Origin: Candidatus Omnitrophota bacterium
Lineage (GTDB): Bacteria > Omnitrophota > Omnitrophia > Omnitrophales > Aquincolibacteriaceae
Assembly (NCBI GenBank): GCA_043808175.1
Contig: JAZDFE010000040.1
Location: 1,410 to 65,409 of the forward strand
Direction: 5' to 3'
DNA length: 64,000 bases
Shown here: in pieces, positions 1 to 64,000 of the stretch
Layout of the letters: every line of letters starts with the position of its first letter
Numbering within the stretch: the first letter of the stretch is position 1
The notes under the pieces: generated by a model
The model's input: the letters and a program-made list of their open reading frames with translations, nothing else
Told to the model about the DNA's origin: nothing
Database searches by the model: none
Position numbers and translations under genes: made by a program

Positions 1-3000
1 GTTAGAATTCAAATCCAATTCGCCCGCGTTTACAGTCGTAAGTCCGGTGTAGGGGTTGTCGCCGCTTAAAATAAGAGTGCCCGCGCCGGTCTTGGTGAGC
101 GAGCTCCCGGCGTTGTTGTTGATCGGGATGAGGATCGTTAATTCATCATATGCGCCATCCGTGCGGATCACCAATTCAGCGCCGGCCGAGGCCTGAATGC
201 CCGCGCCTAGTTCGAAGCTGCTGATCTGGGCTCCTTCTGAATTGCCTGTTTTGAGAATGCCATCGACAGTAACAATCTGGTTCTCGGCGAGAAAAAAATC
301 ACTATTGCCGCTAATGTTGAGGGTAGTAAAAGTGGCCGTGGCCTGGGCAGTAATATCGCCTGTGATCTGCTGATGCGCGACGCCGGCAAGAGTGTCCGTC
401 GTGCCGCTGGATGTAGCTCCCGTGTCGTTGCTATAGTCTATGGTGCGGACATAACCGCCGGCGTCATTCCACGCGTAGGCGCTGCCGCCGAAGAAAATAC
501 CTTTATTAATGAAGCCGGCGCCAGCGCCGGTGAGCACTATTTTGTTGTTGGATGTCCCGCCGCTACCGATAATCCCGCCATAAACGTCAAAGTTCCCCGT
601 CGCACCCGCCACGCGCGCGGCCAGCGACGAAAAGGTCAGCGTGACGTTGTATGGCGCTCTGAGGATCGTCTGCACAGTACCATCCCCTGCGCTAAAAGTC
701 AGAGCTCCTAGGCTTTGGCTTCTGTCGCCACCGGAACCCGTGTTGTCGTAGGTGAATGTGCCCGTGCCGCCAAATGTCAGCGCCGAGGCGGCATTTAAAC
801 TGCCGGTAGTGGCGGCTATTTTCAACGAGCCGCCATCGACAATCGTTGTGCCCGCGTAGGTGTTGACGCCGGAGAGTGTCACTATGCCGCTGGTGGTCTT
901 CATCAGGCCATTGTCCGCAGCGTCGTCGTTTAAGATCGCGGAAACAGCGCCGGATTGCATGTCGAAGGCATTTGTGGTGGTCAATATACCGGTGGTGCCG
1001 CTGATCGTGCCTCCGGTTAGTTGCACGTTTGTTACGGCTTCATTAAATCCTTGGATGCTAAATGTGCCGCCGCTGACAGCAACGCTCGCGGTATCGGCAA
1101 TCTGGTTTGCTTGCAGTAGTTTTACTGTACCGCCCGAGATCGTCAAATCACCATTGATCGCGGTACCGGCAGAATTCAAATCCAATTCGCCCGCGTTTAC
1201 GGTGGTCTCGCCTGTGTAGGTATTGGCGCCGCTTAAGATAAGAGTGCCCGCGCCGGACTTGGTCAGCCCGTTCGTGCCGTTTACGAGAATCGGCGTGCTG
1301 ATCGTCAATGCATCATTTGCGCCATCCGTACGGATCACAAAGTCCCAATCGTTCGCCGCCTGAATGCCTGTGCCGCCGCTGATCGTCGCTCCGCCGGCGG
1401 TGTTGCCTGTTTTGAGAATGCCGTTGACCGTAACGGTCTGACCTCCTGCGAGCTCAAAATTATTGTTGCCGCTAATGTTGAGGGTAGTGAAAGTGGCTGT
1501 GTTCTGGCCGGCGATGGCGCCTGTGATCTGCTGATGCGTGGCGCTGCCAAGAGTACCGCCGCCGGCGTTGGTTACAGCTCCCGCGTCGGTGCCGTAAACG
1601 ATGCCTCGGACATAGCTGGCGGCATCGTACCATGCGTAGGCACTGCCTCCGAAGAATATGGCCGGATCAATGAAGCCGGCCGTAAAGCCGGTGAGAACAA
1701 TTTTGTTGGTTGCGTTAGTCCCGCCGGAAATGATAAAGTTCCCCGTCACACCATCCGAGCCGCCCAGCGAAGCAAAGGTCAGGGTGGTAGTCCCTGAACC
1801 GCCGTAAGTAGATTGCACAGTCGCATCGCCGCCGTCCACGATCAGAGCGCCCATGCTCTGGGAAGAGCCGGCCGCTTCATTAAAATTGACCGTGCCGCCG
1901 CTGCCTAGAAATGTCAGCGCCGTACCTGTGGTACCATTAAGGCTGCCCGTTGTTCCATCGCCAATTTGCAATGTGCCGCCGGTTACTGCGGTCTCGCCGG
2001 TGTAAGTGTTCACGCCGGTGAGCTGTAGCGTTCCCGCGCCGGCCTTGACCAAGCCGACTCCTGCAGCACCACTAATGATGCCGCCGATGGTCAGCGTATT
2101 GGCCTCGACAGTCACTGTCCGGGTGGCAGCGCCAAGCGCCACCGTGCCCGTGCCAACATTGAAATTATTAGTACCCGTGAAGGTGAAGTCGTTGTTTATG
2201 ACAACATTGTTGTTTCGCGTGTTTGTGCCGCCACCGAGGGGGACGTCGAACGTGATGAGGTCGCCCGGTGAGCCTCCGAGGGTAAACGTACCCCAGCCGA
2301 GGGCATCTACGGCGCAGAGATTCAGCGTGCCCATGATGAGAGACACACCGCCAGTGAACGTGTTCACGCCGCCTAATTGAAGAGTGCCTGCGCCCTCCTT
2401 TTCCAAACCGTAGTTATTACCACCATCGCTAATGGTACCGGTGGTGGACAGCACGCTTCCGTCTACGGTAACCATGACTGCCCCATCACCCCACAATGTC
2501 ATGCCGCCAGCCCCGAGATCGAGATCGTCGACACTCGTATAAGTGAAATCACCTTTCGCATCGATCGCGTTGCCATTATCCAGCGTTATGAGGCCACCGC
2601 TTGTGTTACCGAGCGTCTTGACGTAGTCCGTGACTCCGAGAACATCGCCGATGGTGAAAGTACCGGCCGCACCGCCCAGCGCTGTATTGCTGTTGATGTT
2701 CAGCGTGCCCTCCTGGAAAATCGTCCCGCCGGTGTAGGTGTTGTTGCCGGAGAGAGTCCACGTGCCGCATTCTAGCTTGATCACAGACAGGTTGCCGCCG
2801 GCTCCTCCGTTACCGATGATGCCGGAGATCTCGTTATTACCTGTGCTGGTACCCTCGAGCCAAAGCGTCGTGGTGTTCCCACCCGTGGATACGCCTGTCA
2901 CGCCACCACCGATTTTTAGAAGGCTGACAGCTGACCCGTAGGCATCGAAGTAAGCATTGCCGCCGACGCCCTGAATCTCAATCGCCGAATCGATCGTGTC

Positions 3001-3342
3001 GGTATGAGCGCCATTTCCCGCGTTGGTGCTGATCCAACCGTCATCTTCCAAGAGCAGGTTGCCGCCGGTGAGCGTGTATCCGGCAGGTTCTGGGTTATTG
3101 AATAAGATACCGAAGATGCTCCGATTGTCATCGACCGTGACAGTACGATTAACATGGGCCATGAGCCACCGGTCAAAGTTCGCGGTGCCGCCGGTGCCAG
3201 GGATAAGTCCGCCGGCCCAATCTGCTGGGACAATCCAGGAGCCATCAGCATCCGCATTCCACGAACCATCGACCGCGAACGCGGGAGTGACGGGTGAGAA
3301 AACGAGGGAAAGAATCGCGACGACGGCCAGGAATTTTTTCAT
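1..3342 (-). CDS. Large secreted adhesin-like protein with autotransporter-associated beta-strand (PATR-type) repeats; only the 5' part is in the window (3' end runs off the left edge)
   Basis: Hand translation of the minus strand from ATG 3342..3340 gives MKKFLAVVAILSLVFSPVTPAFA (Sec-type signal peptide), then Gly/Thr/Asn-rich repeats such as GTWTLSGNNTYTGGTIFQEGTLNINS. No minus-strand ORF starting at 3342 is listed in the track, which is consistent with no stop before base 1 (3342 is a multiple of 3). The plus-strand ORFs 373..3361 are short, low-complexity shadows. Confidence 0.75.
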   Translation of the reverse strand, partial: MKKFLAVVAILSLVFSPVTPAFAVDGSWNADADGSWIVPADWAGGLIPGTGGTANFDRWLMAHVNRTVTVDDNRSIFGILFNNPEPAGYTLTGGNLLLEDDGWISTNAGNGAHTDTIDSAIEIQGVGGNAYFDAYGSAVSLLKIGGGVTGVSTGGNTTTLWLEGTSTGNNEISGIIGNGGAGGNLSVIKLECGTWTLSGNNTYTGGTIFQEGTLNINSNTALGGAAGTFTIGDVLGVTDYVKTLGNTSGGLITLDNGNAIDAKGDFTYTSVDDLDLGAGGMTLWGDGAVMVTVDGSVLSTTGTISDGGNNYGLEKEGAGTLQLGGVNTFTGGVSLIMGTLNLCAVDALGWGTFTLGGSPGDLITFDVPLGGGTNTRNNNVVINNDFTFTGTNNFNVGTGTVALGAATRTVTVEANTLTIGGIISGAAGVGLVKAGAGTLQLTGVNTYTGETAVTGGTLQIGDGTTGSLNGTTGTALTFLGSGGTVNFNEAAGSSQSMGALIVDGGDATVQSTYGGSGTTTLTFASLGGSDGVTGNFIISGGTNATNKIVLTGFTAGFIDPAIFFGGSAYAWYDAASYVRGIVYGTDAGAVTNAGGGTLGSATHQQITGAIAGQNTATFTTLNISGNNNFELAGGQTVTVNGILKTGNTAGGATISGGTGIQAANDWDFVIRTDGANDALTISTPILVNGTNGLTKSGAGTLILSGANTYTGETTVNAGELDLNSAGTAINGDLTISGGTVKLLQANQIADTASVAVSGGTFSIQGFNEAVTNVQLTGGTISGTTGILTTTNAFDMQSGAVSAILNDDAADNGLMKTTSGIVTLSGVNTYAGTTIVDGGSLKIAATTGSLNAASALTFGGTGTFTYDNTGSGGDRSQSLGALTFSAGDGTVQTILRAPYNVTLTFSSLAARVAGATGNFDVYGGIIGSGGTSNNKIVLTGAGAGFINKGIFFGGSAYAWNDAGGYVRTIDYSNDTGATSSGTTDTLAGVAHQQITGDITAQATATFTTLNISGNSDFFLAENQIVTVDGILKTGNSEGAQISSFELGAGIQASAGAELVIRTDGAYDELTILIPINNNAGSSLTKTGAGTLILSGDNPYTGLTTVNAGELDLNSN
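4..2337. repeat. In-frame tandem duplication (period 1167 bp = 389 codons) inside the PATR adhesin gene
   Basis: agaattcaaatccaattcgcccgcgtttac occurs at 4 and again at 1171. The following ~600-700 nt of each unit align with roughly 80% identity by eye (compare shadow ORFs 207..389 and 1335..1550). The distal part of each unit is more diverged. Confidence 0.7.
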
Positions 3343-3522
3343 AGGGGGGGGAGCTCCGTGAATTTTTGGATAAAAAAGGCCTGAAGCTTTTTTCAAAATG
3401 GGGTTCATCCTGATTTCTATTTTGTTGTTCCCGCTCAAGACAGAATCGAGATAACGCGCTAGAAAGAATACAAAGCCATCGGACTTCTATATATGTACGG
3501 CAAGCAGCGCATAACCCTAAGC

Positions 3523-3597
3523 GTCCTGGTTCTCAATTAAACGGTTAACCAGGACAGTCCAAACTTTTCACTTCTTTTCCAAAATGGTAGTTTGGAC
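3523..3597. repeat. Double-hairpin intergenic element, copy A (related to 14756..14836)
   Basis: gtcctggtt (3523-3531) pairs with aaccaggac (3547-3555). It is immediately followed by gtccaaac (3557-3564) pairing with gtttggac (3590-3597). The core GTCCTGGTTCTCA...GTTAACCAGRACAGTCC is shared with the reverse complement of 14791-14836. Confidence 0.5.
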
Positions 3598-3768
3598 AGC
3601 TCCAGTCGTCATTCAAGAAAAGAAAGACTTGGAGGAAGTGTATACCCATCCCCGGGATGACACAACTTTTTTATTCCTTTACCCTTCCCCACCCCCTAAA
3701 ACCATCGCGGGTTTGACCCAGACGGATCAAACCCGCGACAATAAAAGTTCGTTTCAGAATACGCGCGG

Positions 3769-4149
3769 TCAAATGCTCTCCGCCGGTTTCGAAACGCTTG
3801 TTCCCGTCTCCAGGCCCAGGCTGCGCGCACGCTCTCCCTGGATATACTGGGACATCACTCTGACGTTTTGGGACAGGCTGGTCTTCTGCTCGTCGGTAAG
3901 CTTGTCTTTCGGACCTGGAAGCTGGATCTGGCTGACGGGGAAAAGAAGCGCGGCTTCATTGCTCGGCACCAGCACGTCGATCCGGCCGTTCACGCTGTTC
4001 AGACGGTAAAGAACGCCTTCATAGCCATAAAGTGAATACATTTCCGGCGAGACCGACTTTCCGGTATTTTCCATCCCGGCCTTGATGAAAAATGAAGAAA
4101 CGATCAAAGCGACGGCAATGACCGCCGCAATAATAATGTTGCCTTTCAT
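3769..4149 (-). CDS. Hypothetical small membrane-anchored protein
   Basis: 126-aa ORF with an N-terminal hydrophobic helix (IIIAAVIAVALIVSSFFI) and AAGGAG 8 nt upstream of the ATG. I recognise no family. Confidence 0.6.
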   Translation of the reverse strand: MKGNIIIAAVIAVALIVSSFFIKAGMENTGKSVSPEMYSLYGYEGVLYRLNSVNGRIDVLVPSNEAALLFPVSQIQLPGPKDKLTDEQKTSLSQNVRVMSQYIQGERARSLGLETGTSVSKPAESI

Positions 4150-4742
4150 GGGGGTGACTCCTTTTTGTTTTGTTGAGTTGAAATGGGTTAAAGTTCTTTT
4201 AAAACCGACAAATCCAGCGTGTTTCTATAAAAAAACGAGGCAAGAAGTGTGCGGCCTTAAGGAACAGGATTCTATACCAGCCGCACAGCAACATGCAACT
4301 GCTTTCATCACTCCCTCCGTGTCTCATACTCACTAACGCTGCGCAATTCAGCCCCCGAAGCGGCCACTGCCTGCCTAACGAAAGGATGCTATTTTCGGTT
4401 CGAGATTACCGCTCTATCGGAAGGCATAACTATTCTTTCTGCTACCTCTTTTTAGGAGGATCGAACCCGTAAGCATGTATACTGCTCCCCGTTTAGTTAA
4501 GGCCCAAATAGTGTAGACGTCCATCAAAGGATGTGGAGGAACACAACTTCCCCACGGAACGTAGGCTACGGAGGCTTGCGGTGATGGATGGGGCTGAGCA
4601 GCAGGCGGAGTTTAATCGGCTTCGGCAGGAGTCGAAACCTGAAACGAGGTTGGTTGAGTAAGCCGTTGATAATTCGCCCTACCCCCTACAGCACTACATC
4701 TTTGCTGCTAGCGTTTCCCATTAACCGTTTCCCGATTTTTTA

Positions 4743-5978
4743 TTAGAAATCGTAACGAACAGACCCGTAATAGGTGTTCGACATGAACTGATCCTTCAGC
4801 TCCATATCCCAGTTCCCTGTCACGGTCATGTTCCCTTTGTTCAGAAATGCAAGCTCGCCGCCAAAAAGCATCCCGTTCTTCGCGGGTTTCGCTCCCCTGG
4901 TCGTAAAAACACCCCCGCCGCCGGCAAAAGAGGCCGTTGTCTCGAAACGATCCCCCAGGTAGTCATAGAGCCAGGCCGCTTTGACCGAAGGGATGAAAGT
5001 CCCGGCTTTCTCAGACACCATTGGATACACGAGCTTCATCCCAAGAGACTGCTCAAGTTGATGGAATCCTTCGCCGTCCACATTGAGATTGAGCGCGTTC
5101 GCGCCCTTTTCCTTGTAGCTGTTCATGTACAGGTAGTTGTAACCGATCGATGCGAAGGGCGTCACTTCCAACTCTTTCGTTTCCTCGAGCGTGAGCGTAT
5201 AACCCGCCTCAAAGTTTGTGGAATACTGCTGGCCATAATGATCGGCTTTCGCGACACGCTTGTTCGCCGGAGTAAGCCAGCTCTCACGCCGACTGTCGAA
5301 ATTATTCTGCGTGAAGGAGAACATCCCGTCCACATACCAGGAATCCTCGACCTGACTGCGTACAGCCTCGTAGGACTTCTTCCCGCCCTGACGCGCTTTG
5401 TTGAGATCCAGAGAATCGTAACTCCCGTAAATCGTCCCCTGGTAGCTATTGATATCATCGGAGGGACTACCCGGCGTTTTTGATTTCACACCTGCCCAAC
5501 CATAACCGCCGGCAAGACCCATGCGCCAATGGTTATCGAGCATCTTATCCACGCCGATCGTGGTTCCCCAAGTGTTCGCCTTGTAACCTTCGATCCCCTT
5601 GCACGTATCCTGTTCGATATGACTTCCGAGACCCTGCATCCAGACCCCTACGCCATTCGTCATATCCCCGCTTGAAACGCCCGAAGGAGCCGAGCCGTTC
5701 CTCGCACCGCCTAACCGGTTGCTGATCATCGTGAACGAATTCTCCGTCAGCGCACGGCTTACATCTGCCACTCCCGAACTCACATCCGGCACCATCGTAT
5801 CCAGCGCATTTCCAAGATCCTCTGAAGAAAGACCGTCCAGCGTATTCAACGCATACAGCATATCCCCCGTCGCACCGGCCGCACCCGCCGGTGGGCAAAA
5901 GACAAAAGACTTTTCTTTTGCGGTGAACGGATGTATCATTTTATCCACTATGCACCCAACCACGAAAGATAATGTCAT
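4743..5978 (-). CDS. Autotransporter outer-membrane beta-barrel domain protein, 5'-truncated (no signal peptide, no passenger); possibly a gene fragment
   Basis: The C-terminus ...NTYYGSVRYDF ends in an aromatic residue with alternating beta-strand patterns, as in autotransporter translocator domains. A linker-like region (LGNALDTMVPDVSSGVADVSRAL) precedes it. Family-like sequence begins only at about aa 29; the first ~28 codons are antisense to the recombinase upstream region. Confidence 0.6.
   Translation of the reverse strand: MTLSFVVGCIVDKMIHPFTAKEKSFVFCPPAGAAGATGDMLYALNTLDGLSSEDLGNALDTMVPDVSSGVADVSRALTENSFTMISNRLGGARNGSAPSGVSSGDMTNGVGVWMQGLGSHIEQDTCKGIEGYKANTWGTTIGVDKMLDNHWRMGLAGGYGWAGVKSKTPGSPSDDINSYQGTIYGSYDSLDLNKARQGGKKSYEAVRSQVEDSWYVDGMFSFTQNNFDSRRESWLTPANKRVAKADHYGQQYSTNFEAGYTLTLEETKELEVTPFASIGYNYLYMNSYKEKGANALNLNVDGEGFHQLEQSLGMKLVYPMVSEKAGTFIPSVKAAWLYDYLGDRFETTASFAGGGGVFTTRGAKPAKNGMLFGGELAFLNKGNMTVTGNWDMELKDQFMSNTYYGSVRYDF
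5895..5921. other. Imperfect 27-bp palindrome at the autotransporter-truncation / recombinase junction (candidate att-type site or operator)
   Basis: gcaaaagacaaaag-a-cttttcttttgc. The outer 8 bp are perfect (gcaaaaga at 5895-5902, tcttttgc at 5914-5921). It lies 29 bp upstream of the recombinase ATG, exactly where beta-barrel homology stops. Confidence 0.35.
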
Positions 5979-7821
5979 TAATTGTGCGATTTATACACGG
6001 GTCTCGGTGGACGAGCGGGCGGAAACGCAAACGTATTCCACGCTCGATAACCAGCGGGATAGTTGTACTGCCTACATCGAAAGTCAAAAATCCCTTGGAT
6101 GGAAGGTCTTCAAGGTCTATGAGGATGCCGGGCAGTCCGGGGGATCGCTCAATCGCCCTGCCCTGAAGCAGCTTATCGAAGATATCAAGCGGAAGCGCAT
6201 CCAAACTGTGATGGTCTACAAGATCGACCGCCTCACCCGCAACCACAAAGATTTTTATTCCCTTCTTGAAGTTTTCAATGAACATGACGTCAAATTCGTT
6301 TCCACTACCCAGCATTTCGACACGGCCTCTCCGGCAGGGCGGCTCCTTCTTCACGTCATGCTGGAATTTGCCCAATTCGAACGGGAAATGTCACAGGAGC
6401 GGACTTACGACAAACGCTTTGCCATGGCCAAACGAGGCATGTGGTGCGGAGGATTTGTCCCTCTTGGATATATCGTGAAAAAAAAGAAACTTGTGATCCA
6501 TAAGGAAGAAGCCAAGATCGTGCAACTCTGCTTTGAGCTTTACCCCAAGCTGGCCTCCATGGGGAAGATCGCCGAAAAGCTCAACGAAATGGGCTATCGG
6601 ACCAAAAAATTCTACGTCCGAGGGAAAGATGCTGCCGGAAGCACAAAATTCGACAAGAAAAAGATCTCGAACATTCTGACGAATCATTTTTATATCGGGA
6701 AAGTCCGGTTCAAGGACAAGGACGGGAAACAATACATTTTCGACGGGGAGCAGAAGCCTATTATTACAGACAAAAAGCTTTGGGACAGCGTTCAGAACAT
6801 TTTGGTGAGTAACCGCGAGACCCACAAAACCTTCAAACAGAATAAATATGAAATGCTCTTCCTGGGTCTTGTGACATGCGGGCACTGCAGGAGCACCATG
6901 ACCAACTCTTCCAAGGAAAAAAAGGGCAAGATGTACCTTTATTACCGGTGCACCGCGGCGGTCATCAAGGACAAAAAGGCCTGCCCGGTCCGTACTGTTT
7001 CGGCGGATGAACTGGAAGACTTCCTCATTCAAAAATTCAAGGAACTCGGAGAAAATCCAACCCTTCTAGAAAAATCCATCGAGAAGGCCAATGGTATGGC
7101 TAAACAAGGCCTGGAACCTCTCAGACGGGACAAGGAACGCGCCGGATCACAGCTTGTAAAGATTGACCGGCAGTTAAAGCATTTGGTCGAATTTATCAAA
7201 ACGGGAGAATGTTCAGACAAGAAGAGATCGCGCGGGATCGTGAAGGAAATGTCCGATCTTGAAGACTCAAAAGAGAAACTGGAAGATGAGATCCACCGGA
7301 TCGATACCAACATGCAGCATTTGAGCCAGCATGTGATCGATGCGGATACCTTTGCGAGGCTCTTTAAGGAATTCCCGAAGGTCTTCGAGACGTTTTCTTT
7401 CGATGAGAAGAGGAATCTGATCTTGCTGCTTGTGAAGGAAGTGATCTATACGCCTACCAAACTGAGAGTTTTATTTTGGGGAGATATTCCTGAAATGGCT
7501 TTTAATCTGAAAAACCCGCCGGACTGGACCCCGCCGCCGGATGGCGGCGATACGCCCTACACTCCTAAAGGCTCCGATGGATCAAGTGTAGAAGCGCCCG
7601 TGCGAACCAGATACTTGGTTCGCACGGGCGTGTTGAATGGCTCCCCCGCCTGGGATCGAACCAGGGACACTGCGGTTAACAGCCGCATGCTCTACCAGCT
7701 GAGCTACAGGGGAATAACTTTTGAAAGAACAGCGATATTACTTTCGGAGGGGTTAATTATAAAGATTGCGGCCTTAGGGTCAATGGGTGTTTTTGGCCTT
7801 TGCTTTCCGCCTTCCAGCTGA
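5950..7821 (+). CDS. Large serine recombinase (resolvase/invertase N-domain + recombinase domain + zinc-ribbon)
   Basis: Starts at the internal ATG 5950 (MHPTTKDNVINCAIYTRVSVDE...). It has the catalytic Y-x-R-x-S motif, then DRLTRN, a recombinase domain, and the Cys cluster CGHC...CTAAVIKDKKAC. The listed ORF start 5719 is antisense to the beta-barrel gene. The 3' end is uncertain because the frame stays open through the tRNA on the other strand until 7821. Confidence 0.85.
   Translation: MHPTTKDNVINCAIYTRVSVDERAETQTYSTLDNQRDSCTAYIESQKSLGWKVFKVYEDAGQSGGSLNRPALKQLIEDIKRKRIQTVMVYKIDRLTRNHKDFYSLLEVFNEHDVKFVSTTQHFDTASPAGRLLLHVMLEFAQFEREMSQERTYDKRFAMAKRGMWCGGFVPLGYIVKKKKLVIHKEEAKIVQLCFELYPKLASMGKIAEKLNEMGYRTKKFYVRGKDAAGSTKFDKKKISNILTNHFYIGKVRFKDKDGKQYIFDGEQKPIITDKKLWDSVQNILVSNRETHKTFKQNKYEMLFLGLVTCGHCRSTMTNSSKEKKGKMYLYYRCTAAVIKDKKACPVRTVSADELEDFLIQKFKELGENPTLLEKSIEKANGMAKQGLEPLRRDKERAGSQLVKIDRQLKHLVEFIKTGECSDKKRSRGIVKEMSDLEDSKEKLEDEIHRIDTNMQHLSQHVIDADTFARLFKEFPKVFETFSFDEKRNLILLLVKEVIYTPTKLRVLFWGDIPEMAFNLKNPPDWTPPPDGGDTPYTPKGSDGSSVEAPVRTRYLVRTGVLNGSPAWDRTRDTAVNSRMLYQLSYRGITFERTAILLSEGLIIKIAALGSMGVFGLCFPPSS
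7595..7630. other. Perfect 14-bp stem / 8-nt loop hairpin between the recombinase domain end and the tRNA-Asn 3' end
   Basis: cgcccgtgcgaacc (7595-7608) + agatactt + ggttcgcacgggcg (7617-7630). There is no clear U-tract on either strand, so it could be a tRNA terminator or a recombination-site element. Confidence 0.4.
7638..7713 (-). tRNA. tRNA-Asn (anticodon GTT), CCA encoded
   Basis: The reverse complement reads TCCCCTG TA GCTC AGCTGGTA GAGC A TGCGG CTGTTAA CCGCA GTGTC CCTGG TTCGATC CCAGG CGGGGGA G CCA. This is a complete 76-nt cloverleaf with anticodon loop CT-GTT-AA. Confidence 0.9.
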
Positions 7822-7869
7822 TATATTTCCATCCTGTCGTTCACTCTTTATCAAACCTGATATCAGGAG

Positions 7870-8628
7870 ATGCCTTTTATGTATAAACTCGTTTTGCTCC
7901 GTCACGGAGAAAGTATCTGGAATAAAGAGAATCGGTTCACCGGTTGGCATGATGTGGATCTCTCGGAAAAAGGCCTCGGGGAAGCCAGGGACGGTGGCCA
8001 GCTCCTTAAAAAAGAAGGCTACGTTTTCGACATCGCGTTCACCTCGGTCCTGAAACGCGCCATCCGGACCCTCTGGATCGTCCTCGATCAAATGGACCTT
8101 ATGTGGATCCCGGTCATCCGGGACTGGCGCTTGAACGAACGCCATTATGGTTCCCTGCAAGGGTTGAACAAGTCCGAGACCGCGGCCAAGTACGGCGAAG
8201 AACAGGTCAAGATCTGGCGCCGGAGTTATGACGTCCCGCCGCCGGCCCTTGAGGAAAGCGATCCGAGAAATCCGGCCAAGGACCCGCGCTACCAAAGTTT
8301 CAGAAAAAGCGACCTTCCGCTCACGGAATGTCTCAAAGACACGGTCGTGCGCGTCCTCCCTTTCTGGCATGACGTCGCAGCCCCCATGATCAAGGCCGGG
8401 AGAAAAGTCCTCATCGCGGCTCACGGCAACAGCCTCCGCGCACTCGTGAAATATTTAGACAATATCTCGGAGCAGGAGATCCTCGGCATGAACATCCCGA
8501 CCGGCATCCCGCTGGTTTACGAACTCAATGAGAACCTCAAACCGATCCGGCACTATTATCTCGGCGATCCCGAGAAGATCAAGGCCGCCATGGACGCGGT
8601 GGCGAACCAGGGGAAAGCTAAAAAATAA
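7870..8628 (+). CDS. gpmA: 2,3-bisphosphoglycerate-dependent phosphoglycerate mutase
   Basis: [29 protein letters not shown] with the RHGE catalytic motif; full-length dPGM-like. Confidence 0.95.
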
Positions 8629-8644
8629 GCCTCTCGGACACAAA

Positions 8645-8680
8645 AAAGGCCTATTCCCTCCAAAGGAAATAGGCCTTTTT
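8645..8680. terminator. Bidirectional rho-independent terminator between gpmA and rubrerythrin
   Basis: aaaggcctatt / aataggccttt stem, flanked by an A-run upstream and ttttttattt downstream; sits between convergent genes. Confidence 0.7.
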
Positions 8681-8707
8681 TATTTGAAATGCGGCGATCT
8701 TAAAGAG

Positions 8708-9400
8708 CTATTTCACCGCCATGAATTTCATTTTACTTTCCCCGCAAAGAGGGCAGGCCTGGAAATTGGCTTTCTCCACCACATTCCCGCAGAAGGGACA
8801 AACATAAAAGTCTTTATTCTTGCCCTTCCATCCCCTTAGATTTTCAAGGGCATTTTTGTACAGATTCGCATGGACAGCTTCCGCCTTCCCGGCATCCTCA
8901 AAAGCATCGCTCGCGGATTTGATACCATCCTTTTCTGCTTTGGTCAAAAATCCAGGATACATGACCGTGCTTTCATAGATCTCGCCATCCATCGCGGCTT
9001 TAAGATTTTCCGCGGTGCTCTTTACGATCGGCGTTTCGATCGTGGCCGCAGGAACACCTTCGAGCTCTTTGATCGCTTTGGCATGACGTTCAAAATGGAC
9101 TTGCTCGGCACGGGCGGCGGCCCTGAAAAGACTCGCGGCTTTGCCGTACCCTTCCGCATCCGACTTTTGCGCGAACGCGAGATAGCGTGCATTGGCGTTG
9201 CTCTCGCCATTAAATGCGGTCTGAAGATTGTCGAGCGTGGTCTTTTCAACTGCCGCCTGAGGCGCAGAAGGCGCTCCCGGGATTGTCGCCGTGGCCGTCT
9301 GAACGGTTTCCGCAGTTTTCATTTCTTCGGCATAAGCGCAAAATGCACCGGCCCAAAAAAAGAAAGCAGCAACGATAAGAATCTTCTGAAGGTTCTTCAT
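8708..9400 (-). CDS. Rubrerythrin with an N-terminal signal-peptide-like extension
   Basis: Ferritin-like diiron motifs (ESNANARYLAFA, EQVHFERH, EAVHANLY) plus a C-terminal rubredoxin-type CPFCG...CPLCG. The N-terminus is MKNLQKILIVAAFFFWAGAFCAYA. Confidence 0.85.
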   Translation of the reverse strand: MKNLQKILIVAAFFFWAGAFCAYAEEMKTAETVQTATATIPGAPSAPQAAVEKTTLDNLQTAFNGESNANARYLAFAQKSDAEGYGKAASLFRAAARAEQVHFERHAKAIKELEGVPAATIETPIVKSTAENLKAAMDGEIYESTVMYPGFLTKAEKDGIKSASDAFEDAGKAEAVHANLYKNALENLRGWKGKNKDFYVCPFCGNVVEKANFQACPLCGESKMKFMAVK

Positions 9401-9458
9401 GGCGGGTCTCCTTGTTCGTTGAGTTTGAAACGAGGGAATTTTTGAGGTTTTTATTCTA

Positions 9459-10607
9459 TCACAAAAGCGTCGTTTTTAAAGGCCTCTCCTTCCGCAGCAG
9501 GAACTCGAAAACATCTTCGGAAAGGAATTTCCCACGGACCGTCAGGCGGATATTTTCCCCGGATCTTTCCATAAGTCCTTCAGCGCAAAGTGTTTCCAGA
9601 CGCTCCTGAAGCGCTCTCTGGATCTTTGGAAAGGCCTCGGGGACAATGCCGCCGCGAAGCCGGAGGCCTGTCACGAATGTTTCGGTCTCTTTCTCCTCTT
9701 CCGAGAGCCGGTCTTCGACATCATTCTTCCAATTCTTGGCTCCGCATTTTTCAAGATACTTTGCAAGATCCAATGCGAACTGCAAGCGGATCCCGTTTAG
9801 ATAAGTAAAAGCCCCGGGACCCAGACCCAGATATTCCTGATTGTGCCAATAGATGAGATTGTGCCGGGACGCCAGGCCCGGCTTCGCGAAATTAGAGATC
9901 TCGTAATGCTCATAGCCCGCGCTTGTGAGCATCTCGATCGCGCTTTTGTACATCCGGGCATGATCTTCTTCTCCCGGCAGATTCAACTTTCCTTCTTTTT
10001 GAAATCGCCCGAAGAGAGTCCCTTCATGGACCTCCAGATCGTAGAGAGAAACTTGCGAGGCCTCAAGTTCGACACATCGCCGCACGGAATCGCAAAGATC
10101 CTCGACGCTCTGGCCCGACAAACGCAGCATGAGATCGAAACTGATGTTGACGGTCCCGGTTCGCCGTATTTTCGAAACTGTTTCCACGATATCTCTGGCC
10201 GTATGCCTCCGGCCGAGCTTTTTGAGGATTACGTCCCGGAACGACTGGCAGCCGAGACTGACACGATTCACGCCGATCTCGCGAAGCGCTTGCAGCTTTG
10301 CCTCATCGCCATCGTCCGGATTGAGTTCGCAGGTAAATTCATATCCCTCCTTGAACTCGAACGCGGAACGAACCCCCTCGACCAACCGCTTCAGTTCCGG
10401 AATGCTCAGGTTTGAGGGTGTTCCGCCGCCGAGATAAAGCGTGTCAAATGAAAGCCGTCCATAACAGTTATACGCATGTTTTATTTCCGCTGAGACCGCA
10501 TCCAAGAACCGCTCACGCAGGCCGGGAGAGTGCTCCGCCGTGGTTACAAAATTGCAGTAATGGCACCGCGTTTGACAAAAAGGTATGTGGATGTAGAGAC
10601 CGCGCAT
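9459..10607 (-). CDS. hemW: Radical SAM family heme chaperone HemW / oxygen-independent coproporphyrinogen-III oxidase-like
   Basis: N-terminal LYIHIPFCQTRCHYCNF (CxxxCxxC) and HemN-like length and C-terminal domain. Confidence 0.85.
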   Translation of the reverse strand: MRGLYIHIPFCQTRCHYCNFVTTAEHSPGLRERFLDAVSAEIKHAYNCYGRLSFDTLYLGGGTPSNLSIPELKRLVEGVRSAFEFKEGYEFTCELNPDDGDEAKLQALREIGVNRVSLGCQSFRDVILKKLGRRHTARDIVETVSKIRRTGTVNISFDLMLRLSGQSVEDLCDSVRRCVELEASQVSLYDLEVHEGTLFGRFQKEGKLNLPGEEDHARMYKSAIEMLTSAGYEHYEISNFAKPGLASRHNLIYWHNQEYLGLGPGAFTYLNGIRLQFALDLAKYLEKCGAKNWKNDVEDRLSEEEKETETFVTGLRLRGGIVPEAFPKIQRALQERLETLCAEGLMERSGENIRLTVRGKFLSEDVFEFLLRKERPLKTTLL

Positions 10608-10638
10608 GAACGCATTATATAAGAAATACGGTCATGCC

Positions 10639-10686
10639 GGGGAACGGGAAACGATGAATGAAAACGTTCCCCGTCCTACGTTTCCC
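10639..10686 (+). repeat. GGGAAACG-word hairpin (family also at 4712-4733, 21963-21997, 25336-25378, 40660-40736)
   Basis: ggggaacg (10639-46) and gggaaacg (10646-53) are followed by cgttcccc (10665-72) and cgtttccc (10679-86). The pairing needs G-U wobbles that work only on the plus-strand RNA. Confidence 0.45.
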
Positions 10687-10766
10687 GCTTGACGGGTTTA
10701 AAACTGGCACGAGTCTTGCATTCTTTGAGGTGAATTGAGGTATAATAAAAATTTTGAAGGACCTTT

Positions 10767-11237
10767 ATGCCAATGATCACAGATAGGATCATCCGCCTTC
10801 TCGAAAAACGGGAATTCGTCTCGGTTGCGACGGCGACCCCAGACGGACAGCCGAATACTGCCCCGAAGTTCTTCTTCCGTGCCAAAGGGAATTTCATATA
10901 TCTCATCGATTACGTCCTCGGGAAGACGGTAACGAACCTTAAAGAAAATCCAAAGGTCTCGGTCTCTTTCATGGATACGGACAGTCTTGAAGCTTACCGC
11001 CTGAATGGCACGGCAAAACTGATCGAAAAAGGAAGGGTTTTTGAGAACGTCTTCAAGGAATGGGACAAAAAGCTGGTCAAAATGACTACGGACCGGGTGA
11101 TCGATGCCGTCAGGACCGGGAAAAAGCACAATCACTACGAATTGGAAATGACAGAAAAATTCATGGTCCTCAAGATCAAGATCGAAAGCATCGTCAAGAT
11201 CGGCCGCCGTGGAGACATCTGGAAAGAAACAGGCTAA
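10767..11237 (+). CDS. Pyridoxamine 5'-phosphate oxidase family (FMN-binding split barrel) protein
   Basis: [23 protein letters not shown]...[14 protein letters not shown] is typical of PNPOx-like proteins. Confidence 0.7.
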
Positions 11238-11389
11238 GCTTCTTTAACTGCGGGTATCTTATCCAGAGCGAGGAAAATTCCGTGGAGAATGGCTTCCGGC
11301 CTCGGGGGGCATCCGGGGATATAAACATCCACGGGAATGGAGTGGTCTACGCCTCCGACAATCGCATATCCGTTGCTTTGCCGCACAAC
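11234..11389 (-). pseudogene. Remnant of a NuoB / [NiFe]-hydrogenase small-subunit-family gene (C-terminal 51 codons + stop only)
   Basis: The minus-strand frame reads [51 protein letters not shown]. It contains the hallmark [16 protein letters not shown]-terminal motif of NuoB-type subunits. It has no upstream coding sequence or start codon and is wedged between the arsR stop and the convergent PNPOx gene. Confidence 0.6.
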
Positions 11390-11391
11390 CT

Positions 11392-11727
11392 TTAGTCCTC
11401 GCCGAGACTTTCCAAAATCTTCTCACTTCTTTTTAATTTTTTCCGGAGAAGTTCGGCGATCGGCCTCAATACTTTAAAAATATCATGATCCTGCAAGCTG
11501 TAATAAACATTCGTCTTTTCCTGGCGAGCTGACAAAACCCCGAGATCCCGCAAGGTAGCCAAATGACGCGACAAACTGGACTGTTCGATCCCCAAAGTCT
11601 GAACGAGCTTTCCCACGCTGGCTTCTCTGTTCTTGAGATATTCAATAACCTGAAGACGGGCGGGATGCGCCAAGGCTTTTAAAAAATCCGCTTTGATCTT
11701 GAATACCATATCATCTATTTTTTTCAT
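11392..11727 (-). CDS. ArsR/SmtB family transcriptional regulator
   Basis: [16 protein letters not shown]...[28 protein letters not shown] winged-HTH signature. Confidence 0.85.
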
Positions 11728-11995
11728 AACCCTTTCTGCGCAGCGATTTCGTTAACCTGAGGATATTTTCAAATAACTCTTTTGCCAAACACGACGATCT
11801 TTTTCTCATTAATACCATTTTGAAACTTTTCAGATCAAAAAAAGTCTATTTCATTATACTATTTTCAACAAAAGCAACTGACACAAAATACATCATGGGC
11901 ACCAGGATCGGAGTATTCTAATTCCATGCTCCTGAACCGCGTCAAAACTTACGCCGTTCTTATCAGCTTCGCTTAATTTACAATCTCAGTCAGCT

Positions 11996-12292
11996 TTATT
12001 TTACTTCCAAAACGGTATTCTTAGAACCAAACTGATTGGTTACGGTCTTCTTAGCGCGAGGGTCATCGATCCACTGCCCATCCACAAAAAACCGGTATTC
12101 ATACCTGCCCGGCTTCAGTTGAATCGATCCTTTCCAAATCCCCCGGTAATCTTTTGTCAAACGACCGGCATTTGTGCGCCATTCATTAAAGGTGCCGCAC
12201 ACGTTGACGCTTTTAGCCTGCGGTGCGGACAATTGAAATTCCACTGCTTGTTCACCCATACTCGGTTTAATTTTTGACATTACGATACTCAT
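11996..12292 (-). CDS. Stand-alone glycogen-binding (CBM48 / AMPK-beta GBD-like) domain protein
   Basis: VEFQLSAPQAKSVNVCGTFNEWR...WKGSIQLKPGRYEYRFFVDGQWIDDP matches the E-set/CBM48 pattern. Confidence 0.7.
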   Translation of the reverse strand: MSIVMSKIKPSMGEQAVEFQLSAPQAKSVNVCGTFNEWRTNAGRLTKDYRGIWKGSIQLKPGRYEYRFFVDGQWIDDPRAKKTVTNQFGSKNTVLEVK

Positions 12293-12346
12293 TTCACACC
12301 TCCCCGTTTTAAAAGCCCCAGCGCAAAATTGCGCTTTTCTGCCGAC

Positions 12347-12832
12347 TCATTCTTTATTTCCCGCTAAAACCGTAATCCGTGCTTCCTGTTCGCTAATTAT
12401 TTTGATCACTTGTCTAGGTGTCGCAGCTCTTCGGATTAACCCTGTTACAAAGTCATCACGAAGAAGCCTTGCTAAGCCGGCAAGGACGATCAAATGAACC
12501 CCCACAGGATTCTGGGGATAGACCATGAGAAAGAAAACATGGACCAGCTCCCCGTCAAGCGCATGAAAATCAACGCCCTTTTTCGATACAGCTAAAAGAC
12601 CTTGAGGCTTGGGGATTGCTTCTGATTTCGCGTGGGGTATTGCAATCCCATTTCCAAGCCCCGTGGATCCTAATTCTTCGCGCTGCATTAGAGAAGAAAA
12701 CAGGCATTTAGGATCCACGCTGGGATGAATCTCATGGAACTTTTCCGCCAGTTTACGAAGCGTCTCCTTTTTGTTTTTGGCTTCAAATTGCAAAAGGACC
12801 GATGAAGAACTGATCAATTCCGAAATTTTCAT
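12347..12832 (-). CDS. ptsN: PTS EIIA-Ntr-like (PtsN family) regulatory protein
   Basis: REELGSTGLGNGIAIPHAK active-site region; ~160 aa. Confidence 0.8.
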   Translation of the reverse strand: MKISELISSSSVLLQFEAKNKKETLRKLAEKFHEIHPSVDPKCLFSSLMQREELGSTGLGNGIAIPHAKSEAIPKPQGLLAVSKKGVDFHALDGELVHVFFLMVYPQNPVGVHLIVLAGLARLLRDDFVTGLIRRAATPRQVIKIISEQEARITVLAGNKE

Positions 12833-12875
12833 ATCTGCCTTTGGGCCTCTGGTTGTGTTTTTCCGCCTCTTTTTC

Positions 12876-13655
12876 TTATTTCACCACCATGACGGGACAG
12901 TTCGCCTCTTCCGCCATCGCGTGAGAAAAAAGGCGAAATCGATGGTCCCTCCAATCTTCCAATTCATTTGCGCCAAGTATTAAAAGATCGGATTTCCCGG
13001 CATCACATTCTGCAAGAAGAGTCTGTTTAACATCACCATGCAAGATCTTGTAATCCACTTTTATTTTCCACCTCTCGAGCAAGTATTGCGCCTGGGACTG
13101 AGCCGCTCTGAGGGAGAGCGATGTGCCCGTTCCGATCGCAATAATTCTAACGTGAGCCTGTCCGTACTTACTCAACATTGCTGTCATCCCAAGAGCCCGG
13201 TCGCTGAATCTCCCGTTGACATGCGCTAAAAGAATTTCTTTAAAATCCCGGTTGAAAGTTTTCGGCACAATAAGAACCGGACCCGGAACTTCCCGAAGCA
13301 CCCCTTTCAGATCAAACGAAGCATCGCCTTTAAGCAAAACCAAAAGCTCGCTGAGAGAAAACTCTTTTAATGCTTTTTGTAGTGAGTCCCCGAAAATGAC
13401 CGCGTCCCACGCGACCCCGCTTTGATCCGCCTGAGCCTCCAAATAGTTCCTATGAAATGCTTCCGTCTCTTCTGGCTTTATCGCGGGTATTCGAGGTTTC
13501 TCGGAAGCAAAACTCAAAGATTCGAGAAGCCGCACCCGGACTTTAAATATTCGGGCAATCCGCACTGCGGTTTTAAGGAGATGAGGAAACGAATCCTTCT
13601 CCGGAGCCAAAACTAACACGTCAGTGATCAATTTCTCCGTTGGATGCTTTTGCAT
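12876..13655 (-). CDS. Universal stress protein family (tandem USP domains)
   Basis: Two USP-like halves, each ending in a ...PVLIVP / CPVMVVK type motif. Confidence 0.65.
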   Translation of the reverse strand: MQKHPTEKLITDVLVLAPEKDSFPHLLKTAVRIARIFKVRVRLLESLSFASEKPRIPAIKPEETEAFHRNYLEAQADQSGVAWDAVIFGDSLQKALKEFSLSELLVLLKGDASFDLKGVLREVPGPVLIVPKTFNRDFKEILLAHVNGRFSDRALGMTAMLSKYGQAHVRIIAIGTGTSLSLRAAQSQAQYLLERWKIKVDYKILHGDVKQTLLAECDAGKSDLLILGANELEDWRDHRFRLFSHAMAEEANCPVMVVK

Positions 13656-13657
13656 TC

Positions 13658-14257
13658 TTAATCTTTATACATGAGGATGTCGCCCAGCCAGGGATGAACC
13701 ACAAGATGAGGCCTTAAATTCTTTCTGATAAGTGAGAACGCTTTCTTGACAGGAATCTTTAACACAATCGCTATTTCCTGGGCCAAGGCCTCGGCGGCAT
13801 GCTTTACAATCTTGCTTTCTCCCCGATCGCAATACAGTTGCTTTGACACTGCCATCAGAAGCACTTCAGCGAATGCTTGGGCTGTATTCCCCTGCGCGAC
13901 CGTTCGTAACTGAAAAGAATAATTTTCGTTGGGGAAGTTTTCTGGTTCTGTTTTTCCGCAACGGAATGAGACAAAAATGTTTTCTATCTCTTTTTCAGAA
14001 ATGGGCCGATGAAAACCGGATTGGATCGCTTGATAAACGCCCACAAAATATCTTGAGAGGTGTTTCCCGGGCCGGGCTGGCTCGATCCAATAACTCAGTC
14101 CTTCTAAACCGCTGGGTTTTCCTACGATTCCTTTAACCACACAAAGCCCATGAATAGAATGAAAAAGAACATCCCCCCTCTGAAACGGCAACCCCTGTGT
14201 AGCCGCTGCATGTTCTGTTCGTGCTTTCTCAGTTTTCCGGTCAGCCAAGTCGAGCAT
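13658..14257 (-). CDS. CarD/CdnL/TRCF-domain-like protein
   Basis: N-terminal FQRGDVLFHSIHGLCVVKGI resembles the CarD_TRCF RNAP-interacting domain. The rest is unassigned. Confidence 0.45.
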   Translation of the reverse strand: MLDLADRKTEKARTEHAAATQGLPFQRGDVLFHSIHGLCVVKGIVGKPSGLEGLSYWIEPARPGKHLSRYFVGVYQAIQSGFHRPISEKEIENIFVSFRCGKTEPENFPNENYSFQLRTVAQGNTAQAFAEVLLMAVSKQLYCDRGESKIVKHAAEALAQEIAIVLKIPVKKAFSLIRKNLRPHLVVHPWLGDILMYKD

Positions 14258-14755
14258 CTCGCGCCTCCTGATTTAACATGCATTGAAGCAGTCCGCTATC
14301 GACCTAAAAAACAAAACCTTTTAAAAAAACGGCCCGGATAACAGCCCCTAGGGTCCATGTTTTGAGCGTCACAAGCTCACGGAATATATAGCTATTTTCA
14401 TATATTCTTATATGAACATTTATGCATATTACAGCAAAAAAAGAGAGGTGTCAATATCATCCGATGACCTTTTCGAAACTGAACGGCATTGTCGTTGACA
14501 TTCACTCACCCAATAACCATGCCTGGCTTAAAAAGATTCTCGTCCCGTTGTCCCCACCGTTGCGAGAGAAAAAGGTCCGCCAACTTCTCTATCGTAGTGC
14601 AGCAACAGCCCTGCCATTGAAAATGCTCTTTCGGGTATGAATCACGTTAAGGGGATATTAGGGAAGGATAAACCGAGAAAAATAAAGGGACTTTGGAAAA
14701 TCAGGCGCCCAAGTCTTTATTTTCTTTTCATGAAAGGCGACTTGGACAGCACTGC

Positions 14756-14836
14756 CCTGATCTCTTGTTTCTTTTCCCCAAGGGTGATCAGGACTGTTCT
14801 GGTTAACTTTCAATTTTAAATTAATGAGAACCAGGA
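14756..14836. repeat. Double-hairpin intergenic element, copy B (related to 3523..3597)
   Basis: cctgatc (14756-62) pairs with gatcagg (14786-92). Next to it, gttctggtt (14795-803) pairs with aaccaggac (14828-36). Confidence 0.45.
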
Positions 14837-14866
14837 CTGATTTCCAGTTGAAAAAATTAATGACAA

Positions 14867-15274
14867 TCAGGCGGTTTCTGCGGCCAGGAGTATATCTGCA
14901 ATGCTCTTAAGGAGGACGGCCTTATCATTCCCTTTCACAAAATAACCAGCGATTCCCTCGAACCGGAACAGGTCCCTCATCGTTTCATAACCGGTCAGAA
15001 TCACAACGGGTGTTCTCTTTACCACTTCGTTGGTTTTCAGGCGCCGCACAAAAGTGAAACCGTCCATCGCCGGCATTTTAATATCCAATAGGATCAGGTT
15101 CGGCTTTTCGTTTAGAGCTTTTTCGAACCCCTCTTCCCCGTCATTGGAGACTACGATCTCATAACCTTTTGACTCCAGTTGCAAACCGAGCATCTTCGTA
15201 TAGTCTTCGTCATCATCAATGATCAATATTTTTTTCACCGCCTCACCGTCTCCTTTTAGGACCACTTCTGCCAA
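14867..15274 (-). CDS. Single-domain response regulator (CheY-like receiver)
   Basis: KILIIDDDED...LILLDIKMPAMDGF...PVVILTG receiver motifs. Confidence 0.85.
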   Translation of the reverse strand: MAEVVLKGDGEAVKKILIIDDDEDYTKMLGLQLESKGYEIVVSNDGEEGFEKALNEKPNLILLDIKMPAMDGFTFVRRLKTNEVVKRTPVVILTGYETMRDLFRFEGIAGYFVKGNDKAVLLKSIADILLAAETA

Positions 15275-15363
15275 CTCGTTTTATTTCTCAAACGAGGACA
15301 TCGCATCAAAAAGTGATTATCATTCTAAGGAAAAAACTTTCGAAACGCTACTTTCTTTTCGTC

Positions 15364-16641
15364 TCAATCCGGGCTTTCATTAAGGCATTTTCCCCCGCAT
15401 TGGTCTCTATTTTTTTCTCTTTTTAAAAAATCAGGGCCGCCGAGGACCCGGGCAAGAAGCATGGAAACCACAGTATCTCCGGAAGAATTGACCATGGTGG
15501 CGGGCGGATCCACCAAAGTGCCCACCATGGAAATGAGGGGCAGGGCCTCCACGGGAAAACCGTAAAGCGTGACGATCAATAATTCACCCAAAAATCCGCC
15601 GCCCGGGATACCGCTCATCACCATGCCGCTCAGAATCGCGACGCCGACAGCCGTCACGATCGTACCCGCACCGGCGAACGGCATCCCGAAAAAGGCGAAA
15701 AGAAGCGCTATCTTTAAAATGGCGGACATGCAGGTGCCGTCCATATGGATCGTGGCGCCGATCGGGATCACGATCCGACTGATGTCTTTGGGAACGCCGA
15801 TCTTGTCCGCGGCTTCAAGGTTCGCGGGAACGGTTGCGAGGCTGCTCCCTGTGCCCCACGCTGTAAGCGCAGGCGTGAGGATATTTCCCCAGAACCGTTT
15901 AAATCCCTCTCGACCGCCCGCAAAAAATGCATAAATCGAAAATCCGATGAAAAAATAAAGGATTGCGAGTGGATAATAAACCGCCACCACATGGAGATAA
16001 GAACCCAAAAGATCGGCCCCAAGTGTTCCCACCAGATACGCAAAGTATGCGCCAAGACCGACCGGCGCCAAGAACATAATGAGATGGATTGCTTTCATCA
16101 TCACTTTATTTGTGGAAATCAGAAAATTCACAAACGGTTTTCCGTCTTCTTTGGCGAGCGATGCCGCGAGTCCTACAAGGATGGCGAACACGATCAGGGC
16201 CAGCATGTTCTGTTTTGAAAGAAGATGCACAAAATCCGGAACGGTAAAGGCCTTGAGAATATCCCCGAAAGTCTTTGTCTGCGCAACTTCCGCGGGCAGG
16301 TTCAATATGGGATGACTTGCCATGACCGGCGGGAAAACCTTCACACCGAGGACCATAAGAAGTGACGAAAGAATGCCGGTTGCGATAAAGATGAGGAGCA
16401 TTCCGCCCATGATCTTTCCAAGGCGGCGGAGGTCGGACATTTCAGCGATCGACGACGAGATCGAAAAAAAGACGAGCGGCACCACGGCCGTGAAAAGCAG
16501 GTTCAGAAAAATATCACCGAGCGGCTTTACGAACGCTATCTTTTCCTTGAAGACGACCCCCAATCCGGCCCCGAGAGCGATCGAGCAAAGCAATATTAGC
16601 GAGAAGGAATAGTTTTTAAGAAAGTTTCTTTTTACTAGCAT
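15364..16641 (-). CDS. Dicarboxylate/amino acid:cation symporter (DAACS family)
   Basis: 425-aa polytopic membrane protein with GATIHMDGT and SSGDTVVS motifs typical of GltP/SstT-type carriers. Confidence 0.85.
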   Translation of the reverse strand: MLVKRNFLKNYSFSLILLCSIALGAGLGVVFKEKIAFVKPLGDIFLNLLFTAVVPLVFFSISSSIAEMSDLRRLGKIMGGMLLIFIATGILSSLLMVLGVKVFPPVMASHPILNLPAEVAQTKTFGDILKAFTVPDFVHLLSKQNMLALIVFAILVGLAASLAKEDGKPFVNFLISTNKVMMKAIHLIMFLAPVGLGAYFAYLVGTLGADLLGSYLHVVAVYYPLAILYFFIGFSIYAFFAGGREGFKRFWGNILTPALTAWGTGSSLATVPANLEAADKIGVPKDISRIVIPIGATIHMDGTCMSAILKIALLFAFFGMPFAGAGTIVTAVGVAILSGMVMSGIPGGGFLGELLIVTLYGFPVEALPLISMVGTLVDPPATMVNSSGDTVVSMLLARVLGGPDFLKREKNRDQCGGKCLNESPD

Positions 16642-16849
16642 GAAACCCTTTCTTTCAACCGTTCAACGAACCACGCTCCACGTACCACGTGGACCTTGTT
16701 CCGTGGAACGTGGCCCGCGGCGCTTCGACCCGCACATTCTATTTGATTTCCCACTTAAAATCAGTAAGCTTCATTCATCTATCCTTGTCTTGAATTCTTT
16801 ACTTAAAGGGTTGACAAGGATTGCCCCAATTTCAACTTTGTTGAAATTG

Positions 16850-18076
16850 ATGAGAATTGGGACTATGGATCAAAACAAAAGAAAAGCCTTCCAACTCATC
16901 CTTCTCTTTGGCCTTGTGAGTCTTTTTGGGGACATCATTTACGAGGGGGCGCGAAGTGTCAATGGTCCGTATCTCAAAGTCCTCGGGGCGAATGCCCTCG
17001 TGGTCGGATTTGTCGCGGGGCTTGGAGAATTCATGGGCTACGGCATACGCCTTTTGTCCGGATATTTTTCTGACAAAACAAAGTCCTATTGGTTCTTCAC
17101 GATCCTGGGCTATGCCCTCCTCATCAGTGTCCCTCTCCTGGCGCTTACCGGATTCTGGAAGATCGCGGCGCTCCTGATCGTGATGGAGCGCATCGGAAAA
17201 GCTATCCGAAGCCCCGCCAAGGACACCATTCTTTCTCAAGCCACCAAGCAGGTCGGCACCGGGTTCGGTTTTGGCCTTAATGAGGCCATGGACCAGATCG
17301 GGGCGATCATCGGGCCTCTTCTTTTTACGGTCGCGTTCATGGGAACCGCCCAGGCCGAAAAAGGTCTCCGGGATTATCAGGCGGGTTATCACCTGCTTTG
17401 GTTGCCCTTCTTTTTCTTGATGGCTTGCGTTCTTTTCGCTTACTGGAAAACGCCGAACCCTGAAATGCTTGAAACCACGGTCACAAAAAACGAGTCTGAA
17501 AAACTCCCGAAGATCTTTTGGCTTTACACTGCATTCAGTTTCTTCGCCACCGCGGGCTTCGTAAGCTTTGTCCTGATGGCTTATCATTTTAAAGCCAGGC
17601 ATGTGCTTTCCGACGCCCAGATCCCTTTTTTCTATGCGATCGCCATGGGCGTCGACGGCGTCGCGGCGCTCGTGATCGGAAAGATCTACGACCGGATGAA
17701 AAAGAAGCAAAAACACGAGTGGGCCGGTATCGGGACGCTTCTCATGATCCCGGTCCTCTCGGCCGTGATCCCTTTCCTTTGTTTCACCACGACACCCTGG
17801 ATCGTCATTGTGAGCATCCTTCTCTGGGGTATTGTCATGGCAGGACATGAAACCATTATGAAATCCGCGATCGCGGACATCACACCGCTGAGAAAACGTG
17901 GCACCGGCTACGGCATCCTGAATGTGGCCTACGGCCTTGCGATGCTCGCGGGCGGCATCGCGATGGGCTTCCTCTACGACCGTTCGCTCCTCGCGCTCAT
18001 GATCGGCGTCGCGGTACTGGAACTTGTCTCGTTGCCCTTTTTCTTCGCCATGAAAAAAGAAATCTCTACATCTTGA
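16850..18076 (+). CDS. MFS transporter
   Basis: About 12 predicted TM segments. Probable start is the internal ATG 16850 (or 16865); the upstream 70 codons of the ORF run through a CCACG/CGTGG hairpin region. Confidence 0.8.
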   Translation: MRIGTMDQNKRKAFQLILLFGLVSLFGDIIYEGARSVNGPYLKVLGANALVVGFVAGLGEFMGYGIRLLSGYFSDKTKSYWFFTILGYALLISVPLLALTGFWKIAALLIVMERIGKAIRSPAKDTILSQATKQVGTGFGFGLNEAMDQIGAIIGPLLFTVAFMGTAQAEKGLRDYQAGYHLLWLPFFFLMACVLFAYWKTPNPEMLETTVTKNESEKLPKIFWLYTAFSFFATAGFVSFVLMAYHFKARHVLSDAQIPFFYAIAMGVDGVAALVIGKIYDRMKKKQKHEWAGIGTLLMIPVLSAVIPFLCFTTTPWIVIVSILLWGIVMAGHETIMKSAIADITPLRKRGTGYGILNVAYGLAMLAGGIAMGFLYDRSLLALMIGVAVLELVSLPFFFAMKKEISTS

Positions 18077-18167
18077 AGCAAGCTAAAGTATAATCTCCCA
18101 TCGCTTTTTAGAAAAACTGCGGTTTCGGCGTCATAATGACCCGTTTGTTTTTAAATTAAGGAGAATC

Positions 18168-18866
18168 ATGGCCCTAAGTGGGTGGTTCAAGTTCAAAAAG
18201 ATCAGGCTGTTGCTGGCCTGGGGCTCGATCCCTGTCCTGCTCCTTTGTTCTCATATGAACGACCGGACTTTCCGCTGGGGTATTGTGCTCGTGGTCATTG
18301 GCGAACTGATCCGTTTTTGGGCGCTCGGGTTCGTGGAGAAAAAAGGCCGGAAGCTCGCCATGAACGGCCCTTATGCCTTCGTGCGCAATCCCCTTTATGT
18401 CGGCAATTTTTTCTTAGGGCTGGGCGTCGCAGTGATCGTTTGGAATTGGATCATTCTGGTCCTTTTCCTTGCCGGATTCTTGGGGATCTATACGGGAACC
18501 ATTCGCGGTGAGGAAAAACACTTGCGCGAAATGTTCGGTAAACCTTATGAGGATTATTGCAAGAATGTCCCGTCCTTCCTTCCGAGATTGACGCCTCATG
18601 TAGCGCCTGAAAAAGAATCCTTCCTCTGGAGCCGCATCATCAAGCATCACGAGTACATCACGGTTGCCGGCATCTTCCTCATGCTCATGATGATCCATCT
18701 TTATGATGAACTCTTCCTCGCCAAAGAACCCGTGGCCCATGAAATGCCCTTGATCATCGCCACCATGATCCTAGTGCTGGCGCTGGCGCTTGAGCGGGTC
18801 TTTGTCAGCCGCCTCCACATCACGTTCTTTGAGCGCCTGCGCGAAAAAGACACTCCGAAAAAATAG
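18168..18866 (+). CDS. Isoprenylcysteine carboxyl / phospholipid methyltransferase family membrane protein
   Basis: NGPYAFVRNPLYVGNFFLGLG and IRGEEKHL motifs of the ICMT/PEMT family. Confidence 0.75.
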   Translation: MALSGWFKFKKIRLLLAWGSIPVLLLCSHMNDRTFRWGIVLVVIGELIRFWALGFVEKKGRKLAMNGPYAFVRNPLYVGNFFLGLGVAVIVWNWIILVLFLAGFLGIYTGTIRGEEKHLREMFGKPYEDYCKNVPSFLPRLTPHVAPEKESFLWSRIIKHHEYITVAGIFLMLMMIHLYDELFLAKEPVAHEMPLIIATMILVLALALERVFVSRLHITFFERLREKDTPKK

Positions 18867-18995
18867 ATCATAAGCGCTCTCTCTAAGAAGAGGTTGACCC
18901 GGGCAAGCCTGAGTCCCTATAATCTCGTAAGATCGTTTCACAGCAGATCATTTTTAAGAAATTCCAAGAAAATTTTCTCACGGGAGATGGCGATC

Positions 18996-20447
18996 ATGCT
19001 GGAATTCAAACGGAAAGTCCTTTGTATCGGTTTTGGCTCCGTGGGCAAGTGCGCCCTGCCGATCCTCCTCGAACACATCCGCATCCCTTATAGGAACATC
19101 ACGGTGCTCGACTTCGCGGACAAACGCAAGGAGCTCGCGCCCTGGATCAAAAAAGGCGTCCGTTACTCCCAGGAAAAATTGAACCCCGTCAACATTGCGC
19201 GAACGCTTTCCAAATACGTCTCCTCCGGCGGCATGATCATCGACCTGTCCTGGAATGTCGACTCGCTCGACATGCTTTCCTGGTGCCATGATAACAAAGT
19301 GCTTTACGTAAACACCTCCGTCGAGGAATGGGATCCGTATGCCAATATTGAAAAAAGGACCCCGCTTGAAAAATCGCTTTATTTCAAGCAGATGGGGCTC
19401 CGCAAGATGACGGCCAAGTGGGCGCATGATTCCACGACGGCGGTGCTGGACCATGGCGCCAACCCAGGGCTCATCAGCCACTTCACAAAGCAGGGGCTCC
19501 TCGACATCGCCGAGAAAGTGACCCGCGACAAGGCCACTTCCAAAAAAGACAGGAAATCCCTGGAACATCTGGTCCGCGAGGAAAAATTCCACCGCCTGGC
19601 CATGAAGCTCGGCGTGAAAGCGATCCATGTGAGCGAACGCGACACCCAGATCACGGACCAGCCGAAAGAAGTCGATGAATTCGTCGGCACCTGGTCGATC
19701 GAAGGTCTCCGGGAAGAAGCGATCTCCCCCTCAGAAATAGGATGGGGCACGCATGAAAAAGAATTGCCTCCTTTAACCACGGTGCCGGAATATGGCCCCC
19801 AGAATCAGATCTTCCTTTCTCAGATGGGCATGAACACCTGGGTGCGCTCTTGGGTCCCGAACTATGAGATCGTCGGCATGGTGATCCGTCACGGGGAGGC
19901 GTTCAGCATTTCAGAAAAACTCACGGTCTGGAAGAATGGCAAACCCGTCTACCGTCCGACGGTCCATTACGTTTATATGCCGTGCAATGAAACCATGTCC
20001 TCGATCCACGAGCTCCGCTGCCGCAATTACGAGCTTCAGCCCAAATGCCGCATTATGTCGGACGAGATCGTAAAAGGCGCGGACATCTTGGGATCCTTGA
20101 TCATGGGGCATAAATATAATTCCTGGTGGACCGGGAGCATTCTTACGATTGACGAAGCGCGCAAGCTCGTCCCGCATCAGAACGCCACCACGATCCAGGT
20201 AGCGATCGGCGTGGTCGCTGCGGTGATGTGGATGATCGAACATCCCAACAAAGGCGTCTCGGTCCCGGACGATCTCCCGCACAAAGAGATCCTCGCCATC
20301 GCGAAACCTTATCTCGGCATGGTGGTTTCGGAACCTTACGATTGGACCCCTTTTAAGAATTATCAGGTCTTCTTCCAAGAAAATCAGAGCTCACACTTGG
20401 ATAAGAAAAATCCCTGGTGCTTTAAGAACTTCTTATTTAAAGAATAA
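18996..20447 (+). CDS. hss: Homospermidine synthase (saccharopine dehydrogenase-like fold)
   Basis: [21 protein letters not shown] Rossmann motif and [15 protein letters not shown], as in bacterial Hss. ATG 18996 has GGGAGA ~8 nt upstream; ATG 18987 is the alternative start. Confidence 0.8.
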
Positions 20448-20469
20448 CTGCGGAAAACGTCATTTCAAA

Positions 20470-20817
20470 ATGATCAAAAAAAAGAGCAGCCAAACGATCG
20501 AAAAACGCAAAAATATGCGCGGCGGCGCGGGCGAGGTCACGGTCCGTCATTATTTGAAGCCCGAAGAGATCAAGGCCCGTACACGGCTTTGCGCGGAACT
20601 CGTCCTTCCCCCGGGTGCGAGCATCGGTCTTCACGACCACACAGACGAAGACGAGATCTATCTTATTCAAAAAGGCCAAGGGCTCATGACCGACGACGGC
20701 AAAGAATTTCCGATCGCGCCCGGCGATGCCATTCTCACGGGCCAGGGCGCTTCTCATTCCATAAAAAACACCGGCGCTGATGACCTTGTTGTCACCGCCG
20801 TGGTCATCAAATACTGA
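20470..20817 (+). CDS. Cupin domain protein
   Basis: [21 protein letters not shown]...[17 protein letters not shown] cupin motifs 1 and 2. Confidence 0.75.
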
Positions 20818-21932
20818 TGCCTCCCATTTTTCCTCAGGAAACTTTTCTGCCGGCCAGGGTCCTTTTTAAAAAAGGCGGCCTTTCGGACCTTGTAAGGGAA
20901 ACCGTGGAATTTGGAACCTGCGGCATGATCGTCCACGGCACATCTCTCGAAAAAAATGGTCTCAAGGAAAAGATCGCGGATGATTTTAGAAAGGCAAGGC
21001 TTTTCGCCGAGTTCTTTTGCCGCCCGCAAGGCGAGCCGACCTTAGGCGAGATCAGTGCGGTGGTCACAAAGGGACGCGGCTTTCACATCGAATGGATCAT
21101 CGGGATCGGCGGCGGCAGTGTCCTCGACCTTGCCAAGGCCGCAGCCGGGCTTTTCCATGCCAAGGAAAAACCGGCCTATTACCAGGAAGGGGGCGCACTT
21201 GAGAGATCAGGAATTCCGTTTATCGCGGTCCCAACGACCGCGGGCAGCGGCTCGGAAGCGTCGCCTAATTCCGTGATCATCAATCAGGAAAAAAAGGTAA
21301 AGCTCTCCATCCGCCATAAAGATTTCCTCGCACGCAAGGTTCTTCTCGACCCGGACCTTCTCAAGGGCCTGCCGTTTGCCGTCATGTGTCATTCGGGGAT
21401 GGACGCCTGGGTCCAGGCGTATGAATCGTTCATCTCAAAGAATGCGACCTGGTTCAGCGAAAACTTTGCGCTCAAAGCGATCCAGCTGATCAGCCGTCAC
21501 TTGGTGCCGGCCTTAAACGCGGGCCGCGACGAAGATCTCAGCGGTCTTATGCTCGGAAGTTTTTTCTCCGGGCTCGCCTTTTCCCATTCGCGCCTCGGCG
21601 TGATCCACGGCCTCGCGCATCCTTTGGGCGTACTCTACGATGTCCCGCATGGCCTGATCTGCTCGATCTGTTTCGCGCCTTCCATTAAACTCAATCTCGA
21701 AGCCATGGGCAATCAGAAATACTCCATTATGAGTCAGGCCGTCGGCATGGACCTCCTCCAGAAAGTCCATGAACTCCAGAAAACGCTTAAGATCGTTTCC
21801 CCTTTCAAGGGGAAGCCCCTACTCGACAAAGAAAAAATTATTTCCGAAACACTCCATTCTGGTTCCACCGCCGCGAACCCCAAGCCTATCACCCGGGACG
21901 ACGTTGAATATCTCTTGAGAGAGATCTTTTAA
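20817..21932 (+). CDS. Iron-containing alcohol dehydrogenase family protein
   Basis: GIGGGSVLDLAKA and VPTTAGSGSE motifs, plus His-rich metal ligands (GLAHPLG). Confidence 0.85.
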   Translation: MPPIFPQETFLPARVLFKKGGLSDLVRETVEFGTCGMIVHGTSLEKNGLKEKIADDFRKARLFAEFFCRPQGEPTLGEISAVVTKGRGFHIEWIIGIGGGSVLDLAKAAAGLFHAKEKPAYYQEGGALERSGIPFIAVPTTAGSGSEASPNSVIINQEKKVKLSIRHKDFLARKVLLDPDLLKGLPFAVMCHSGMDAWVQAYESFISKNATWFSENFALKAIQLISRHLVPALNAGRDEDLSGLMLGSFFSGLAFSHSRLGVIHGLAHPLGVLYDVPHGLICSICFAPSIKLNLEAMGNQKYSIMSQAVGMDLLQKVHELQKTLKIVSPFKGKPLLDKEKIISETLHSGSTAANPKPITRDDVEYLLREIF

Positions 21933-22049
21933 AAAGATCTTGGGAAATAGACAATGGTTGACGGGGAACGCTGAACGAAAAAAGTTTTTAACGTTCCATG
22001 TTCTCCGCAAAAATATTTTTTTATTTTTGCATCTATGCTAGGATGCCCC

Positions 22050-22952
22050 ATGCAGGAAAAACCTTCTTTCAGCTATTGGTTTCAGTACCTCATCGTCCGT
22101 TTTTTGGCCATGCTCGCAACAGCGCTTCCGGTAGAGGTTTCACACAGGATCGCCTGCGGATTCGGGACTTTGTCCTACTGGATCTTGAGAAAGCGCCGCA
22201 AGATCGCGCTTGAAAATATCGCGAGCGCCCTTGGGGATTCCCTTCCGGAACGAAGAAAGAAAGAGATCGCGCGCTCCGCGTTCCAAAGCGCCGCGCTTTC
22301 CATGATGGAACTTTTCACGGTCGAGAAGATCAAAAAAGAGGCCCCGACACGTTTCAAACTCTTCGGGAATGAATTCCTGGAAGAAGCCTTTTCAAAAGAG
22401 CACGGTGTCGTGCTGGTCATCTCCCATCTGGGTTCCTGGGAATATCTTTCATTCCTTCCCTATTTCACGAAGCGGCCGTGGTCTGTCGTGGTCAAAAACA
22501 TCAAAAATCCTTATCTCGATCAGGCGATCGACGCGATGCGCCGCGTCATGACCGTTAATCCGATCGCTAAAGACAGTTCGGTCAGAGCCATTTTTCACGA
22601 ACTTAAAACCGGCCATGGGGTCGCCATTCTGGTCGATCAGTGGGCGGGCAAAGAAGGCCTCTGGGTCGATTTTTTTGATACCAAGACCTCGACCACTTCG
22701 ATCCCCGCCCGGCTCTCCGAAAAGACCGGCTGCGCGCTTGTTTCCGCGTACTGCCTCCGGAAAGCCCCGGGACATTACGAGATTCATATCGAAAAACCTA
22801 TGCTTCATGATATGAACCAACCGGGATGGGAAAATACGGTCACGAAAGACCTCAACCAGATCCTTGAACGCCAGATACTGGCGCATCCTGAGCAATGGCT
22901 CTGGGGCCATCGCAGGTGGAAAAATAAACCCGACAATCTCCGGTCGTCTTGA
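22050..22952 (+). CDS. Lysophospholipid / lipid A biosynthesis (LpxL/HtrB-type) acyltransferase
   Basis: SHLGSWEY (HX4E/D-type) motif and HPEQWLWGHRRWK C-terminus typical of the LpxL family. Start at ATG 22050, preceded by AGGA. Confidence 0.8.
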   Translation: MQEKPSFSYWFQYLIVRFLAMLATALPVEVSHRIACGFGTLSYWILRKRRKIALENIASALGDSLPERRKKEIARSAFQSAALSMMELFTVEKIKKEAPTRFKLFGNEFLEEAFSKEHGVVLVISHLGSWEYLSFLPYFTKRPWSVVVKNIKNPYLDQAIDAMRRVMTVNPIAKDSSVRAIFHELKTGHGVAILVDQWAGKEGLWVDFFDTKTSTTSIPARLSEKTGCALVSAYCLRKAPGHYEIHIEKPMLHDMNQPGWENTVTKDLNQILERQILAHPEQWLWGHRRWKNKPDNLRSS

Positions 22953-24118
22953 TGGACATCGAACTCAAGATCGAAAAGCTGGTGTTTGGCGGTGACGGCC
23001 TGGGATTCGTTGACGGAAAGGCCTGCTTCGTGGAAAGGGCCCTTCCGGGCGAGAAGATCCTCGCGCGGATCTTAAGCGACAAACCTAACTTCATGAAAGC
23101 AAGGCTCATCCGCGTCCTGGAGGCTTCTCCATGCCGTATTCCTCCGCCCTGTTCTTATATCGAACGCTGCGGCGGCTGCCAGTATCAGGATCTCCCCTAC
23201 CCCGAAGAATTGAAATGGAAAGAACGCCAGGTGCGTGAAAGTTTCGCTCAGGCGTTCAAGACCGAGGAGATCCCCATCCTTCCGATCCAACAGGGTCCCA
23301 AGGAATACGGCTACCGGACGAGCATCACGATCCACCGCACCACAGAGAAAAACAACAAACCCCAGCGCCTCGGTTTCATCGGCCATGACAACTATTCCAA
23401 GGTCTTGATCGATTATTGCATGCTCGCCGACGAGCGACTCAGGGAGATTTTTACCGCCGAACACAAGCTCAACAGGCGCGAGGAAAAAAGAGGTTTCAAG
23501 CTGGACGAAAAGGGCCGGATCTTCACAAATGATGAGGAAAAACTTTATCGCGTTAGTATCGGCGGCCAATCGCTCTGGGCGAGCTCCATGGGGTTCTTTC
23601 AGAATAATATCGAAGTGACGGAACTCATCGCAAAAAAATTGGGGGGGTATCTCGAGGCCTTAAAACCCTCCAGGTTCTTGGATCTCTACGCCGGCGTTGG
23701 GACTTTTCCGCTTCTCGCAGCCCGAGGCGTACCCGAGGTCCATTGTTTTGAAGACAGCCCCTACAGCACGGGCTGTCTCAGAAGAAATGTCGGGGAATGG
23801 GAATTGCCTCTGGCGGGGATTTTCGCGGGAAAAGTCGAGAAAATATTCCCGCGTTTTATCCTTCGCAGCCCCAAGCCGGGAGCACTGGTATTCATGGACC
23901 CGCCGCGACAGGGGATCGCATCGTCGCTTGCGGATTTTTTGGCTAAAGAAGATGTCGGGGAGAACATCCTTTATCTTGCCTGCGACCTTCAGATCCTTTT
24001 GCGGGACTTGAAGCAGATCCTCGAAAGGGGCCGCTACAAGATCCGGGAAGTCATTCCCTTCGACATGTTCCCCCGCACAAAGCACATCGAGGTGCTGGTC
24101 TGGCTCTCTAAAATTTAG
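22949..24118 (+). CDS. TRAM-domain 23S rRNA (uracil-C5)-methyltransferase RlmD-like
   Basis: N-terminal TRAM-like beta-barrel, Fe-S Cys cluster (CSYIERCGGCQYQ), a SAM-binding fold, and the C-terminal FDMFPRTKHIE motif. Confidence 0.8.
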   Translation: MMDIELKIEKLVFGGDGLGFVDGKACFVERALPGEKILARILSDKPNFMKARLIRVLEASPCRIPPPCSYIERCGGCQYQDLPYPEELKWKERQVRESFAQAFKTEEIPILPIQQGPKEYGYRTSITIHRTTEKNNKPQRLGFIGHDNYSKVLIDYCMLADERLREIFTAEHKLNRREEKRGFKLDEKGRIFTNDEEKLYRVSIGGQSLWASSMGFFQNNIEVTELIAKKLGGYLEALKPSRFLDLYAGVGTFPLLAARGVPEVHCFEDSPYSTGCLRRNVGEWELPLAGIFAGKVEKIFPRFILRSPKPGALVFMDPPRQGIASSLADFLAKEDVGENILYLACDLQILLRDLKQILERGRYKIREVIPFDMFPRTKHIEVLVWLSKI

Positions 24119-25311
24119 GCTGTTTTCCCGGCCACGGCGCCGCTGGCCCAGGCCCAGGCGAGATTGTAGCCGCCCCGCCGTCCCTGCACATCGAGTACTT
24201 CCCCGGCAAAATAAAGACCTTTTTGGAGCTTGGACTCCAGCGTCAGAGGATCCACTTCTTCCGCCGGGATCCCGCCCGCCGTGAATTCCGCTTCATTCCA
24301 GCCGCGTGTGCCGATTACTTTGAATTCTTTGTGCTTGAGTGATCTAGCGATCGCGGCAACGTCGGAACCTTGCAACATTCCGCGAAGGAGACCCGACACC
24401 TTATGAGGCAAGAGTCCCTCCGCAAGGCTCTCGCGGGCGATGCCTCTTGTCAATTTTCCGGACAACTCCGCGATTAGTTCTTTTTCGCCCATGAACGGAA
24501 TAAGATCTACAACCACGGAAACATTCGTCTCATGATCGCGGTTCAGGGCGACCGAGATCTCATCGCTCACATCCAGGACTGCCGTGCCGGAAAGTCCGTA
24601 CTGGGTAAATAAGAGTTCGCCGGAAGCCGTGCGAACTTCTTTCCCGCGAACGCGGCTTGTCACGGAGACCCGGAGCTTCTGTCCCTGGAGCGTGTGGCAC
24701 CACGGATCTTTCACGAGCAAGGGAACAGTGCTCGGTACCGGTTCAATGATCTTGTGCCCGAACATCGAGGCAAGCACGTAGCCGTTCCCATCCGCGCCCA
24801 GTGCGGGATAAGACTTCCCTCCGGCGCACAAGATGACTTTGCGGCCCGTTTCCCGCTCTCCGCTTCCCGCCGAGATCTCAAATCCATTTTTCGCGACACG
24901 AATGTTTTTTATTTCGCAGCCAAGATCGATCGTCACCTTAAGCCTCTCAAGCTCCATCTCAAGCACCTTGAGCGCCGAGGCCGCCTGGTTCGTCACCGGG
25001 AAGATCCGGCCCACTTCATCCGCGTAGGTCGCAAGGCCCAGCTCTTTGAAAAATCCGAGCACGGCTTCTTTTCCGAACTGGCCCAGGACCGAACGGACAA
25101 GCGTTTGGCTTCCCGGATTATAAAAAGAATCGTTGAGGATGTCGTTCGAGAGATTGCAACGGCCGGCACCCGTGATGAGCAGTTTTTTCCCGAGTTTCGT
25201 CATTTTTTCGCACACGAGGACCGACGCGCCCCGGCGCTTGACGGTGATCGCCGCCATCATTCCCGCCGCACCACCTCCGATGATGATCACATCATACTGA
25301 GCCATAGTCAC
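24115..25311 (-). CDS. NAD(P)/FAD-dependent oxidoreductase, HI0933/BaiN family
   Basis: YDVIIIGGGAAGMMAA dinucleotide fold and the C-terminal GRRGGYNLAWAWASG motif. Confidence 0.8.
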   Translation of the reverse strand: MTMAQYDVIIIGGGAAGMMAAITVKRRGASVLVCEKMTKLGKKLLITGAGRCNLSNDILNDSFYNPGSQTLVRSVLGQFGKEAVLGFFKELGLATYADEVGRIFPVTNQAASALKVLEMELERLKVTIDLGCEIKNIRVAKNGFEISAGSGERETGRKVILCAGGKSYPALGADGNGYVLASMFGHKIIEPVPSTVPLLVKDPWCHTLQGQKLRVSVTSRVRGKEVRTASGELLFTQYGLSGTAVLDVSDEISVALNRDHETNVSVVVDLIPFMGEKELIAELSGKLTRGIARESLAEGLLPHKVSGLLRGMLQGSDVAAIARSLKHKEFKVIGTRGWNEAEFTAGGIPAEEVDPLTLESKLQKGLYFAGEVLDVQGRRGGYNLAWAWASGAVAGKTA

Positions 25312-27103
25312 CTTGCTTTCTCGGGAAATGGCTAACGGAAAACGCGGAACGCTTCCTATTCTTCGTTTGCCGTTCCCCGCTCATCGTTCCCCTTCTTTTC
25401 GGCTGAATCCACTCACGTTGAACTTGCCGTTCCTTGTAGGTTTTTGCGGTCGCGACCCGTTCACCGGTCATCGGGTGCTTACCCGTGTAATACATGCAGG
25501 TCGAAAGGGTCATGGGCAATGGCATAAAGTCCTGTACCTGCTCCGGATGCATTCGTTTCGCGGATAAATAGGCGGCAAGCTCCCTGGCGTCCCCGTCCGT
25601 ACATCCTGGATGCGCGCTGATGAAATAATTCACGAGATATTGTTCTTTGCCGGCTTTCCGGTTCATAGTTTTAAATCGCCCGGCAAACCGCTCGTAGACC
25701 TCGATCGGCGGTTTATTCATTATCTTGAGCACAGCGTTCGAGGCGTGTTCCGGAGCGACTTTCAACTGACCGCTTACATGGCTCTTGCAAAGCGCTTCGA
25801 GATACGCATCCGATTCTTTTTCTACGAGCAGGTCATACCGGAGACCGCTTTGAATGAAAAGGTGCTTGACCTTCGGGACGGCCAGAACTTCTTTCCAGAG
25901 CTTGATGGATTTTTCATACCCGAGCCTCAAGCTTTTGCATTTCACGGGCATCATGCACTGCTTCGTCTTGCAAGCGCCCGAATGCTCCCATTGTTCGCAT
26001 GTGGCGCCGTAGAGATTTGCGGTCGGGCCACCGATATCGGTGATCGTGCCCTTGAACTTTGATTGGCGCGCCAAGATCCGGACCTCTTCTAGGATCGACT
26101 CTTGGCTACGGCTCTGGATCATCCGTCCCTGATGCGCAAAAAGGGAGCAAAAATTGCATTCTCCGGCGCAACCTCGATGCCCCGTAATGGAAAAACGCAC
26201 CGTTTCAAATCCAGGAACACCGCCTGCCGTTTCATAAACCGGATGCCATTCGCGAGTGAAGGGCAGGCCGTAATAATGATCGAGCACGGCCGTTGTAAGC
26301 GGCAACGCGGGCGGCTCCTGGATCACGAAACGAGTGCCGTGTTTCTGGATCACGGGCTTCCCTCGCACGGGATCCCCTTCCGGATACGCGAGCCTGAACG
26401 CTTCATTGAACTTATCCTTATCGGTACTCGCCTCCTCAAAAGAAGGCAACGGGACCGCGCTTTCAAAACCTTCGTTATGGTTCCGGACGATTACCGTACC
26501 CCGGATATCTTTCAGTTTCTTAATGTCCTCCCCGTCACAAAGGCGCCTCGCGATCTCACGGACCTGGCTCTCCCCCATGCCGTAAACCAGCAGATCCGCT
26601 TTCGCATCCACCAGGATCGAACGGCGCACGTCCTCGGTCCAATAATCAAAATGCGCGAGGCGCCGGAGGCTCGCCTCGACGCCGCCAAGGATCACGGGCA
26701 CGCCGGGAAAAAGTTCTTTTACTCTGTTTGTATAAACGATCGAAGCGCGGTTAGGCCTCAGGCCCGGCCGGCCGCTCGGTGAATAATCATCCGTACGCCG
26801 CGGTTTTTTACTCGCGGTGTAATTGCTCACCATGGAATCGAGATTACCGGCCGTGATCCCGAAAAAAAGCCGGGGACGCCCCAGCGCGAGAAAATCCACG
26901 GAAGTCTTCCAATCGGGCTGCGCGATGATCCCGACCTTGTAACCCGCATCTTCAAGGACCCGCCCGATGATCGCCGCGCCGTAGGAAGGATGATCCACAT
27001 ACGCGTCCCCCGTCACCAGGATGATGTCGCACGCGTCCCAGCCTCGTTCCGTAAGATCTTGCTTGGATATGGGAAGGAAATTTTTCCGCTCTGTTTTTGA
27101 CAT
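25292..27103 (-). CDS. ygiQ: YgiQ family radical SAM protein
   Basis: FLPISKQDLTERGWDACDIILVTGDAYVDHPSYG N-domain and CAGECNFC radical-SAM cluster. The start is moved to ATG 27103 (MSKTERK...). Confidence 0.85.
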   Translation of the reverse strand: MSKTERKNFLPISKQDLTERGWDACDIILVTGDAYVDHPSYGAAIIGRVLEDAGYKVGIIAQPDWKTSVDFLALGRPRLFFGITAGNLDSMVSNYTASKKPRRTDDYSPSGRPGLRPNRASIVYTNRVKELFPGVPVILGGVEASLRRLAHFDYWTEDVRRSILVDAKADLLVYGMGESQVREIARRLCDGEDIKKLKDIRGTVIVRNHNEGFESAVPLPSFEEASTDKDKFNEAFRLAYPEGDPVRGKPVIQKHGTRFVIQEPPALPLTTAVLDHYYGLPFTREWHPVYETAGGVPGFETVRFSITGHRGCAGECNFCSLFAHQGRMIQSRSQESILEEVRILARQSKFKGTITDIGGPTANLYGATCEQWEHSGACKTKQCMMPVKCKSLRLGYEKSIKLWKEVLAVPKVKHLFIQSGLRYDLLVEKESDAYLEALCKSHVSGQLKVAPEHASNAVLKIMNKPPIEVYERFAGRFKTMNRKAGKEQYLVNYFISAHPGCTDGDARELAAYLSAKRMHPEQVQDFMPLPMTLSTCMYYTGKHPMTGERVATAKTYKERQVQREWIQPKRRGTMSGERQTKNRKRSAFSVSHFPRKQGDYGSV

Positions 27104-27212
27104 GACGGGATTATAACCTCTCCGTAAAGCAAAGACCACAATCCCAATGCGCTTCGTCAACGCTCAGCTCGCCCCAGCGAGGCGCTCTTCGCTCGCGCGT
27201 TCGACTTCACTC

Positions 27213-27362
27213 GACGGACAGGAATCGTAACGAGACAGCTCTCGGAGCTGATGGGAGCTTGGTTCCGCTCGCAAAGAGCGGATCCCATCAGCGAGAGCGC
27301 AGGCTGGCACTCGCCGCAGGAGCGAGTGAACAGCCGGTGTCGAAAGACGATTCCTGTCCGTC
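27213..27362. other. 150-nt element closed by a perfect 16-bp inverted repeat with two internal extended hairpins (candidate structured ncRNA or MITE-like element)
   Basis: gacggacaggaatcgt (27213-28) pairs with acgattcctgtccgtc (27347-62). Inside are gctctcg+ctgatggga...tcccatcag+cgagagc with the inner stem ccgctc/gagcgg, and ggctg+cactcgc...gcgagtg+cagcc. Confidence 0.45.
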
Positions 27363-27524
27363 ACCGTGCCCGTTCCGTCTCGCGAGCGTGCCTCATCGCA
27401 CTGGAATTGCTAATCGATGGAAGTGAAAAGCGCCGGAGAAAAAGCGTCACTGCTTGGCAGGCGAAAATCTCGTGCTATAATGAGGCGCTTTAATGACAAT
27501 CATAAGCAAATAGGAGGAAATATC

Positions 27525-28106
27525 ATGCCATTCACACTTCCGGAACTTCCTTATGCCTGGGACGCCCTTGCCCCACAGATCAGTAAAGAAACGCTCGAAT
27601 ACCATTACGGCAAACATCACAACGCCTATGTGACGAACCTGAACAAGTTAACGGACGGAAAACCCGAAGGCGGCAAATCCCTTGAAGAACTCATCAAAAC
27701 CGCCAAGGGACCTGTATTCAATAATGCCGCGCAGGTCTGGAACCACACGTTCTACTGGCATTGCTTGAAGCCCCAGGGCGGCGGACTTCCTACCGACGCT
27801 TTACTCGAAGCGATCAATGCTTCCTTCGGAAGTTTTGAGGAGTTTAAAACGCTTTTTACGAACATGGCGATCGGTCTCTTCGGATCTGGTTGGGCATGGT
27901 TGGTCAAAGATGAGGACGGAACGGTCGGGATCGAATCCATGTCGAATGCCGGCAATCCCCTCGTGAACGGCCAAACGCCCCTTCTGACTTGCGATGTGTG
28001 GGAGCATGCTTACTATATTGATTACCGGAATGCCCGCGCGAAATATGTAGAGGCGTTTTGGAATTTGGTGAATTGGGAGTTTGTGGCGAAAAATTTGCAA
28101 AAATAA
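27525..28106 (+). CDS. sodB: Fe/Mn superoxide dismutase
   Basis: MPFTLPELPYAWDALAPQISKETLEYHYGKHH... and DVWEHAYYIDYRN. AGGAGG lies 8 nt upstream of ATG 27525. Confidence 0.9.
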   Translation: MPFTLPELPYAWDALAPQISKETLEYHYGKHHNAYVTNLNKLTDGKPEGGKSLEELIKTAKGPVFNNAAQVWNHTFYWHCLKPQGGGLPTDALLEAINASFGSFEEFKTLFTNMAIGLFGSGWAWLVKDEDGTVGIESMSNAGNPLVNGQTPLLTCDVWEHAYYIDYRNARAKYVEAFWNLVNWEFVAKNLQK

Positions 28107-28117
28107 CGCAAAAAAAT

Positions 28118-28154
28118 CGATCCACGGGCCATGGGCCACGAAACCCGTGGATCG
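28118..28154. terminator. Hairpin between convergent sodB and the TPR gene (no U-tract)
   Basis: cgatccacggg (28118-28) pairs with cccgtggatcg (28144-54). An overlapping alternative stem is gggccatg..catggccc. Confidence 0.4.
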
Positions 28155-28169
28155 TGGTGCATGGCCCGG

Positions 28170-28664
28170 TTAATTCAGCATCGCCTGCATTCTTGAAATT
28201 GCTTTTCCGGCGAGAGAGTACTCGGGGTTTTGTTCGAGGGCGTGGCGATAAGCCTCAAGCGCCCTGGTCCAGTCCCCCTGACGTTCCCAGACGCGTCCCA
28301 AATTATACCAGGCGTAAAATCTTCCGTCATAGCGTTCGGCCGTGGTCGCTTTTTCAAGCCACGGGATCGCCTCTTCCAATCGCCCCGTCTCGATCATGTA
28401 CGCCCCGATATCATTGTAGGGATTCCCATATGCCGGATCCAAGCGGACAGCTTTTTCACATTCCCGGATCGCGTCCCCATACCGGCCCTTAATGCTGTAC
28501 GCCCATCCCAGGCAGGTGTGCGCCTCGGCCGTAGGCTGGGACGCGAGGGACTGGAGATAAAGGTCAATGGCCAGATCGATCTTCCCGGACATCTGCATCT
28601 CGTAGGCTTTCCGAAGAAGCTGCGCCGCATTTTCTTCTTTACTGCCAGAATCAAAGTTTTCCAT
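28170..28664 (-). CDS. Tetratricopeptide repeat protein
   Basis: About four TPR units (AxxxLGWAY..G.Y.DAI...EKA..LDP). Confidence 0.75.
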   Translation of the reverse strand: MENFDSGSKEENAAQLLRKAYEMQMSGKIDLAIDLYLQSLASQPTAEAHTCLGWAYSIKGRYGDAIRECEKAVRLDPAYGNPYNDIGAYMIETGRLEEAIPWLEKATTAERYDGRFYAWYNLGRVWERQGDWTRALEAYRHALEQNPEYSLAGKAISRMQAMLN

Positions 28665-28724
28665 AACATTTCCGGATAGAGGATGGCGTCAAACCAGATC
28701 TTTTGTCATCCGATATCCTGTTTT

Positions 28725-29339
28725 TTAGAATTGCATATACGGATTTGTACGCCGTTCATGCTCGATCGTGGAAGAATCCTCATCTCCATAAGCATGACCC
28801 GGAAAAATCTCGAGCGACCCGTCCAGCGAGGCGAGACGTTTAAGGCTCTGCACGATCTTTTTCTCATCGCCGCCCGGAAGGTCGCAACGGCCGCAAGCCC
28901 CCACAAAAAGCGTATCGCCTGTCACGATCCTATTGCCAGCCAGAATGCACTGCGCACCTTCGGTATGACCCGGCGTGTGGAGAAAGGTCATTTCCAGATC
29001 CCCGATCCGGAGTTTGGAACCTTCCTTTGTCTCCACAAGATGCCCTTTGATCTCTTTCAGGTATTTCGCCTCATTCTCATGGACGTAAATCTTCACCCCG
29101 GTCTTTTGGATCAACCCTTCAACGCCGTTCGAATGATCAAAGTGTGTGTGCGTAAGGATCCCCGCCACGACCTTCATGCCGTCTTTCTCGGCTTGCTTGA
29201 GCACCGCATCAACATCCCAGGCCGGATCCACCATCGCGCATTCTTTTTTATTTTTGTCGCCGATCAGATAGACGAAATTCCCCATATACCCCACGGGGAT
29301 CTGTCTGAAATATAAATTTCTGTTATCCACAACAGGCAC
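28725..29339 (-). CDS. MBL-fold metallo-hydrolase (glyoxalase II-like)
   Basis: THTHFDHSNG zinc motif and FLHTPGHTEG. Confidence 0.8.
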   Translation of the reverse strand: MPVVDNRNLYFRQIPVGYMGNFVYLIGDKNKKECAMVDPAWDVDAVLKQAEKDGMKVVAGILTHTHFDHSNGVEGLIQKTGVKIYVHENEAKYLKEIKGHLVETKEGSKLRIGDLEMTFLHTPGHTEGAQCILAGNRIVTGDTLFVGACGRCDLPGGDEKKIVQSLKRLASLDGSLEIFPGHAYGDEDSSTIEHERRTNPYMQF

Positions 29340-29817
29340 AGCCCTTGCTTTTTGCTTTCTCGTAATAGATCACTTCAAGCGTCGGGTTCTCTTGAATTTT
29401 AAGCCGCTTTATTTCTGTAAAAGAAGGCGGGATCTCCGGGTAAAGAACGTCCCCCTCGTAATCGGCGTAGATGCGGGTCAGGTAGATCGCATCCACACGA
29501 TCGATCGTGGTCCGGTAAAGTTCGGCCCCTCCGATGATAAAGGCATGCTCGGTCTTAACGTTCTTCAAGGCCTCGTCCAGGGAAGCAAAGAATGCCTGCC
29601 CCGGGTACGGTTTTTGGCCGCTCCGGTCCAGGATCAGGTTCGTGCGACCGGGCAAGGCCTTGCAGCCGAGACTTTCAAATGTCTTTAAGCCCATGATCAC
29701 GGTTTGGCCGAGGGTTGTCGTCTTGAAATGCTGCAGATCTTTTGAAAAATGCCAAGGGAGTTGATTCCCCTTTCCGATGACGCGATGATTGGCTACTGCA
29801 ACAATGTGATAAAGCAT
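29323..29817 (-). CDS. folA: Dihydrofolate reductase
   Basis: VIGKGNQLPWH...DLQHFKTTTLGQTVIMGLKTFESL...LPGRTNLIL. Confidence 0.85.
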   Translation of the reverse strand: MLYHIVAVANHRVIGKGNQLPWHFSKDLQHFKTTTLGQTVIMGLKTFESLGCKALPGRTNLILDRSGQKPYPGQAFFASLDEALKNVKTEHAFIIGGAELYRTTIDRVDAIYLTRIYADYEGDVLYPEIPPSFTEIKRLKIQENPTLEVIYYEKAKSKGCACCG

Positions 29818-29830
29818 GAATGCTCCTTTT

Positions 29831-29914
29831 TAAAAAAGAAGCAAAGAAACAAGACGCAAAGAAGCATCGAGAAAGATCCTTCTTGGCCTCTCTGGGTCTT
29901 TGAATTTTGCTTCT
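29831..29914 (-). terminator. Long imperfect hairpin + U6 between thyA and folA (terminator/attenuator-like)
   Basis: On the minus-strand RNA, AGAAGCAAA (29914-29906) pairs with UUUGCUUCU (29845-29837) and is followed by UUUUUU. The ~60-nt interior carries further gcaaagaa-type words. Confidence 0.4.
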
Positions 29915-29919
29915 GTGTT

Positions 29920-30714
29920 TTATACCGCTACCGGCGCCTTAATCGCTGGATGCGGGTCATAATGTTCGAGCGAAAAATCTTCGTAATTAAAATCAAAAAT
30001 GCTTTTAACGTCAGGGTTCAGGACCATGTTCGGCAAGGGGCGCGGCTCGCGGGAAAGCTGGAGCTTCACCTGCTCCATGTGATTCAAATAAATATGGACA
30101 TCCCCGAAGGTATGGACGAACTCCCCGGGCTGAAGACCTGTGACCTGCGCCATCATCAGGGTCAAGAGTGCGTAAGAGGCGATATTGAACGGCACGCCAA
30201 GGAAAACGTCGGCACTGCGCTGATAAAGCTGGCAGGAAAGCTTTCCATTCAACACATAAAACTGGAAAAAAGCGTGACAGGGCGGCAGCGCCATCTTCTC
30301 GATCTCTCCGGCATTCCAGGCACTCACGATGATCCGTCGGCTATCCGGGGTTTTTTTGATCATCTCCACTGCTCGCGTGATCTGATCCACTGCGGTGCCG
30401 TCCGGACGCTTCCACGCGCGCCATTGAGCGCCGTAGACAGGCCCAAGATCCCCGTGGGCATCCGCCCACTCATCCCAGATCGTCACGCCGTTGTCTTTCA
30501 GGAACTTGATATTCGTTTCGCCCCGGAGCAGCCAGAGGAGCTCGTAAATCACAGCCTTGGTATAGATCTTCTTGGTAGTAAGGAGCGGAAACCCCTTGGC
30601 CAGATCAAAACGCATTTGATAGCCGAACGCGCTGATCGTCCCGGTGCCAGTGCGATCCTTCTTCTCAACGCCATGATCAAGAATATGTTTTAAAAGATCC
30701 AGATATGGTTTCAT
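29920..30714 (-). CDS. thyA: Thymidylate synthase (ThyA type)
   Basis: [10 protein letters not shown] and [22 protein letters not shown] motifs; 264 aa. Confidence 0.95.
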
Positions 30715-31814
30715 GCGGGTATCTTTGCCCTCTCGAAGAGCCGCCCTGCGAAAGCGGGCGAGCCGGCGGTGATATTTTTGGGTGAGTCCTTCCCCGGCTT
30801 TGCGGCAGATGGAACGCCTTTCAAAAAATACGTGTCATCGACATTCAGATCGTTAAAAAAAGAAACGCTAAGGCTGAAGACCGCAGGATCCCCCAAGCGA
30901 TTCACATAACAAAGCTCTTTTTTTTCATCCTTAGGGCCCGCATTGAGAAGTGTCTCTTTACCATTTTCAGTCACGGACAACTGCCAAACGGGTTTTTCCA
31001 AACCATACTTCCCGCCCGGATCCACGGCCTTTTGCGCCCGGAGACTGTTCATCACGATGATGAATTTCAAGACCTTGTCAGGATCGGGCGAAGAGGACCT
31101 ATCCTTGCTCAGGAATTTCCATGAACTGTTGAGCGGATCCTTGGCATCGGTCTCACGTTCCAATCCTATGACCCTCGTTTTTTCTTCGCCCTTTAAAAGA
31201 GAGAGGGTGATCTTCGTCACTTTTTCAGGGTCTAAATTGAAAAGGCTGAGGTCTGCCCAAAAAGAACTCTCGGAGGTCGCCCCGTTGGAAGCTGAATAGA
31301 TCCCTAAAAGTTCCGCCACGTTCACTTCCACAAGATAGATGTTTTCACTTGCAGCTTTGCGAATGAAAAAAGCGCTTTCGCCGGCCTGCTTTGTCCCGAT
31401 CCTGAGGTTTTGAAGCAAAACATTCCCGGTGCCGAAAAATTTGATCGAAAAAGCATCCGTGTCTTGTATGCCAAAATCTGCGAAGAGTTTTTTTCCGGAA
31501 CTGCGCAACTCGCCCCGGGCCGAGCAAAGCTGCTGCATGAGCTTTTCCACTTTCAAAGGATCCGCTTTGGCATTCCAAAGGCTTTTTACTTTCCAAATGC
31601 CGTTCTCTTTTGCAAGTTCGACGCTCGACGCTTGACTGCCGCGCCCGATCAGGACCCTTTCAAGTTTTGACGGGTCGCATTCCGCCAGAACAACGCGGTC
31701 CCCTTGCACTGCCCCTGCATTGTCGCCCGCGGAACGGACCCAGGACTTTAGAAGGATCCCTAATGCGAGAATTCCGAAAATGACGCTTAAGACGATGATT
31801 TGTTTTGGTTTCAT
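30711..31814 (-). CDS. DUF4340-like membrane-anchored protein associated with GldG-type ABC systems
   Basis: N-terminal TM helix, beta-rich repeats, and a position directly downstream of the GldG-like gene with a 4-nt overlap. Confidence 0.5.
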
Positions 31815-31844
31815 AGGATTTAAACCGTGCTTAGCCGGATGATC

Positions 31845-34352
31845 TTAAGAAACGGTTAAGCTTTTCAGGTAGAGCTGTTTGGTCCGGCGGCGCATGTACG
31901 CCCGACCAAAACCTGCGAGAGTTATAAGGACAGGCACTAGGAACATCACAAAAAACCGCCATACCACTTTCGCCGGGGCCGAAACCTTGGGAAGCGCGCG
32001 CCCCACCTGCCCTTTTGAGCGGATACCGATCAGCGCGTCTCCCAGCGTTAAGACATCCATGGCGTTCAGAAAAAAGTTCAGATGCCCGCCATTTTGCATC
32101 AGTTGTTTTTGGAAAGGGGTCGCCGCGCCGATCAATAGGAGTTTCCCGGGGCTTGACCGGAAAGGCCCGGACGTTTTCCCTTGTTTTACTTCTTCCGCGG
32201 CCTTGGGTGCTCCCGCGTCAGCGGACGCCTCCGGGGTCCATTCCGGGATCTTCTTATTTTTAAATGCGTCCGCGAACTGTCCTTCGGCCAATATCGCCAA
32301 CGGGAACGGTCCCGGAACGCTCTTCGCGCCGCGTTCCAGCGCTTGGGGCATCATGCCCCCCGGCTTGAACGGCACGGTCCAGGAACGTTTGCTGGAGTGA
32401 AGCAAAGTCTGTACCTTGAGCCCCTGTGTTTTAATTTTCTCCTGATCGATCTTGATCGCACTGCCCCAGAGATAAAAGAACGCCGAGAGGCGCGCCGTGA
32501 TCGAAGTCTGGGTGTTCATCTCGGCATCCGTCAGAAGGATCTGGACGGGCAATTTGACCGGAAAAGAGATCCCGAGAAGTGCCGCGCGCCCGCCACCCGA
32601 AAGGGTGATGGCTTCGTTCTGTTCGTCGGCCAGAATATTTGTGTCGACCTGGAACCCCCAGGCCGCAAGTAGATCGTTCACGGCGGGGGTTTTCTCGCTT
32701 GGAATGATCTCGACGGAGCCGGATTCCTGGGGGTTGTAATTGTATTCGTAATTCTGCACCGCTATGAAGATAGAACCGCCTTGGCAAAGGAACCGGTCGA
32801 TCTCATATTTTTGCCGCTCATTCAAGTGATCCGGTTGGACCACCGCGAGCGTCCTCGTCCCGTCCGGAATACCGGTCTTTTCACTTAGGGCAATGCGCGC
32901 CACCGGATAACCTTCGGACTCAAGTCCCGTCTGCAGATATTCGTAAGGATCATCCCTGTAACTTGCCGGGACCTGCCCTCCCAACTGCCGGAGCAACATC
33001 ATAAGGTTAGGATCGATCGAACGTTCTTTGTAGGGCGCCACCAGCGCGATCTTCGGGATCTCGGGAAGGGTCATACGGTAAAGTTTGGAAATAATGGCAT
33101 ATTCCAGATCGTCGAGATTTCCGGAATGGATCTGCGGCAGGATCTCCTCGGGCTTTTCTTTGTAGGAAATCGTAAGCCCGGAATAAATAAGACGGACCCC
33201 CACTTCATCGGACTGTATGGATTCGACACGGAAAGGCTGAATGCCTTTCTTGGAAAGCTGTTCCTCTATCGTGTTCTCTTTTTTAGTCCCCTCGACCGCG
33301 GTCGCAGCGTCCATGTGAAAAACCTGGTATTGAAAATGGCCTTCGGATACGGCGCGCAGTTCTTCCAACTTGTCACGCGCGTCTTGTTCAAGCGTTTTCA
33401 TGGAAGTAGGCATTTTGTCCGGGCTGGAAACGTAGAACTTGACGGTGACGGGCGACGGAAGATTTTGCAGGATCTTCCGGGTCGCCGGAGAGATCGTGTA
33501 GGCTTGACCTTCGCTCATATCGAAGCGACCCAGAGGGACCCCCGCGACAAGCCAATTGCTCAGAAGAAAGATCCCGGCTGAGATCAGCGCCGCCGTCGTA
33601 AAGATCGATTTTGCCTTAGGCCGCATCCGGCCTTCGATCCAAAACCCGTTCAGCGTAAGCGCCACCGCGTTGCCGACCGCAAAATAAAGCACATCGCGGT
33701 TATCGATCACCCCTTTTGCGAACGCAATGTAATGGTCCGCGGCGCCGAGAAAATGCCGGAGAAAGGTCCCGAGTCCCCCGACCCACCCGTCGATGGAAGA
33801 GGCCACGAATTCCATACCCGTAAGATAAAGCCCGAAGCAGATCATCATGGAAAGGATGAACGCGACGATCTGGTCCCGGTAAAAACCCGACACAAGCGTT
33901 CCGATTGCGAGAAAGAACCCACCCAGGAACGCCGCGCCGATATAGCCGCTCAAGATCACGCCGATATCCGGCCGGCCGAGCACGGCCAGCATCACCGGGA
34001 TCGGGAATGTACAGGCGAGTGTAATAAGATAGAAAAGGAAACTTGCGAAGAATTTCCCGAGCACCAGCTCATGCGATTGCATGGGAAAGGTCAGGAGCAA
34101 CTCCTGTGTGTTCCCCCGTTTTTCTTCGGCCCAGAGACGCATGGAAACCGCCGGCAAAAAGACCGAGAGAAAGAACGGAAGCGTGTAAAAGAAAGCCCGC
34201 ATATCCACGCGGCCGACCAGAAAGAATTGCGTCATGAAAAGCCCGCCGTTTAGGAGCGTGAAGATGATCATGAAGATATAAGCGATGGAGGAGTTAAAAT
34301 AAGCCGCAAGTTCCCTGTTTAAAATAATAAGCAGCTTGGAGCGTTTTCTCAT
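31845..34352 (-). CDS. Fused ABC-2 permease (GldF-like) + GldG-like auxiliary domain protein
   Basis: The N-terminal ~250 aa has 6 TM segments of ABC-2 type. A large extracytoplasmic GldG-like domain and a C-terminal TM anchor follow. It is translationally coupled to the ATPase gene. Confidence 0.7.
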   Translation of the reverse strand: MRKRSKLLIILNRELAAYFNSSIAYIFMIIFTLLNGGLFMTQFFLVGRVDMRAFFYTLPFFLSVFLPAVSMRLWAEEKRGNTQELLLTFPMQSHELVLGKFFASFLFYLITLACTFPIPVMLAVLGRPDIGVILSGYIGAAFLGGFFLAIGTLVSGFYRDQIVAFILSMMICFGLYLTGMEFVASSIDGWVGGLGTFLRHFLGAADHYIAFAKGVIDNRDVLYFAVGNAVALTLNGFWIEGRMRPKAKSIFTTAALISAGIFLLSNWLVAGVPLGRFDMSEGQAYTISPATRKILQNLPSPVTVKFYVSSPDKMPTSMKTLEQDARDKLEELRAVSEGHFQYQVFHMDAATAVEGTKKENTIEEQLSKKGIQPFRVESIQSDEVGVRLIYSGLTISYKEKPEEILPQIHSGNLDDLEYAIISKLYRMTLPEIPKIALVAPYKERSIDPNLMMLLRQLGGQVPASYRDDPYEYLQTGLESEGYPVARIALSEKTGIPDGTRTLAVVQPDHLNERQKYEIDRFLCQGGSIFIAVQNYEYNYNPQESGSVEIIPSEKTPAVNDLLAAWGFQVDTNILADEQNEAITLSGGGRAALLGISFPVKLPVQILLTDAEMNTQTSITARLSAFFYLWGSAIKIDQEKIKTQGLKVQTLLHSSKRSWTVPFKPGGMMPQALERGAKSVPGPFPLAILAEGQFADAFKNKKIPEWTPEASADAGAPKAAEEVKQGKTSGPFRSSPGKLLLIGAATPFQKQLMQNGGHLNFFLNAMDVLTLGDALIGIRSKGQVGRALPKVSAPAKVVWRFFVMFLVPVLITLAGFGRAYMRRRTKQLYLKSLTVS

Positions 34353-35101
34353 ACGCCCGCCCCCTGCGAAGGCATAAGCAGCTGGATAAAGATCTCTTCC
34401 AGGTTTAGATCCCGCGCCGCTTTCCCGGAGTTTTGGACTTTCTCCGCCAGTTCTTGCTTCGTACCCTGCGCCACAAGCTTTCCTTCATTGATGATCACAA
34501 TGCGGTCGGCCAAGGCCTCGACTTCTTGCAGAATATGCGTGGAAAAAACAATGGTCTTTTCCTTGGCGAGACTTTTCACGAGGGAGCGGATCGCGATGAT
34601 CTGGATCGGATCCAACCCCGAAGTGGGTTCATCCAGGACCAGAACTTTGGGATCATGGATCAAAGCCTGCGCAAGCCCCACCCTCTGGCCATACCCCTTG
34701 GAAAGTTCGCATAAAAGATGCTTCCACACGGGCTTGAGCTGGCAGCTATTTTGGACCCATGCGAGCCGTTCCGCGAGTTGGGCTCCTTCAAGCTCGCGCG
34801 CCTTGCCCACAAACGTCAAGTATTCCTCAACCCGCATGTCGCCGTAGAGTGGGACCGTTTCGGGTAAATAGCCGATATGTTTACGGACCTCGATAGGGTC
34901 TTCAAGGATATCAAACCCGTCGACTTTCGCGGTGCCGGAGGAAGGGTAAAGATAGGTCGTGAGGATCCTCATGGCGGTCGTCTTGCCCGCCCCGTTGGGC
35001 CCAAGAAGCCCCAGGACCTCGCCCGGATTCGCTTGAAAAGAAACGTTTTCCAGAGCGATCGCCGGGCCATAACGCATCGTGAGAGACTGAACGTCGATCA
35101 T
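34349..35101 (-). CDS. ABC transporter ATP-binding protein (GldA-like)
   Basis: Walker A GPNGAGKTT, signature LSKGYGQRV, Walker B VLVLDEP. Start is at ATG 35101, with GGAGGAAAAA directly upstream. Confidence 0.9.
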   Translation of the reverse strand: MIDVQSLTMRYGPAIALENVSFQANPGEVLGLLGPNGAGKTTAMRILTTYLYPSSGTAKVDGFDILEDPIEVRKHIGYLPETVPLYGDMRVEEYLTFVGKARELEGAQLAERLAWVQNSCQLKPVWKHLLCELSKGYGQRVGLAQALIHDPKVLVLDEPTSGLDPIQIIAIRSLVKSLAKEKTIVFSTHILQEVEALADRIVIINEGKLVAQGTKQELAEKVQNSGKAARDLNLEEIFIQLLMPSQGAGV

Positions 35102-35110
35102 TTTTCCTCC

Positions 35111-35135
35111 GTACGCCGTACGCCGTACGGAGTAC
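35111..35135 (-). repeat. GTACGGCG-word hairpin just upstream of the ABC ATPase RBS
   Basis: On the minus-strand RNA, GUACUCCGUAC-GGC-GUACGGCGUAC forms 11 bp including one G-U. On the plus strand the same position is a G-A mismatch. Confidence 0.45.
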
Positions 35136-35183
35136 CGCGTGACAGTTGAAAAGGCATAGAGTCCGGTCAGAGTGTTTTTTAAA

Positions 35184-35870
35184 TTATCGCCTGCGGCCAA
35201 AAATGCGCAGAAGGAACAGGAACATGTTGATAAAGTCCAGATAAAGCATCAGCGCCCCGAAAATCGCCAGCTGTTCCGGCGCTCCCGGTATGTTTTGATG
35301 GATCACTTTGAGTTTCTGCGTGTCGTAAGCCGTCAGGCCGATAAAAACCGCGACGCCGCAATAGGAAACGATCCAGCTAAAAGCCGGCGCATGAAAGAAC
35401 ATATTCGCAATGCTGGCAATGATCACGCCCCAAAGGGCCATCCCGCAAAAACTTCCGACCGAGGTCAGGTCCTGTTTGGTCACCCAGCCGTACAGACTCA
35501 CGCCCCCGAACGTCATGGCCGTGATAAAAAAGGCCGAGGAGATCGAGGCGGCGGTATAGACGAGAAAGATGCTCGACATCGTGATACCGTTCAGCAAGGA
35601 ATAAGCTAGAAATCCGATCGTTGCTGCCTGGGCCGAGATCTTCTGGATGCTCGCGGAAAGCCATATGACCAAAATGAGCTCCGCAATGAAGAGAAGCCAC
35701 ATACCGCCTTGCAAGAGAAAGCGCAGAAGCGAGGCATTGCCGATCGTGATGAAGGCCGCGAGACCGGTGAGCGCGAGCCCCATAGCCATCCATTGATATA
35801 CTCGTTGCATGAAATTCGAAAAAACAGCTTCCTGGGGGTATGAGAAAGGTTGATTTTTTGGATCGTCCAT
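35184..35870 (-). CDS. Bax inhibitor-1 / YccA family membrane protein
   Basis: Seven TM segments and a C-terminal basic tail (LLRIFGRRR), typical of BI-1/YccA. Confidence 0.85.
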   Translation of the reverse strand: MDDPKNQPFSYPQEAVFSNFMQRVYQWMAMGLALTGLAAFITIGNASLLRFLLQGGMWLLFIAELILVIWLSASIQKISAQAATIGFLAYSLLNGITMSSIFLVYTAASISSAFFITAMTFGGVSLYGWVTKQDLTSVGSFCGMALWGVIIASIANMFFHAPAFSWIVSYCGVAVFIGLTAYDTQKLKVIHQNIPGAPEQLAIFGALMLYLDFINMFLFLLRIFGRRR

Positions 35871-35977
35871 TTGGGCCTCCGTTTTGTTGATAAATCAAAG
35901 ATATTTTAGCTAAAATTTGCGTAAAGCCCAAAGTGCAAAGTTCTCTTTGGACCTTGCGCCTTAAATCTTGCGCTTGT

Positions 35978-36370
35978 TTAAAGTGTGGACGCCGGCGGCG
36001 GTTCGGCCGGAACGAAAGACGCTAAAAATTCTTTTGTTTTCCTAGCGGGTCTTGCGACGATCGCTTTGTCGCCTTTTTCCACGATGGGACGCTGGAGAAG
36101 ATCGGGATAGATCGCCAAAAGGTCCAGCCACTGGTCCTCGGTGAGTTGCTTTTCGCCAAGCCGAAGGTCCGAATAGAGCTGGTCTTTTTTTCGGATCAAT
36201 GCCTCGACCGGCAGACCTATTTTTTGAATGAGCTCCCTGAGCCTCGCTTTGGGGATCGGGTCGGTGAAATAATCCACCGCGTCAAAATCCGTGTTCGACT
36301 CTTTTAAGATCTGATAAACCTCTTTACAGGTCGTACAGGCCGGTTTTTGATAGATCGTAATGTCAGCCAT
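35978..36370 (-). CDS. ArsC/Spx/YffB family protein
   Basis: MADITIYQKPACTTCKEV... and LLQRPIVEKG motifs. Start is at the internal ATG 36370. Confidence 0.75.
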   Translation of the reverse strand: MADITIYQKPACTTCKEVYQILKESNTDFDAVDYFTDPIPKARLRELIQKIGLPVEALIRKKDQLYSDLRLGEKQLTEDQWLDLLAIYPDLLQRPIVEKGDKAIVARPARKTKEFLASFVPAEPPPASTL

Positions 36371-36386
36371 AATGACTCCGTGGTGC

Positions 36387-36447
36387 GAAGCACGGTGTAA
36401 GGCGTACGGCGAAAAAACGTACCACACCGTACTCCGTATGCCGTACT
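36387..36447 (-). repeat. Intergenic hairpin element sharing both ends with 44136..44197
   Basis: It contains TAAGGCGTACGGCGAAAA and ACTCCGTATGCCGTACT. On the minus-strand RNA, GGAGUAC-GGUGU-(G)-GUACG pairs with CGUAC-(GCCUU)-ACACC-GUGCUUC, with G-U pairs. Confidence 0.5.
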
Positions 36448-36952
36448 AGGTTTTCAAGAAATACAACCCCACATAGACCTTCGGATCCACAAGGAATCCC
36501 TTTTGTTCCATCTCATAAAGCCAAAGGTCCGCTTCTTTGAGCGGCACTTCGTGAATCTTGATGGACTCCGTGACGTCTCCGCCTCCGGGACCTTTCTTGA
36601 CCACGTCCAGGGCCTGAAAAAAGGTGAGAATCTCGGAGCTCAAACCGCTTGAGACGGGCCCCCCCACCAAAAGTGACAAATGCTCCGCCTCATAGCCTGT
36701 CTCCTCCAAAAGTTCGCGGCGGGCGGCCGCCTCCAGCGTCTCCGGATGCTGCGACGTTTTGTCGTTCACGAGCCCCGCGGGCCATTCAATCACCTGGGCT
36801 TCAACAGGCCTCCGGAACTGCTCGACCAAAATGATCTTCCCCTCTTTCGTCATGGGCACAATGACCACGATGCCGCTGCAATGATTTCGTTTGACGTATT
36901 CCCAATTGTCTTCGCAGATCAGATCAAGATATTTACCTTTATGCAGGATCAC
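36446..36952 (-). CDS. NUDIX hydrolase (ADP-ribose pyrophosphatase-like)
   Basis: Nudix box GLVNDK...ETLEAAARRELLEETGY. Confidence 0.8.
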   Translation of the reverse strand: MILHKGKYLDLICEDNWEYVKRNHCSGIVVIVPMTKEGKIILVEQFRRPVEAQVIEWPAGLVNDKTSQHPETLEAAARRELLEETGYEAEHLSLLVGGPVSSGLSSEILTFFQALDVVKKGPGGGDVTESIKIHEVPLKEADLWLYEMEQKGFLVDPKVYVGLYFLKT

Positions 36953-37002
36953 TTTGGTCCTCCTCTCCCCACAAAATTTGTACTCACTCGATCGATGCGG
37001 GG

Positions 37003-38745
37003 TTAAAAACCGGCGGCTTCTCCGCTCGCGCGGGGATCGCTTTCGCCCTCTATTCTACCAGAACCCTCGTCAAAACAAACTATTTGCGCAATCCCGATCG
37101 GGTCTTCATTTTCGATATCATACCCCAAAAGAGCGAGCTTCAGACGGATCATCTCCCGATCATAAAGTCCGGACTCCATGCGGAGGGTCCTGCCCCGGAC
37201 CAAGAGCCTCGGGAATCCCACGGCCTCGGAGCAGGATGCCCCAAGATCGATCTTCTGAACCATCACATTTAAAAGCACAGCCGCCGGGTCTTCCGGGCCA
37301 TAAGCGTTCCATAAGAGAGAAGGTTTTCCGGTTTTGAAAATGAACGCGGGCGCTTCCGGTCCGCGCGGTCTTTGACCCCCGGAGATAATTGCCGCCGAAT
37401 TTGGGTCCTTAACGGATGATGGATCCGCGGCAAAATCGGTAAGCAGGTCGTTTAGGAAAAAACCGTAGCCCGGCACTCTTAACGCCGAACCGAATGCGTC
37501 CCCGAGCGTCGCCGTGAGGATCACGATATTTCCTTGCGGATCCACGACCATGACCGAAGAGCCGACGCGCTTCTTTCCTCTCTCCGGCCCCTCGACCTTC
37601 ATCTCATCCGACTTCAAGATCTGGTCGAATTTGATGGCGCTTGCCCGGTCTTGCGCCCACGCTTCCGAAAGGAGTTCTTTGAGCGGAACATCAAAAAGAT
37701 CCGGATCCGCTACCCCTGAACGATTCGAAAAGGCGATCTTTTGCGTTTCTCCGAGAAGATGATAGGTCTCCGAGACCTGTCCAAAGCCGTGGATGCCGAA
37801 ACCGGAAAGAAGGTTGAGCCCGCGGAACAACATCACGCCTCCGTCTGCCGGAGGCCCCACGCTAAAAAGGTCGTACCCTTGATAAGTCGCATGAACGGGA
37901 TCACGCGTCGCGATCGCATAATCTTCAAGATCCGTCTCGCTCAACAGACCTGTGCTATAAACGTTCTTGTGAACAGCGCGTGTGATCGCGTCTGCAATCG
38001 CACCTCCATAAAAAACCTTTGCTCCTTTGTCCTGGATCAGATGTAGCGCCTTGGCAAGTTCGGGTTGGAAGATTTTTTTTCCTTCTTTAAGGGGAACGCC
38101 GTTCTCAAAAAAAACTGTTCCTTCTGGATCCAAAAGCGCCAATCTCTTTGCGTTCTCTTGAAGCGCTCGGGTGAGGGCCGCGGATACCTCCGTCCCCTCT
38201 TCCGCCTGACGGATCGCCGGCTCCATCAGTTTCGCAAAAGGAAACTTATGTGTCCCGTATTTGGCATGAACCTCTTCCATGAGCTTCAACAGTCCCGGGA
38301 CGCCGACCGGAAGTCCGCCCGTATTTCGTTCGGGCTGGTAAGGAAGGGGCTTTTTATTTTTATCAAGGAACATCTCTGGGAAAGCTTTTGTGGGGGCCTT
38401 GACGCTTCCATCGAACGAAAGAATACGCCTCGTGCCGATGTCATAAAAAAGAAAAAGACCGCCGCCTCCAATCCCGGAACTCTGCGGCTCGACCACCTCC
38501 ATGACCCATTGCGCGGTTACGGCCGCGTCCACCGCGTTCCCGCCCTGTTTCAACACTTCCAAAGCGGCTTGCGTCGCACGAGAGTCCGGACTGATGACCA
38601 TGGCTTTTTCGCCTGTGGCGGCTTGTAGTCCCGGAGAAAAAAGAAGGATGAGAAGAAGCGCGAGTCCGGCGTAAGAGGTATGGAGTGCGGAGAAAATTCT
38701 TGGAAAAAAGTTCTTCGAAAATGCCGTACCTAAGAGGATTTTCAT
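37003..38745 (-). CDS. Gamma-glutamyltransferase family protein (atypical nucleophile region)
   Basis: Signal peptide, then GGNAVDAAV, SGIGGGG and the TATLGDAFGS...FLND motifs of the GGT family. VGSSVMVVD replaces the canonical QTTHYSVVD. Confidence 0.8.
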   Translation of the reverse strand: MKILLGTAFSKNFFPRIFSALHTSYAGLALLLILLFSPGLQAATGEKAMVISPDSRATQAALEVLKQGGNAVDAAVTAQWVMEVVEPQSSGIGGGGLFLFYDIGTRRILSFDGSVKAPTKAFPEMFLDKNKKPLPYQPERNTGGLPVGVPGLLKLMEEVHAKYGTHKFPFAKLMEPAIRQAEEGTEVSAALTRALQENAKRLALLDPEGTVFFENGVPLKEGKKIFQPELAKALHLIQDKGAKVFYGGAIADAITRAVHKNVYSTGLLSETDLEDYAIATRDPVHATYQGYDLFSVGPPADGGVMLFRGLNLLSGFGIHGFGQVSETYHLLGETQKIAFSNRSGVADPDLFDVPLKELLSEAWAQDRASAIKFDQILKSDEMKVEGPERGKKRVGSSVMVVDPQGNIVILTATLGDAFGSALRVPGYGFFLNDLLTDFAADPSSVKDPNSAAIISGGQRPRGPEAPAFIFKTGKPSLLWNAYGPEDPAAVLLNVMVQKIDLGASCSEAVGFPRLLVRGRTLRMESGLYDREMIRLKLALLGYDIENEDPIGIAQIVCFDEGSGRIEGESDPRASGEAAGF

Positions 38746-38806
38746 TTTGAAAGTGTTCTCCGATGGGGGGAACGACTATCACCCGAACGTAAAAGAAAGT
38801 GAGCAG

Positions 38807-39748
38807 CTACCGGCCCAGGATCTTTTTCGCGGCTTTGATAATATGGGGATGGGTGAGACCGTACTTTTCCAAAAGCTCTTCCGCCTTGCCGGATTCGGCA
38901 AAGGTGTCTTGAATGGCCACAAACCCCATCTTGCAAGGATGTTTCTTCGCGAGGAAGGTCGCGACCGCGCTTCCGAGGCCGCCCCAGATCTGGTGTTCTT
39001 CCGCGACGAGAATGTGCCCGGTCCGCTTGGCCTCTTCCAGAAGGAGCTCCGTATCGAGCGGCTTCACGGTATGCATATCAATGACGCTTGCGCTGATGCC
39101 GTCTTCGGCGAGACGCTCCGCCGCTTCGAGCGCTTCGAAAACTTCCAAACCGTTAGCGAGGATCGTCAGGTCCTTGCCTTCACGCAACAGGACCCCTTTC
39201 CCGATCTTGAAATCCGTACCGTTTTTATGGACGATCGGCGCTTTTGGTCTGCATGTGCGAATATAAACAGGGCCGGGATGCTTCGCGACCTCAAAGACCA
39301 ATGCCCGCGTGGAGATCTCATCGCTGGGGACCATCACCACAAAACCAGGAAGGCTCGTCATAAGGGCGATATCCTCGATCGCCATCTGCGAGGCGCCGTC
39401 TTCCCCGACCGTAATACCACCATGGGAACCAACCACCTTCACATTAAGCTCCGAGAATGCGACGCTCATGCGGAACTGATCAAAACCCTTGCTGACCAAA
39501 AAGGACGCAAAGCTGGAGATAAAAGGGATCTTCCCGCAGGAGGCGAGCCCTGCGGCCACTCCCACCAGGTTCGCTTCCTGGATCCCGACGTTGAAGAATC
39601 GTTCCGGGAATTTTTCAGAAAAGAATGCGGACTTCGTGGATTTGGAAAGATCCGCATCCAGCACCACCACCTCCGGGTTCATCCTGCCGATCTCGACCAG
39701 CGTTTCCCCGTAAGCGTTTCGCGTGGCTTTGCCTAAGATTTTTTGCAT
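38807..39748 (-). CDS. Transketolase, C-terminal (pyrimidine-binding) subunit
   Basis: FFNVGIQEANLVGVAAGLA and GGITVGEDGASQMAIEDIA motifs; split-type tkt. Confidence 0.9.
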   Translation of the reverse strand: MQKILGKATRNAYGETLVEIGRMNPEVVVLDADLSKSTKSAFFSEKFPERFFNVGIQEANLVGVAAGLASCGKIPFISSFASFLVSKGFDQFRMSVAFSELNVKVVGSHGGITVGEDGASQMAIEDIALMTSLPGFVVMVPSDEISTRALVFEVAKHPGPVYIRTCRPKAPIVHKNGTDFKIGKGVLLREGKDLTILANGLEVFEALEAAERLAEDGISASVIDMHTVKPLDTELLLEEAKRTGHILVAEEHQIWGGLGSAVATFLAKKHPCKMGFVAIQDTFAESGKAEELLEKYGLTHPHIIKAAKKILGR

Positions 39749-40566
39749 TAGGATAATTCCTTAAGAGCTTTTGCGACTTCTTCGCGCGTCGGCGCGACAC
39801 CGTGGAAGGCATTGTTCCCTTCCATGAAGGAGACGCCTTTGCCTTTGATCGTGTGCGCGATGATCATGACCGGCTGACCCTGGACCTTCTTGGCCTTTTC
39901 CACCGCGTTAAGGATCTGTTTTATATCGTGTCCGTCGATCTCAAACGTATGCCAGCGAAAAGCCTTCCACTTTTCGGCGACAGGTTCCATGTCGCAGATA
40001 TTCTTCGTAGAGTCGTCAAGCTGGAATTTGTTGTAATCCAAAAATGCGATCAAGTGATCGACCTTGTGATGCGCGGCCATCGCGGCCGCTTCCCAGGTCT
40101 GGCCCTCATTCATCTCTCCGTCGCTTGTAATAACATAGGTGTAGTAGCTTTTCTTATCCAGACGCCGCGCAAGCGCCATACCGATCCCCATCGAAAGACC
40201 CTGCCCGAGCGACCCGGTGGAAGCCTCCACGCCCGCAAGCTTGCGCCGGTCCGGATGTCCTTGGAGCGGACTGCCGAGCTTGCGGAAATTCGTCAAGGTT
40301 TTGGGGTCAAAATACCCGGATTCGGCGAGAGCGGCATAGAGAGCTGGTGAAGCGTGCCCTTTGCTGAGGATCAAGCGGTCACGGTCCGGCCATCGCGGGT
40401 CTTGGGGATTGTGATCCATGAGATTAAAATAGAGGGCCACCAGTATGTCGGTAGCGGAGAGAGAGCCGCCGGGATGTCCCGAAGCCGCGGCCCCTGTCAT
40501 CTCGACGATGTGGCGGCGAACCAATTTTGCTTTCGTCTTAAGTTGTTCTACAGAAAGCTTTTCCAT
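39748..40566 (-). CDS. Transketolase, N-terminal (TPP-binding) subunit
   Basis: GHPGGSLS, SKGHASPALYA and GDGEMNEGQTWEA motifs. Its stop overlaps the start of the C-terminal subunit gene. Confidence 0.9.
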   Translation of the reverse strand: MEKLSVEQLKTKAKLVRRHIVEMTGAAASGHPGGSLSATDILVALYFNLMDHNPQDPRWPDRDRLILSKGHASPALYAALAESGYFDPKTLTNFRKLGSPLQGHPDRRKLAGVEASTGSLGQGLSMGIGMALARRLDKKSYYTYVITSDGEMNEGQTWEAAAMAAHHKVDHLIAFLDYNKFQLDDSTKNICDMEPVAEKWKAFRWHTFEIDGHDIKQILNAVEKAKKVQGQPVMIIAHTIKGKGVSFMEGNNAFHGVAPTREEVAKALKELS

Positions 40567-40799
40567 TAAATTATGAATGCCTGCGTTTCGTCATTTGTAT
40601 AGAGGAAAAAGACAGCGAAGTCTAGCGGCTTTCCCGAATGCCGTCAATGAATAAAAACTGGAAAACGGGGAATGGGAAACGCTGAACGCAACCGTTGAAA
40701 AGGAAAAAGATTCTACGTTGCCCGCTCACCGTTTCCCGAAGGATGGATTCGCTAAAAACCTATTGTCATACGAATGGTTCCTCATAGAATGATGCCGCT

Positions 40800-41927
40800 A
40801 TGTCAATCAAACCAGCTTTGCTGATCATTGCCTCGAGTGAAAAGAACGCGGACCTTTATTACGCAACCCGGTTCATTGCGCCGGACCCGTTCGTCTTCAC
40901 CCAAATCCAGGGGAAGAAATATATCCTGGTAAGCGACCTTGAGATCGACCGGGCCAAAAAGCAGGCCCGTGTCCACGAGGCCCTTTCGACTTCCCGTCTC
41001 GCCTTGGAATACAAACAAAAGCACAAGAAGACATGCTCCTTCATGGACCTTGTCCTTTATTTCCTGAGAAAGAAAAAAGTTAAAAGCGTTCTCGTCCCCG
41101 GAAATTTCCCGATCCAATATTACGAGCCTTTGAAGCGTGCCGGCCTCCGCATCCGCTATCAAAGCGGAGTCTTCTTCAAAGAACGCCTGATAAAAGACCG
41201 GGTTGAGATCGCGGCGATCACCAGGGCGCTACGGGCCACAGAAAAATCCGCCGCCAAGGCCGTCCAGATCCTGAAGAGATCTTTGATCCGGAAGAACAAA
41301 CTTTATTTCTCGGGAAAGATCCTTACGAGTGAAATGCTCCGGACGGCCATCCACCAAACGCTCCTGGCGGAAGGCTGCTCCGGGAAACACACGATCGTTT
41401 CCTGCGGCCATCATTCAATCGACCCGCACGGTCAAGGATCCGGTCCGATCTGCGCCCATCAGCCGATCATTATGGATATTTTTCCGCGCAGCGAGAAAAC
41501 GCTTTATTACGCGGATTTCACACGCACCGTGGTCCGCGGCAAAGCGTCGCCAAGACTTAAAAAAATGTACGCAGCGGTCAAAGAAGGCCAGGCTATCGCT
41601 TTCAAAATGATTCGTCATGGGATTGCTGGCCAAAAGATCCATGAAACCATTCAAGCCAGATTCACACAACTCGAGTTTAAGACAGGCTTTAAAGACGGTC
41701 GTATGCAGGGATTTTTCCATAGCACCGGCCACGGTCTTGGCCTGGAACTGCACGAGCCGCCGCGCATCGGCATGGGACAAGACATTCTGAAAACAGGCCA
41801 GGTCGTAACCGTGGAACCGGGGCTTTATTACAAAGATACGGGCGGCGTGCGCCTGGAAGACGTGGTTGTTGTGACAAGAAAAGGCTGTGAGAATCTGACT
41901 TGCTTCCCAAAAATCCTTGAGGTCTGA
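40800..41927 (+). CDS. M24 family Xaa-Pro aminopeptidase
   Basis: Creatinase-like N-domain plus the pita-bread motifs DFTRT, HSTGHGLGLELHEPP, VEPGLY and VRLED. Confidence 0.85.
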   Translation: MSIKPALLIIASSEKNADLYYATRFIAPDPFVFTQIQGKKYILVSDLEIDRAKKQARVHEALSTSRLALEYKQKHKKTCSFMDLVLYFLRKKKVKSVLVPGNFPIQYYEPLKRAGLRIRYQSGVFFKERLIKDRVEIAAITRALRATEKSAAKAVQILKRSLIRKNKLYFSGKILTSEMLRTAIHQTLLAEGCSGKHTIVSCGHHSIDPHGQGSGPICAHQPIIMDIFPRSEKTLYYADFTRTVVRGKASPRLKKMYAAVKEGQAIAFKMIRHGIAGQKIHETIQARFTQLEFKTGFKDGRMQGFFHSTGHGLGLELHEPPRIGMGQDILKTGQVVTVEPGLYYKDTGGVRLEDVVVVTRKGCENLTCFPKILEV

Positions 41928-42002
41928 TCCGTTCTTGTTCTGTCGATCAATTTTCTTTACAAATCAAAAAGGGTCTCTACAATAACGCAAAGTCTTGACG
42001 CG

Positions 42003-43454
42003 ATGTACGCCTTTCAGACAAAAAATTTTATGACGACACCCCAGAAACCTAAAAAAAGAATCCTCTCCTTCTTCGGGGGAGGCTTTCTCATTCTCGCGCT
42101 GATCGCCGCTTATTTTTACATTGATGCCGAGCGCCGTTATTTCGATTGCTTCTTCTACGATCTTCGCACTGACTACGGCTATGCTTTTCCAAAGGATTCT
42201 ATTTCTCCCGTCATGCTCGAAAAGGACGGGTTCAAGTGGCCTTCGGTAGAGGCCGATGCCGATACAGCTTTCCTTAAAATGTCCATCCGGACGGATTGGA
42301 CGAGTCTTTTATTTCTTCCCTATGTTGAGATCCGTTGTCACAATATCGTTTTAAAGCAATATTTTGAAAAAACAGGCCGCGGGATCCGTTATCTCAATTT
42401 AAGCCAGCTTCTGCAAGCAACCCCCGCTTTAACCCAAGGAGAAAAGCTTGTTATTAAAGGGCATCACCTCTCCTGGAATCAAGGTACTTCTGAACTTTAT
42501 CTTTTCCGGAATCCCGAGATCAAAAAAGCAAAGATCCTCATTCTTGCCCCGCATCCGGATGATGCCGAGATCGCGACTTTCGGCCTTTATAACGATCAAG
42601 ACGTCTATGTCGTCACGATCACCGCCGGCGAGGGAGGAAAATCGAACTACAAACGCTTTTTTAAAAACCCGGAGAGACAAGCCCTTTTCAAGGGTAAGGT
42701 CCGCACATGGGATAGCATTGTGATCCCCTTCTGGGGCGGTATCTCACCTCTAAGATGTTTTAACCTCGGCTACTTTGATGAGTCGTTAAGCAAGATGTTC
42801 CAGAACCCTTCCCAAATAATACCTTCTTCTTTCGCCGGAACTATCGACCTGAGTACTTTCCGTCAATACAACGTTTCGGATCTGCTTCCAAAAAATCCTG
42901 CCCAGGGACCCACTTGGAACAACCTGGTCGCGGACCTGGAGCATCTCCTCACCGAGATCAACCCTTCCATTATCATTACTCCCAATCCTGTGACGGACGG
43001 ACATTCGGACCATCAATATACCACCCTTGCACTGCTTGAAGCCCTACAGCGGACACCCACGGTCAAGGGAAGTTTATACCTCTACACCGTGCACGGCGCC
43101 TACGCCTCACGCTGGCCTCTCGGAACTGCGAAAAGCGTCGTCTCGCTTCCTCCGTTTTTTTCCAAACTTCGATTTTTCGAGAAGATTTATTCCCTTCATT
43201 TGCCTCTGGAGGTTTACACCCGGAAATTCTTTGCTATCGATGATATGCATGACATCCGGCCCGTTTACTTCCTCAATATGCAGCAAGCTACCGAAGCTTT
43301 GCCCGCCGCTCTACAAGCCCTTTATCTTCACTGGAAAGGGGTCTTAACCATGCGAAAATATTTACGGATGGATGAGCTTTTCTTTGTGGTGCCTATGGAA
43401 AATGCCCCTCGCCTGCGGGAAATATTTTTAAAAAATCTTGCGCCGGAGCATTGA
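42003..43454 (+). CDS. Membrane-anchored PIG-L/LmbE family deacetylase-like protein
   Basis: N-terminal TM helix and the ILILAPHPDDAEIATFG motif (PIG-L family), plus a later DGHSDHQ motif. Confidence 0.6.
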   Translation: MYAFQTKNFMTTPQKPKKRILSFFGGGFLILALIAAYFYIDAERRYFDCFFYDLRTDYGYAFPKDSISPVMLEKDGFKWPSVEADADTAFLKMSIRTDWTSLLFLPYVEIRCHNIVLKQYFEKTGRGIRYLNLSQLLQATPALTQGEKLVIKGHHLSWNQGTSELYLFRNPEIKKAKILILAPHPDDAEIATFGLYNDQDVYVVTITAGEGGKSNYKRFFKNPERQALFKGKVRTWDSIVIPFWGGISPLRCFNLGYFDESLSKMFQNPSQIIPSSFAGTIDLSTFRQYNVSDLLPKNPAQGPTWNNLVADLEHLLTEINPSIIITPNPVTDGHSDHQYTTLALLEALQRTPTVKGSLYLYTVHGAYASRWPLGTAKSVVSLPPFFSKLRFFEKIYSLHLPLEVYTRKFFAIDDMHDIRPVYFLNMQQATEALPAALQALYLHWKGVLTMRKYLRMDELFFVVPMENAPRLREIFLKNLAPEH

Positions 43455-43729
43455 ACTTTATGGATATCCTTTATAAGGTGAGCGCCTGGGCGGGGGCCCT
43501 TCTGCCTTTTTTCAATATTCCTCTCATCATAAGGATCGTCAAGCGAAAGTCGGCCGACGATATAAGCTTGGTCTGGCTTTTCGGAGTTTGGATCTGCATC
43601 CTCCTCATGACTCCCGCGGTCCTGACTTCACAGAACATGGCCTTCCGCGCTTTTGGTTGGACAAACGTCGTGTTCTTCACCGTGGTTGTGCTCGTGACCG
43701 TGAAGTATCATCATAAATTCAAAAAATAG
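43451..43729 (+). CDS. Small 3-TM membrane protein (possibly PQ-loop/SemiSWEET-like)
   Basis: 92 aa with three hydrophobic helices, coupled (ATGA-type overlap) to the upstream gene. The family call is a weak guess. Confidence 0.4.
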   Translation: MNFMDILYKVSAWAGALLPFFNIPLIIRIVKRKSADDISLVWLFGVWICILLMTPAVLTSQNMAFRAFGWTNVVFFTVVVLVTVKYHHKFKK

Positions 43730-43792
43730 ATCCACGCCGTACATTCCACGCGCCACGTGGTCCGTGTCCCGTGGTCCGTCGAACGAAAGAAT

Positions 43793-44326
43793 ATGCATCC
43801 GACCTATAAAAGAATGCTCGCAGGTCTTAAAAAAGAAAAAGCCTTCGCGCGCGGGAAGAAAGCCGGGAACGATTGGTCGCTCTATATCTTACAATGTCGC
43901 GATGGGTCATTTTACACCGGCATCACGAACCATCTCGAGCGGCGTCTCAAGATGCATCAAGACGGCAAGGCTTCCCGCTACACCCGGACCCGTAGACCCG
44001 TGGAGATGCTTTATTCCGAAACATGCGGCGATCGGTCCCGTGCTCTGATACGTGAATGCGAAGTGAAGGAATGGCCTAAAAATAAAAAAAAGGCGCTCAT
44101 CTTGGGTAAGGAAAAAATAAGCCCGGTGAGAAGCATAAGGCGTACGGCGAAAAGAAAAAGGCCTTCATGCCGGACGCGGCACTCCGTACGCCGTACTGTG
44201 ATCAGTTCAGCTGATCTTCGAGTTTCTGCGCCAAAGCGTCAATCTGTTTTAAAAGATAATCCGGAACAAGGTCTTCTTCCTCAAGCTGGGTCTTTGCGGA
44301 ATTCAGGAACCCGATCAACCGTCTGA
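43793..44326 (+). CDS. GIY-YIG nuclease family protein (3' end uncertain)
   Basis: WSLYILQCRDGSFYTGITNHLERRLKMHQ...YTRTRRPVEMLY GIY-YIG core. The basic tail after ~aa 100 runs through an intergenic repeat and 125 nt into the convergent gene. Confidence 0.65.
   Translation: MHPTYKRMLAGLKKEKAFARGKKAGNDWSLYILQCRDGSFYTGITNHLERRLKMHQDGKASRYTRTRRPVEMLYSETCGDRSRALIRECEVKEWPKNKKKALILGKEKISPVRSIRRTAKRKRPSCRTRHSVRRTVISSADLRVSAPKRQSVLKDNPEQGLLPQAGSLRNSGTRSTV
44136..44197. repeat. Intergenic hairpin element sharing both ends with 36387..36447
   Basis: TAAGGCGTACGGCGAAAA...ACTCCGTACGCCGTACT, with GGCGTACGG pairing CCGTACGCC. Confidence 0.5.
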
Positions 44327-44801
44327 GGACCGAACTTCTTTTCTGATCTTTCATCTCCGGTGTATCCTTCGGCGCGTGCGTCTCGAGAATCTTCTTCACG
44401 GCCACCCGGACCTCCTTAGACTCCTTACCTTCATTGAGGACGTCATTCCGGAGCTCGGCAAACTCATTGATGGGGATATTCTTGTTGTTCTTCGCAAGCC
44501 TCAAGAGATTGACGGACTCGTAATCGGGGATCTTCCGGGGGGCCTCTTCTTCCGTAAAATTCGGCTTTACGATGTGCGGCTCTTCTTTTTCAAGGAAGGC
44601 GTAGGACTTAATGAGCTTGGAAGCCGTCGCTTCCCTGATGCTCAGTTCTTTCTTGCAATAGGTCTCGAACGCTTGAAAGCCCCATTCTTTATAAAGTTTG
44701 TTTTTATAAATGGAGAACAGATGCTGGCCAAGCTGGATCCAGCTCGCCTTGTGCTGTTTTGCGATCTCGATCGTTTTGATGCGTAATTCGTCGTTAGCCA
44801 T
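44202..44801 (-). CDS. Hypothetical protein
   Basis: 199-aa ORF with coding-like composition. I recognise no family. Confidence 0.5.
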   Translation of the reverse strand: MANDELRIKTIEIAKQHKASWIQLGQHLFSIYKNKLYKEWGFQAFETYCKKELSIREATASKLIKSYAFLEKEEPHIVKPNFTEEEAPRKIPDYESVNLLRLAKNNKNIPINEFAELRNDVLNEGKESKEVRVAVKKILETHAPKDTPEMKDQKRSSVLRRLIGFLNSAKTQLEEEDLVPDYLLKQIDALAQKLEDQLN

Positions 44802-44863
44802 TATCCGCTCCAGGGACCAAGGGCCACGCTGTGCGTGTTTCGTGGTACGTGGTCCAATTTTAT

Positions 44864-45751
44864 TTATATGAACTCCAAATTCACTTTCTTCGGTATGATC
44901 CTGACCTGATAAGCTTCATCGAGCAATTTACGGAATCCCGCTTCCCCGTCTTTGCCGATATCGACCGTACGGTCGTTCACATACATCGCAACGAAACGAT
45001 CGTTCAAGTCCTCGGAGATCCCGCGGCCGAACTGGAGCGCGTATTCTAAAGCCTCCTGACGGTGAGACAAGGCATATTCAATGCTTTCCTTGAAAAGTCC
45101 CGCGAAGGATCTCATAACGTTTTTGCCGAGGTCACGCCGGATAATGTCAACCCCGAGTGGAAGCGGTAGCTTCGTTTTCTCATGCCACCATGCGCCGAGG
45201 TCCAGAACCTTTTCGAGATCGTGTTCCGCGTACGTGATCTGGCCCTCATGAATGACGAGACCGAGATCGACTTCCCCATTTTTAACGGCGTCAATGATCT
45301 TGTCGAAGGGCAAAAAGACCGGTTCAAATCCGCGCAATGCGCAACGATCAACGGTCAATGAATAAAGCCGAAGGGTTAAATAAGCGGTCGTGAGTTTCCC
45401 CGGAATAGCGATCTTTTTTTGCGCAACGCCTGATTTTTTTTCCGTTGCGCGTTGTGTGTTGTGTGTTGTGCGTTGTACGAGGATGGGCCCATACTGATCA
45501 CCAATGCTTGCCCCGGAACGCATCACCGCGTAACGATCCGCCAAATAAGCGTAGGCGTGACAAGAAACCGCCGTGACTTCAAGTTCGCCGCGAAGCGCGC
45601 GTTGGTTCAGGCTTTCGATGTCTTCGATAACATGCTCGACTTCGAATCCGCGCATGGGGATCTTCTTCTTGGCAAGCGCGTAAAACATAAATGCGTCGTC
45701 GGCATCGGGGCTGTGCCCTACTCGAATTAATTTTGAGGCTGTGTTCGGCAT
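44864..45751 (-). CDS. MqnA/MqnD-family (futalosine pathway, PF02621-like) menaquinone biosynthesis protein
   Basis: IRVGHSPDADDAFMFYAL N-terminus and periplasmic-binding-protein-like fold signature. MqnA versus MqnD cannot be resolved by eye. Confidence 0.7.
   Translation of the reverse strand: MPNTASKLIRVGHSPDADDAFMFYALAKKKIPMRGFEVEHVIEDIESLNQRALRGELEVTAVSCHAYAYLADRYAVMRSGASIGDQYGPILVQRTTHNTQRATEKKSGVAQKKIAIPGKLTTAYLTLRLYSLTVDRCALRGFEPVFLPFDKIIDAVKNGEVDLGLVIHEGQITYAEHDLEKVLDLGAWWHEKTKLPLPLGVDIIRRDLGKNVMRSFAGLFKESIEYALSHRQEALEYALQFGRGISEDLNDRFVAMYVNDRTVDIGKDGEAGFRKLLDEAYQVRIIPKKVNLEFI
45443..45477. repeat. Five imperfect tandem heptamers (YGTTGYR) inside the Mqn-family gene
   Basis: cgttgcg cgttgtg tgttgtg tgttgtg cgttgta, flanked by two A8/T8 homopolymer runs. 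It encodes ...RTTHNTQRATEKK... Confidence 0.6.
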
Positions 45752-45846
45752 GGGGGAACTATACGCAAACTCAAGAAGGCGGTCAACAAAAGGATGATGG
45801 CTGAAGGATGATGTTCGGCTCTTGCGTCATCTGCGATCCGATTTAA

Positions 45847-48800
45847 TTACGCCGATCGTGCGGTCGCGAGATATTCGTCGCGCAGTCTTGTGATGACCTC
45901 GCTGACACCGGTAAGGTTCAGGAAATTCTGGTACATTTTAGGTGTGACTGTGATCACGGCATTCCCGTACTGTTGTAACAAGAGGCCTGCCTGCACACTC
46001 TTTTCTCCGGAAGAGACCATCGGCTTGATGTTCATCGTGCCGCGAACCGACCTTCCCAGGAACTGCGCCGCTTCCTCAGGGGTGGCAGCCGGGAAAATGA
46101 GCGGTTGGTTGGCTTGACGGAGTCTGCTGTTGATCTGGTCAAGAAATTTACGGTCCGTGTCATTCCTGACAAGGACGGCGACCGGCGAATCCCCTACGAT
46201 CTTGCGCATCAGAAGCGCTGCGCCAAGATCGACGCCAAATTCCGGAGCAAGGATCAGAACGTCTGAAGTCCCAAGAATCTTGCCGCCAAGAAGGACTTTC
46301 CGGGCATCTACAAAACGTTTCTGTTCATGGGCGGTCGCGGGGACCGATGCGACATCGAATGTTTCCTGAGCCAGGGCCGTTGGGAAAAAGAATGCGGCGG
46401 CAAGCTTCACGGCATGGAGCGAATTTACCGTAAGCGACCAGATGCCGTCCGTGATCTTTTCCGTGACGCCACGAAACCCTTGCAACCCTCCGCCGTCAAG
46501 AAGTACGTTCTTTTCGATGAGCGGGTCCATATCCGTGACCATTTCTATTGGCGTCAGCGTGGCCGCCGCTGAAACCGTCCGCATTTCACTCCGCGGTGCG
46601 GGAGGATGTTTTTCACCCAAAGCGTACGCACGAACTTCTTCCGGAGTATCCATGAAGAGCGGTATCATGATCCGCTCCATGATCTGCAGGAACCTGGTTT
46701 TCATCGCTACGTTCATTTCCGTAGAATGGCCGGTCCCCGTGGACCAGAAGCCTCGCTCATCGCTTGCCCACATTGTCACAAGAATATTTAACATCTGCCG
46801 AAGCTGAAAAATAAATTCCGGATGTTCCTCGATCTCGAAAAGCCCCTGGATCTGTTGGAGAACGTCACCGTACATCCTGCTGACGGTGTTTACAAGAATC
46901 GGCGCGCTAGTGTCATAAAAGGCTTTACGCTCCGCGATTAAAGTTCGGAGGTCTGAAAGGGCCTCTAAAACTTGGGCGGGATCGACCGGGGCATCCGACG
47001 AAGGCTCGGGACCTTGTTTCTCAACCACCGTAATTTTCGATTGCCGTTTAAGTAATTTTATAGCAAAACCGGCGAGCTCTCTATCCATTCCGTTAAGAAT
47101 CACCGTGCTCACCCTCTGAAGAAAATGCAGCTGCGCAATGTCTTTAGCGAAGAAGTGCTGTATTTCGGGATGTTGCGCACCACTCAAAGCCTGGAACCGA
47201 GCGAGAGAAAGAGTTCTGTTCCTGATCATATCCTGCAATCGAACGATATCACCGAAGATCCTTTTGATCCGGGCTCTAAGCCTTTCCGCATCCACTTCAA
47301 CTTGTTCTTCGGCTAGTCTTTTTCGTATAGACGTTTCGAGTCCCAAAATCGCCCTGTAAGGCGTTTCATCAAAAAGATCCCCTTGTCCTTCTGGTTGCGC
47401 CCCGGCGATTAAAAGCCTCTCAGCCTTTCCCTGGATACTCCCGCGAAAAATAATCTGATGGCGAATAGCTTCTTCTAACCGCTGGTTCGCGGCCACAAAT
47501 CTCTGATCCCACGCGGCTAAAGCGGCGGTTTCTTCATTGACCTGCTGGACCGCCCAATGGGCTTCGCGCTCCGCCCAGGCCGTCTGCATCTCGCTCAAAA
47601 TCTTCGAGAGAAATGCTGCCTCCGGGGACGGTAACAAAACGGGTTTCTGTTCAGCGGCTTTTTCGACGGGCTTCGCGGCCGGAAGACCCTCATATTCTGC
47701 CTGTGTGACAATGACGTTTGTCGCGAGCTGCGCGTCGACACCTGCTTCCCTAACCAAAGCTTCTATGTCGCTAAGCCCGTATTCAACCTTCACCGGATCA
47801 CGCAAAGCCACGGTGTTCTTCTCAATCGCCGATTCAAAACTTTGAATGCCGCGTACTCGTGCATCCCCGTCCTTTAAGGCATTGCCAATGAAACTTTCGA
47901 AAGTCCTGGAATACGTTCCGTTATCAAGACGAAGGAACCATGCGTTTCCATTTGTAGAGACAGTTAATTTCGATCCCTGACGCGAAAACCGAGTTTCTTT
48001 GTCCTGTTTGATCGTCGTAATAATCCTATCCAATGTCTGACGTTCTACCTCTTGCCGTGATTGCATGGACGTAAAGCCAAGTATCCCGAAAAGTTCATCT
48101 TCCTCAGGGTTGGCAGAGATTCCGCGCAACAGGACCCGCTTTTGCGCTTGCTCCGCTCCGCGGATAACTTCGCTAAGCTGTGCAAGTATTGCCTCGACAT
48201 TCATCGGTTCCATAACCTTGACCTGGTCCTGGTACCGGACGCCTAGCGGCAATTCTGTTCGCGCTTCCGAACGCTGCGTCGCGGCATCTCTCGCCTGTTT
48301 CATTTTATCCAACCAATCGCCTGCCGGTGCCCCCTTCGCCCCGTCCTTCCAAGCCAACGTAATGCCTTCTTCTTTCACCACGATCTTGTAAACGGTCGTA
48401 CGGGGAAGACCGGAAGCCTTCACGATCTCTTCCAACGTTACATCGAGTCTCTGATTTTGTTTCTCATGAACAATGGCACGGAACGCCGCGTTCTTTGGAT
48501 TGATCGGATTGCCCCCGCTCGTAATCGAAAGTTCCTCCAATTCCCGTTGCACCTCTGATTGGGATATGCCGTATTTTTCAGCTAACTGGTTCTGGGTTTC
48601 GGGGATTTTTTGCCCTCGCTTTCCCTCGAAATCTTTCCGAAAAAGTGTAACTTTTTCGGTTGCCGTCCGGCCGCTGCTTTTAAACGGAGCCTCCGCTAAG
48701 ATCCCTTGCACAGACGTCGGAGAGATGCCAAACATTTCTGCTAATTCACTCAGGCTCATTGGAATCCTTACAATGATCTCTCGACCCTTGTTTCCGGGTA

Positions 48801-60800: not shown

Positions 60801-60933
60801 AGGAAGAAATAAATGCCGGGGACTCCACATTCGCGGCGTGAGCGACGGGAACTGGAGTGAGCGTGTTGGTCGCGAAGAAAGTGACGGCCACGACACCCGA
60901 AAAAAATCTTTGTAACTGCTTAAGACAGCTCAT
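45847..60933 (-). CDS. Giant 5,028-aa multi-module protein (signal peptide + nine modules separated by RSExR linkers); candidate polyprotein
   Basis: Uninterrupted 15,087-nt ORF. All ~70 opposite-strand ORFs are short shadows. The N-terminus [35 protein letters not shown] is Sec-signal-like. Enzyme signatures are recognisable in several modules (see the module features). Confidence 0.85.
   Translation of the reverse strand: [5028 protein letters not shown]
45850..46578 (-). other. Giant ORF module 9 (aa 4786-5028): unassigned C-terminal domain, weakly similar to the C-terminal part of the 741-aa paralog
   Basis: [12 protein letters not shown]...[15 protein letters not shown] versus EAKKVFLGNAVVV...PGTGVDVSALGLRANE in 61216..63417. 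The similarity is tentative. Confidence 0.25.
46594..48258 (-). other. Giant ORF module 8 (aa 4226-4780): unassigned, largely helical/coiled-coil-like
   Basis: Bounded by RSEAR (48259-48273) and RSEMR (46579-46593). I recognise no family. Confidence 0.3.
48274..49716 (-). other. Giant ORF module 7 (aa 3740-4220): array of about eight helix-turn-helix-like units
   Basis: Recurrent ~55-aa units contain [96 protein letters not shown] and [16 protein letters not shown]. Each is often preceded by an RAW/AWA aromatic motif. Confidence 0.5.
49732..53808 (-). other. Giant ORF module 6 (aa 2376-3734): alpha-glucan phosphorylase (GT35, GlgP/DUF3417-type) followed by ~600 aa unassigned, ending in an amylase-C-like beta-sandwich
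   Basis: [48 protein letters not shown] and [15 protein letters not shown] parallel YSGGLGVLAGD, TTHTPVPAG, RRFATYKR and EASGTSGMKAALNG of bacterial glucan phosphorylases. Confidence 0.6.
53824..55281 (-). other. Giant ORF module 5 (aa 1885-2370): NDK-like fold with insertion + unassigned region
   Basis: SLVLLIKPS...[18 protein letters not shown]...EKHY and later ETDPEEA...SLRGRAF...[19 protein letters not shown] resemble nucleoside-diphosphate-kinase motifs. Weak. Confidence 0.3.
55297..56829 (-). other. Giant ORF module 4 (aa 1369-1879): glycogen/starch synthase (GT5, GlgA-like)
   Basis: [20 protein letters not shown] (K-x-G-G-L-type N-terminal motif) and [35 protein letters not shown] (canonical GlgA C-terminal motif). 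Confidence 0.75.
56845..57213 (-). other. Giant ORF module 3 (aa 1241-1363): MraZ-like double SpoVT/AbrB domain
   Basis: [25 protein letters not shown] (first MraZ repeat, F-x-G...D-x-K-x-R-L-x-L-P) and [18 protein letters not shown]...[13 protein letters not shown] (second repeat). Confidence 0.6.
57229..59097 (-). other. Giant ORF module 2 (aa 613-1235): GH13 alpha-amylase-like catalytic domain + beta-sandwich tail
   Basis: Motifs resembling GH13 regions I-IV ([33 protein letters not shown]) and a C-terminal [20 protein letters not shown] pattern. Hand call only. Confidence 0.45.
59113..60933 (-). other. Giant ORF module 1 (aa 1-607): signal peptide + domain paralogous to the divergent 741-aa protein; possibly Tiki/ChaN/erythromycin-esterase-like
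   Basis: [11 protein letters not shown]...[25 protein letters not shown]...VLLEGA and [12 protein letters not shown]...SYVEITP align with IQIQDVHAHATAQQNIAAILEHL...ALEGA and IVTGGFHTDGL...SYITITP of 61216..63417. The family guess rests only on the (Q/G)ExH ... E ... GGFH pattern. Confidence 0.5.
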
Positions 60934-61033
60934 GAAATGAACATTTTCCTTTCGGAATTTTCAGATGGCTTACTCTAAGGAAAGGCTAACACATTTTCCT
61001 TAAATTTCAACATATTGGAAAAGGATTTATCAT

Positions 61034-61062
61034 AGTATATTTAACATTCTTTTTGGCGTTAA
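61034..61062 (-). promoter_or_regulatory. Candidate sigma70-type promoter of the giant ORF
   Basis: On the minus strand: TTAACG (61062-61057) - 17 nt - TATACT (61039-61034). This predicts a ~95-nt leader containing two copies of AAGGAAAATGT. Confidence 0.3.
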
Positions 61063-61085
61063 AAGAGGGCTCGCTTTGGAATGGT

Positions 61086-61110
61086 TTGCTATAAATTGCT
61101 ATTGATTGCC
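61086..61110. promoter_or_regulatory. Three direct repeats TTGCT / TTGCT / TTGCC phased at exactly 10 bp between the divergent promoters (candidate operator)
   Basis: TTGCTATAAA TTGCTATTGA TTGCCAATTT, with repeat starts at 61086, 61096 and 61106. Confidence 0.45.
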
Positions 61111-61136
61111 AATTTTAGGACTTCCACAGTTAAATA

Positions 61137-61165
61137 TTGATTTTAAGCAGGTTCTGAGCTATATA
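61137..61165 (+). promoter_or_regulatory. Candidate sigma70-type promoter of the 741-aa paralog gene
   Basis: TTGATT (61137-42) - 17 nt - TATATA (61160-65), ~50 nt upstream of ATG 61216. Confidence 0.5.
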
Positions 61166-61215
61166 TTAAGAATGTATCTTACGCAACCTCGTTGGAGAAA
61201 TTGGCACTGGACGCT

Positions 61216-63417
61216 ATGCCGATGAAAAGGTTCTTAGCTGCTTTCTTTTTCCTGATCATCGTGTTCACCGCCGCCCCGGTTTTGTCGAGATTTGAAACGC
61301 CTGAGACCGGCACCGGGACTTCCTTCACTCTATCGGATCTGGCGGTTCCCGAAGAGATCGGAAAAGTCCAGGAACGCTTCGCCGGAAAGAGCCCCAGGAC
61401 AATCATTCAGATCCAGGATGTTCATGCGCACGCCACGGCCCAACAAAACATCGCGGCTATTCTGGAACACCTTCGAACGGTCTTTGATATTGAGAAAGCC
61501 GCCCTCGAAGGCGCTTGGGCTTCTACCTCCCTTCCCAAAAGCCACGCGATCCCGACCTCGCGTGAAAAACAGCTTCTCGCCGGAAGTCTGCTTGACGATG
61601 ACAGGATCTCGGGGCCGGTTTATGCCGCCATCATGTCCCCGGAACCGATCACACTTGTTGGGATCGAAGATGAGGCGTCTTATGAAAAGAACAGGGCTCT
61701 TTTTCTGGATCATCTCGAAAAAACAGAGGAGATCCTCGGGAAACTCCGGACTTACGGAGCCTCGCTTGAGGAATCGCAAAGATCAACCTGGGGACCGGAG
61801 CTTTTAGCCCTTGGAAGCGCGTTCGGAAAATTCAGAGAGACTTCCGACCTTGGAAAATTCTTTCCGATCCTCCTCAAAACCGCCGAAACCCAGGACGTGG
61901 ACATCACCGATCTCGCTCAGATCCTTTTATTAAGAGACATCACGGCCCTGGAAAAAAGCTTCGAAAAAGCGCGACTCGAAAAAGAAGTTAAACAGGTCCT
62001 TAAAAAATATAAGAACAGCCTTTGGACAGTTGAGGAGTTGATCCGCGGCGGCAAAATACCCCTCGAGGAGATCGGCCTCTATCCCGAGATCAAAAAGCTG
62101 GCGCTTCTCTACAAAATGCGTGACGGGCTCTCCCTGCAGGGCCTGACAGATCAGATCGGAGCTCTCACCGGCCGCATCCTTGGAAAACTCGTTCGCGCTC
62201 CGGAGGAGAAAGCCCTGTGGGAAAAAAGTGAACGTTTCTACCTCGCAAAACGCATTCTTCTACTTCAAGCATCACCCGCGGACATCAATGCCTATGAAGA
62301 CGAAAAGCTCCCTTTTGATTCCGAGCTTGTCAGTGCTGGTTTTTCGAAGGCGCTTTTCCTGTCACTCGGGTTTTACGAGGTGGTTAAAAAACGCGACGAG
62401 ATCTTTTTTAACAAGATCGTGAGCGATCCTTCCCTGGCCGGCAATATCGCGATCGTCACAGGCGGCTTTCACACGGACGGACTCTCCCAACACTTCCGCA
62501 ATGCGGGAATTTCTTACATCACGATCACTCCTGAGCTTGGCGACGCGACTATAAATGAAAAACTTTACGAATCCAGGATGGCGGAAGGCGGGAAGCGGAA
62601 GGCGGGAGATGAAACGCCATCATTGGTTTCGACACCATCCCCTATCTCTCATCTTCCATCCGACGCTAATACTCTCTCAGAGCTTCGTAATGCCATCGCC
62701 TGGATCGATGATAGATTTCCGGAAAGTTATGAGGTGTTGATGCAAACCCGTGATGTTCGAGAAGCTAAAAAAGTTTTCCTGGGAAATGCGGTTGTCGTAT
62801 CAAGACCCGCCAGGATCGCTCATCTTTCCCGAGAAGGAAGGATCGTCCCGAAGCCCGGAACGGGAGTTGATGTCAGCGCCTTGGGATTACGTGCTAATGA
62901 ATTTATGGCAAAATCTCGCGGGGAACAGATCCAAGCCGTGCGGGACTGGCTGACACAAGGACAGGAACAGCGGGAAAAAGCGATGCTGGTCTCCTCGGTC
63001 AGCATCCTTGCCAAAATGCTTTCGGAGGAAAAGACGTTAAAACTTCTTGAGGAGGCCGTAGATAACGGCGATATCATCTCGTTGGCCCAGGACGTCCCGG
63101 CAACGGAAGTGCCGGACGCCCTTTCTTCTATTCGTGGGATCGACCGGTTTGAGGCAGCGGACATTACCATGATGATCAAAAAAACGCCGCGTTTCCAACG
63201 ACTCGCGAAAAAGCACCCTTTTGCGATTATGGAGAACGGTCACCCGGGAGGGGCTTATGTCGTATTGCCCGAAAAGCCCCTATCGCTTGTCCTCTTCAGG
63301 ATCATCACTTTGAATCCTAGCCTCTACCAAGCGGCCAAGGACCCCGCCTTTCTGGCCCTTTTAGAAGACCTTGTGACAGAAATCCTGTCGAAGGAACTCC
63401 CCAAGAAATCTGCTTAA
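61216..63417 (+). CDS. Secreted/membrane-anchored protein paralogous to module 1 of the giant ORF (unknown family)
   Basis: MPMKRFLAAFFFLIIVFTAAPVLS signal/anchor. The N-terminal ~480 aa are collinear with giant-ORF aa ~35-560. The ORF-track start (TTG 61192) is replaced by ATG 61216. Confidence 0.75.
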   Translation: MPMKRFLAAFFFLIIVFTAAPVLSRFETPETGTGTSFTLSDLAVPEEIGKVQERFAGKSPRTIIQIQDVHAHATAQQNIAAILEHLRTVFDIEKAALEGAWASTSLPKSHAIPTSREKQLLAGSLLDDDRISGPVYAAIMSPEPITLVGIEDEASYEKNRALFLDHLEKTEEILGKLRTYGASLEESQRSTWGPELLALGSAFGKFRETSDLGKFFPILLKTAETQDVDITDLAQILLLRDITALEKSFEKARLEKEVKQVLKKYKNSLWTVEELIRGGKIPLEEIGLYPEIKKLALLYKMRDGLSLQGLTDQIGALTGRILGKLVRAPEEKALWEKSERFYLAKRILLLQASPADINAYEDEKLPFDSELVSAGFSKALFLSLGFYEVVKKRDEIFFNKIVSDPSLAGNIAIVTGGFHTDGLSQHFRNAGISYITITPELGDATINEKLYESRMAEGGKRKAGDETPSLVSTPSPISHLPSDANTLSELRNAIAWIDDRFPESYEVLMQTRDVREAKKVFLGNAVVVSRPARIAHLSREGRIVPKPGTGVDVSALGLRANEFMAKSRGEQIQAVRDWLTQGQEQREKAMLVSSVSILAKMLSEEKTLKLLEEAVDNGDIISLAQDVPATEVPDALSSIRGIDRFEAADITMMIKKTPRFQRLAKKHPFAIMENGHPGGAYVVLPEKPLSLVLFRIITLNPSLYQAAKDPAFLALLEDLVTEILSKELPKKSA

Positions 63418-63421
63418 AAAT

Positions 63422-63473
63422 CGGATGGTGGATGGCGGATGATGTAAAAACTCCATTCGTTATCCGTTTTTTT
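63422..63473 (+). terminator. Rho-independent terminator of the 741-aa gene (wobble-rich stem)
   Basis: CGGAUGGUGGAUGG (63422-35) pairs with CCAUUCGUUAUCCG (63453-66). The stem is 14 bp including 4 G-U pairs and is followed by T7 (63467-73). It forms on the plus strand only. Confidence 0.7.
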
Positions 63474-63903
63474 CGGCGAGATCTTTCCAATTCGCGAGCG
63501 TGTTCTCAAAACTCTGATCGAGAATACTCAGAATCTTTTGCTCCCCGAGAAGCATTCCCGCGATCCCGAGGTCCCAAAGAAATTCCACCGTGACTTCAAC
63601 GCCTTCCGGTTTTGGGCTAAAGGTAAGCGTTCGCGTCATCGAACCGTTCATGGGAAGCTTGCTTAGGATCACGGCCCGACTCATGGGCTCCCAGATCTTC
63701 ATTTCATGCTCGACCTCGATGTGCTGGCGATCCAAAACACAGCTTTCGCGCCACCGCATGCCCCCTCCTTCACGAACCGCTCCGGTCCGCTCGCTTTCCT
63801 TGACCCCGTCGACCCATTCGGGCGTACGAGTGACGTCGGCAAGAATGGCCCAGATCTTTTCCAAAGGCGCATTGATCAGAATTTTTTTAGTGAGTGATGG
63901 CAT
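63460..63903 (-). CDS. SRPBCC (START/polyketide-cyclase-like) family protein
   Basis: KKILINAPLEKIWAILADVTRTPEWVDGV N-terminus typical of SRPBCC/AHSA1-type proteins. Confidence 0.7.
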   Translation of the reverse strand: MPSLTKKILINAPLEKIWAILADVTRTPEWVDGVKESERTGAVREGGGMRWRESCVLDRQHIEVEHEMKIWEPMSRAVILSKLPMNGSMTRTLTFSPKPEGVEVTVEFLWDLGIAGMLLGEQKILSILDQSFENTLANWKDLAEKNG

Positions 63904-63921
63904 GAAAATTTCTGGAATATC

Positions 63922-63983
63922 GGATGGTGGATGGGGGATGGTTTTTCAGTTTTGCGCCCTCCGCCATTCTCCATCCGTTATCC
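63922..63983 (+). repeat. Second copy of the GGATGGTGGATGG hairpin (20-bp stem, 5 G-U pairs, no U-tract)
   Basis: GGAUGGUGGAUGGGGGAUGG (63922-41) pairs base-for-base with CCAUUCUCCAUCCGUUAUCC (63964-83) on the plus-strand RNA. The minus-strand version would have 5 C-A mismatches. Confidence 0.55.

Positions 63984-64000: not shown

What the first reader, a model, noticed from the sequence alone, without database searches (positions are those of the whole stretch)
4743..7821. Orphan 5'-truncated autotransporter beta-barrel ends exactly at a large serine recombinase gene next to tRNA-Asn: integration junction or DNA-rearrangement switch
The minus-strand ORF 4743-5978 encodes only the linker and beta-barrel of an autotransporter, with no signal peptide and no passenger. 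Family-like sequence stops at about nt 5890. There lies a 27-bp imperfect palindrome (gcaaaagacaaaag-a-cttttcttttgc, 5895-5921). Twenty-nine bp further on, a large serine recombinase gene starts on the opposite strand (ATG 5950). The recombinase's 3' end abuts the 3' end of tRNA-Asn (7638). To the left are adhesin-type genes, including a PATR passenger-type gene that runs off the window. To the right is pure housekeeping. Two readings are possible. (a) This is the recombinase-proximal end of an island integrated beside or into tRNA-Asn, and it has truncated or carries an autotransporter fragment. (b) It is a recombinase-driven inversion/cassette system that couples alternative passenger regions to a silent beta-barrel cassette.
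Basis: partly seen in the sequence, partly recalled or inferred. Interest (0 to 1): 0.65.

Follow-up and report, generated by a model that had tools for sequence, protein, structure and literature searches.

The report
Stranded integrase beside a truncated autotransporter
A mobile island once inserted at the end of a tRNA-Asn gene in this Omnitrophota genome; a later deletion removed everything except its integrase gene, along with the front two-thirds of the neighbouring adhesin gene, so this is a genomic scar and not a DNA switch.

Summary
ORF 4743-5978(-) is only the linker and beta-barrel of an autotransporter. Homology to full-length relatives stops at about nt 5888. A complete large serine recombinase (LSR) gene starts at 5950 and converges on tRNA-Asn (7638-7713).

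A close relative (L174/L175) has the empty site: hemN-rbr-gpmA-tRNA-Asn, about 400 nt, then a full-length autotransporter orthologous to the window's barrel, and no LSR.

All six close LSR relatives with genomic context abut the 3' end of a tRNA-Asn or tRNA-Gln gene. Each has variable cargo upstream and housekeeping genes beyond the tRNA. The element supplies the tRNA's CCA and a hairpin, so the crossover lies at the tRNA's extreme 3' end.

In the window only 59 bp of LSR upstream sequence survive. The neighbouring HTH_17 gene, the cargo, the distal att site and about 5.7 kb of chromosome are gone.

Best reading: this is an integrase-only remnant of a tRNA-Asn island plus an adjacent deletion. 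The inversion/cassette reading is not supported.

Two points add interest. LSRs that target tRNA genes are barely documented. This family's ORF has no stop codon of its own and runs antisense into the tRNA.

The parts
4516..4742 (-). 3' flank of the autotransporter gene, chromosomal
   Evidence: DNA homology window 4516-5882 = L174 1375-2731 (76.6%) continues past the stop codon.
4743..5890 (-). Autotransporter remnant: alpha-helical linker plus complete beta-barrel. It is orthologous to the 3' third of the full-length gene that lies next to tRNA-Asn in L174. The mechanical ORF continues to 5978 into unrelated sequence.
   Evidence: Pfam PF03797, E 1e-52. 79% aa identity to the L174 barrel. 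Homology ends at about 5876-5890. Full-length relatives are listed.
5889..5894 (.). Deletion breakpoint between chromosomal autotransporter DNA and element DNA
   Evidence: Alignment with L174, L002 and L001 loses homology here. The junction is identical in L008.
5891..5949 (+). The only retained LSR upstream sequence (59 bp). It holds the imperfect palindrome 5895-5921, whose right arm CTTTTCTTTT is a family-conserved polypyrimidine motif, and a -10-like TTTTAT at 5939-5944, 5 nt before the ATG. This suggests a leaderless transcript (inferred).
   Evidence: Upstream regions of 8 family members were compared. In L009 and L089 a divergent HTH_17 gene follows about 110 nt upstream; it is absent here.
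5950..7637 (+). Element-encoded large serine recombinase, 562 codons, with no stop codon of its own
   Evidence: Pfam Resolvase / Recombinase / Zn_ribbon_recom. Invariant Y15 R17 S19 D93 R94 R97 and C310 C313 C334 C345. PDB matches to TP901-1, SPbeta SprA/YokA and A118 integrases. dN/dS 0.069 against L008.
7594..7631 (.). Element-borne 16-bp hairpin inside the LSR 3' coding region. Its right arm carries GGTTCG (7617-7622), the mirror image of the tRNA T-arm CGAACC (7657-7662).
   Evidence: dG -21.9, z -8.5. Conserved in the window, L008, L009, L089 and L180, and absent from the empty site L174. RGTTYG lies 12-15 nt before the tRNA end in 16/19 LSR-adjacent flanks against 2/41 controls.
7638..7647 (.). 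Inferred recombination junction (attR core). TGG (= CCA) is supplied by the element. The crossover lies within about 7641-7647, at the discriminator / acceptor-stem end.
   Evidence: The empty-site tRNA ends ...GGGGGAGT with no CCA. All LSR-occupied tRNA-Asn genes end ...GGGGGAGCCA. tRNA bodies are host-specific while the element side is conserved.
7638..7713 (-). tRNA-Asn(GUU), intact, the target gene of the element
   Evidence: ARAGORN. Promoter-like TTGACC-16-TATAAT at 7783-7756.
7638..7821 (+). Read-through tail of the LSR frame (61 codons antisense to the tRNA and its promoter). It is context-dependent and not conserved.
   Evidence: Tails of homologues all look like antisense tRNA and vary in length. 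The L008 frame stops in an intron.
1..4149 (-). Context: the 5' part of a separate PATR-type autotransporter gene (start about 3414, runs off the window) and a 126-aa ORF (3769-4149). Both are syntenic with L002 and are not part of the element.

Best explanation
This is the integrase-only remnant of a genomic island that integrated at the extreme 3' end of tRNA-Asn, followed by a deletion.

1. Ancestral state: hemN-rbr-gpmA-tRNA-Asn, about 400 nt, then a full-length type Va autotransporter on the minus strand. This state is shown by a relative.
2. An island carrying a large serine integrase at its edge recombined with the tRNA's 3' terminus. The element's arm supplies CCA and a hairpin. The integrase ORF has no stop of its own and runs across the junction. 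This is shown as a family trait; the chemistry is inferred.
3. A later deletion ran from 59 bp upstream of the integrase ATG to the linker of the autotransporter. It removed the divergent HTH_17 gene (the likely excision factor), all cargo, the distal att site, the native tRNA flank and the promoter, signal peptide and passenger of the autotransporter (about 5.7 kb of chromosome). The deletion is inferred from the comparison; its mechanism is unknown.

The result has three parts. The LSR gene is intact and possibly still expressed, but it has lost its partner site and its directionality factor, so it cannot excise anything. tRNA-Asn remains functional. The beta-barrel fragment has no export signal and is most likely a pseudogene.

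The same junction occurs in a second, diverged genome (L008). It lies inside a roughly 600-bp tract of 97-99% identity, which suggests the deletion allele was spread or homogenised by homologous recombination.
For: Empty site:
- L174/L175/L176/L177 (gpmA 92% identical) have tRNA-Asn with a native 3' flank, then a 2020-aa PATR passenger plus a barrel that is 79% identical to the window's. DNA homology covers window 4516-5882, and there is no LSR.

Family behaviour:
- 6 of 6 close homologues with context abut tRNA-Asn (L009, L089) or tRNA-Gln (L010, L011, L090, L091).
- Upstream cargo varies: type I R-M; Czc/RND efflux; SNF2/RmuC/OLD/methyltransferase defence genes. The tRNA side is conserved housekeeping.
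- The C-terminal tails of about 20 homologues look like antisense tRNA.

Junction:
- Occupied tRNA-Asn genes end in CCA plus a conserved hairpin; the empty one does not.

Loss of the island body:
- HTH_17 lies next to the LSR in L009 and L089 but is absent here; only 59 bp are kept.
- No other part of the L174 autotransporter or of the native tRNA flank is found anywhere in the window.
- There is no second site.

The LSR is complete.

The same locus is an integration hot spot: L172/L173 carry a different LSR (31% identity) island at the same tRNA-Asn.

A decaying copy exists elsewhere: L181 is cut to 482 aa.
Against: - The sequence to the left of the window is unknown, so a distal island end further left cannot be formally excluded.
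- The LSR shows strong purifying selection against L008 (dS 0.61, dN/dS 0.069) even though both genomes share the junction. That is unexpected for a long-stranded gene. The high-identity tract offers a way out, namely a young junction allele moved by recombination, but this is inferred.
- The barrel fragment's few substitutions are mostly synonymous (16 synonymous, 4 non-synonymous). This could mean it is still functional, or that it is being converted from functional paralogues.
- RIFOXYB12 has two paralogous autotransporters (85% identical barrels). The window's left flank matches the other one (L002), so at least one further rearrangement separates the genomes.
- The L174 autotransporter is followed by ParB-HTH and zeta-toxin genes, which are themselves typical of mobile elements.
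Confidence: 0.74

Rival explanations
1. The island is intact and extends to the left beyond the window. The truncated barrel, the 126-aa ORF and the PATR adhesin gene are its cargo (a literal version of the first reader's reading a).
For: - The LSR is intact and under purifying selection.
- The left end of the window is open.
- Adhesins are common island cargo.
- In L174 the autotransporter is followed by ParB-HTH and zeta-toxin genes.
Against: - In L174 the orthologous autotransporter starts 400 nt from a tRNA-Asn that has its native CCA-less 3' flank and no integrase. It therefore sits outside any LSR-type junction.
- The HTH_17 gene that neighbours the LSR in intact relatives is missing, and autotransporter homology begins only 59 bp from the ATG.
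- L002 shows the barrel / 126-aa ORF / PATR block next to TPR and glycosyltransferase genes with no recombinase.
Confidence: 0.1
2. The LSR has been domesticated or is retained for a host function after losing its island. Examples would be blocking the tRNA-Asn site against related islands, or acting in trans on integrase-less elements. The barrel-only ORF might also be a functional protein.
For: - dN/dS is 0.069 over dS 0.61 with the same junction in two genomes. Catalytic and zinc residues are intact. The promoter-like region is retained and 98% conserved.
- Barrel substitutions are mostly synonymous.
Against: - The 97-99% identity tract around the junction implies that the junction is much younger than the LSR divergence. 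Most of the selection signal may therefore date from when the islands were intact.
- The barrel ORF has no signal peptide and starts inside the LSR gene on the other strand.
- The related copy in L181 is already truncated.
- The L008 contig ends inside the barrel, so a paralogue chimera is possible.
Confidence: 0.1
3. A recombinase-driven inversion or cassette switch joins alternative passenger regions to a silent barrel cassette.
For: - A palindrome lies at the junction.
- Adhesin genes are nearby.
- Serine recombinases can invert DNA (established knowledge).
Against: - There is no inverted or direct second copy of the junction or palindrome in 64 kb.
- The right arm of the palindrome is a conserved promoter-region motif of the LSR family in unrelated contexts.
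- The family consists of tRNA-end integrases with variable cargo.
- The nearby PATR gene is a separate gene transcribed away from the barrel.
- The empty-site relative explains the truncation as a deletion.
Confidence: 0.03

Closest known systems
Large serine integrases of phages and integrative elements (TP901-1 Int, SPbeta SprA/YokA, Listeria A118 Int)
   Same: The same three-domain architecture, catalytic Ser/Arg/Asp residues and four-Cys zinc ribbon. Sequence matches to solved structures: 3bvp E 5e-27; 9dxh aligned over residues 59-506; 4kis. The gene sits at the edge of the element next to the att junction.
   Different: - The target is the 3' terminus of a tRNA gene instead of a protein-coding gene or intergenic site.
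- The ORF lacks its own stop codon and crosses the att junction.
- In this window the partner site, the cargo and the candidate RDF are missing.
Large serine integrase ('S-Int') islands in t(m)RNA genes predicted by TIGER (Mageeney et al. 2020, PMC7192596)
   Same: A large serine integrase island using a tRNA gene. That paper counted 14 of 297 S-Int islands at t(m)RNA genes. It stated that such use 'has not been reported previously' and needs experimental proof.
   Different: Here a coherent Omnitrophota clade (67-93% identity) uses tRNA-Asn or tRNA-Gln, and more distant metagenomic LSRs use Gln, Asn, Lys, His and Ser. The junction is mapped to the CCA/discriminator and there is a T-arm-mirroring RGTTYG motif. 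Whether these belong to the same clades as the TIGER cases was not tested.
Classical tRNA-gene genomic islands and prophages with tyrosine integrases (P4-like; Islander database)
   Same: The integrase gene is adjacent to the tRNA 3' end, the element restores the tRNA gene, cargo is variable, and islands are present or absent among relatives.
   Different: The recombinase family and mechanism differ. The crossover is at the very end of the tRNA, so almost no tRNA sequence is duplicated and no tRNA-fragment direct repeat is detectable.
phiRSM filamentous phage integrase (small serine recombinase integrating at a tRNA-Ser gene; Askora et al. 2011, cited in PMC7192596; the target gene is recalled from my own knowledge)
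   Same: A serine-family recombinase using a tRNA gene 3' end as attB.
   Different: phiRSM uses a small 'S-Core' resolvase-like protein without the recombinase, zinc-ribbon or coiled-coil domains.
'Grounded' or degenerate prophages and islands (for example the review PMC6379469, seen only as title and abstract)
   Same: An integrated element reduced by deletion, leaving an integrase gene and a damaged neighbouring host gene.
   Different: The remnant here is extremely small (one gene plus 59 bp), and the same scar is shared by two diverged genomes.
SSV1-type archaeal integrases and the integration-dependent immunity systems of mycobacteriophages (own knowledge, not tested here)
   Same: attP lies inside a coding region, so integration changes the encoded protein's C-terminus.
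   Different: Those systems use tyrosine recombinases or a repressor gene. Here only the disordered tail of a serine integrase changes, and no regulatory consequence has been shown.

Membership tests
Large serine recombinase (serine integrase) | N-terminal resolvase-type catalytic domain with the nucleophilic Ser and conserved Arg/Asp residues | tested here: met
   PF00239, E 2e-37. Y15 R17 S19 D93 R94 R97 are invariant in 16 family members. TP901-1 catalytic domain match E 5e-27.
Large serine recombinase (serine integrase) | C-terminal recombinase domain plus zinc ribbon (four Cys) with an inserted coiled-coil region | tested here: met
   PF07508 and PF13408. C310/C313/C334/C345 are invariant. 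Alignment to SPbeta SprA covers residues 59-506. The coiled coil itself was not modelled.
Large serine recombinase (serine integrase) | A pair of hybrid sites (attL and attR) flanking the element | tested here: not met
   One junction (attR-like, 7617-7662) is present and matches the family. No second site is found in the window. The element body is deleted.
Large serine recombinase (serine integrase) | An accompanying recombination directionality factor | tested here: not met
   The HTH_17 gene found divergently next to the LSR in L009 and L089 is absent from the window. Its role as RDF is itself only inferred.
Large serine recombinase (serine integrase) | Catalysis of attP x attB recombination | not testable with these tools
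   Requires an in vitro or in vivo assay.
tRNA-integrated genomic island | Integrase gene adjacent to the 3' end of a tRNA gene, which stays intact because the element supplies the displaced 3' end | tested here: met
   tRNA-Asn is intact. CCA and the hairpin are present only in occupied sites.
tRNA-integrated genomic island | Presence/absence polymorphism at the same locus in related genomes | tested here: met
   L174-L177 are empty. L172/L173 are occupied by another LSR island. The window and L008 carry this LSR.
tRNA-integrated genomic island | A block of foreign cargo genes between the integrase and a distal repeat of the tRNA 3' end | tested here: not met
   Chromosomal autotransporter DNA starts 59 bp upstream of the LSR. 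No tRNA-fragment repeat is found. Relatives do carry cargo.
Type Va (classical) autotransporter | C-terminal 12-stranded beta-barrel translocator domain | tested here: met
   PF03797 over profile positions 1-254 of 255, E 1e-52.
Type Va (classical) autotransporter | N-terminal Sec signal peptide and a secreted passenger domain on the same polypeptide | tested here: not met
   The ORF begins MTLSFVVGCIVDKMIHPF... inside the LSR gene. It has no positively charged n-region and no passenger. Relatives carry about 700-1950 aa upstream of the aligned barrel region. The four with an unambiguous start have signal-peptide-like N-termini. No signal-peptide predictor was available.
Site-specific inversion or shufflon-type phase-variation switch | Two or more recombination sites in inverted orientation bracketing alternative gene segments | tested here: not met
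   No repeat of the junction or palindrome on either strand in 64 kb.
Site-specific inversion or shufflon-type phase-variation switch | A recombinase of an invertase clade associated with the variable gene in relatives | tested here: not met
   The closest relatives are island-edge integrases at tRNA genes with unrelated neighbours. Full-length orthologues of the autotransporter have no recombinase nearby.

The most novel reading that the evidence does not exclude
The LSR belongs to a largely undescribed clade of large serine integrases that use the universal tRNA T-arm / acceptor end as one half-site. The element's own arm mirrors it with RGTTYG. The genes in this clade deliberately lack a stop codon, so the integrase C-terminus differs between the integrated and excised states. 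In the integrated state the frame runs through a hairpin and antisense tRNA, which could yield a non-stop or extended product. This would give integration-state-dependent control of integrase level. In this genome the stranded copy would be kept by selection, for example to occupy or guard the tRNA-Asn site.
Probability: 0.15. Interest if true: 0.65.

Novelty: new member of a known kind. Interest (0 to 1): 0.38.

Why it matters
For this locus, the analysis turns an apparent orphan barrel and possible DNA switch into an ordinary island scar. The barrel ORF should be annotated as a pseudogene fragment and the recombinase as a stranded integrase.

More broadly, large serine integrases are prized genome-engineering tools, and they are thought to avoid tRNA genes. 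Here a coherent set of natural LSRs has junctions mapped to the CCA end of tRNA-Asn or tRNA-Gln. An empty attB and several intact islands are available in relatives. This set makes the 2020 computational hint that S-Ints can use tRNA genes directly testable. It also offers attB sites that are conserved across many hosts.

Tried and rejected
- Exact-sequence look-ups of the barrel ORF, the LSR and gpmA found nothing, so the source genome is not in the collection.
- A scan of viral contigs with the LSR family alignment gave no relative above 36% identity, so no free attP form could be recovered.
- The metagenome scan gave only three close relatives.
- Searches for a second copy of the junction or palindrome, or for a tRNA-Asn fragment in the window, gave only chance matches of 13 nt or less.
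- Searches for tRNA-fragment repeats within 10 kb upstream of the LSR in six relatives found none. That is expected if the crossover is at the tRNA's last bases.
- A generic palindrome score around the tRNA 3' ends did not separate LSR-adjacent from other tRNAs (8.6 against 8.0). Only the specific RGTTYG motif did.
- I considered the barrel ORF's N-terminus (VVGC) as a lipoprotein signal. I rejected this from memory of the lipobox rule: the Cys is at position 9 and there is no basic n-region.
- I considered that the LSR alone is a minimal mobile element bounded by the palindrome and the tRNA. I rejected this because family members share no conserved boundary about 60 bp upstream and carry diverse cargo there.
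- I considered an inversion as the cause of the junction. I rejected this because both flanks keep their ancestral orientation.


Full report
**Observation**

The window comes from a member of Candidatus Omnitrophota; all close relatives of its genes are Omnitrophota MAGs.

- ORF 4743-5978 on the minus strand encodes 411 aa. Residues 112-390 match the whole Pfam autotransporter beta-domain (E 1e-52).
- The plus-strand frame that starts at ATG 5950 encodes a complete large serine recombinase (LSR), with Resolvase, Recombinase and Zn_ribbon_recom domains.
- The LSR's catalytic residues (Y15, R17, S19, D93, R94, R97) and zinc ligands (C310, C313, C334, C345) are invariant in a 16-member family alignment.
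- The LSR gives sequence matches to the solved TP901-1, SPbeta SprA/YokA and A118 integrases.
- tRNA-Asn(GTT) lies at 7638-7713 on the minus strand.
- The imperfect palindrome at 5895-5921 is real. It is the only one of its quality in the window, with none in ten shuffles.
It reads through a strong hairpin (7594-7631; dG -21.9, z -8.5) and then antisense through the whole tRNA to 7821.

**The barrel is a truncated gene**

Six relatives of the barrel (61-78% identity) are all full-length autotransporters of about 1100-2300 aa, with long passengers. The four with an unambiguous start show signal-peptide-like N-termini. Protein and DNA alignments lose homology at window nt about 5876-5890. The first 30-odd codons of the mechanical ORF are therefore unrelated sequence, and they overlap the LSR start on the other strand.

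**What the recombinase family does**

A protein search found about 29 proteins at 67-93% identity over the full length. Their C-terminal tails all look like antisense translations of a tRNA acceptor/T-arm, for example ...NGSPAWDRTRD...LYQLSYRG and ...SNGWETWIRTKIA.

All six members for which DNA context could be fetched have a converging tRNA gene in which the LSR frame ends. The tRNA is Asn in L009 and L089, and Gln in L010, L011, L090 and L091.

Genes beyond the tRNA are housekeeping. L090 and L091 share the same set (HIT, GltX, NAD kinase, DXS). Genes upstream of the LSR differ in every case:
- an HTH_17 gene plus a type I restriction-modification system in L009;
- an HTH_17 gene in L089;
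- Czc/RND efflux genes in L090;
- SNF2, RmuC, primase-like, OLD and methyltransferase defence genes in L091.

This is the signature of genomic islands integrated at tRNA 3' ends, with the integrase at the island edge. Eleven more distant metagenomic LSRs (33-42% identity) show the same convergent overlap with Gln, Asn, Lys, His or Ser tRNAs. That makes 17 of 163 LSR loci in total.

**Empty site and junction**

A search with the window's gpmA protein led to contigs of a close relative, Omnitrophica RIFOXYB12_FULL_50_7 (L174-L177; gpmA 92% identical). Its gene order is hemN-rbr-gpmA-tRNA-Asn. About 400 nt further on lies a full-length autotransporter on the minus strand. This consists of a 2020-aa PATR passenger plus a barrel, split by one frameshift. 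There is no recombinase.

The window's barrel is 79% identical to that barrel. DNA homology runs from window 4516, which is 227 nt beyond the stop codon, to 5882. Nothing else from the 5.7 kb between that point and the tRNA in L174 is present in the window.

The empty-site tRNA ends ...GGGGGAGT and is followed by its own hairpin. All occupied tRNA-Asn genes end ...GGGGGAGCCA. This includes L172, which carries a different LSR (31% identity) and has a tRNA body identical to L174's.

In the window, L008, L009 and L089 the sequence to the left of TGG (the hairpin plus gtgttgaa) is conserved, while the tRNA bodies are host-specific. The crossover therefore lies at the discriminator / acceptor-stem end, at about 7641-7647. 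The element supplies the CCA.

The element arm carries GGTTCG 15 nt from the tRNA end, mirroring the T-arm CGAACC. An RGTTYG motif lies 12-15 nt from the tRNA end in 16 of 19 LSR-adjacent flanks, against 2 of 41 control tRNA flanks (Fisher p about 1e-9). The sequences are not phylogenetically independent.

**What happened at the left side**

In L009 and L089, the closest relatives with context, a divergent HTH_17 gene lies next to the LSR; in L089 it starts about 110 nt upstream. It is excisionase-like and is a candidate directionality factor.

The window retains only 59 bp upstream of the ATG. These contain two family-conserved features: a polypyrimidine motif, which is the right arm of the palindrome, and a -10-like box 5-6 nt before the ATG. 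The latter suggests a leaderless transcript (inferred). Autotransporter DNA begins immediately to the left.

The simplest history is integration at tRNA-Asn followed by one deletion. The deletion removed the HTH_17 gene, the cargo, the distal att site, the native tRNA flank and the 5' two-thirds of the autotransporter. Both flanks keep their ancestral orientation, which fits a deletion and not an inversion. The mechanism of the deletion is unknown.

**Age and selection**

L008 is a second genome (LSR 93% and gpmA 93% aa identity). It has the identical junction.

| Region (window vs L008) | dS | dN/dS |
|---|---|---|
| LSR | 0.61 | 0.069 |
| gpmA | 0.55 | 0.066 |
| Autotransporter-derived fragment | 0.135 | 0.069 (16 synonymous, 4 non-synonymous changes) |

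Nucleotide identity is 97-99% over about 5428-6027, spanning the junction. It is 71-95% in the rest of the LSR.

I read this as a recent recombination tract that carried or homogenised the deletion allele. On that reading, most of the purifying-selection signal in the LSR predates the stranding. A retained function for the LSR or the barrel cannot be excluded. A related LSR copy in another lineage (L181) is already truncated.

**Rejected reading**

Three things would be expected of an inversion or cassette switch that couples passengers to the barrel, and none is found:
- repeated sites;
- an association between the recombinase and autotransporters in relatives;
- a suitably oriented partner gene.

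**Comparison with what is known**

The protein is a typical large serine integrase. Its target is unusual. Mageeney et al. 2020 (PMC7192596) state that S-Ints were not known to target tRNA genes. They found 14 of 297 computational cases and called for experimental proof. Mycobacterial surveys likewise assign tRNA attB sites to tyrosine integrases. The main text of Durrant et al. 2022 does not mention tRNA at all. A small serine recombinase, that of phiRSM, is the known precedent for a serine-family integrase (cited); that its attB is a tRNA-Ser gene is recalled from my own knowledge.

The locus itself is an ordinary island scar. The family it belongs to is a modestly novel, testable example of tRNA-targeting serine integrases whose ORF crosses the att site.

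**Verdict**

- Reading (a) is partly right and reading (b) is not supported.
- Best explanation: an integrase-only remnant of a tRNA-Asn island plus an adjacent deletion (confidence about 0.74).
- Interest is about 0.38.

Noticed in passing
L008 8017-8296 (+ in locus orientation) and L008 7737-7985: In the close relative L008 the tRNA-Asn gene is interrupted in the anticodon loop by a group I intron (Rfam RF00028, 62.8 bits, E 3e-15). A free-standing GIY-YIG ORF (Pfam E 4e-15) lies just beyond the tRNA's 5' end. The window's tRNA-Asn has no intron. ARAGORN therefore missed the tRNA in L008. The LSR tails of P0007 and P0012 (...VITI*, ...PVTI*) hint at similar interruptions in other relatives.
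   Followed up: partly
L172 7282-8935 and L173 1193-2846: A different large serine recombinase (539 aa, 31% identical) with its own island occupies the same gpmA-proximal tRNA-Asn in another close relative (gpmA 93%). The island carries a small resolvase, HTH_17, HTH_3, TPR and HNH genes. Its stop codon also falls inside the tRNA. This tRNA is an integration hot spot for more than one LSR lineage.
   Followed up: partly
L180 1036-2817 and L181 1053-2501: LSR copies 89-90% identical to the window's sit next to an IS256-type transposase, near serS-gyrA-gyrB-dnaN-dnaA. They are not followed by a tRNA: the sequence diverges right after gtgttgaaTGGCTCC. The L181 copy is cut to 482 aa. This could be a secondary-site insertion or an IS-mediated rearrangement.
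   Followed up: partly
window 5428-6027 versus L008: A roughly 600-bp tract of 97-99% identity spans the deletion junction, the LSR promoter region and the first codons of the LSR. It is flanked by sequence of 71-95% identity. This is either a recombination tract or a DNA-level constraint.
   Followed up: partly
window 7638-7713 versus L174 8423-8497: The window's tRNA-Asn differs from that of close relatives (L174, L172) at about a dozen positions. These include compensatory changes in the T-stem and anticodon stem. gpmA next door is 92-93% identical at the protein level.
   Followed up: no
window 45847-60933 (-): A 5028-aa ORF whose only clear Pfam hits are a starch-synthase-type glycosyltransferase (Glyco_transf_5 / GT1) in the middle, at about residues 1374-1791. 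The rest has no family match.
   Followed up: partly
window 4710-4740, 40653-40688, 40716-40739, 24847-24870, 39701-39724: A repeated motif (AGCGTTTCCCATTAACCGTTTCCCGA and variants, in direct and inverted copies). One copy lies immediately downstream of the barrel's stop codon. Its function is unknown.
   Followed up: no
window 8708-9400 and about 10700-14840 versus L008: The rubrerythrin gene and a roughly 4-kb block are present in the window but absent from the otherwise collinear L008 contig.
   Followed up: no
L174 1588-8020 and L002 4172-11128: The RIFOXYB12 MAG has two paralogous PATR autotransporters whose barrels are 85% identical. The one beside tRNA-Asn carries a frameshift in the barrel and is followed by ParB-HTH and zeta-toxin genes. 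The window's left flank (126-aa ORF, PATR gene) matches the neighbourhood of the other paralogue.
   Followed up: partly
L091 11775-11791 and 11899-11915: A 17-nt direct repeat of the 5' end of tRNA-Gln lies on the chromosomal side of the tRNA, inside the long read-through tail of the LSR ORF. It may be a trace of an earlier event.
   Followed up: no

Follow-up and report, generated by a model that had tools for sequence, protein, structure and literature searches.

A previously undescribed family of relocating, strongly structured elements in Candidatus Omnitrophota, most probably acting as RNA

The spacer between ygiQ and sodB in a 64-kb stretch of Candidatus Omnitrophota DNA (the whole stretch analysed, called the window from here on) hosts one copy of a previously undescribed family of elements. 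Its members are about 285 nt in length, and are dispersed at low copy number in a Candidatus Omnitrophota clade. The functional form is a single strand, the minus or ygiQ-sense one, and is most likely RNA. On balance we lean to the view that this new family of relocating, strongly structured single-strand Omnitrophota elements most probably acts as RNA, here residing within, or released from, the ygiQ leader.

Organization of the element between ygiQ and sodB

The core of the element is an inverted repeat, the 16-nt arms of which (27213-27228 and 27347-27362) are 100% complementary and spaced 118 nt. The first-pass annotation had described this perfect repeat and two extended helices enclosed by it, and both helices match the description exactly, in sequence as in folding. 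The first is GCTCTCG-GAG-CTGATGGGA...TCCCATCAG-CGAGAGC, and contains a CCGCTC-GCAAA-GAGCGG hairpin; the second is GGCTG-G-CACTCGC-CGCAGGA-GCGAGTG-AA-CAGCC. Compared with shuffles, the 166-nt core (27205-27370) is unusually stable: its plus strand folds at -97.3 kcal/mol (z = -8.5), its minus strand at -96.0 kcal/mol (z = -7.9), and none of 200 shuffled cores folds as stably. Inverted repeats with a 12-nt seed and arms no more than 400 nt apart are just five in the whole window, the core included. The GC-rich palindromes noticed on either side are real, and are part of the same element: the sequence at 27162-27192 corresponds to helix P7, and the palindrome CTCGCGAG at 27379-27386 lies inside the 5' strand of P2. 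The interval flagged at first (27161-27420) marks the right locus, but the element extends from about 27134 to 27415 (27135-27416 by nhmmer, E = 1e-86), and the part described corresponds approximately to its inner half to two-thirds. The full element (z = -6.5) includes 11 helices, and is closed by an outer stem made by residues 27397-27412 and 27136-27151. It would adopt a rod-like fold, in which P1 and P2 lead to the 16-bp P3, and P3 to a three-way junction (P4, P5, P6), P7 branching near the base. The features of the window copy are the following.

27134-27415, minus strand: whole structured element, A-type, about 282 nt, delimited by homology to L001:6758-7051 (90%) and to L023, L012, L017, L025 and L019
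27397-27412, minus strand: P1 outer stem, 5' strand UAGCAAUUCCAGUGCG, partner 27136-27151; both sides changed in 13 of 16 pairs
27136-27151, minus strand: P1 outer stem, 3' strand CGCAUUGGGAUUGUGG, from the alignment consensus
27377-27388, minus strand: P2, 5' strand with the conserved palindrome CUCGCGAG (27379-27386), partner 27194-27205
27194-27205, minus strand: P2, 3' strand GUCGAACGCGCG, then the conserved GCGCGAGCGA (27189-27198)
27347-27362, minus strand: P3, 5' strand GACGGACAGGAAUCGU, one arm of the 16-bp inverted repeat; both sides changed in 11 of 16 pairs
27213-27228, minus strand: P3, 3' strand, second arm of the 16-bp inverted repeat
27234-27237, minus strand: P4, 3' strand UGUC, partner GACA at 27338-27341, linking P3 to the P5/P6 three-way junction
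27302-27335, minus strand: P5 hairpin with the conserved loop UCCUGCG (27315-27321); both sides changed in 9 of 13 pairs
27238-27298, minus strand: P6/P6a/P6b hairpin, interrupted by two bulges, the invariant 7-nt ACCAAGC (27257-27263) and CUC
27162-27192, minus strand: P7 hairpin in the 3' domain; the apex, CUC-GCU-GGG, includes a conserved U.G, and covariation is seen in 7 of 10 pairs

The two strands are not equivalent. The element had been taken as strand-neutral, all pairs being Watson-Crick; in contrast, the outer stem and P7 carry G.U pairs on the minus strand only. The full element folds at -148.2 kcal/mol on the minus strand vs -138.0 kcal/mol on the plus strand, i.e. 10 kcal/mol better on the former. 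Across the family, G.U cells outnumber A.C cells 52 to 21 in the sense fold vs 23 to 18 in the antisense fold, and two U.G pairs are invariant or nearly so. The lower energy, the excess of G.U pairs and the invariant U.G pairs together identify the minus strand as the functional one. The element has no coding potential. The two overlapping open reading frames called in the region had been dismissed as spurious, rightly in our judgment, and the frame of the one on the minus strand is not conserved across copies, being broken by frameshifts or stops in most of them.

Copies, subtypes and covariation

No second copy was found in the window by blastn, nhmmer or the covariance model, but the search for copies proposed as a test for miniature inverted-repeat elements (MITEs) was rewarded in related genomes. 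Starting from relatives with YgiQ homologues, and by pattern scans of metagenome and species-genome collections, 12 copies were collected, the window one included. All come from Omnitrophota MAGs or metagenome contigs, and reside at unrelated intergenic sites. The copies named in this work are those of the window, L001 (L001_a and L001_b), L025, L012, L013, L015, L017, L019 (two copies) and L023, L numbers denoting the loci compared. L015 and L017 are on one contig, 8 kb apart, and pairs of copies on the same strand, 3-8 kb apart, occur in three contigs. Seven copies, among which the window one, are A-type, and share 79-90% identity. L015, L019 and the chimeric L001_a make up the three B-type copies, and L013 is the single C-type copy; across subtypes, identity falls to 53-62%.

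In a covariance model search the cores of the family scored 112-173 bits, and nothing else matched. Since the automatic consensus of the model had dropped part of P3, the model was used for searching only, and not as structural evidence. Genomes host 1-3 copies according to an exact-pattern scan of GTDB species genomes, in which MAGs gave 1-2 hits each, figures to be taken as a lower bound: the search motif GGAUCCG is itself variable in L025 and L019_2, and the scan therefore under-counts the family, overlooking about a sixth of the known copies (2 of 12). Pattern matches at L010 and L011 are false, as they lie inside a tRNA-synthetase gene, and those at L014, L016, L018 and L020-L022 are chance hits in coding sequences from other phyla. 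No match to the element came from viral contigs, or from phage and plasmid records. Rfam 15 was searched with each of the three subtypes (A, B, C), at the gathering cut-offs and at permissive ones, and returned noise only (E >= 1.9, 12-18 bits vs gathering values of 36-90), and literature searches found no publication on repeats or non-coding RNAs of Omnitrophota.

Ten full copies, freed of nested inserts, were aligned (alignment A5). Their consensus fold, made of 11 helices and 95 pairs, has an energy of -147.8 kcal/mol and a covariation term of -14.1. Standard pairs fill 94.3% of the cells, vs 80.5 +/- 0.7% in shuffled alignments and 34-42% when partners are slid by 1-3 columns. Pairs changed on both sides are 59 of 95, vs 28.5 +/- 3.5 in shuffled alignments (59 was reached in none of 500) and 9-16 with slid partners; with 10-12 sequences in three subtypes, many of the compensatory cells are inherited, and do not represent independent events. 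Covariation extends to all the long helices (13 of 16 pairs in P1, 11 of 16 in P3, 9 of 13 in P5, 7 of 10 in P7). P1 has a wholly different sequence in L013 and L015, and its G.U pairs are found on the minus strand only. The 9 pairs of P2 are 92% paired in the ten copies, and show double changes in 4 cases. In P4 of L013, GGCA/UGCC replaces GACA/UGUC. P6a is 99% paired, with 5 of 10 pairs covarying, P6b covaries in 5 of 7 pairs, and UCCG/CGGA in the P6 region is changed into CCUG/CAGG in L025 and L019_2. GAUCGCC/GGCGAUC of P7 in A-type copies is matched by UUUUUUC/GAAAAAA in B-type copies. The wobble pairs are themselves conserved, as the U.G closing the P5 loop is invariant in the alignment, and that of P7 is found in 9 of 10 copies.

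Conservation is not limited to pairing. Invariant columns make up 46% of unpaired vs 29% of paired positions, and UCCNGCG, ACCAAGCUCC, GCUCCGA, GCGCGAG and CGCUGGG are invariant or near-invariant motifs. Between the orthologues L001_b and L025, 9 double changes preserve the pairing, whereas independent change at each site would be expected to yield about 3 double changes, compensated or not. This implies that the fold has been maintained in place, although these copies are antisense to their neighbours. Covariation, as judged from these alignments, supports a secondary structure beyond phylogenetic and chance expectation. The proposal of a structured RNA, for which covariation had been indicated as a check, is thereby strengthened, as homologous copies retain the pairing by compensatory changes.

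Insertion sites and neighbouring genes

The comparison of the ygiQ-sodB spacer among relatives, also suggested at the outset, showed that the element is present in some and absent in others. The spacer is devoid of the element in L002-L009, L024, L025 and L026 (YgiQ identity 82-88%), and whole-locus scans of L026 found no copy. Since the spacer is empty in close relatives, the comparison indicates that the element was gained at this site in the lineage common to the window and L001. L001, the closest relative, hosts a 297-bp match to the window spacer (90% identity) between an acyltransferase and an Fe-ADH gene, and a second, diverged copy upstream of its own ygiQ. The latter has the same 3' junction as the window copy, but a B-type core and a truncated 5' domain, a combination that points to recombination among copies. 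The acyltransferase/Fe-ADH spacer in turn hosts a copy in L001 and L025, and none in the window, L002, L004 and L007. The element is thus polymorphic for insertion between related genomes.

None of the copies was found to be bordered by direct repeats, and comparisons of filled and empty sites gave no clean junction; because the spacers have diverged, clean junctions and target-site duplications are not recoverable. The termini of A-type copies form a 15-bp inverted repeat, AGCAATCCCAGTGCG / CGCATTGGGATTGCT, which includes a conserved G.U pair. Unrelated sequences make the outer stem of B- and C-type copies, yet the pairing is kept, and no autonomous IS partner was detected among the loci examined. 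Copies may host a further repeat, an 83-nt mini-element which is nested solely in predicted loops or junctions; in both L019 copies it interrupts the P5 loop at UCCN^GCG. Other small hairpin repeats circulate in the genomes bearing the element.

No constant protein partner is found across copies, and the genes found downstream have no relation to one another (ygiQ, citrate synthase, glycogen phosphorylase, acetyltransferase, UG9 RT). Two neighbours were considered as partners, and rejected. In L023 a full-length UG9 RT gene (E = 3e-171) is found about 360 nt downstream of the element, on the same strand, and RTasPolA (E = 2e-130) comes next. UG9 belongs to the Class 1 UG/Abi RTs, works with a family-A polymerase, and has no non-coding RNA described, though several UG/Abi systems require an adjacent one (PMC9226505). 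Linkage to UG9 is restricted to 1 of 12 copies, other UG9 loci (L027-L029) lack the element, and no RT or PolA gene is found within the window. The nearest UG9 relatives (50-53% identical) belong to other phyla and provide just 36 nt upstream of the RT; among the UG9 loci compared, conservation is confined to coding DNA. An Omnitrophota-specific DUF1016/SNase nuclease gene diverges from the 5' end of the element in L001 and L012, but only the coding sequence is homologous in these loci, and a 74%-identical orthologue resides in an operon with no element nearby. Both the UG9 RT and the DUF1016 nuclease look like cassettes which have landed beside the element, and occasional neighbours only.

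The surroundings of the window copy are the following.

25292-27103, minus strand: ygiQ, ATG at 27103
27101-27123, minus strand: ygiQ start codon (27103-27101), conserved TATAAT-like box (27110-27115) and SD sequence GGAGAGG (27117-27123)
27454-27481, plus strand: sodB promoter-like TTGGCA-16-TATAAT with TG extension (11 of 12 matches), outside the element and reading away from it
27525, plus strand: sodB start

The best matches of YgiQ assign the window to a Candidatus Omnitrophota MAG, and look-ups of the exact YgiQ and SodB proteins returned no entry. P1 ends at 27136, 33 nt upstream of the ygiQ AUG, and the aligned block reaches 27134. The element would be transcribed within the ygiQ leader, where it may work as a protein-binding, processing or stability module. 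Alternatively, cleavage at the long double-stranded base may release it as a free RNA. In the extended leader, the minimum free energy fold pairs the 3' strand of P1 with the ygiQ SD region, and the centroid fold retains P1. This predicted pairing may be taken as a hint only of regulation, because the partner on the SD side is ygiQ sequence, and not a family trait. Of 9 independent sites, about 7 have the element sense to the downstream gene, mostly at 35-90 nt from the start codon (about 360 nt in L023), but a 7:2 bias is not significant. Some copies start 8-10 nt past the upstream stop codon, and must therefore be co-transcribed. The L001_b/L025 site and, independently, that of L012 host three copies which run antisense to both neighbours, and yet keep the fold. 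A role as RNA would require a promoter at these sites, and a sigma-70 scan found none; nor was a promoter or terminator of their own found to be shared among copies. Over evolutionary time, the element would relocate between intergenic sites by a mechanism leaving no target-site duplication.

Nature of the element and relation to known systems

The two readings initially offered, structured RNA and MITE-like insertion, are not mutually exclusive, and both are supported, the latter with a restriction. The element is present or absent among close relatives and occupies other loci, as an insertion would, but it is not a classical MITE, as neither target-site duplications nor many copies per genome were found. 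An ordinary double-stranded DNA MITE, with hairpin potential as a functionless by-product of terminal inverted repeats, would account for a small, non-coding, intergenic sequence polymorphic for insertion, and for the 15-bp terminal repeat of A-type copies. It does not account for an outer stem which differs in sequence in all three subtypes and yet pairs, for compensatory changes in internal helices distinct from the terminal repeats and between orthologous copies, or for loops conserved above stems; no target-site duplication was found, and copy number is low. This reading is largely refuted, and we give it very little credence. The main rival of the RNA reading is rather a mobile or recombination element acting as single-stranded DNA, the folded strand being recognised by a trans-acting HUH/Y1-like enzyme, or serving as a single-strand origin. 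Covariation would then reflect the needs of the enzyme, and indeed both covariation and wobble (G.T) pairs fit a single-stranded DNA structure equally well. Several data suit this hypothesis: copies are present or absent among close relatives and sit at unrelated loci, target-site duplications are missing as in the IS200/IS605 and IS110 families, wobble pairs are strand-specific, the fold is retained in copies antisense to local transcription, same-strand copies lie 3-8 kb apart in three contigs, and further small hairpin repeats circulate in the same genomes. In addition, a near fully paired rod (-148 kcal/mol) resembles selfish palindromic repeats. However, no transposase, RAYT or integrase gene adjoins any of the 12 copies, and no tetranucleotide or target motif is conserved at the 5' boundary. 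Moreover, 11 helices, two three-way junctions and at least six conserved unpaired motifs go far beyond known transposase-recognition hairpins, and 1-3 copies per genome (by pattern scan) are unlike REP/REPIN sequences. We deem this hypothesis rather unlikely.

Still within the RNA world, the element could be a riboswitch-like sensing leader, in which formation of P1 competes with a helix hiding the ygiQ ribosome-binding site. Most copies are indeed sense and 35-90 nt upstream of a start codon, the P1-closed multi-helix junction with conserved junction and loop nucleotides is aptamer-like, and in the window the minimum free energy fold engages the 3' strand of P1 with the SD region, while the centroid keeps P1. 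Yet the downstream genes are functionally unrelated, ygiQ does without the element in close relatives, two sites harbour three copies in antisense orientation to the genes around them, and the length and stability of P1 (13-20 bp) and P3 (16 bp) exceed what a switch would allow. The segment pairing with the SD is part of the ygiQ flank, and is not seen at other copies. A consistent position before functionally related genes, as in cis-regulatory leaders, was not observed among the copies, and a sensing role appears highly doubtful. The element might finally be the template or non-coding RNA of the UG9 RT and PolA system, dispersed copies having been retro-mobilised, SINE-like or orphaned. The L023 arrangement, with the element upstream of UG9 RT and RTasPolA on the same strand, and the need of several UG/Abi systems for an adjacent non-coding RNA (PMC9226505) are in keeping with this. 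An RT is however near 1 of 12 copies and absent from the window, the closest UG9 relatives lack the element and share conserved coding DNA only, UG9 has no described non-coding RNA (PMC9226505), and copies have neither poly-A tails nor a 5' truncation series. Among the possibilities weighed, this has the faintest likelihood. The hypothesis of an integron attC site was discarded, as no cassette array or integrase is found at any locus, and the element is multi-branched and about 285 nt long. attC sites are 57-141 bp imperfect palindromes with R'/R'' core sites, found in cassette arrays beside an integrase.

The preferred reading, a relocating element most probably working as RNA, finds its nearest described analogue in behaviour in bcr1 of the Bacillus cereus group, a small non-coding intergenic repeat at non-conserved positions, which is co-transcribed and has an RNA structure kept by compensatory changes (PMC3184786). 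ERIC and Correia/NEMIS elements are comparable repeats. The likeness concerns small size, lack of coding capacity, intergenic location, variable positions among close relatives and compensatory changes. Whereas bcr1 is about 155 bp, folds into a simple cruciform of two stems, lies between 5-bp direct repeats and is present in many copies, the element described here is about 285 nt, features 11 helices, two three-way junctions and conserved loops, lacks direct repeats, and is found in 1-3 copies by pattern scan. REP/REPIN-RAYT systems and the PATEs of IS200/IS605 similarly display strand-specific hairpins, intergenic dispersal, structure kept by covariation and no target-site duplication. REP/REPIN sequences and PATEs are, however, much simpler, made of a single hairpin or two, 20-100 nt in length, and bear a conserved tetranucleotide at the terminus; they usually reach high copy numbers, and go together with Y1 transposase genes. 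None of these features was seen here, where neither a Y1 (HUH) transposase beside any copy nor a shared 5'-flank motif was found. The non-coding RNAs of UG/Abi (DRT) systems and the msr-msd of retrons are also structured RNAs of 150-300 nt with paired 5' and 3' ends, and the L023 copy lies upstream of an RT, but 11 of 12 copies are unlinked to RT genes.

With OLE, GOLLD, ROOL, raiA and HEARO/omega RNA the element shares the size class, the many covarying helices and the conserved unpaired nucleotides. As in these RNAs, the phylogenetic range is restricted, and association with mobile DNA is frequent. It differs in that no homology and no Rfam 15 match are found, and the locus varies between close relatives. 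In contrast to the OLE/HEARO class, it has neither a constant partner gene (IscB/TnpB, OLE-associated proteins) nor its own promoter or terminator. Large RNAs combining many covarying helices and invariant loops are rare, and have repeatedly proved to be ribozymes, guide RNAs or RNP scaffolds. Going further, we tentatively propose, as a possibility which we rate below the general reading given at the beginning, that the element may represent a new class of large (about 285 nt), complex-folded, Omnitrophota-specific RNA, RNP scaffold- or ribozyme-like, which would be released from host transcripts. According to this view, genomes would host paralogous A and B subtypes, and the element would move between loci and provide a landing pad for the 83-nt mini-element, the DUF1016 nuclease cassette and the UG9 defence island.

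Omnitrophota are an abundant, uncultured and poorly understood phylum. Neither Rfam 15 nor the literature searches yielded a structured RNA or repeat family specific to these bacteria. Its presence explains contig breaks and spurious ORF calls in Omnitrophota MAGs, and the covariance model obtained can be used to annotate the family. Above all, the element joins a complex fold, mobility and the repeated insertion of other elements into its loops, and therefore makes a tractable case to learn how selfish spread and RNA function coexist.

Modularity and pairing of the main element

The family of the main element, the structured repeat of which one copy lies in the window between ygiQ and sodB, is modular. 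An expanded version of the 3' domain, about 120-140 nt long, occurs within L001_a, the chimeric B-type copy carried by locus L001, and also stands alone in locus L019 (L-numbers denote loci fetched from related genomes, metagenome contigs and homologue neighbourhoods), where the unit has a 12-bp inverted repeat of its own, GGGAAGTATGTT/AACATACTTCCC, that closes it. In three contigs, A-type and B-type copies, two of the sequence subtypes of the element, form same-strand pairs 3-8 kb apart.

L001:1461-1599, expanded 3' domain inside L001_a
L019:3456-3595, expanded 3' domain, stand-alone, reversed, upstream of the L019 copy
L001:1259-1600 and 6758-7051, A/B pair
L017 and L015, A/B pair on contig PLLJ01000039.1, 8 kb apart
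L019:3383-3017 and 361-2, A/B pair

In two of the three contigs the B-type copy comes first, in the other the A-type copy, and the genes flanked by the pairs are ordinary housekeeping genes. The spacing is closer than random placement allows; it may reflect local hopping, duplication or some function of the copies as a pair.

A dispersed two-hairpin mini-element

A second dispersed repeat, independent of the main element, was observed. This mini-element is about 83 nt long and consists of two hairpins, GTCCCAAT...ATTGGGGC and then GTCCT...AGGAC, the latter with an AT-rich loop. The window copy adjoins the start codon of a plus-strand gene at ~16866, and further copies reside in L002, L004, L007, L012 and L026.

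16781-16863 (-), window copy, nhmmer E = 5e-13
3522-3566 (-), partial weaker match in the window
14785-14837 (+), partial weaker match in the window
18129-18170 (+), partial weaker match in the window

Mini-elements are also nested, invariably in sense orientation, in four copies of the main element, at three positions each of which is a predicted loop or junction. In the two L019 copies, one A-type and one B-type, the insertion point is identical and falls in the conserved loop of the P5 hairpin (UCCN^GCG).

L017:2058-2141, nested, sense
L019:3203-3286, nested, sense
L019:182-263, nested, sense
L012:6862-6940, nested, sense

A coding sequence is a host as well. The tRNA (uracil-5)-methyltransferase ORF, orthologous to the window gene at 22949-24118, holds in-frame mini-elements in three loci; they separate PRFI[VI]H from SPKPG, immediately N-terminal of the DPPR motif. 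The gene lacks them in the window and in L002. The situation resembles that of Rickettsia palindromic elements, which are inserted in ORFs.

L026:8336-8417, in-ORF copy, +28 aa
L007:9353-9435, in-ORF copy, +28 aa
L004:~9217-9353, two in-ORF copies, +56 aa

Neighbouring genes and the sodB-ygiQ spacer

In L023 a UG9-small reverse transcriptase (RT) and an RT-associated family-A polymerase are followed by a small AbrB/MazE-like gene, and together they make up a defence-island-like block beside the main element; between that element and the RT lies what may be a 59-aa ORF or the remnant of a gene. An Omnitrophota-specific DUF1016_N + SNase nuclease matches the PADLOC candidate PDC-S02. The genes after it usually encode a ~300-aa protein that Pfam does not recognise and a DUF5131 protein, and sometimes there is an N6/N4 methyltransferase as well. 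Many members lie on contigs that barely exceed the gene, which suggests that they are flanked by assembly-breaking repeats.

L023:1343-4587 (-) and downstream, RT, family-A polymerase and AbrB/MazE-like gene
L012:7298-10205, L001:223-1245 and L030-L035, DUF1016_N + SNase nuclease

Rfam matches a single feature of the window, a tRNA gene (63 bits); a perfect 15-bp hairpin, CGCCCGTGCGAACCA/TGGTTCGCACGGGCG, directly adjoins it.

7595-7630 and 7641-7713 (-), region of the tRNA gene and the adjoining 15-bp hairpin

Immediately 5' of the ygiQ start codon (window 27110-27123, minus strand), GGAGAGG/GGGAAGG followed by UUAUAAUCC is kept at orthologous positions in all relatives (L002-L026), whether the main element is present or absent. 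A TATAAT-like box ends 6 nt upstream of the AUG; it may serve as a promoter of the leaderless type or contribute to a hairpin that sequesters the SD. One relative has a peroxiredoxin gene (AhpC/1-Cys Prx; L007:5118-5702) between sodB and ygiQ, and the divergent spacer is thus a variable spot for oxidative-stress genes.
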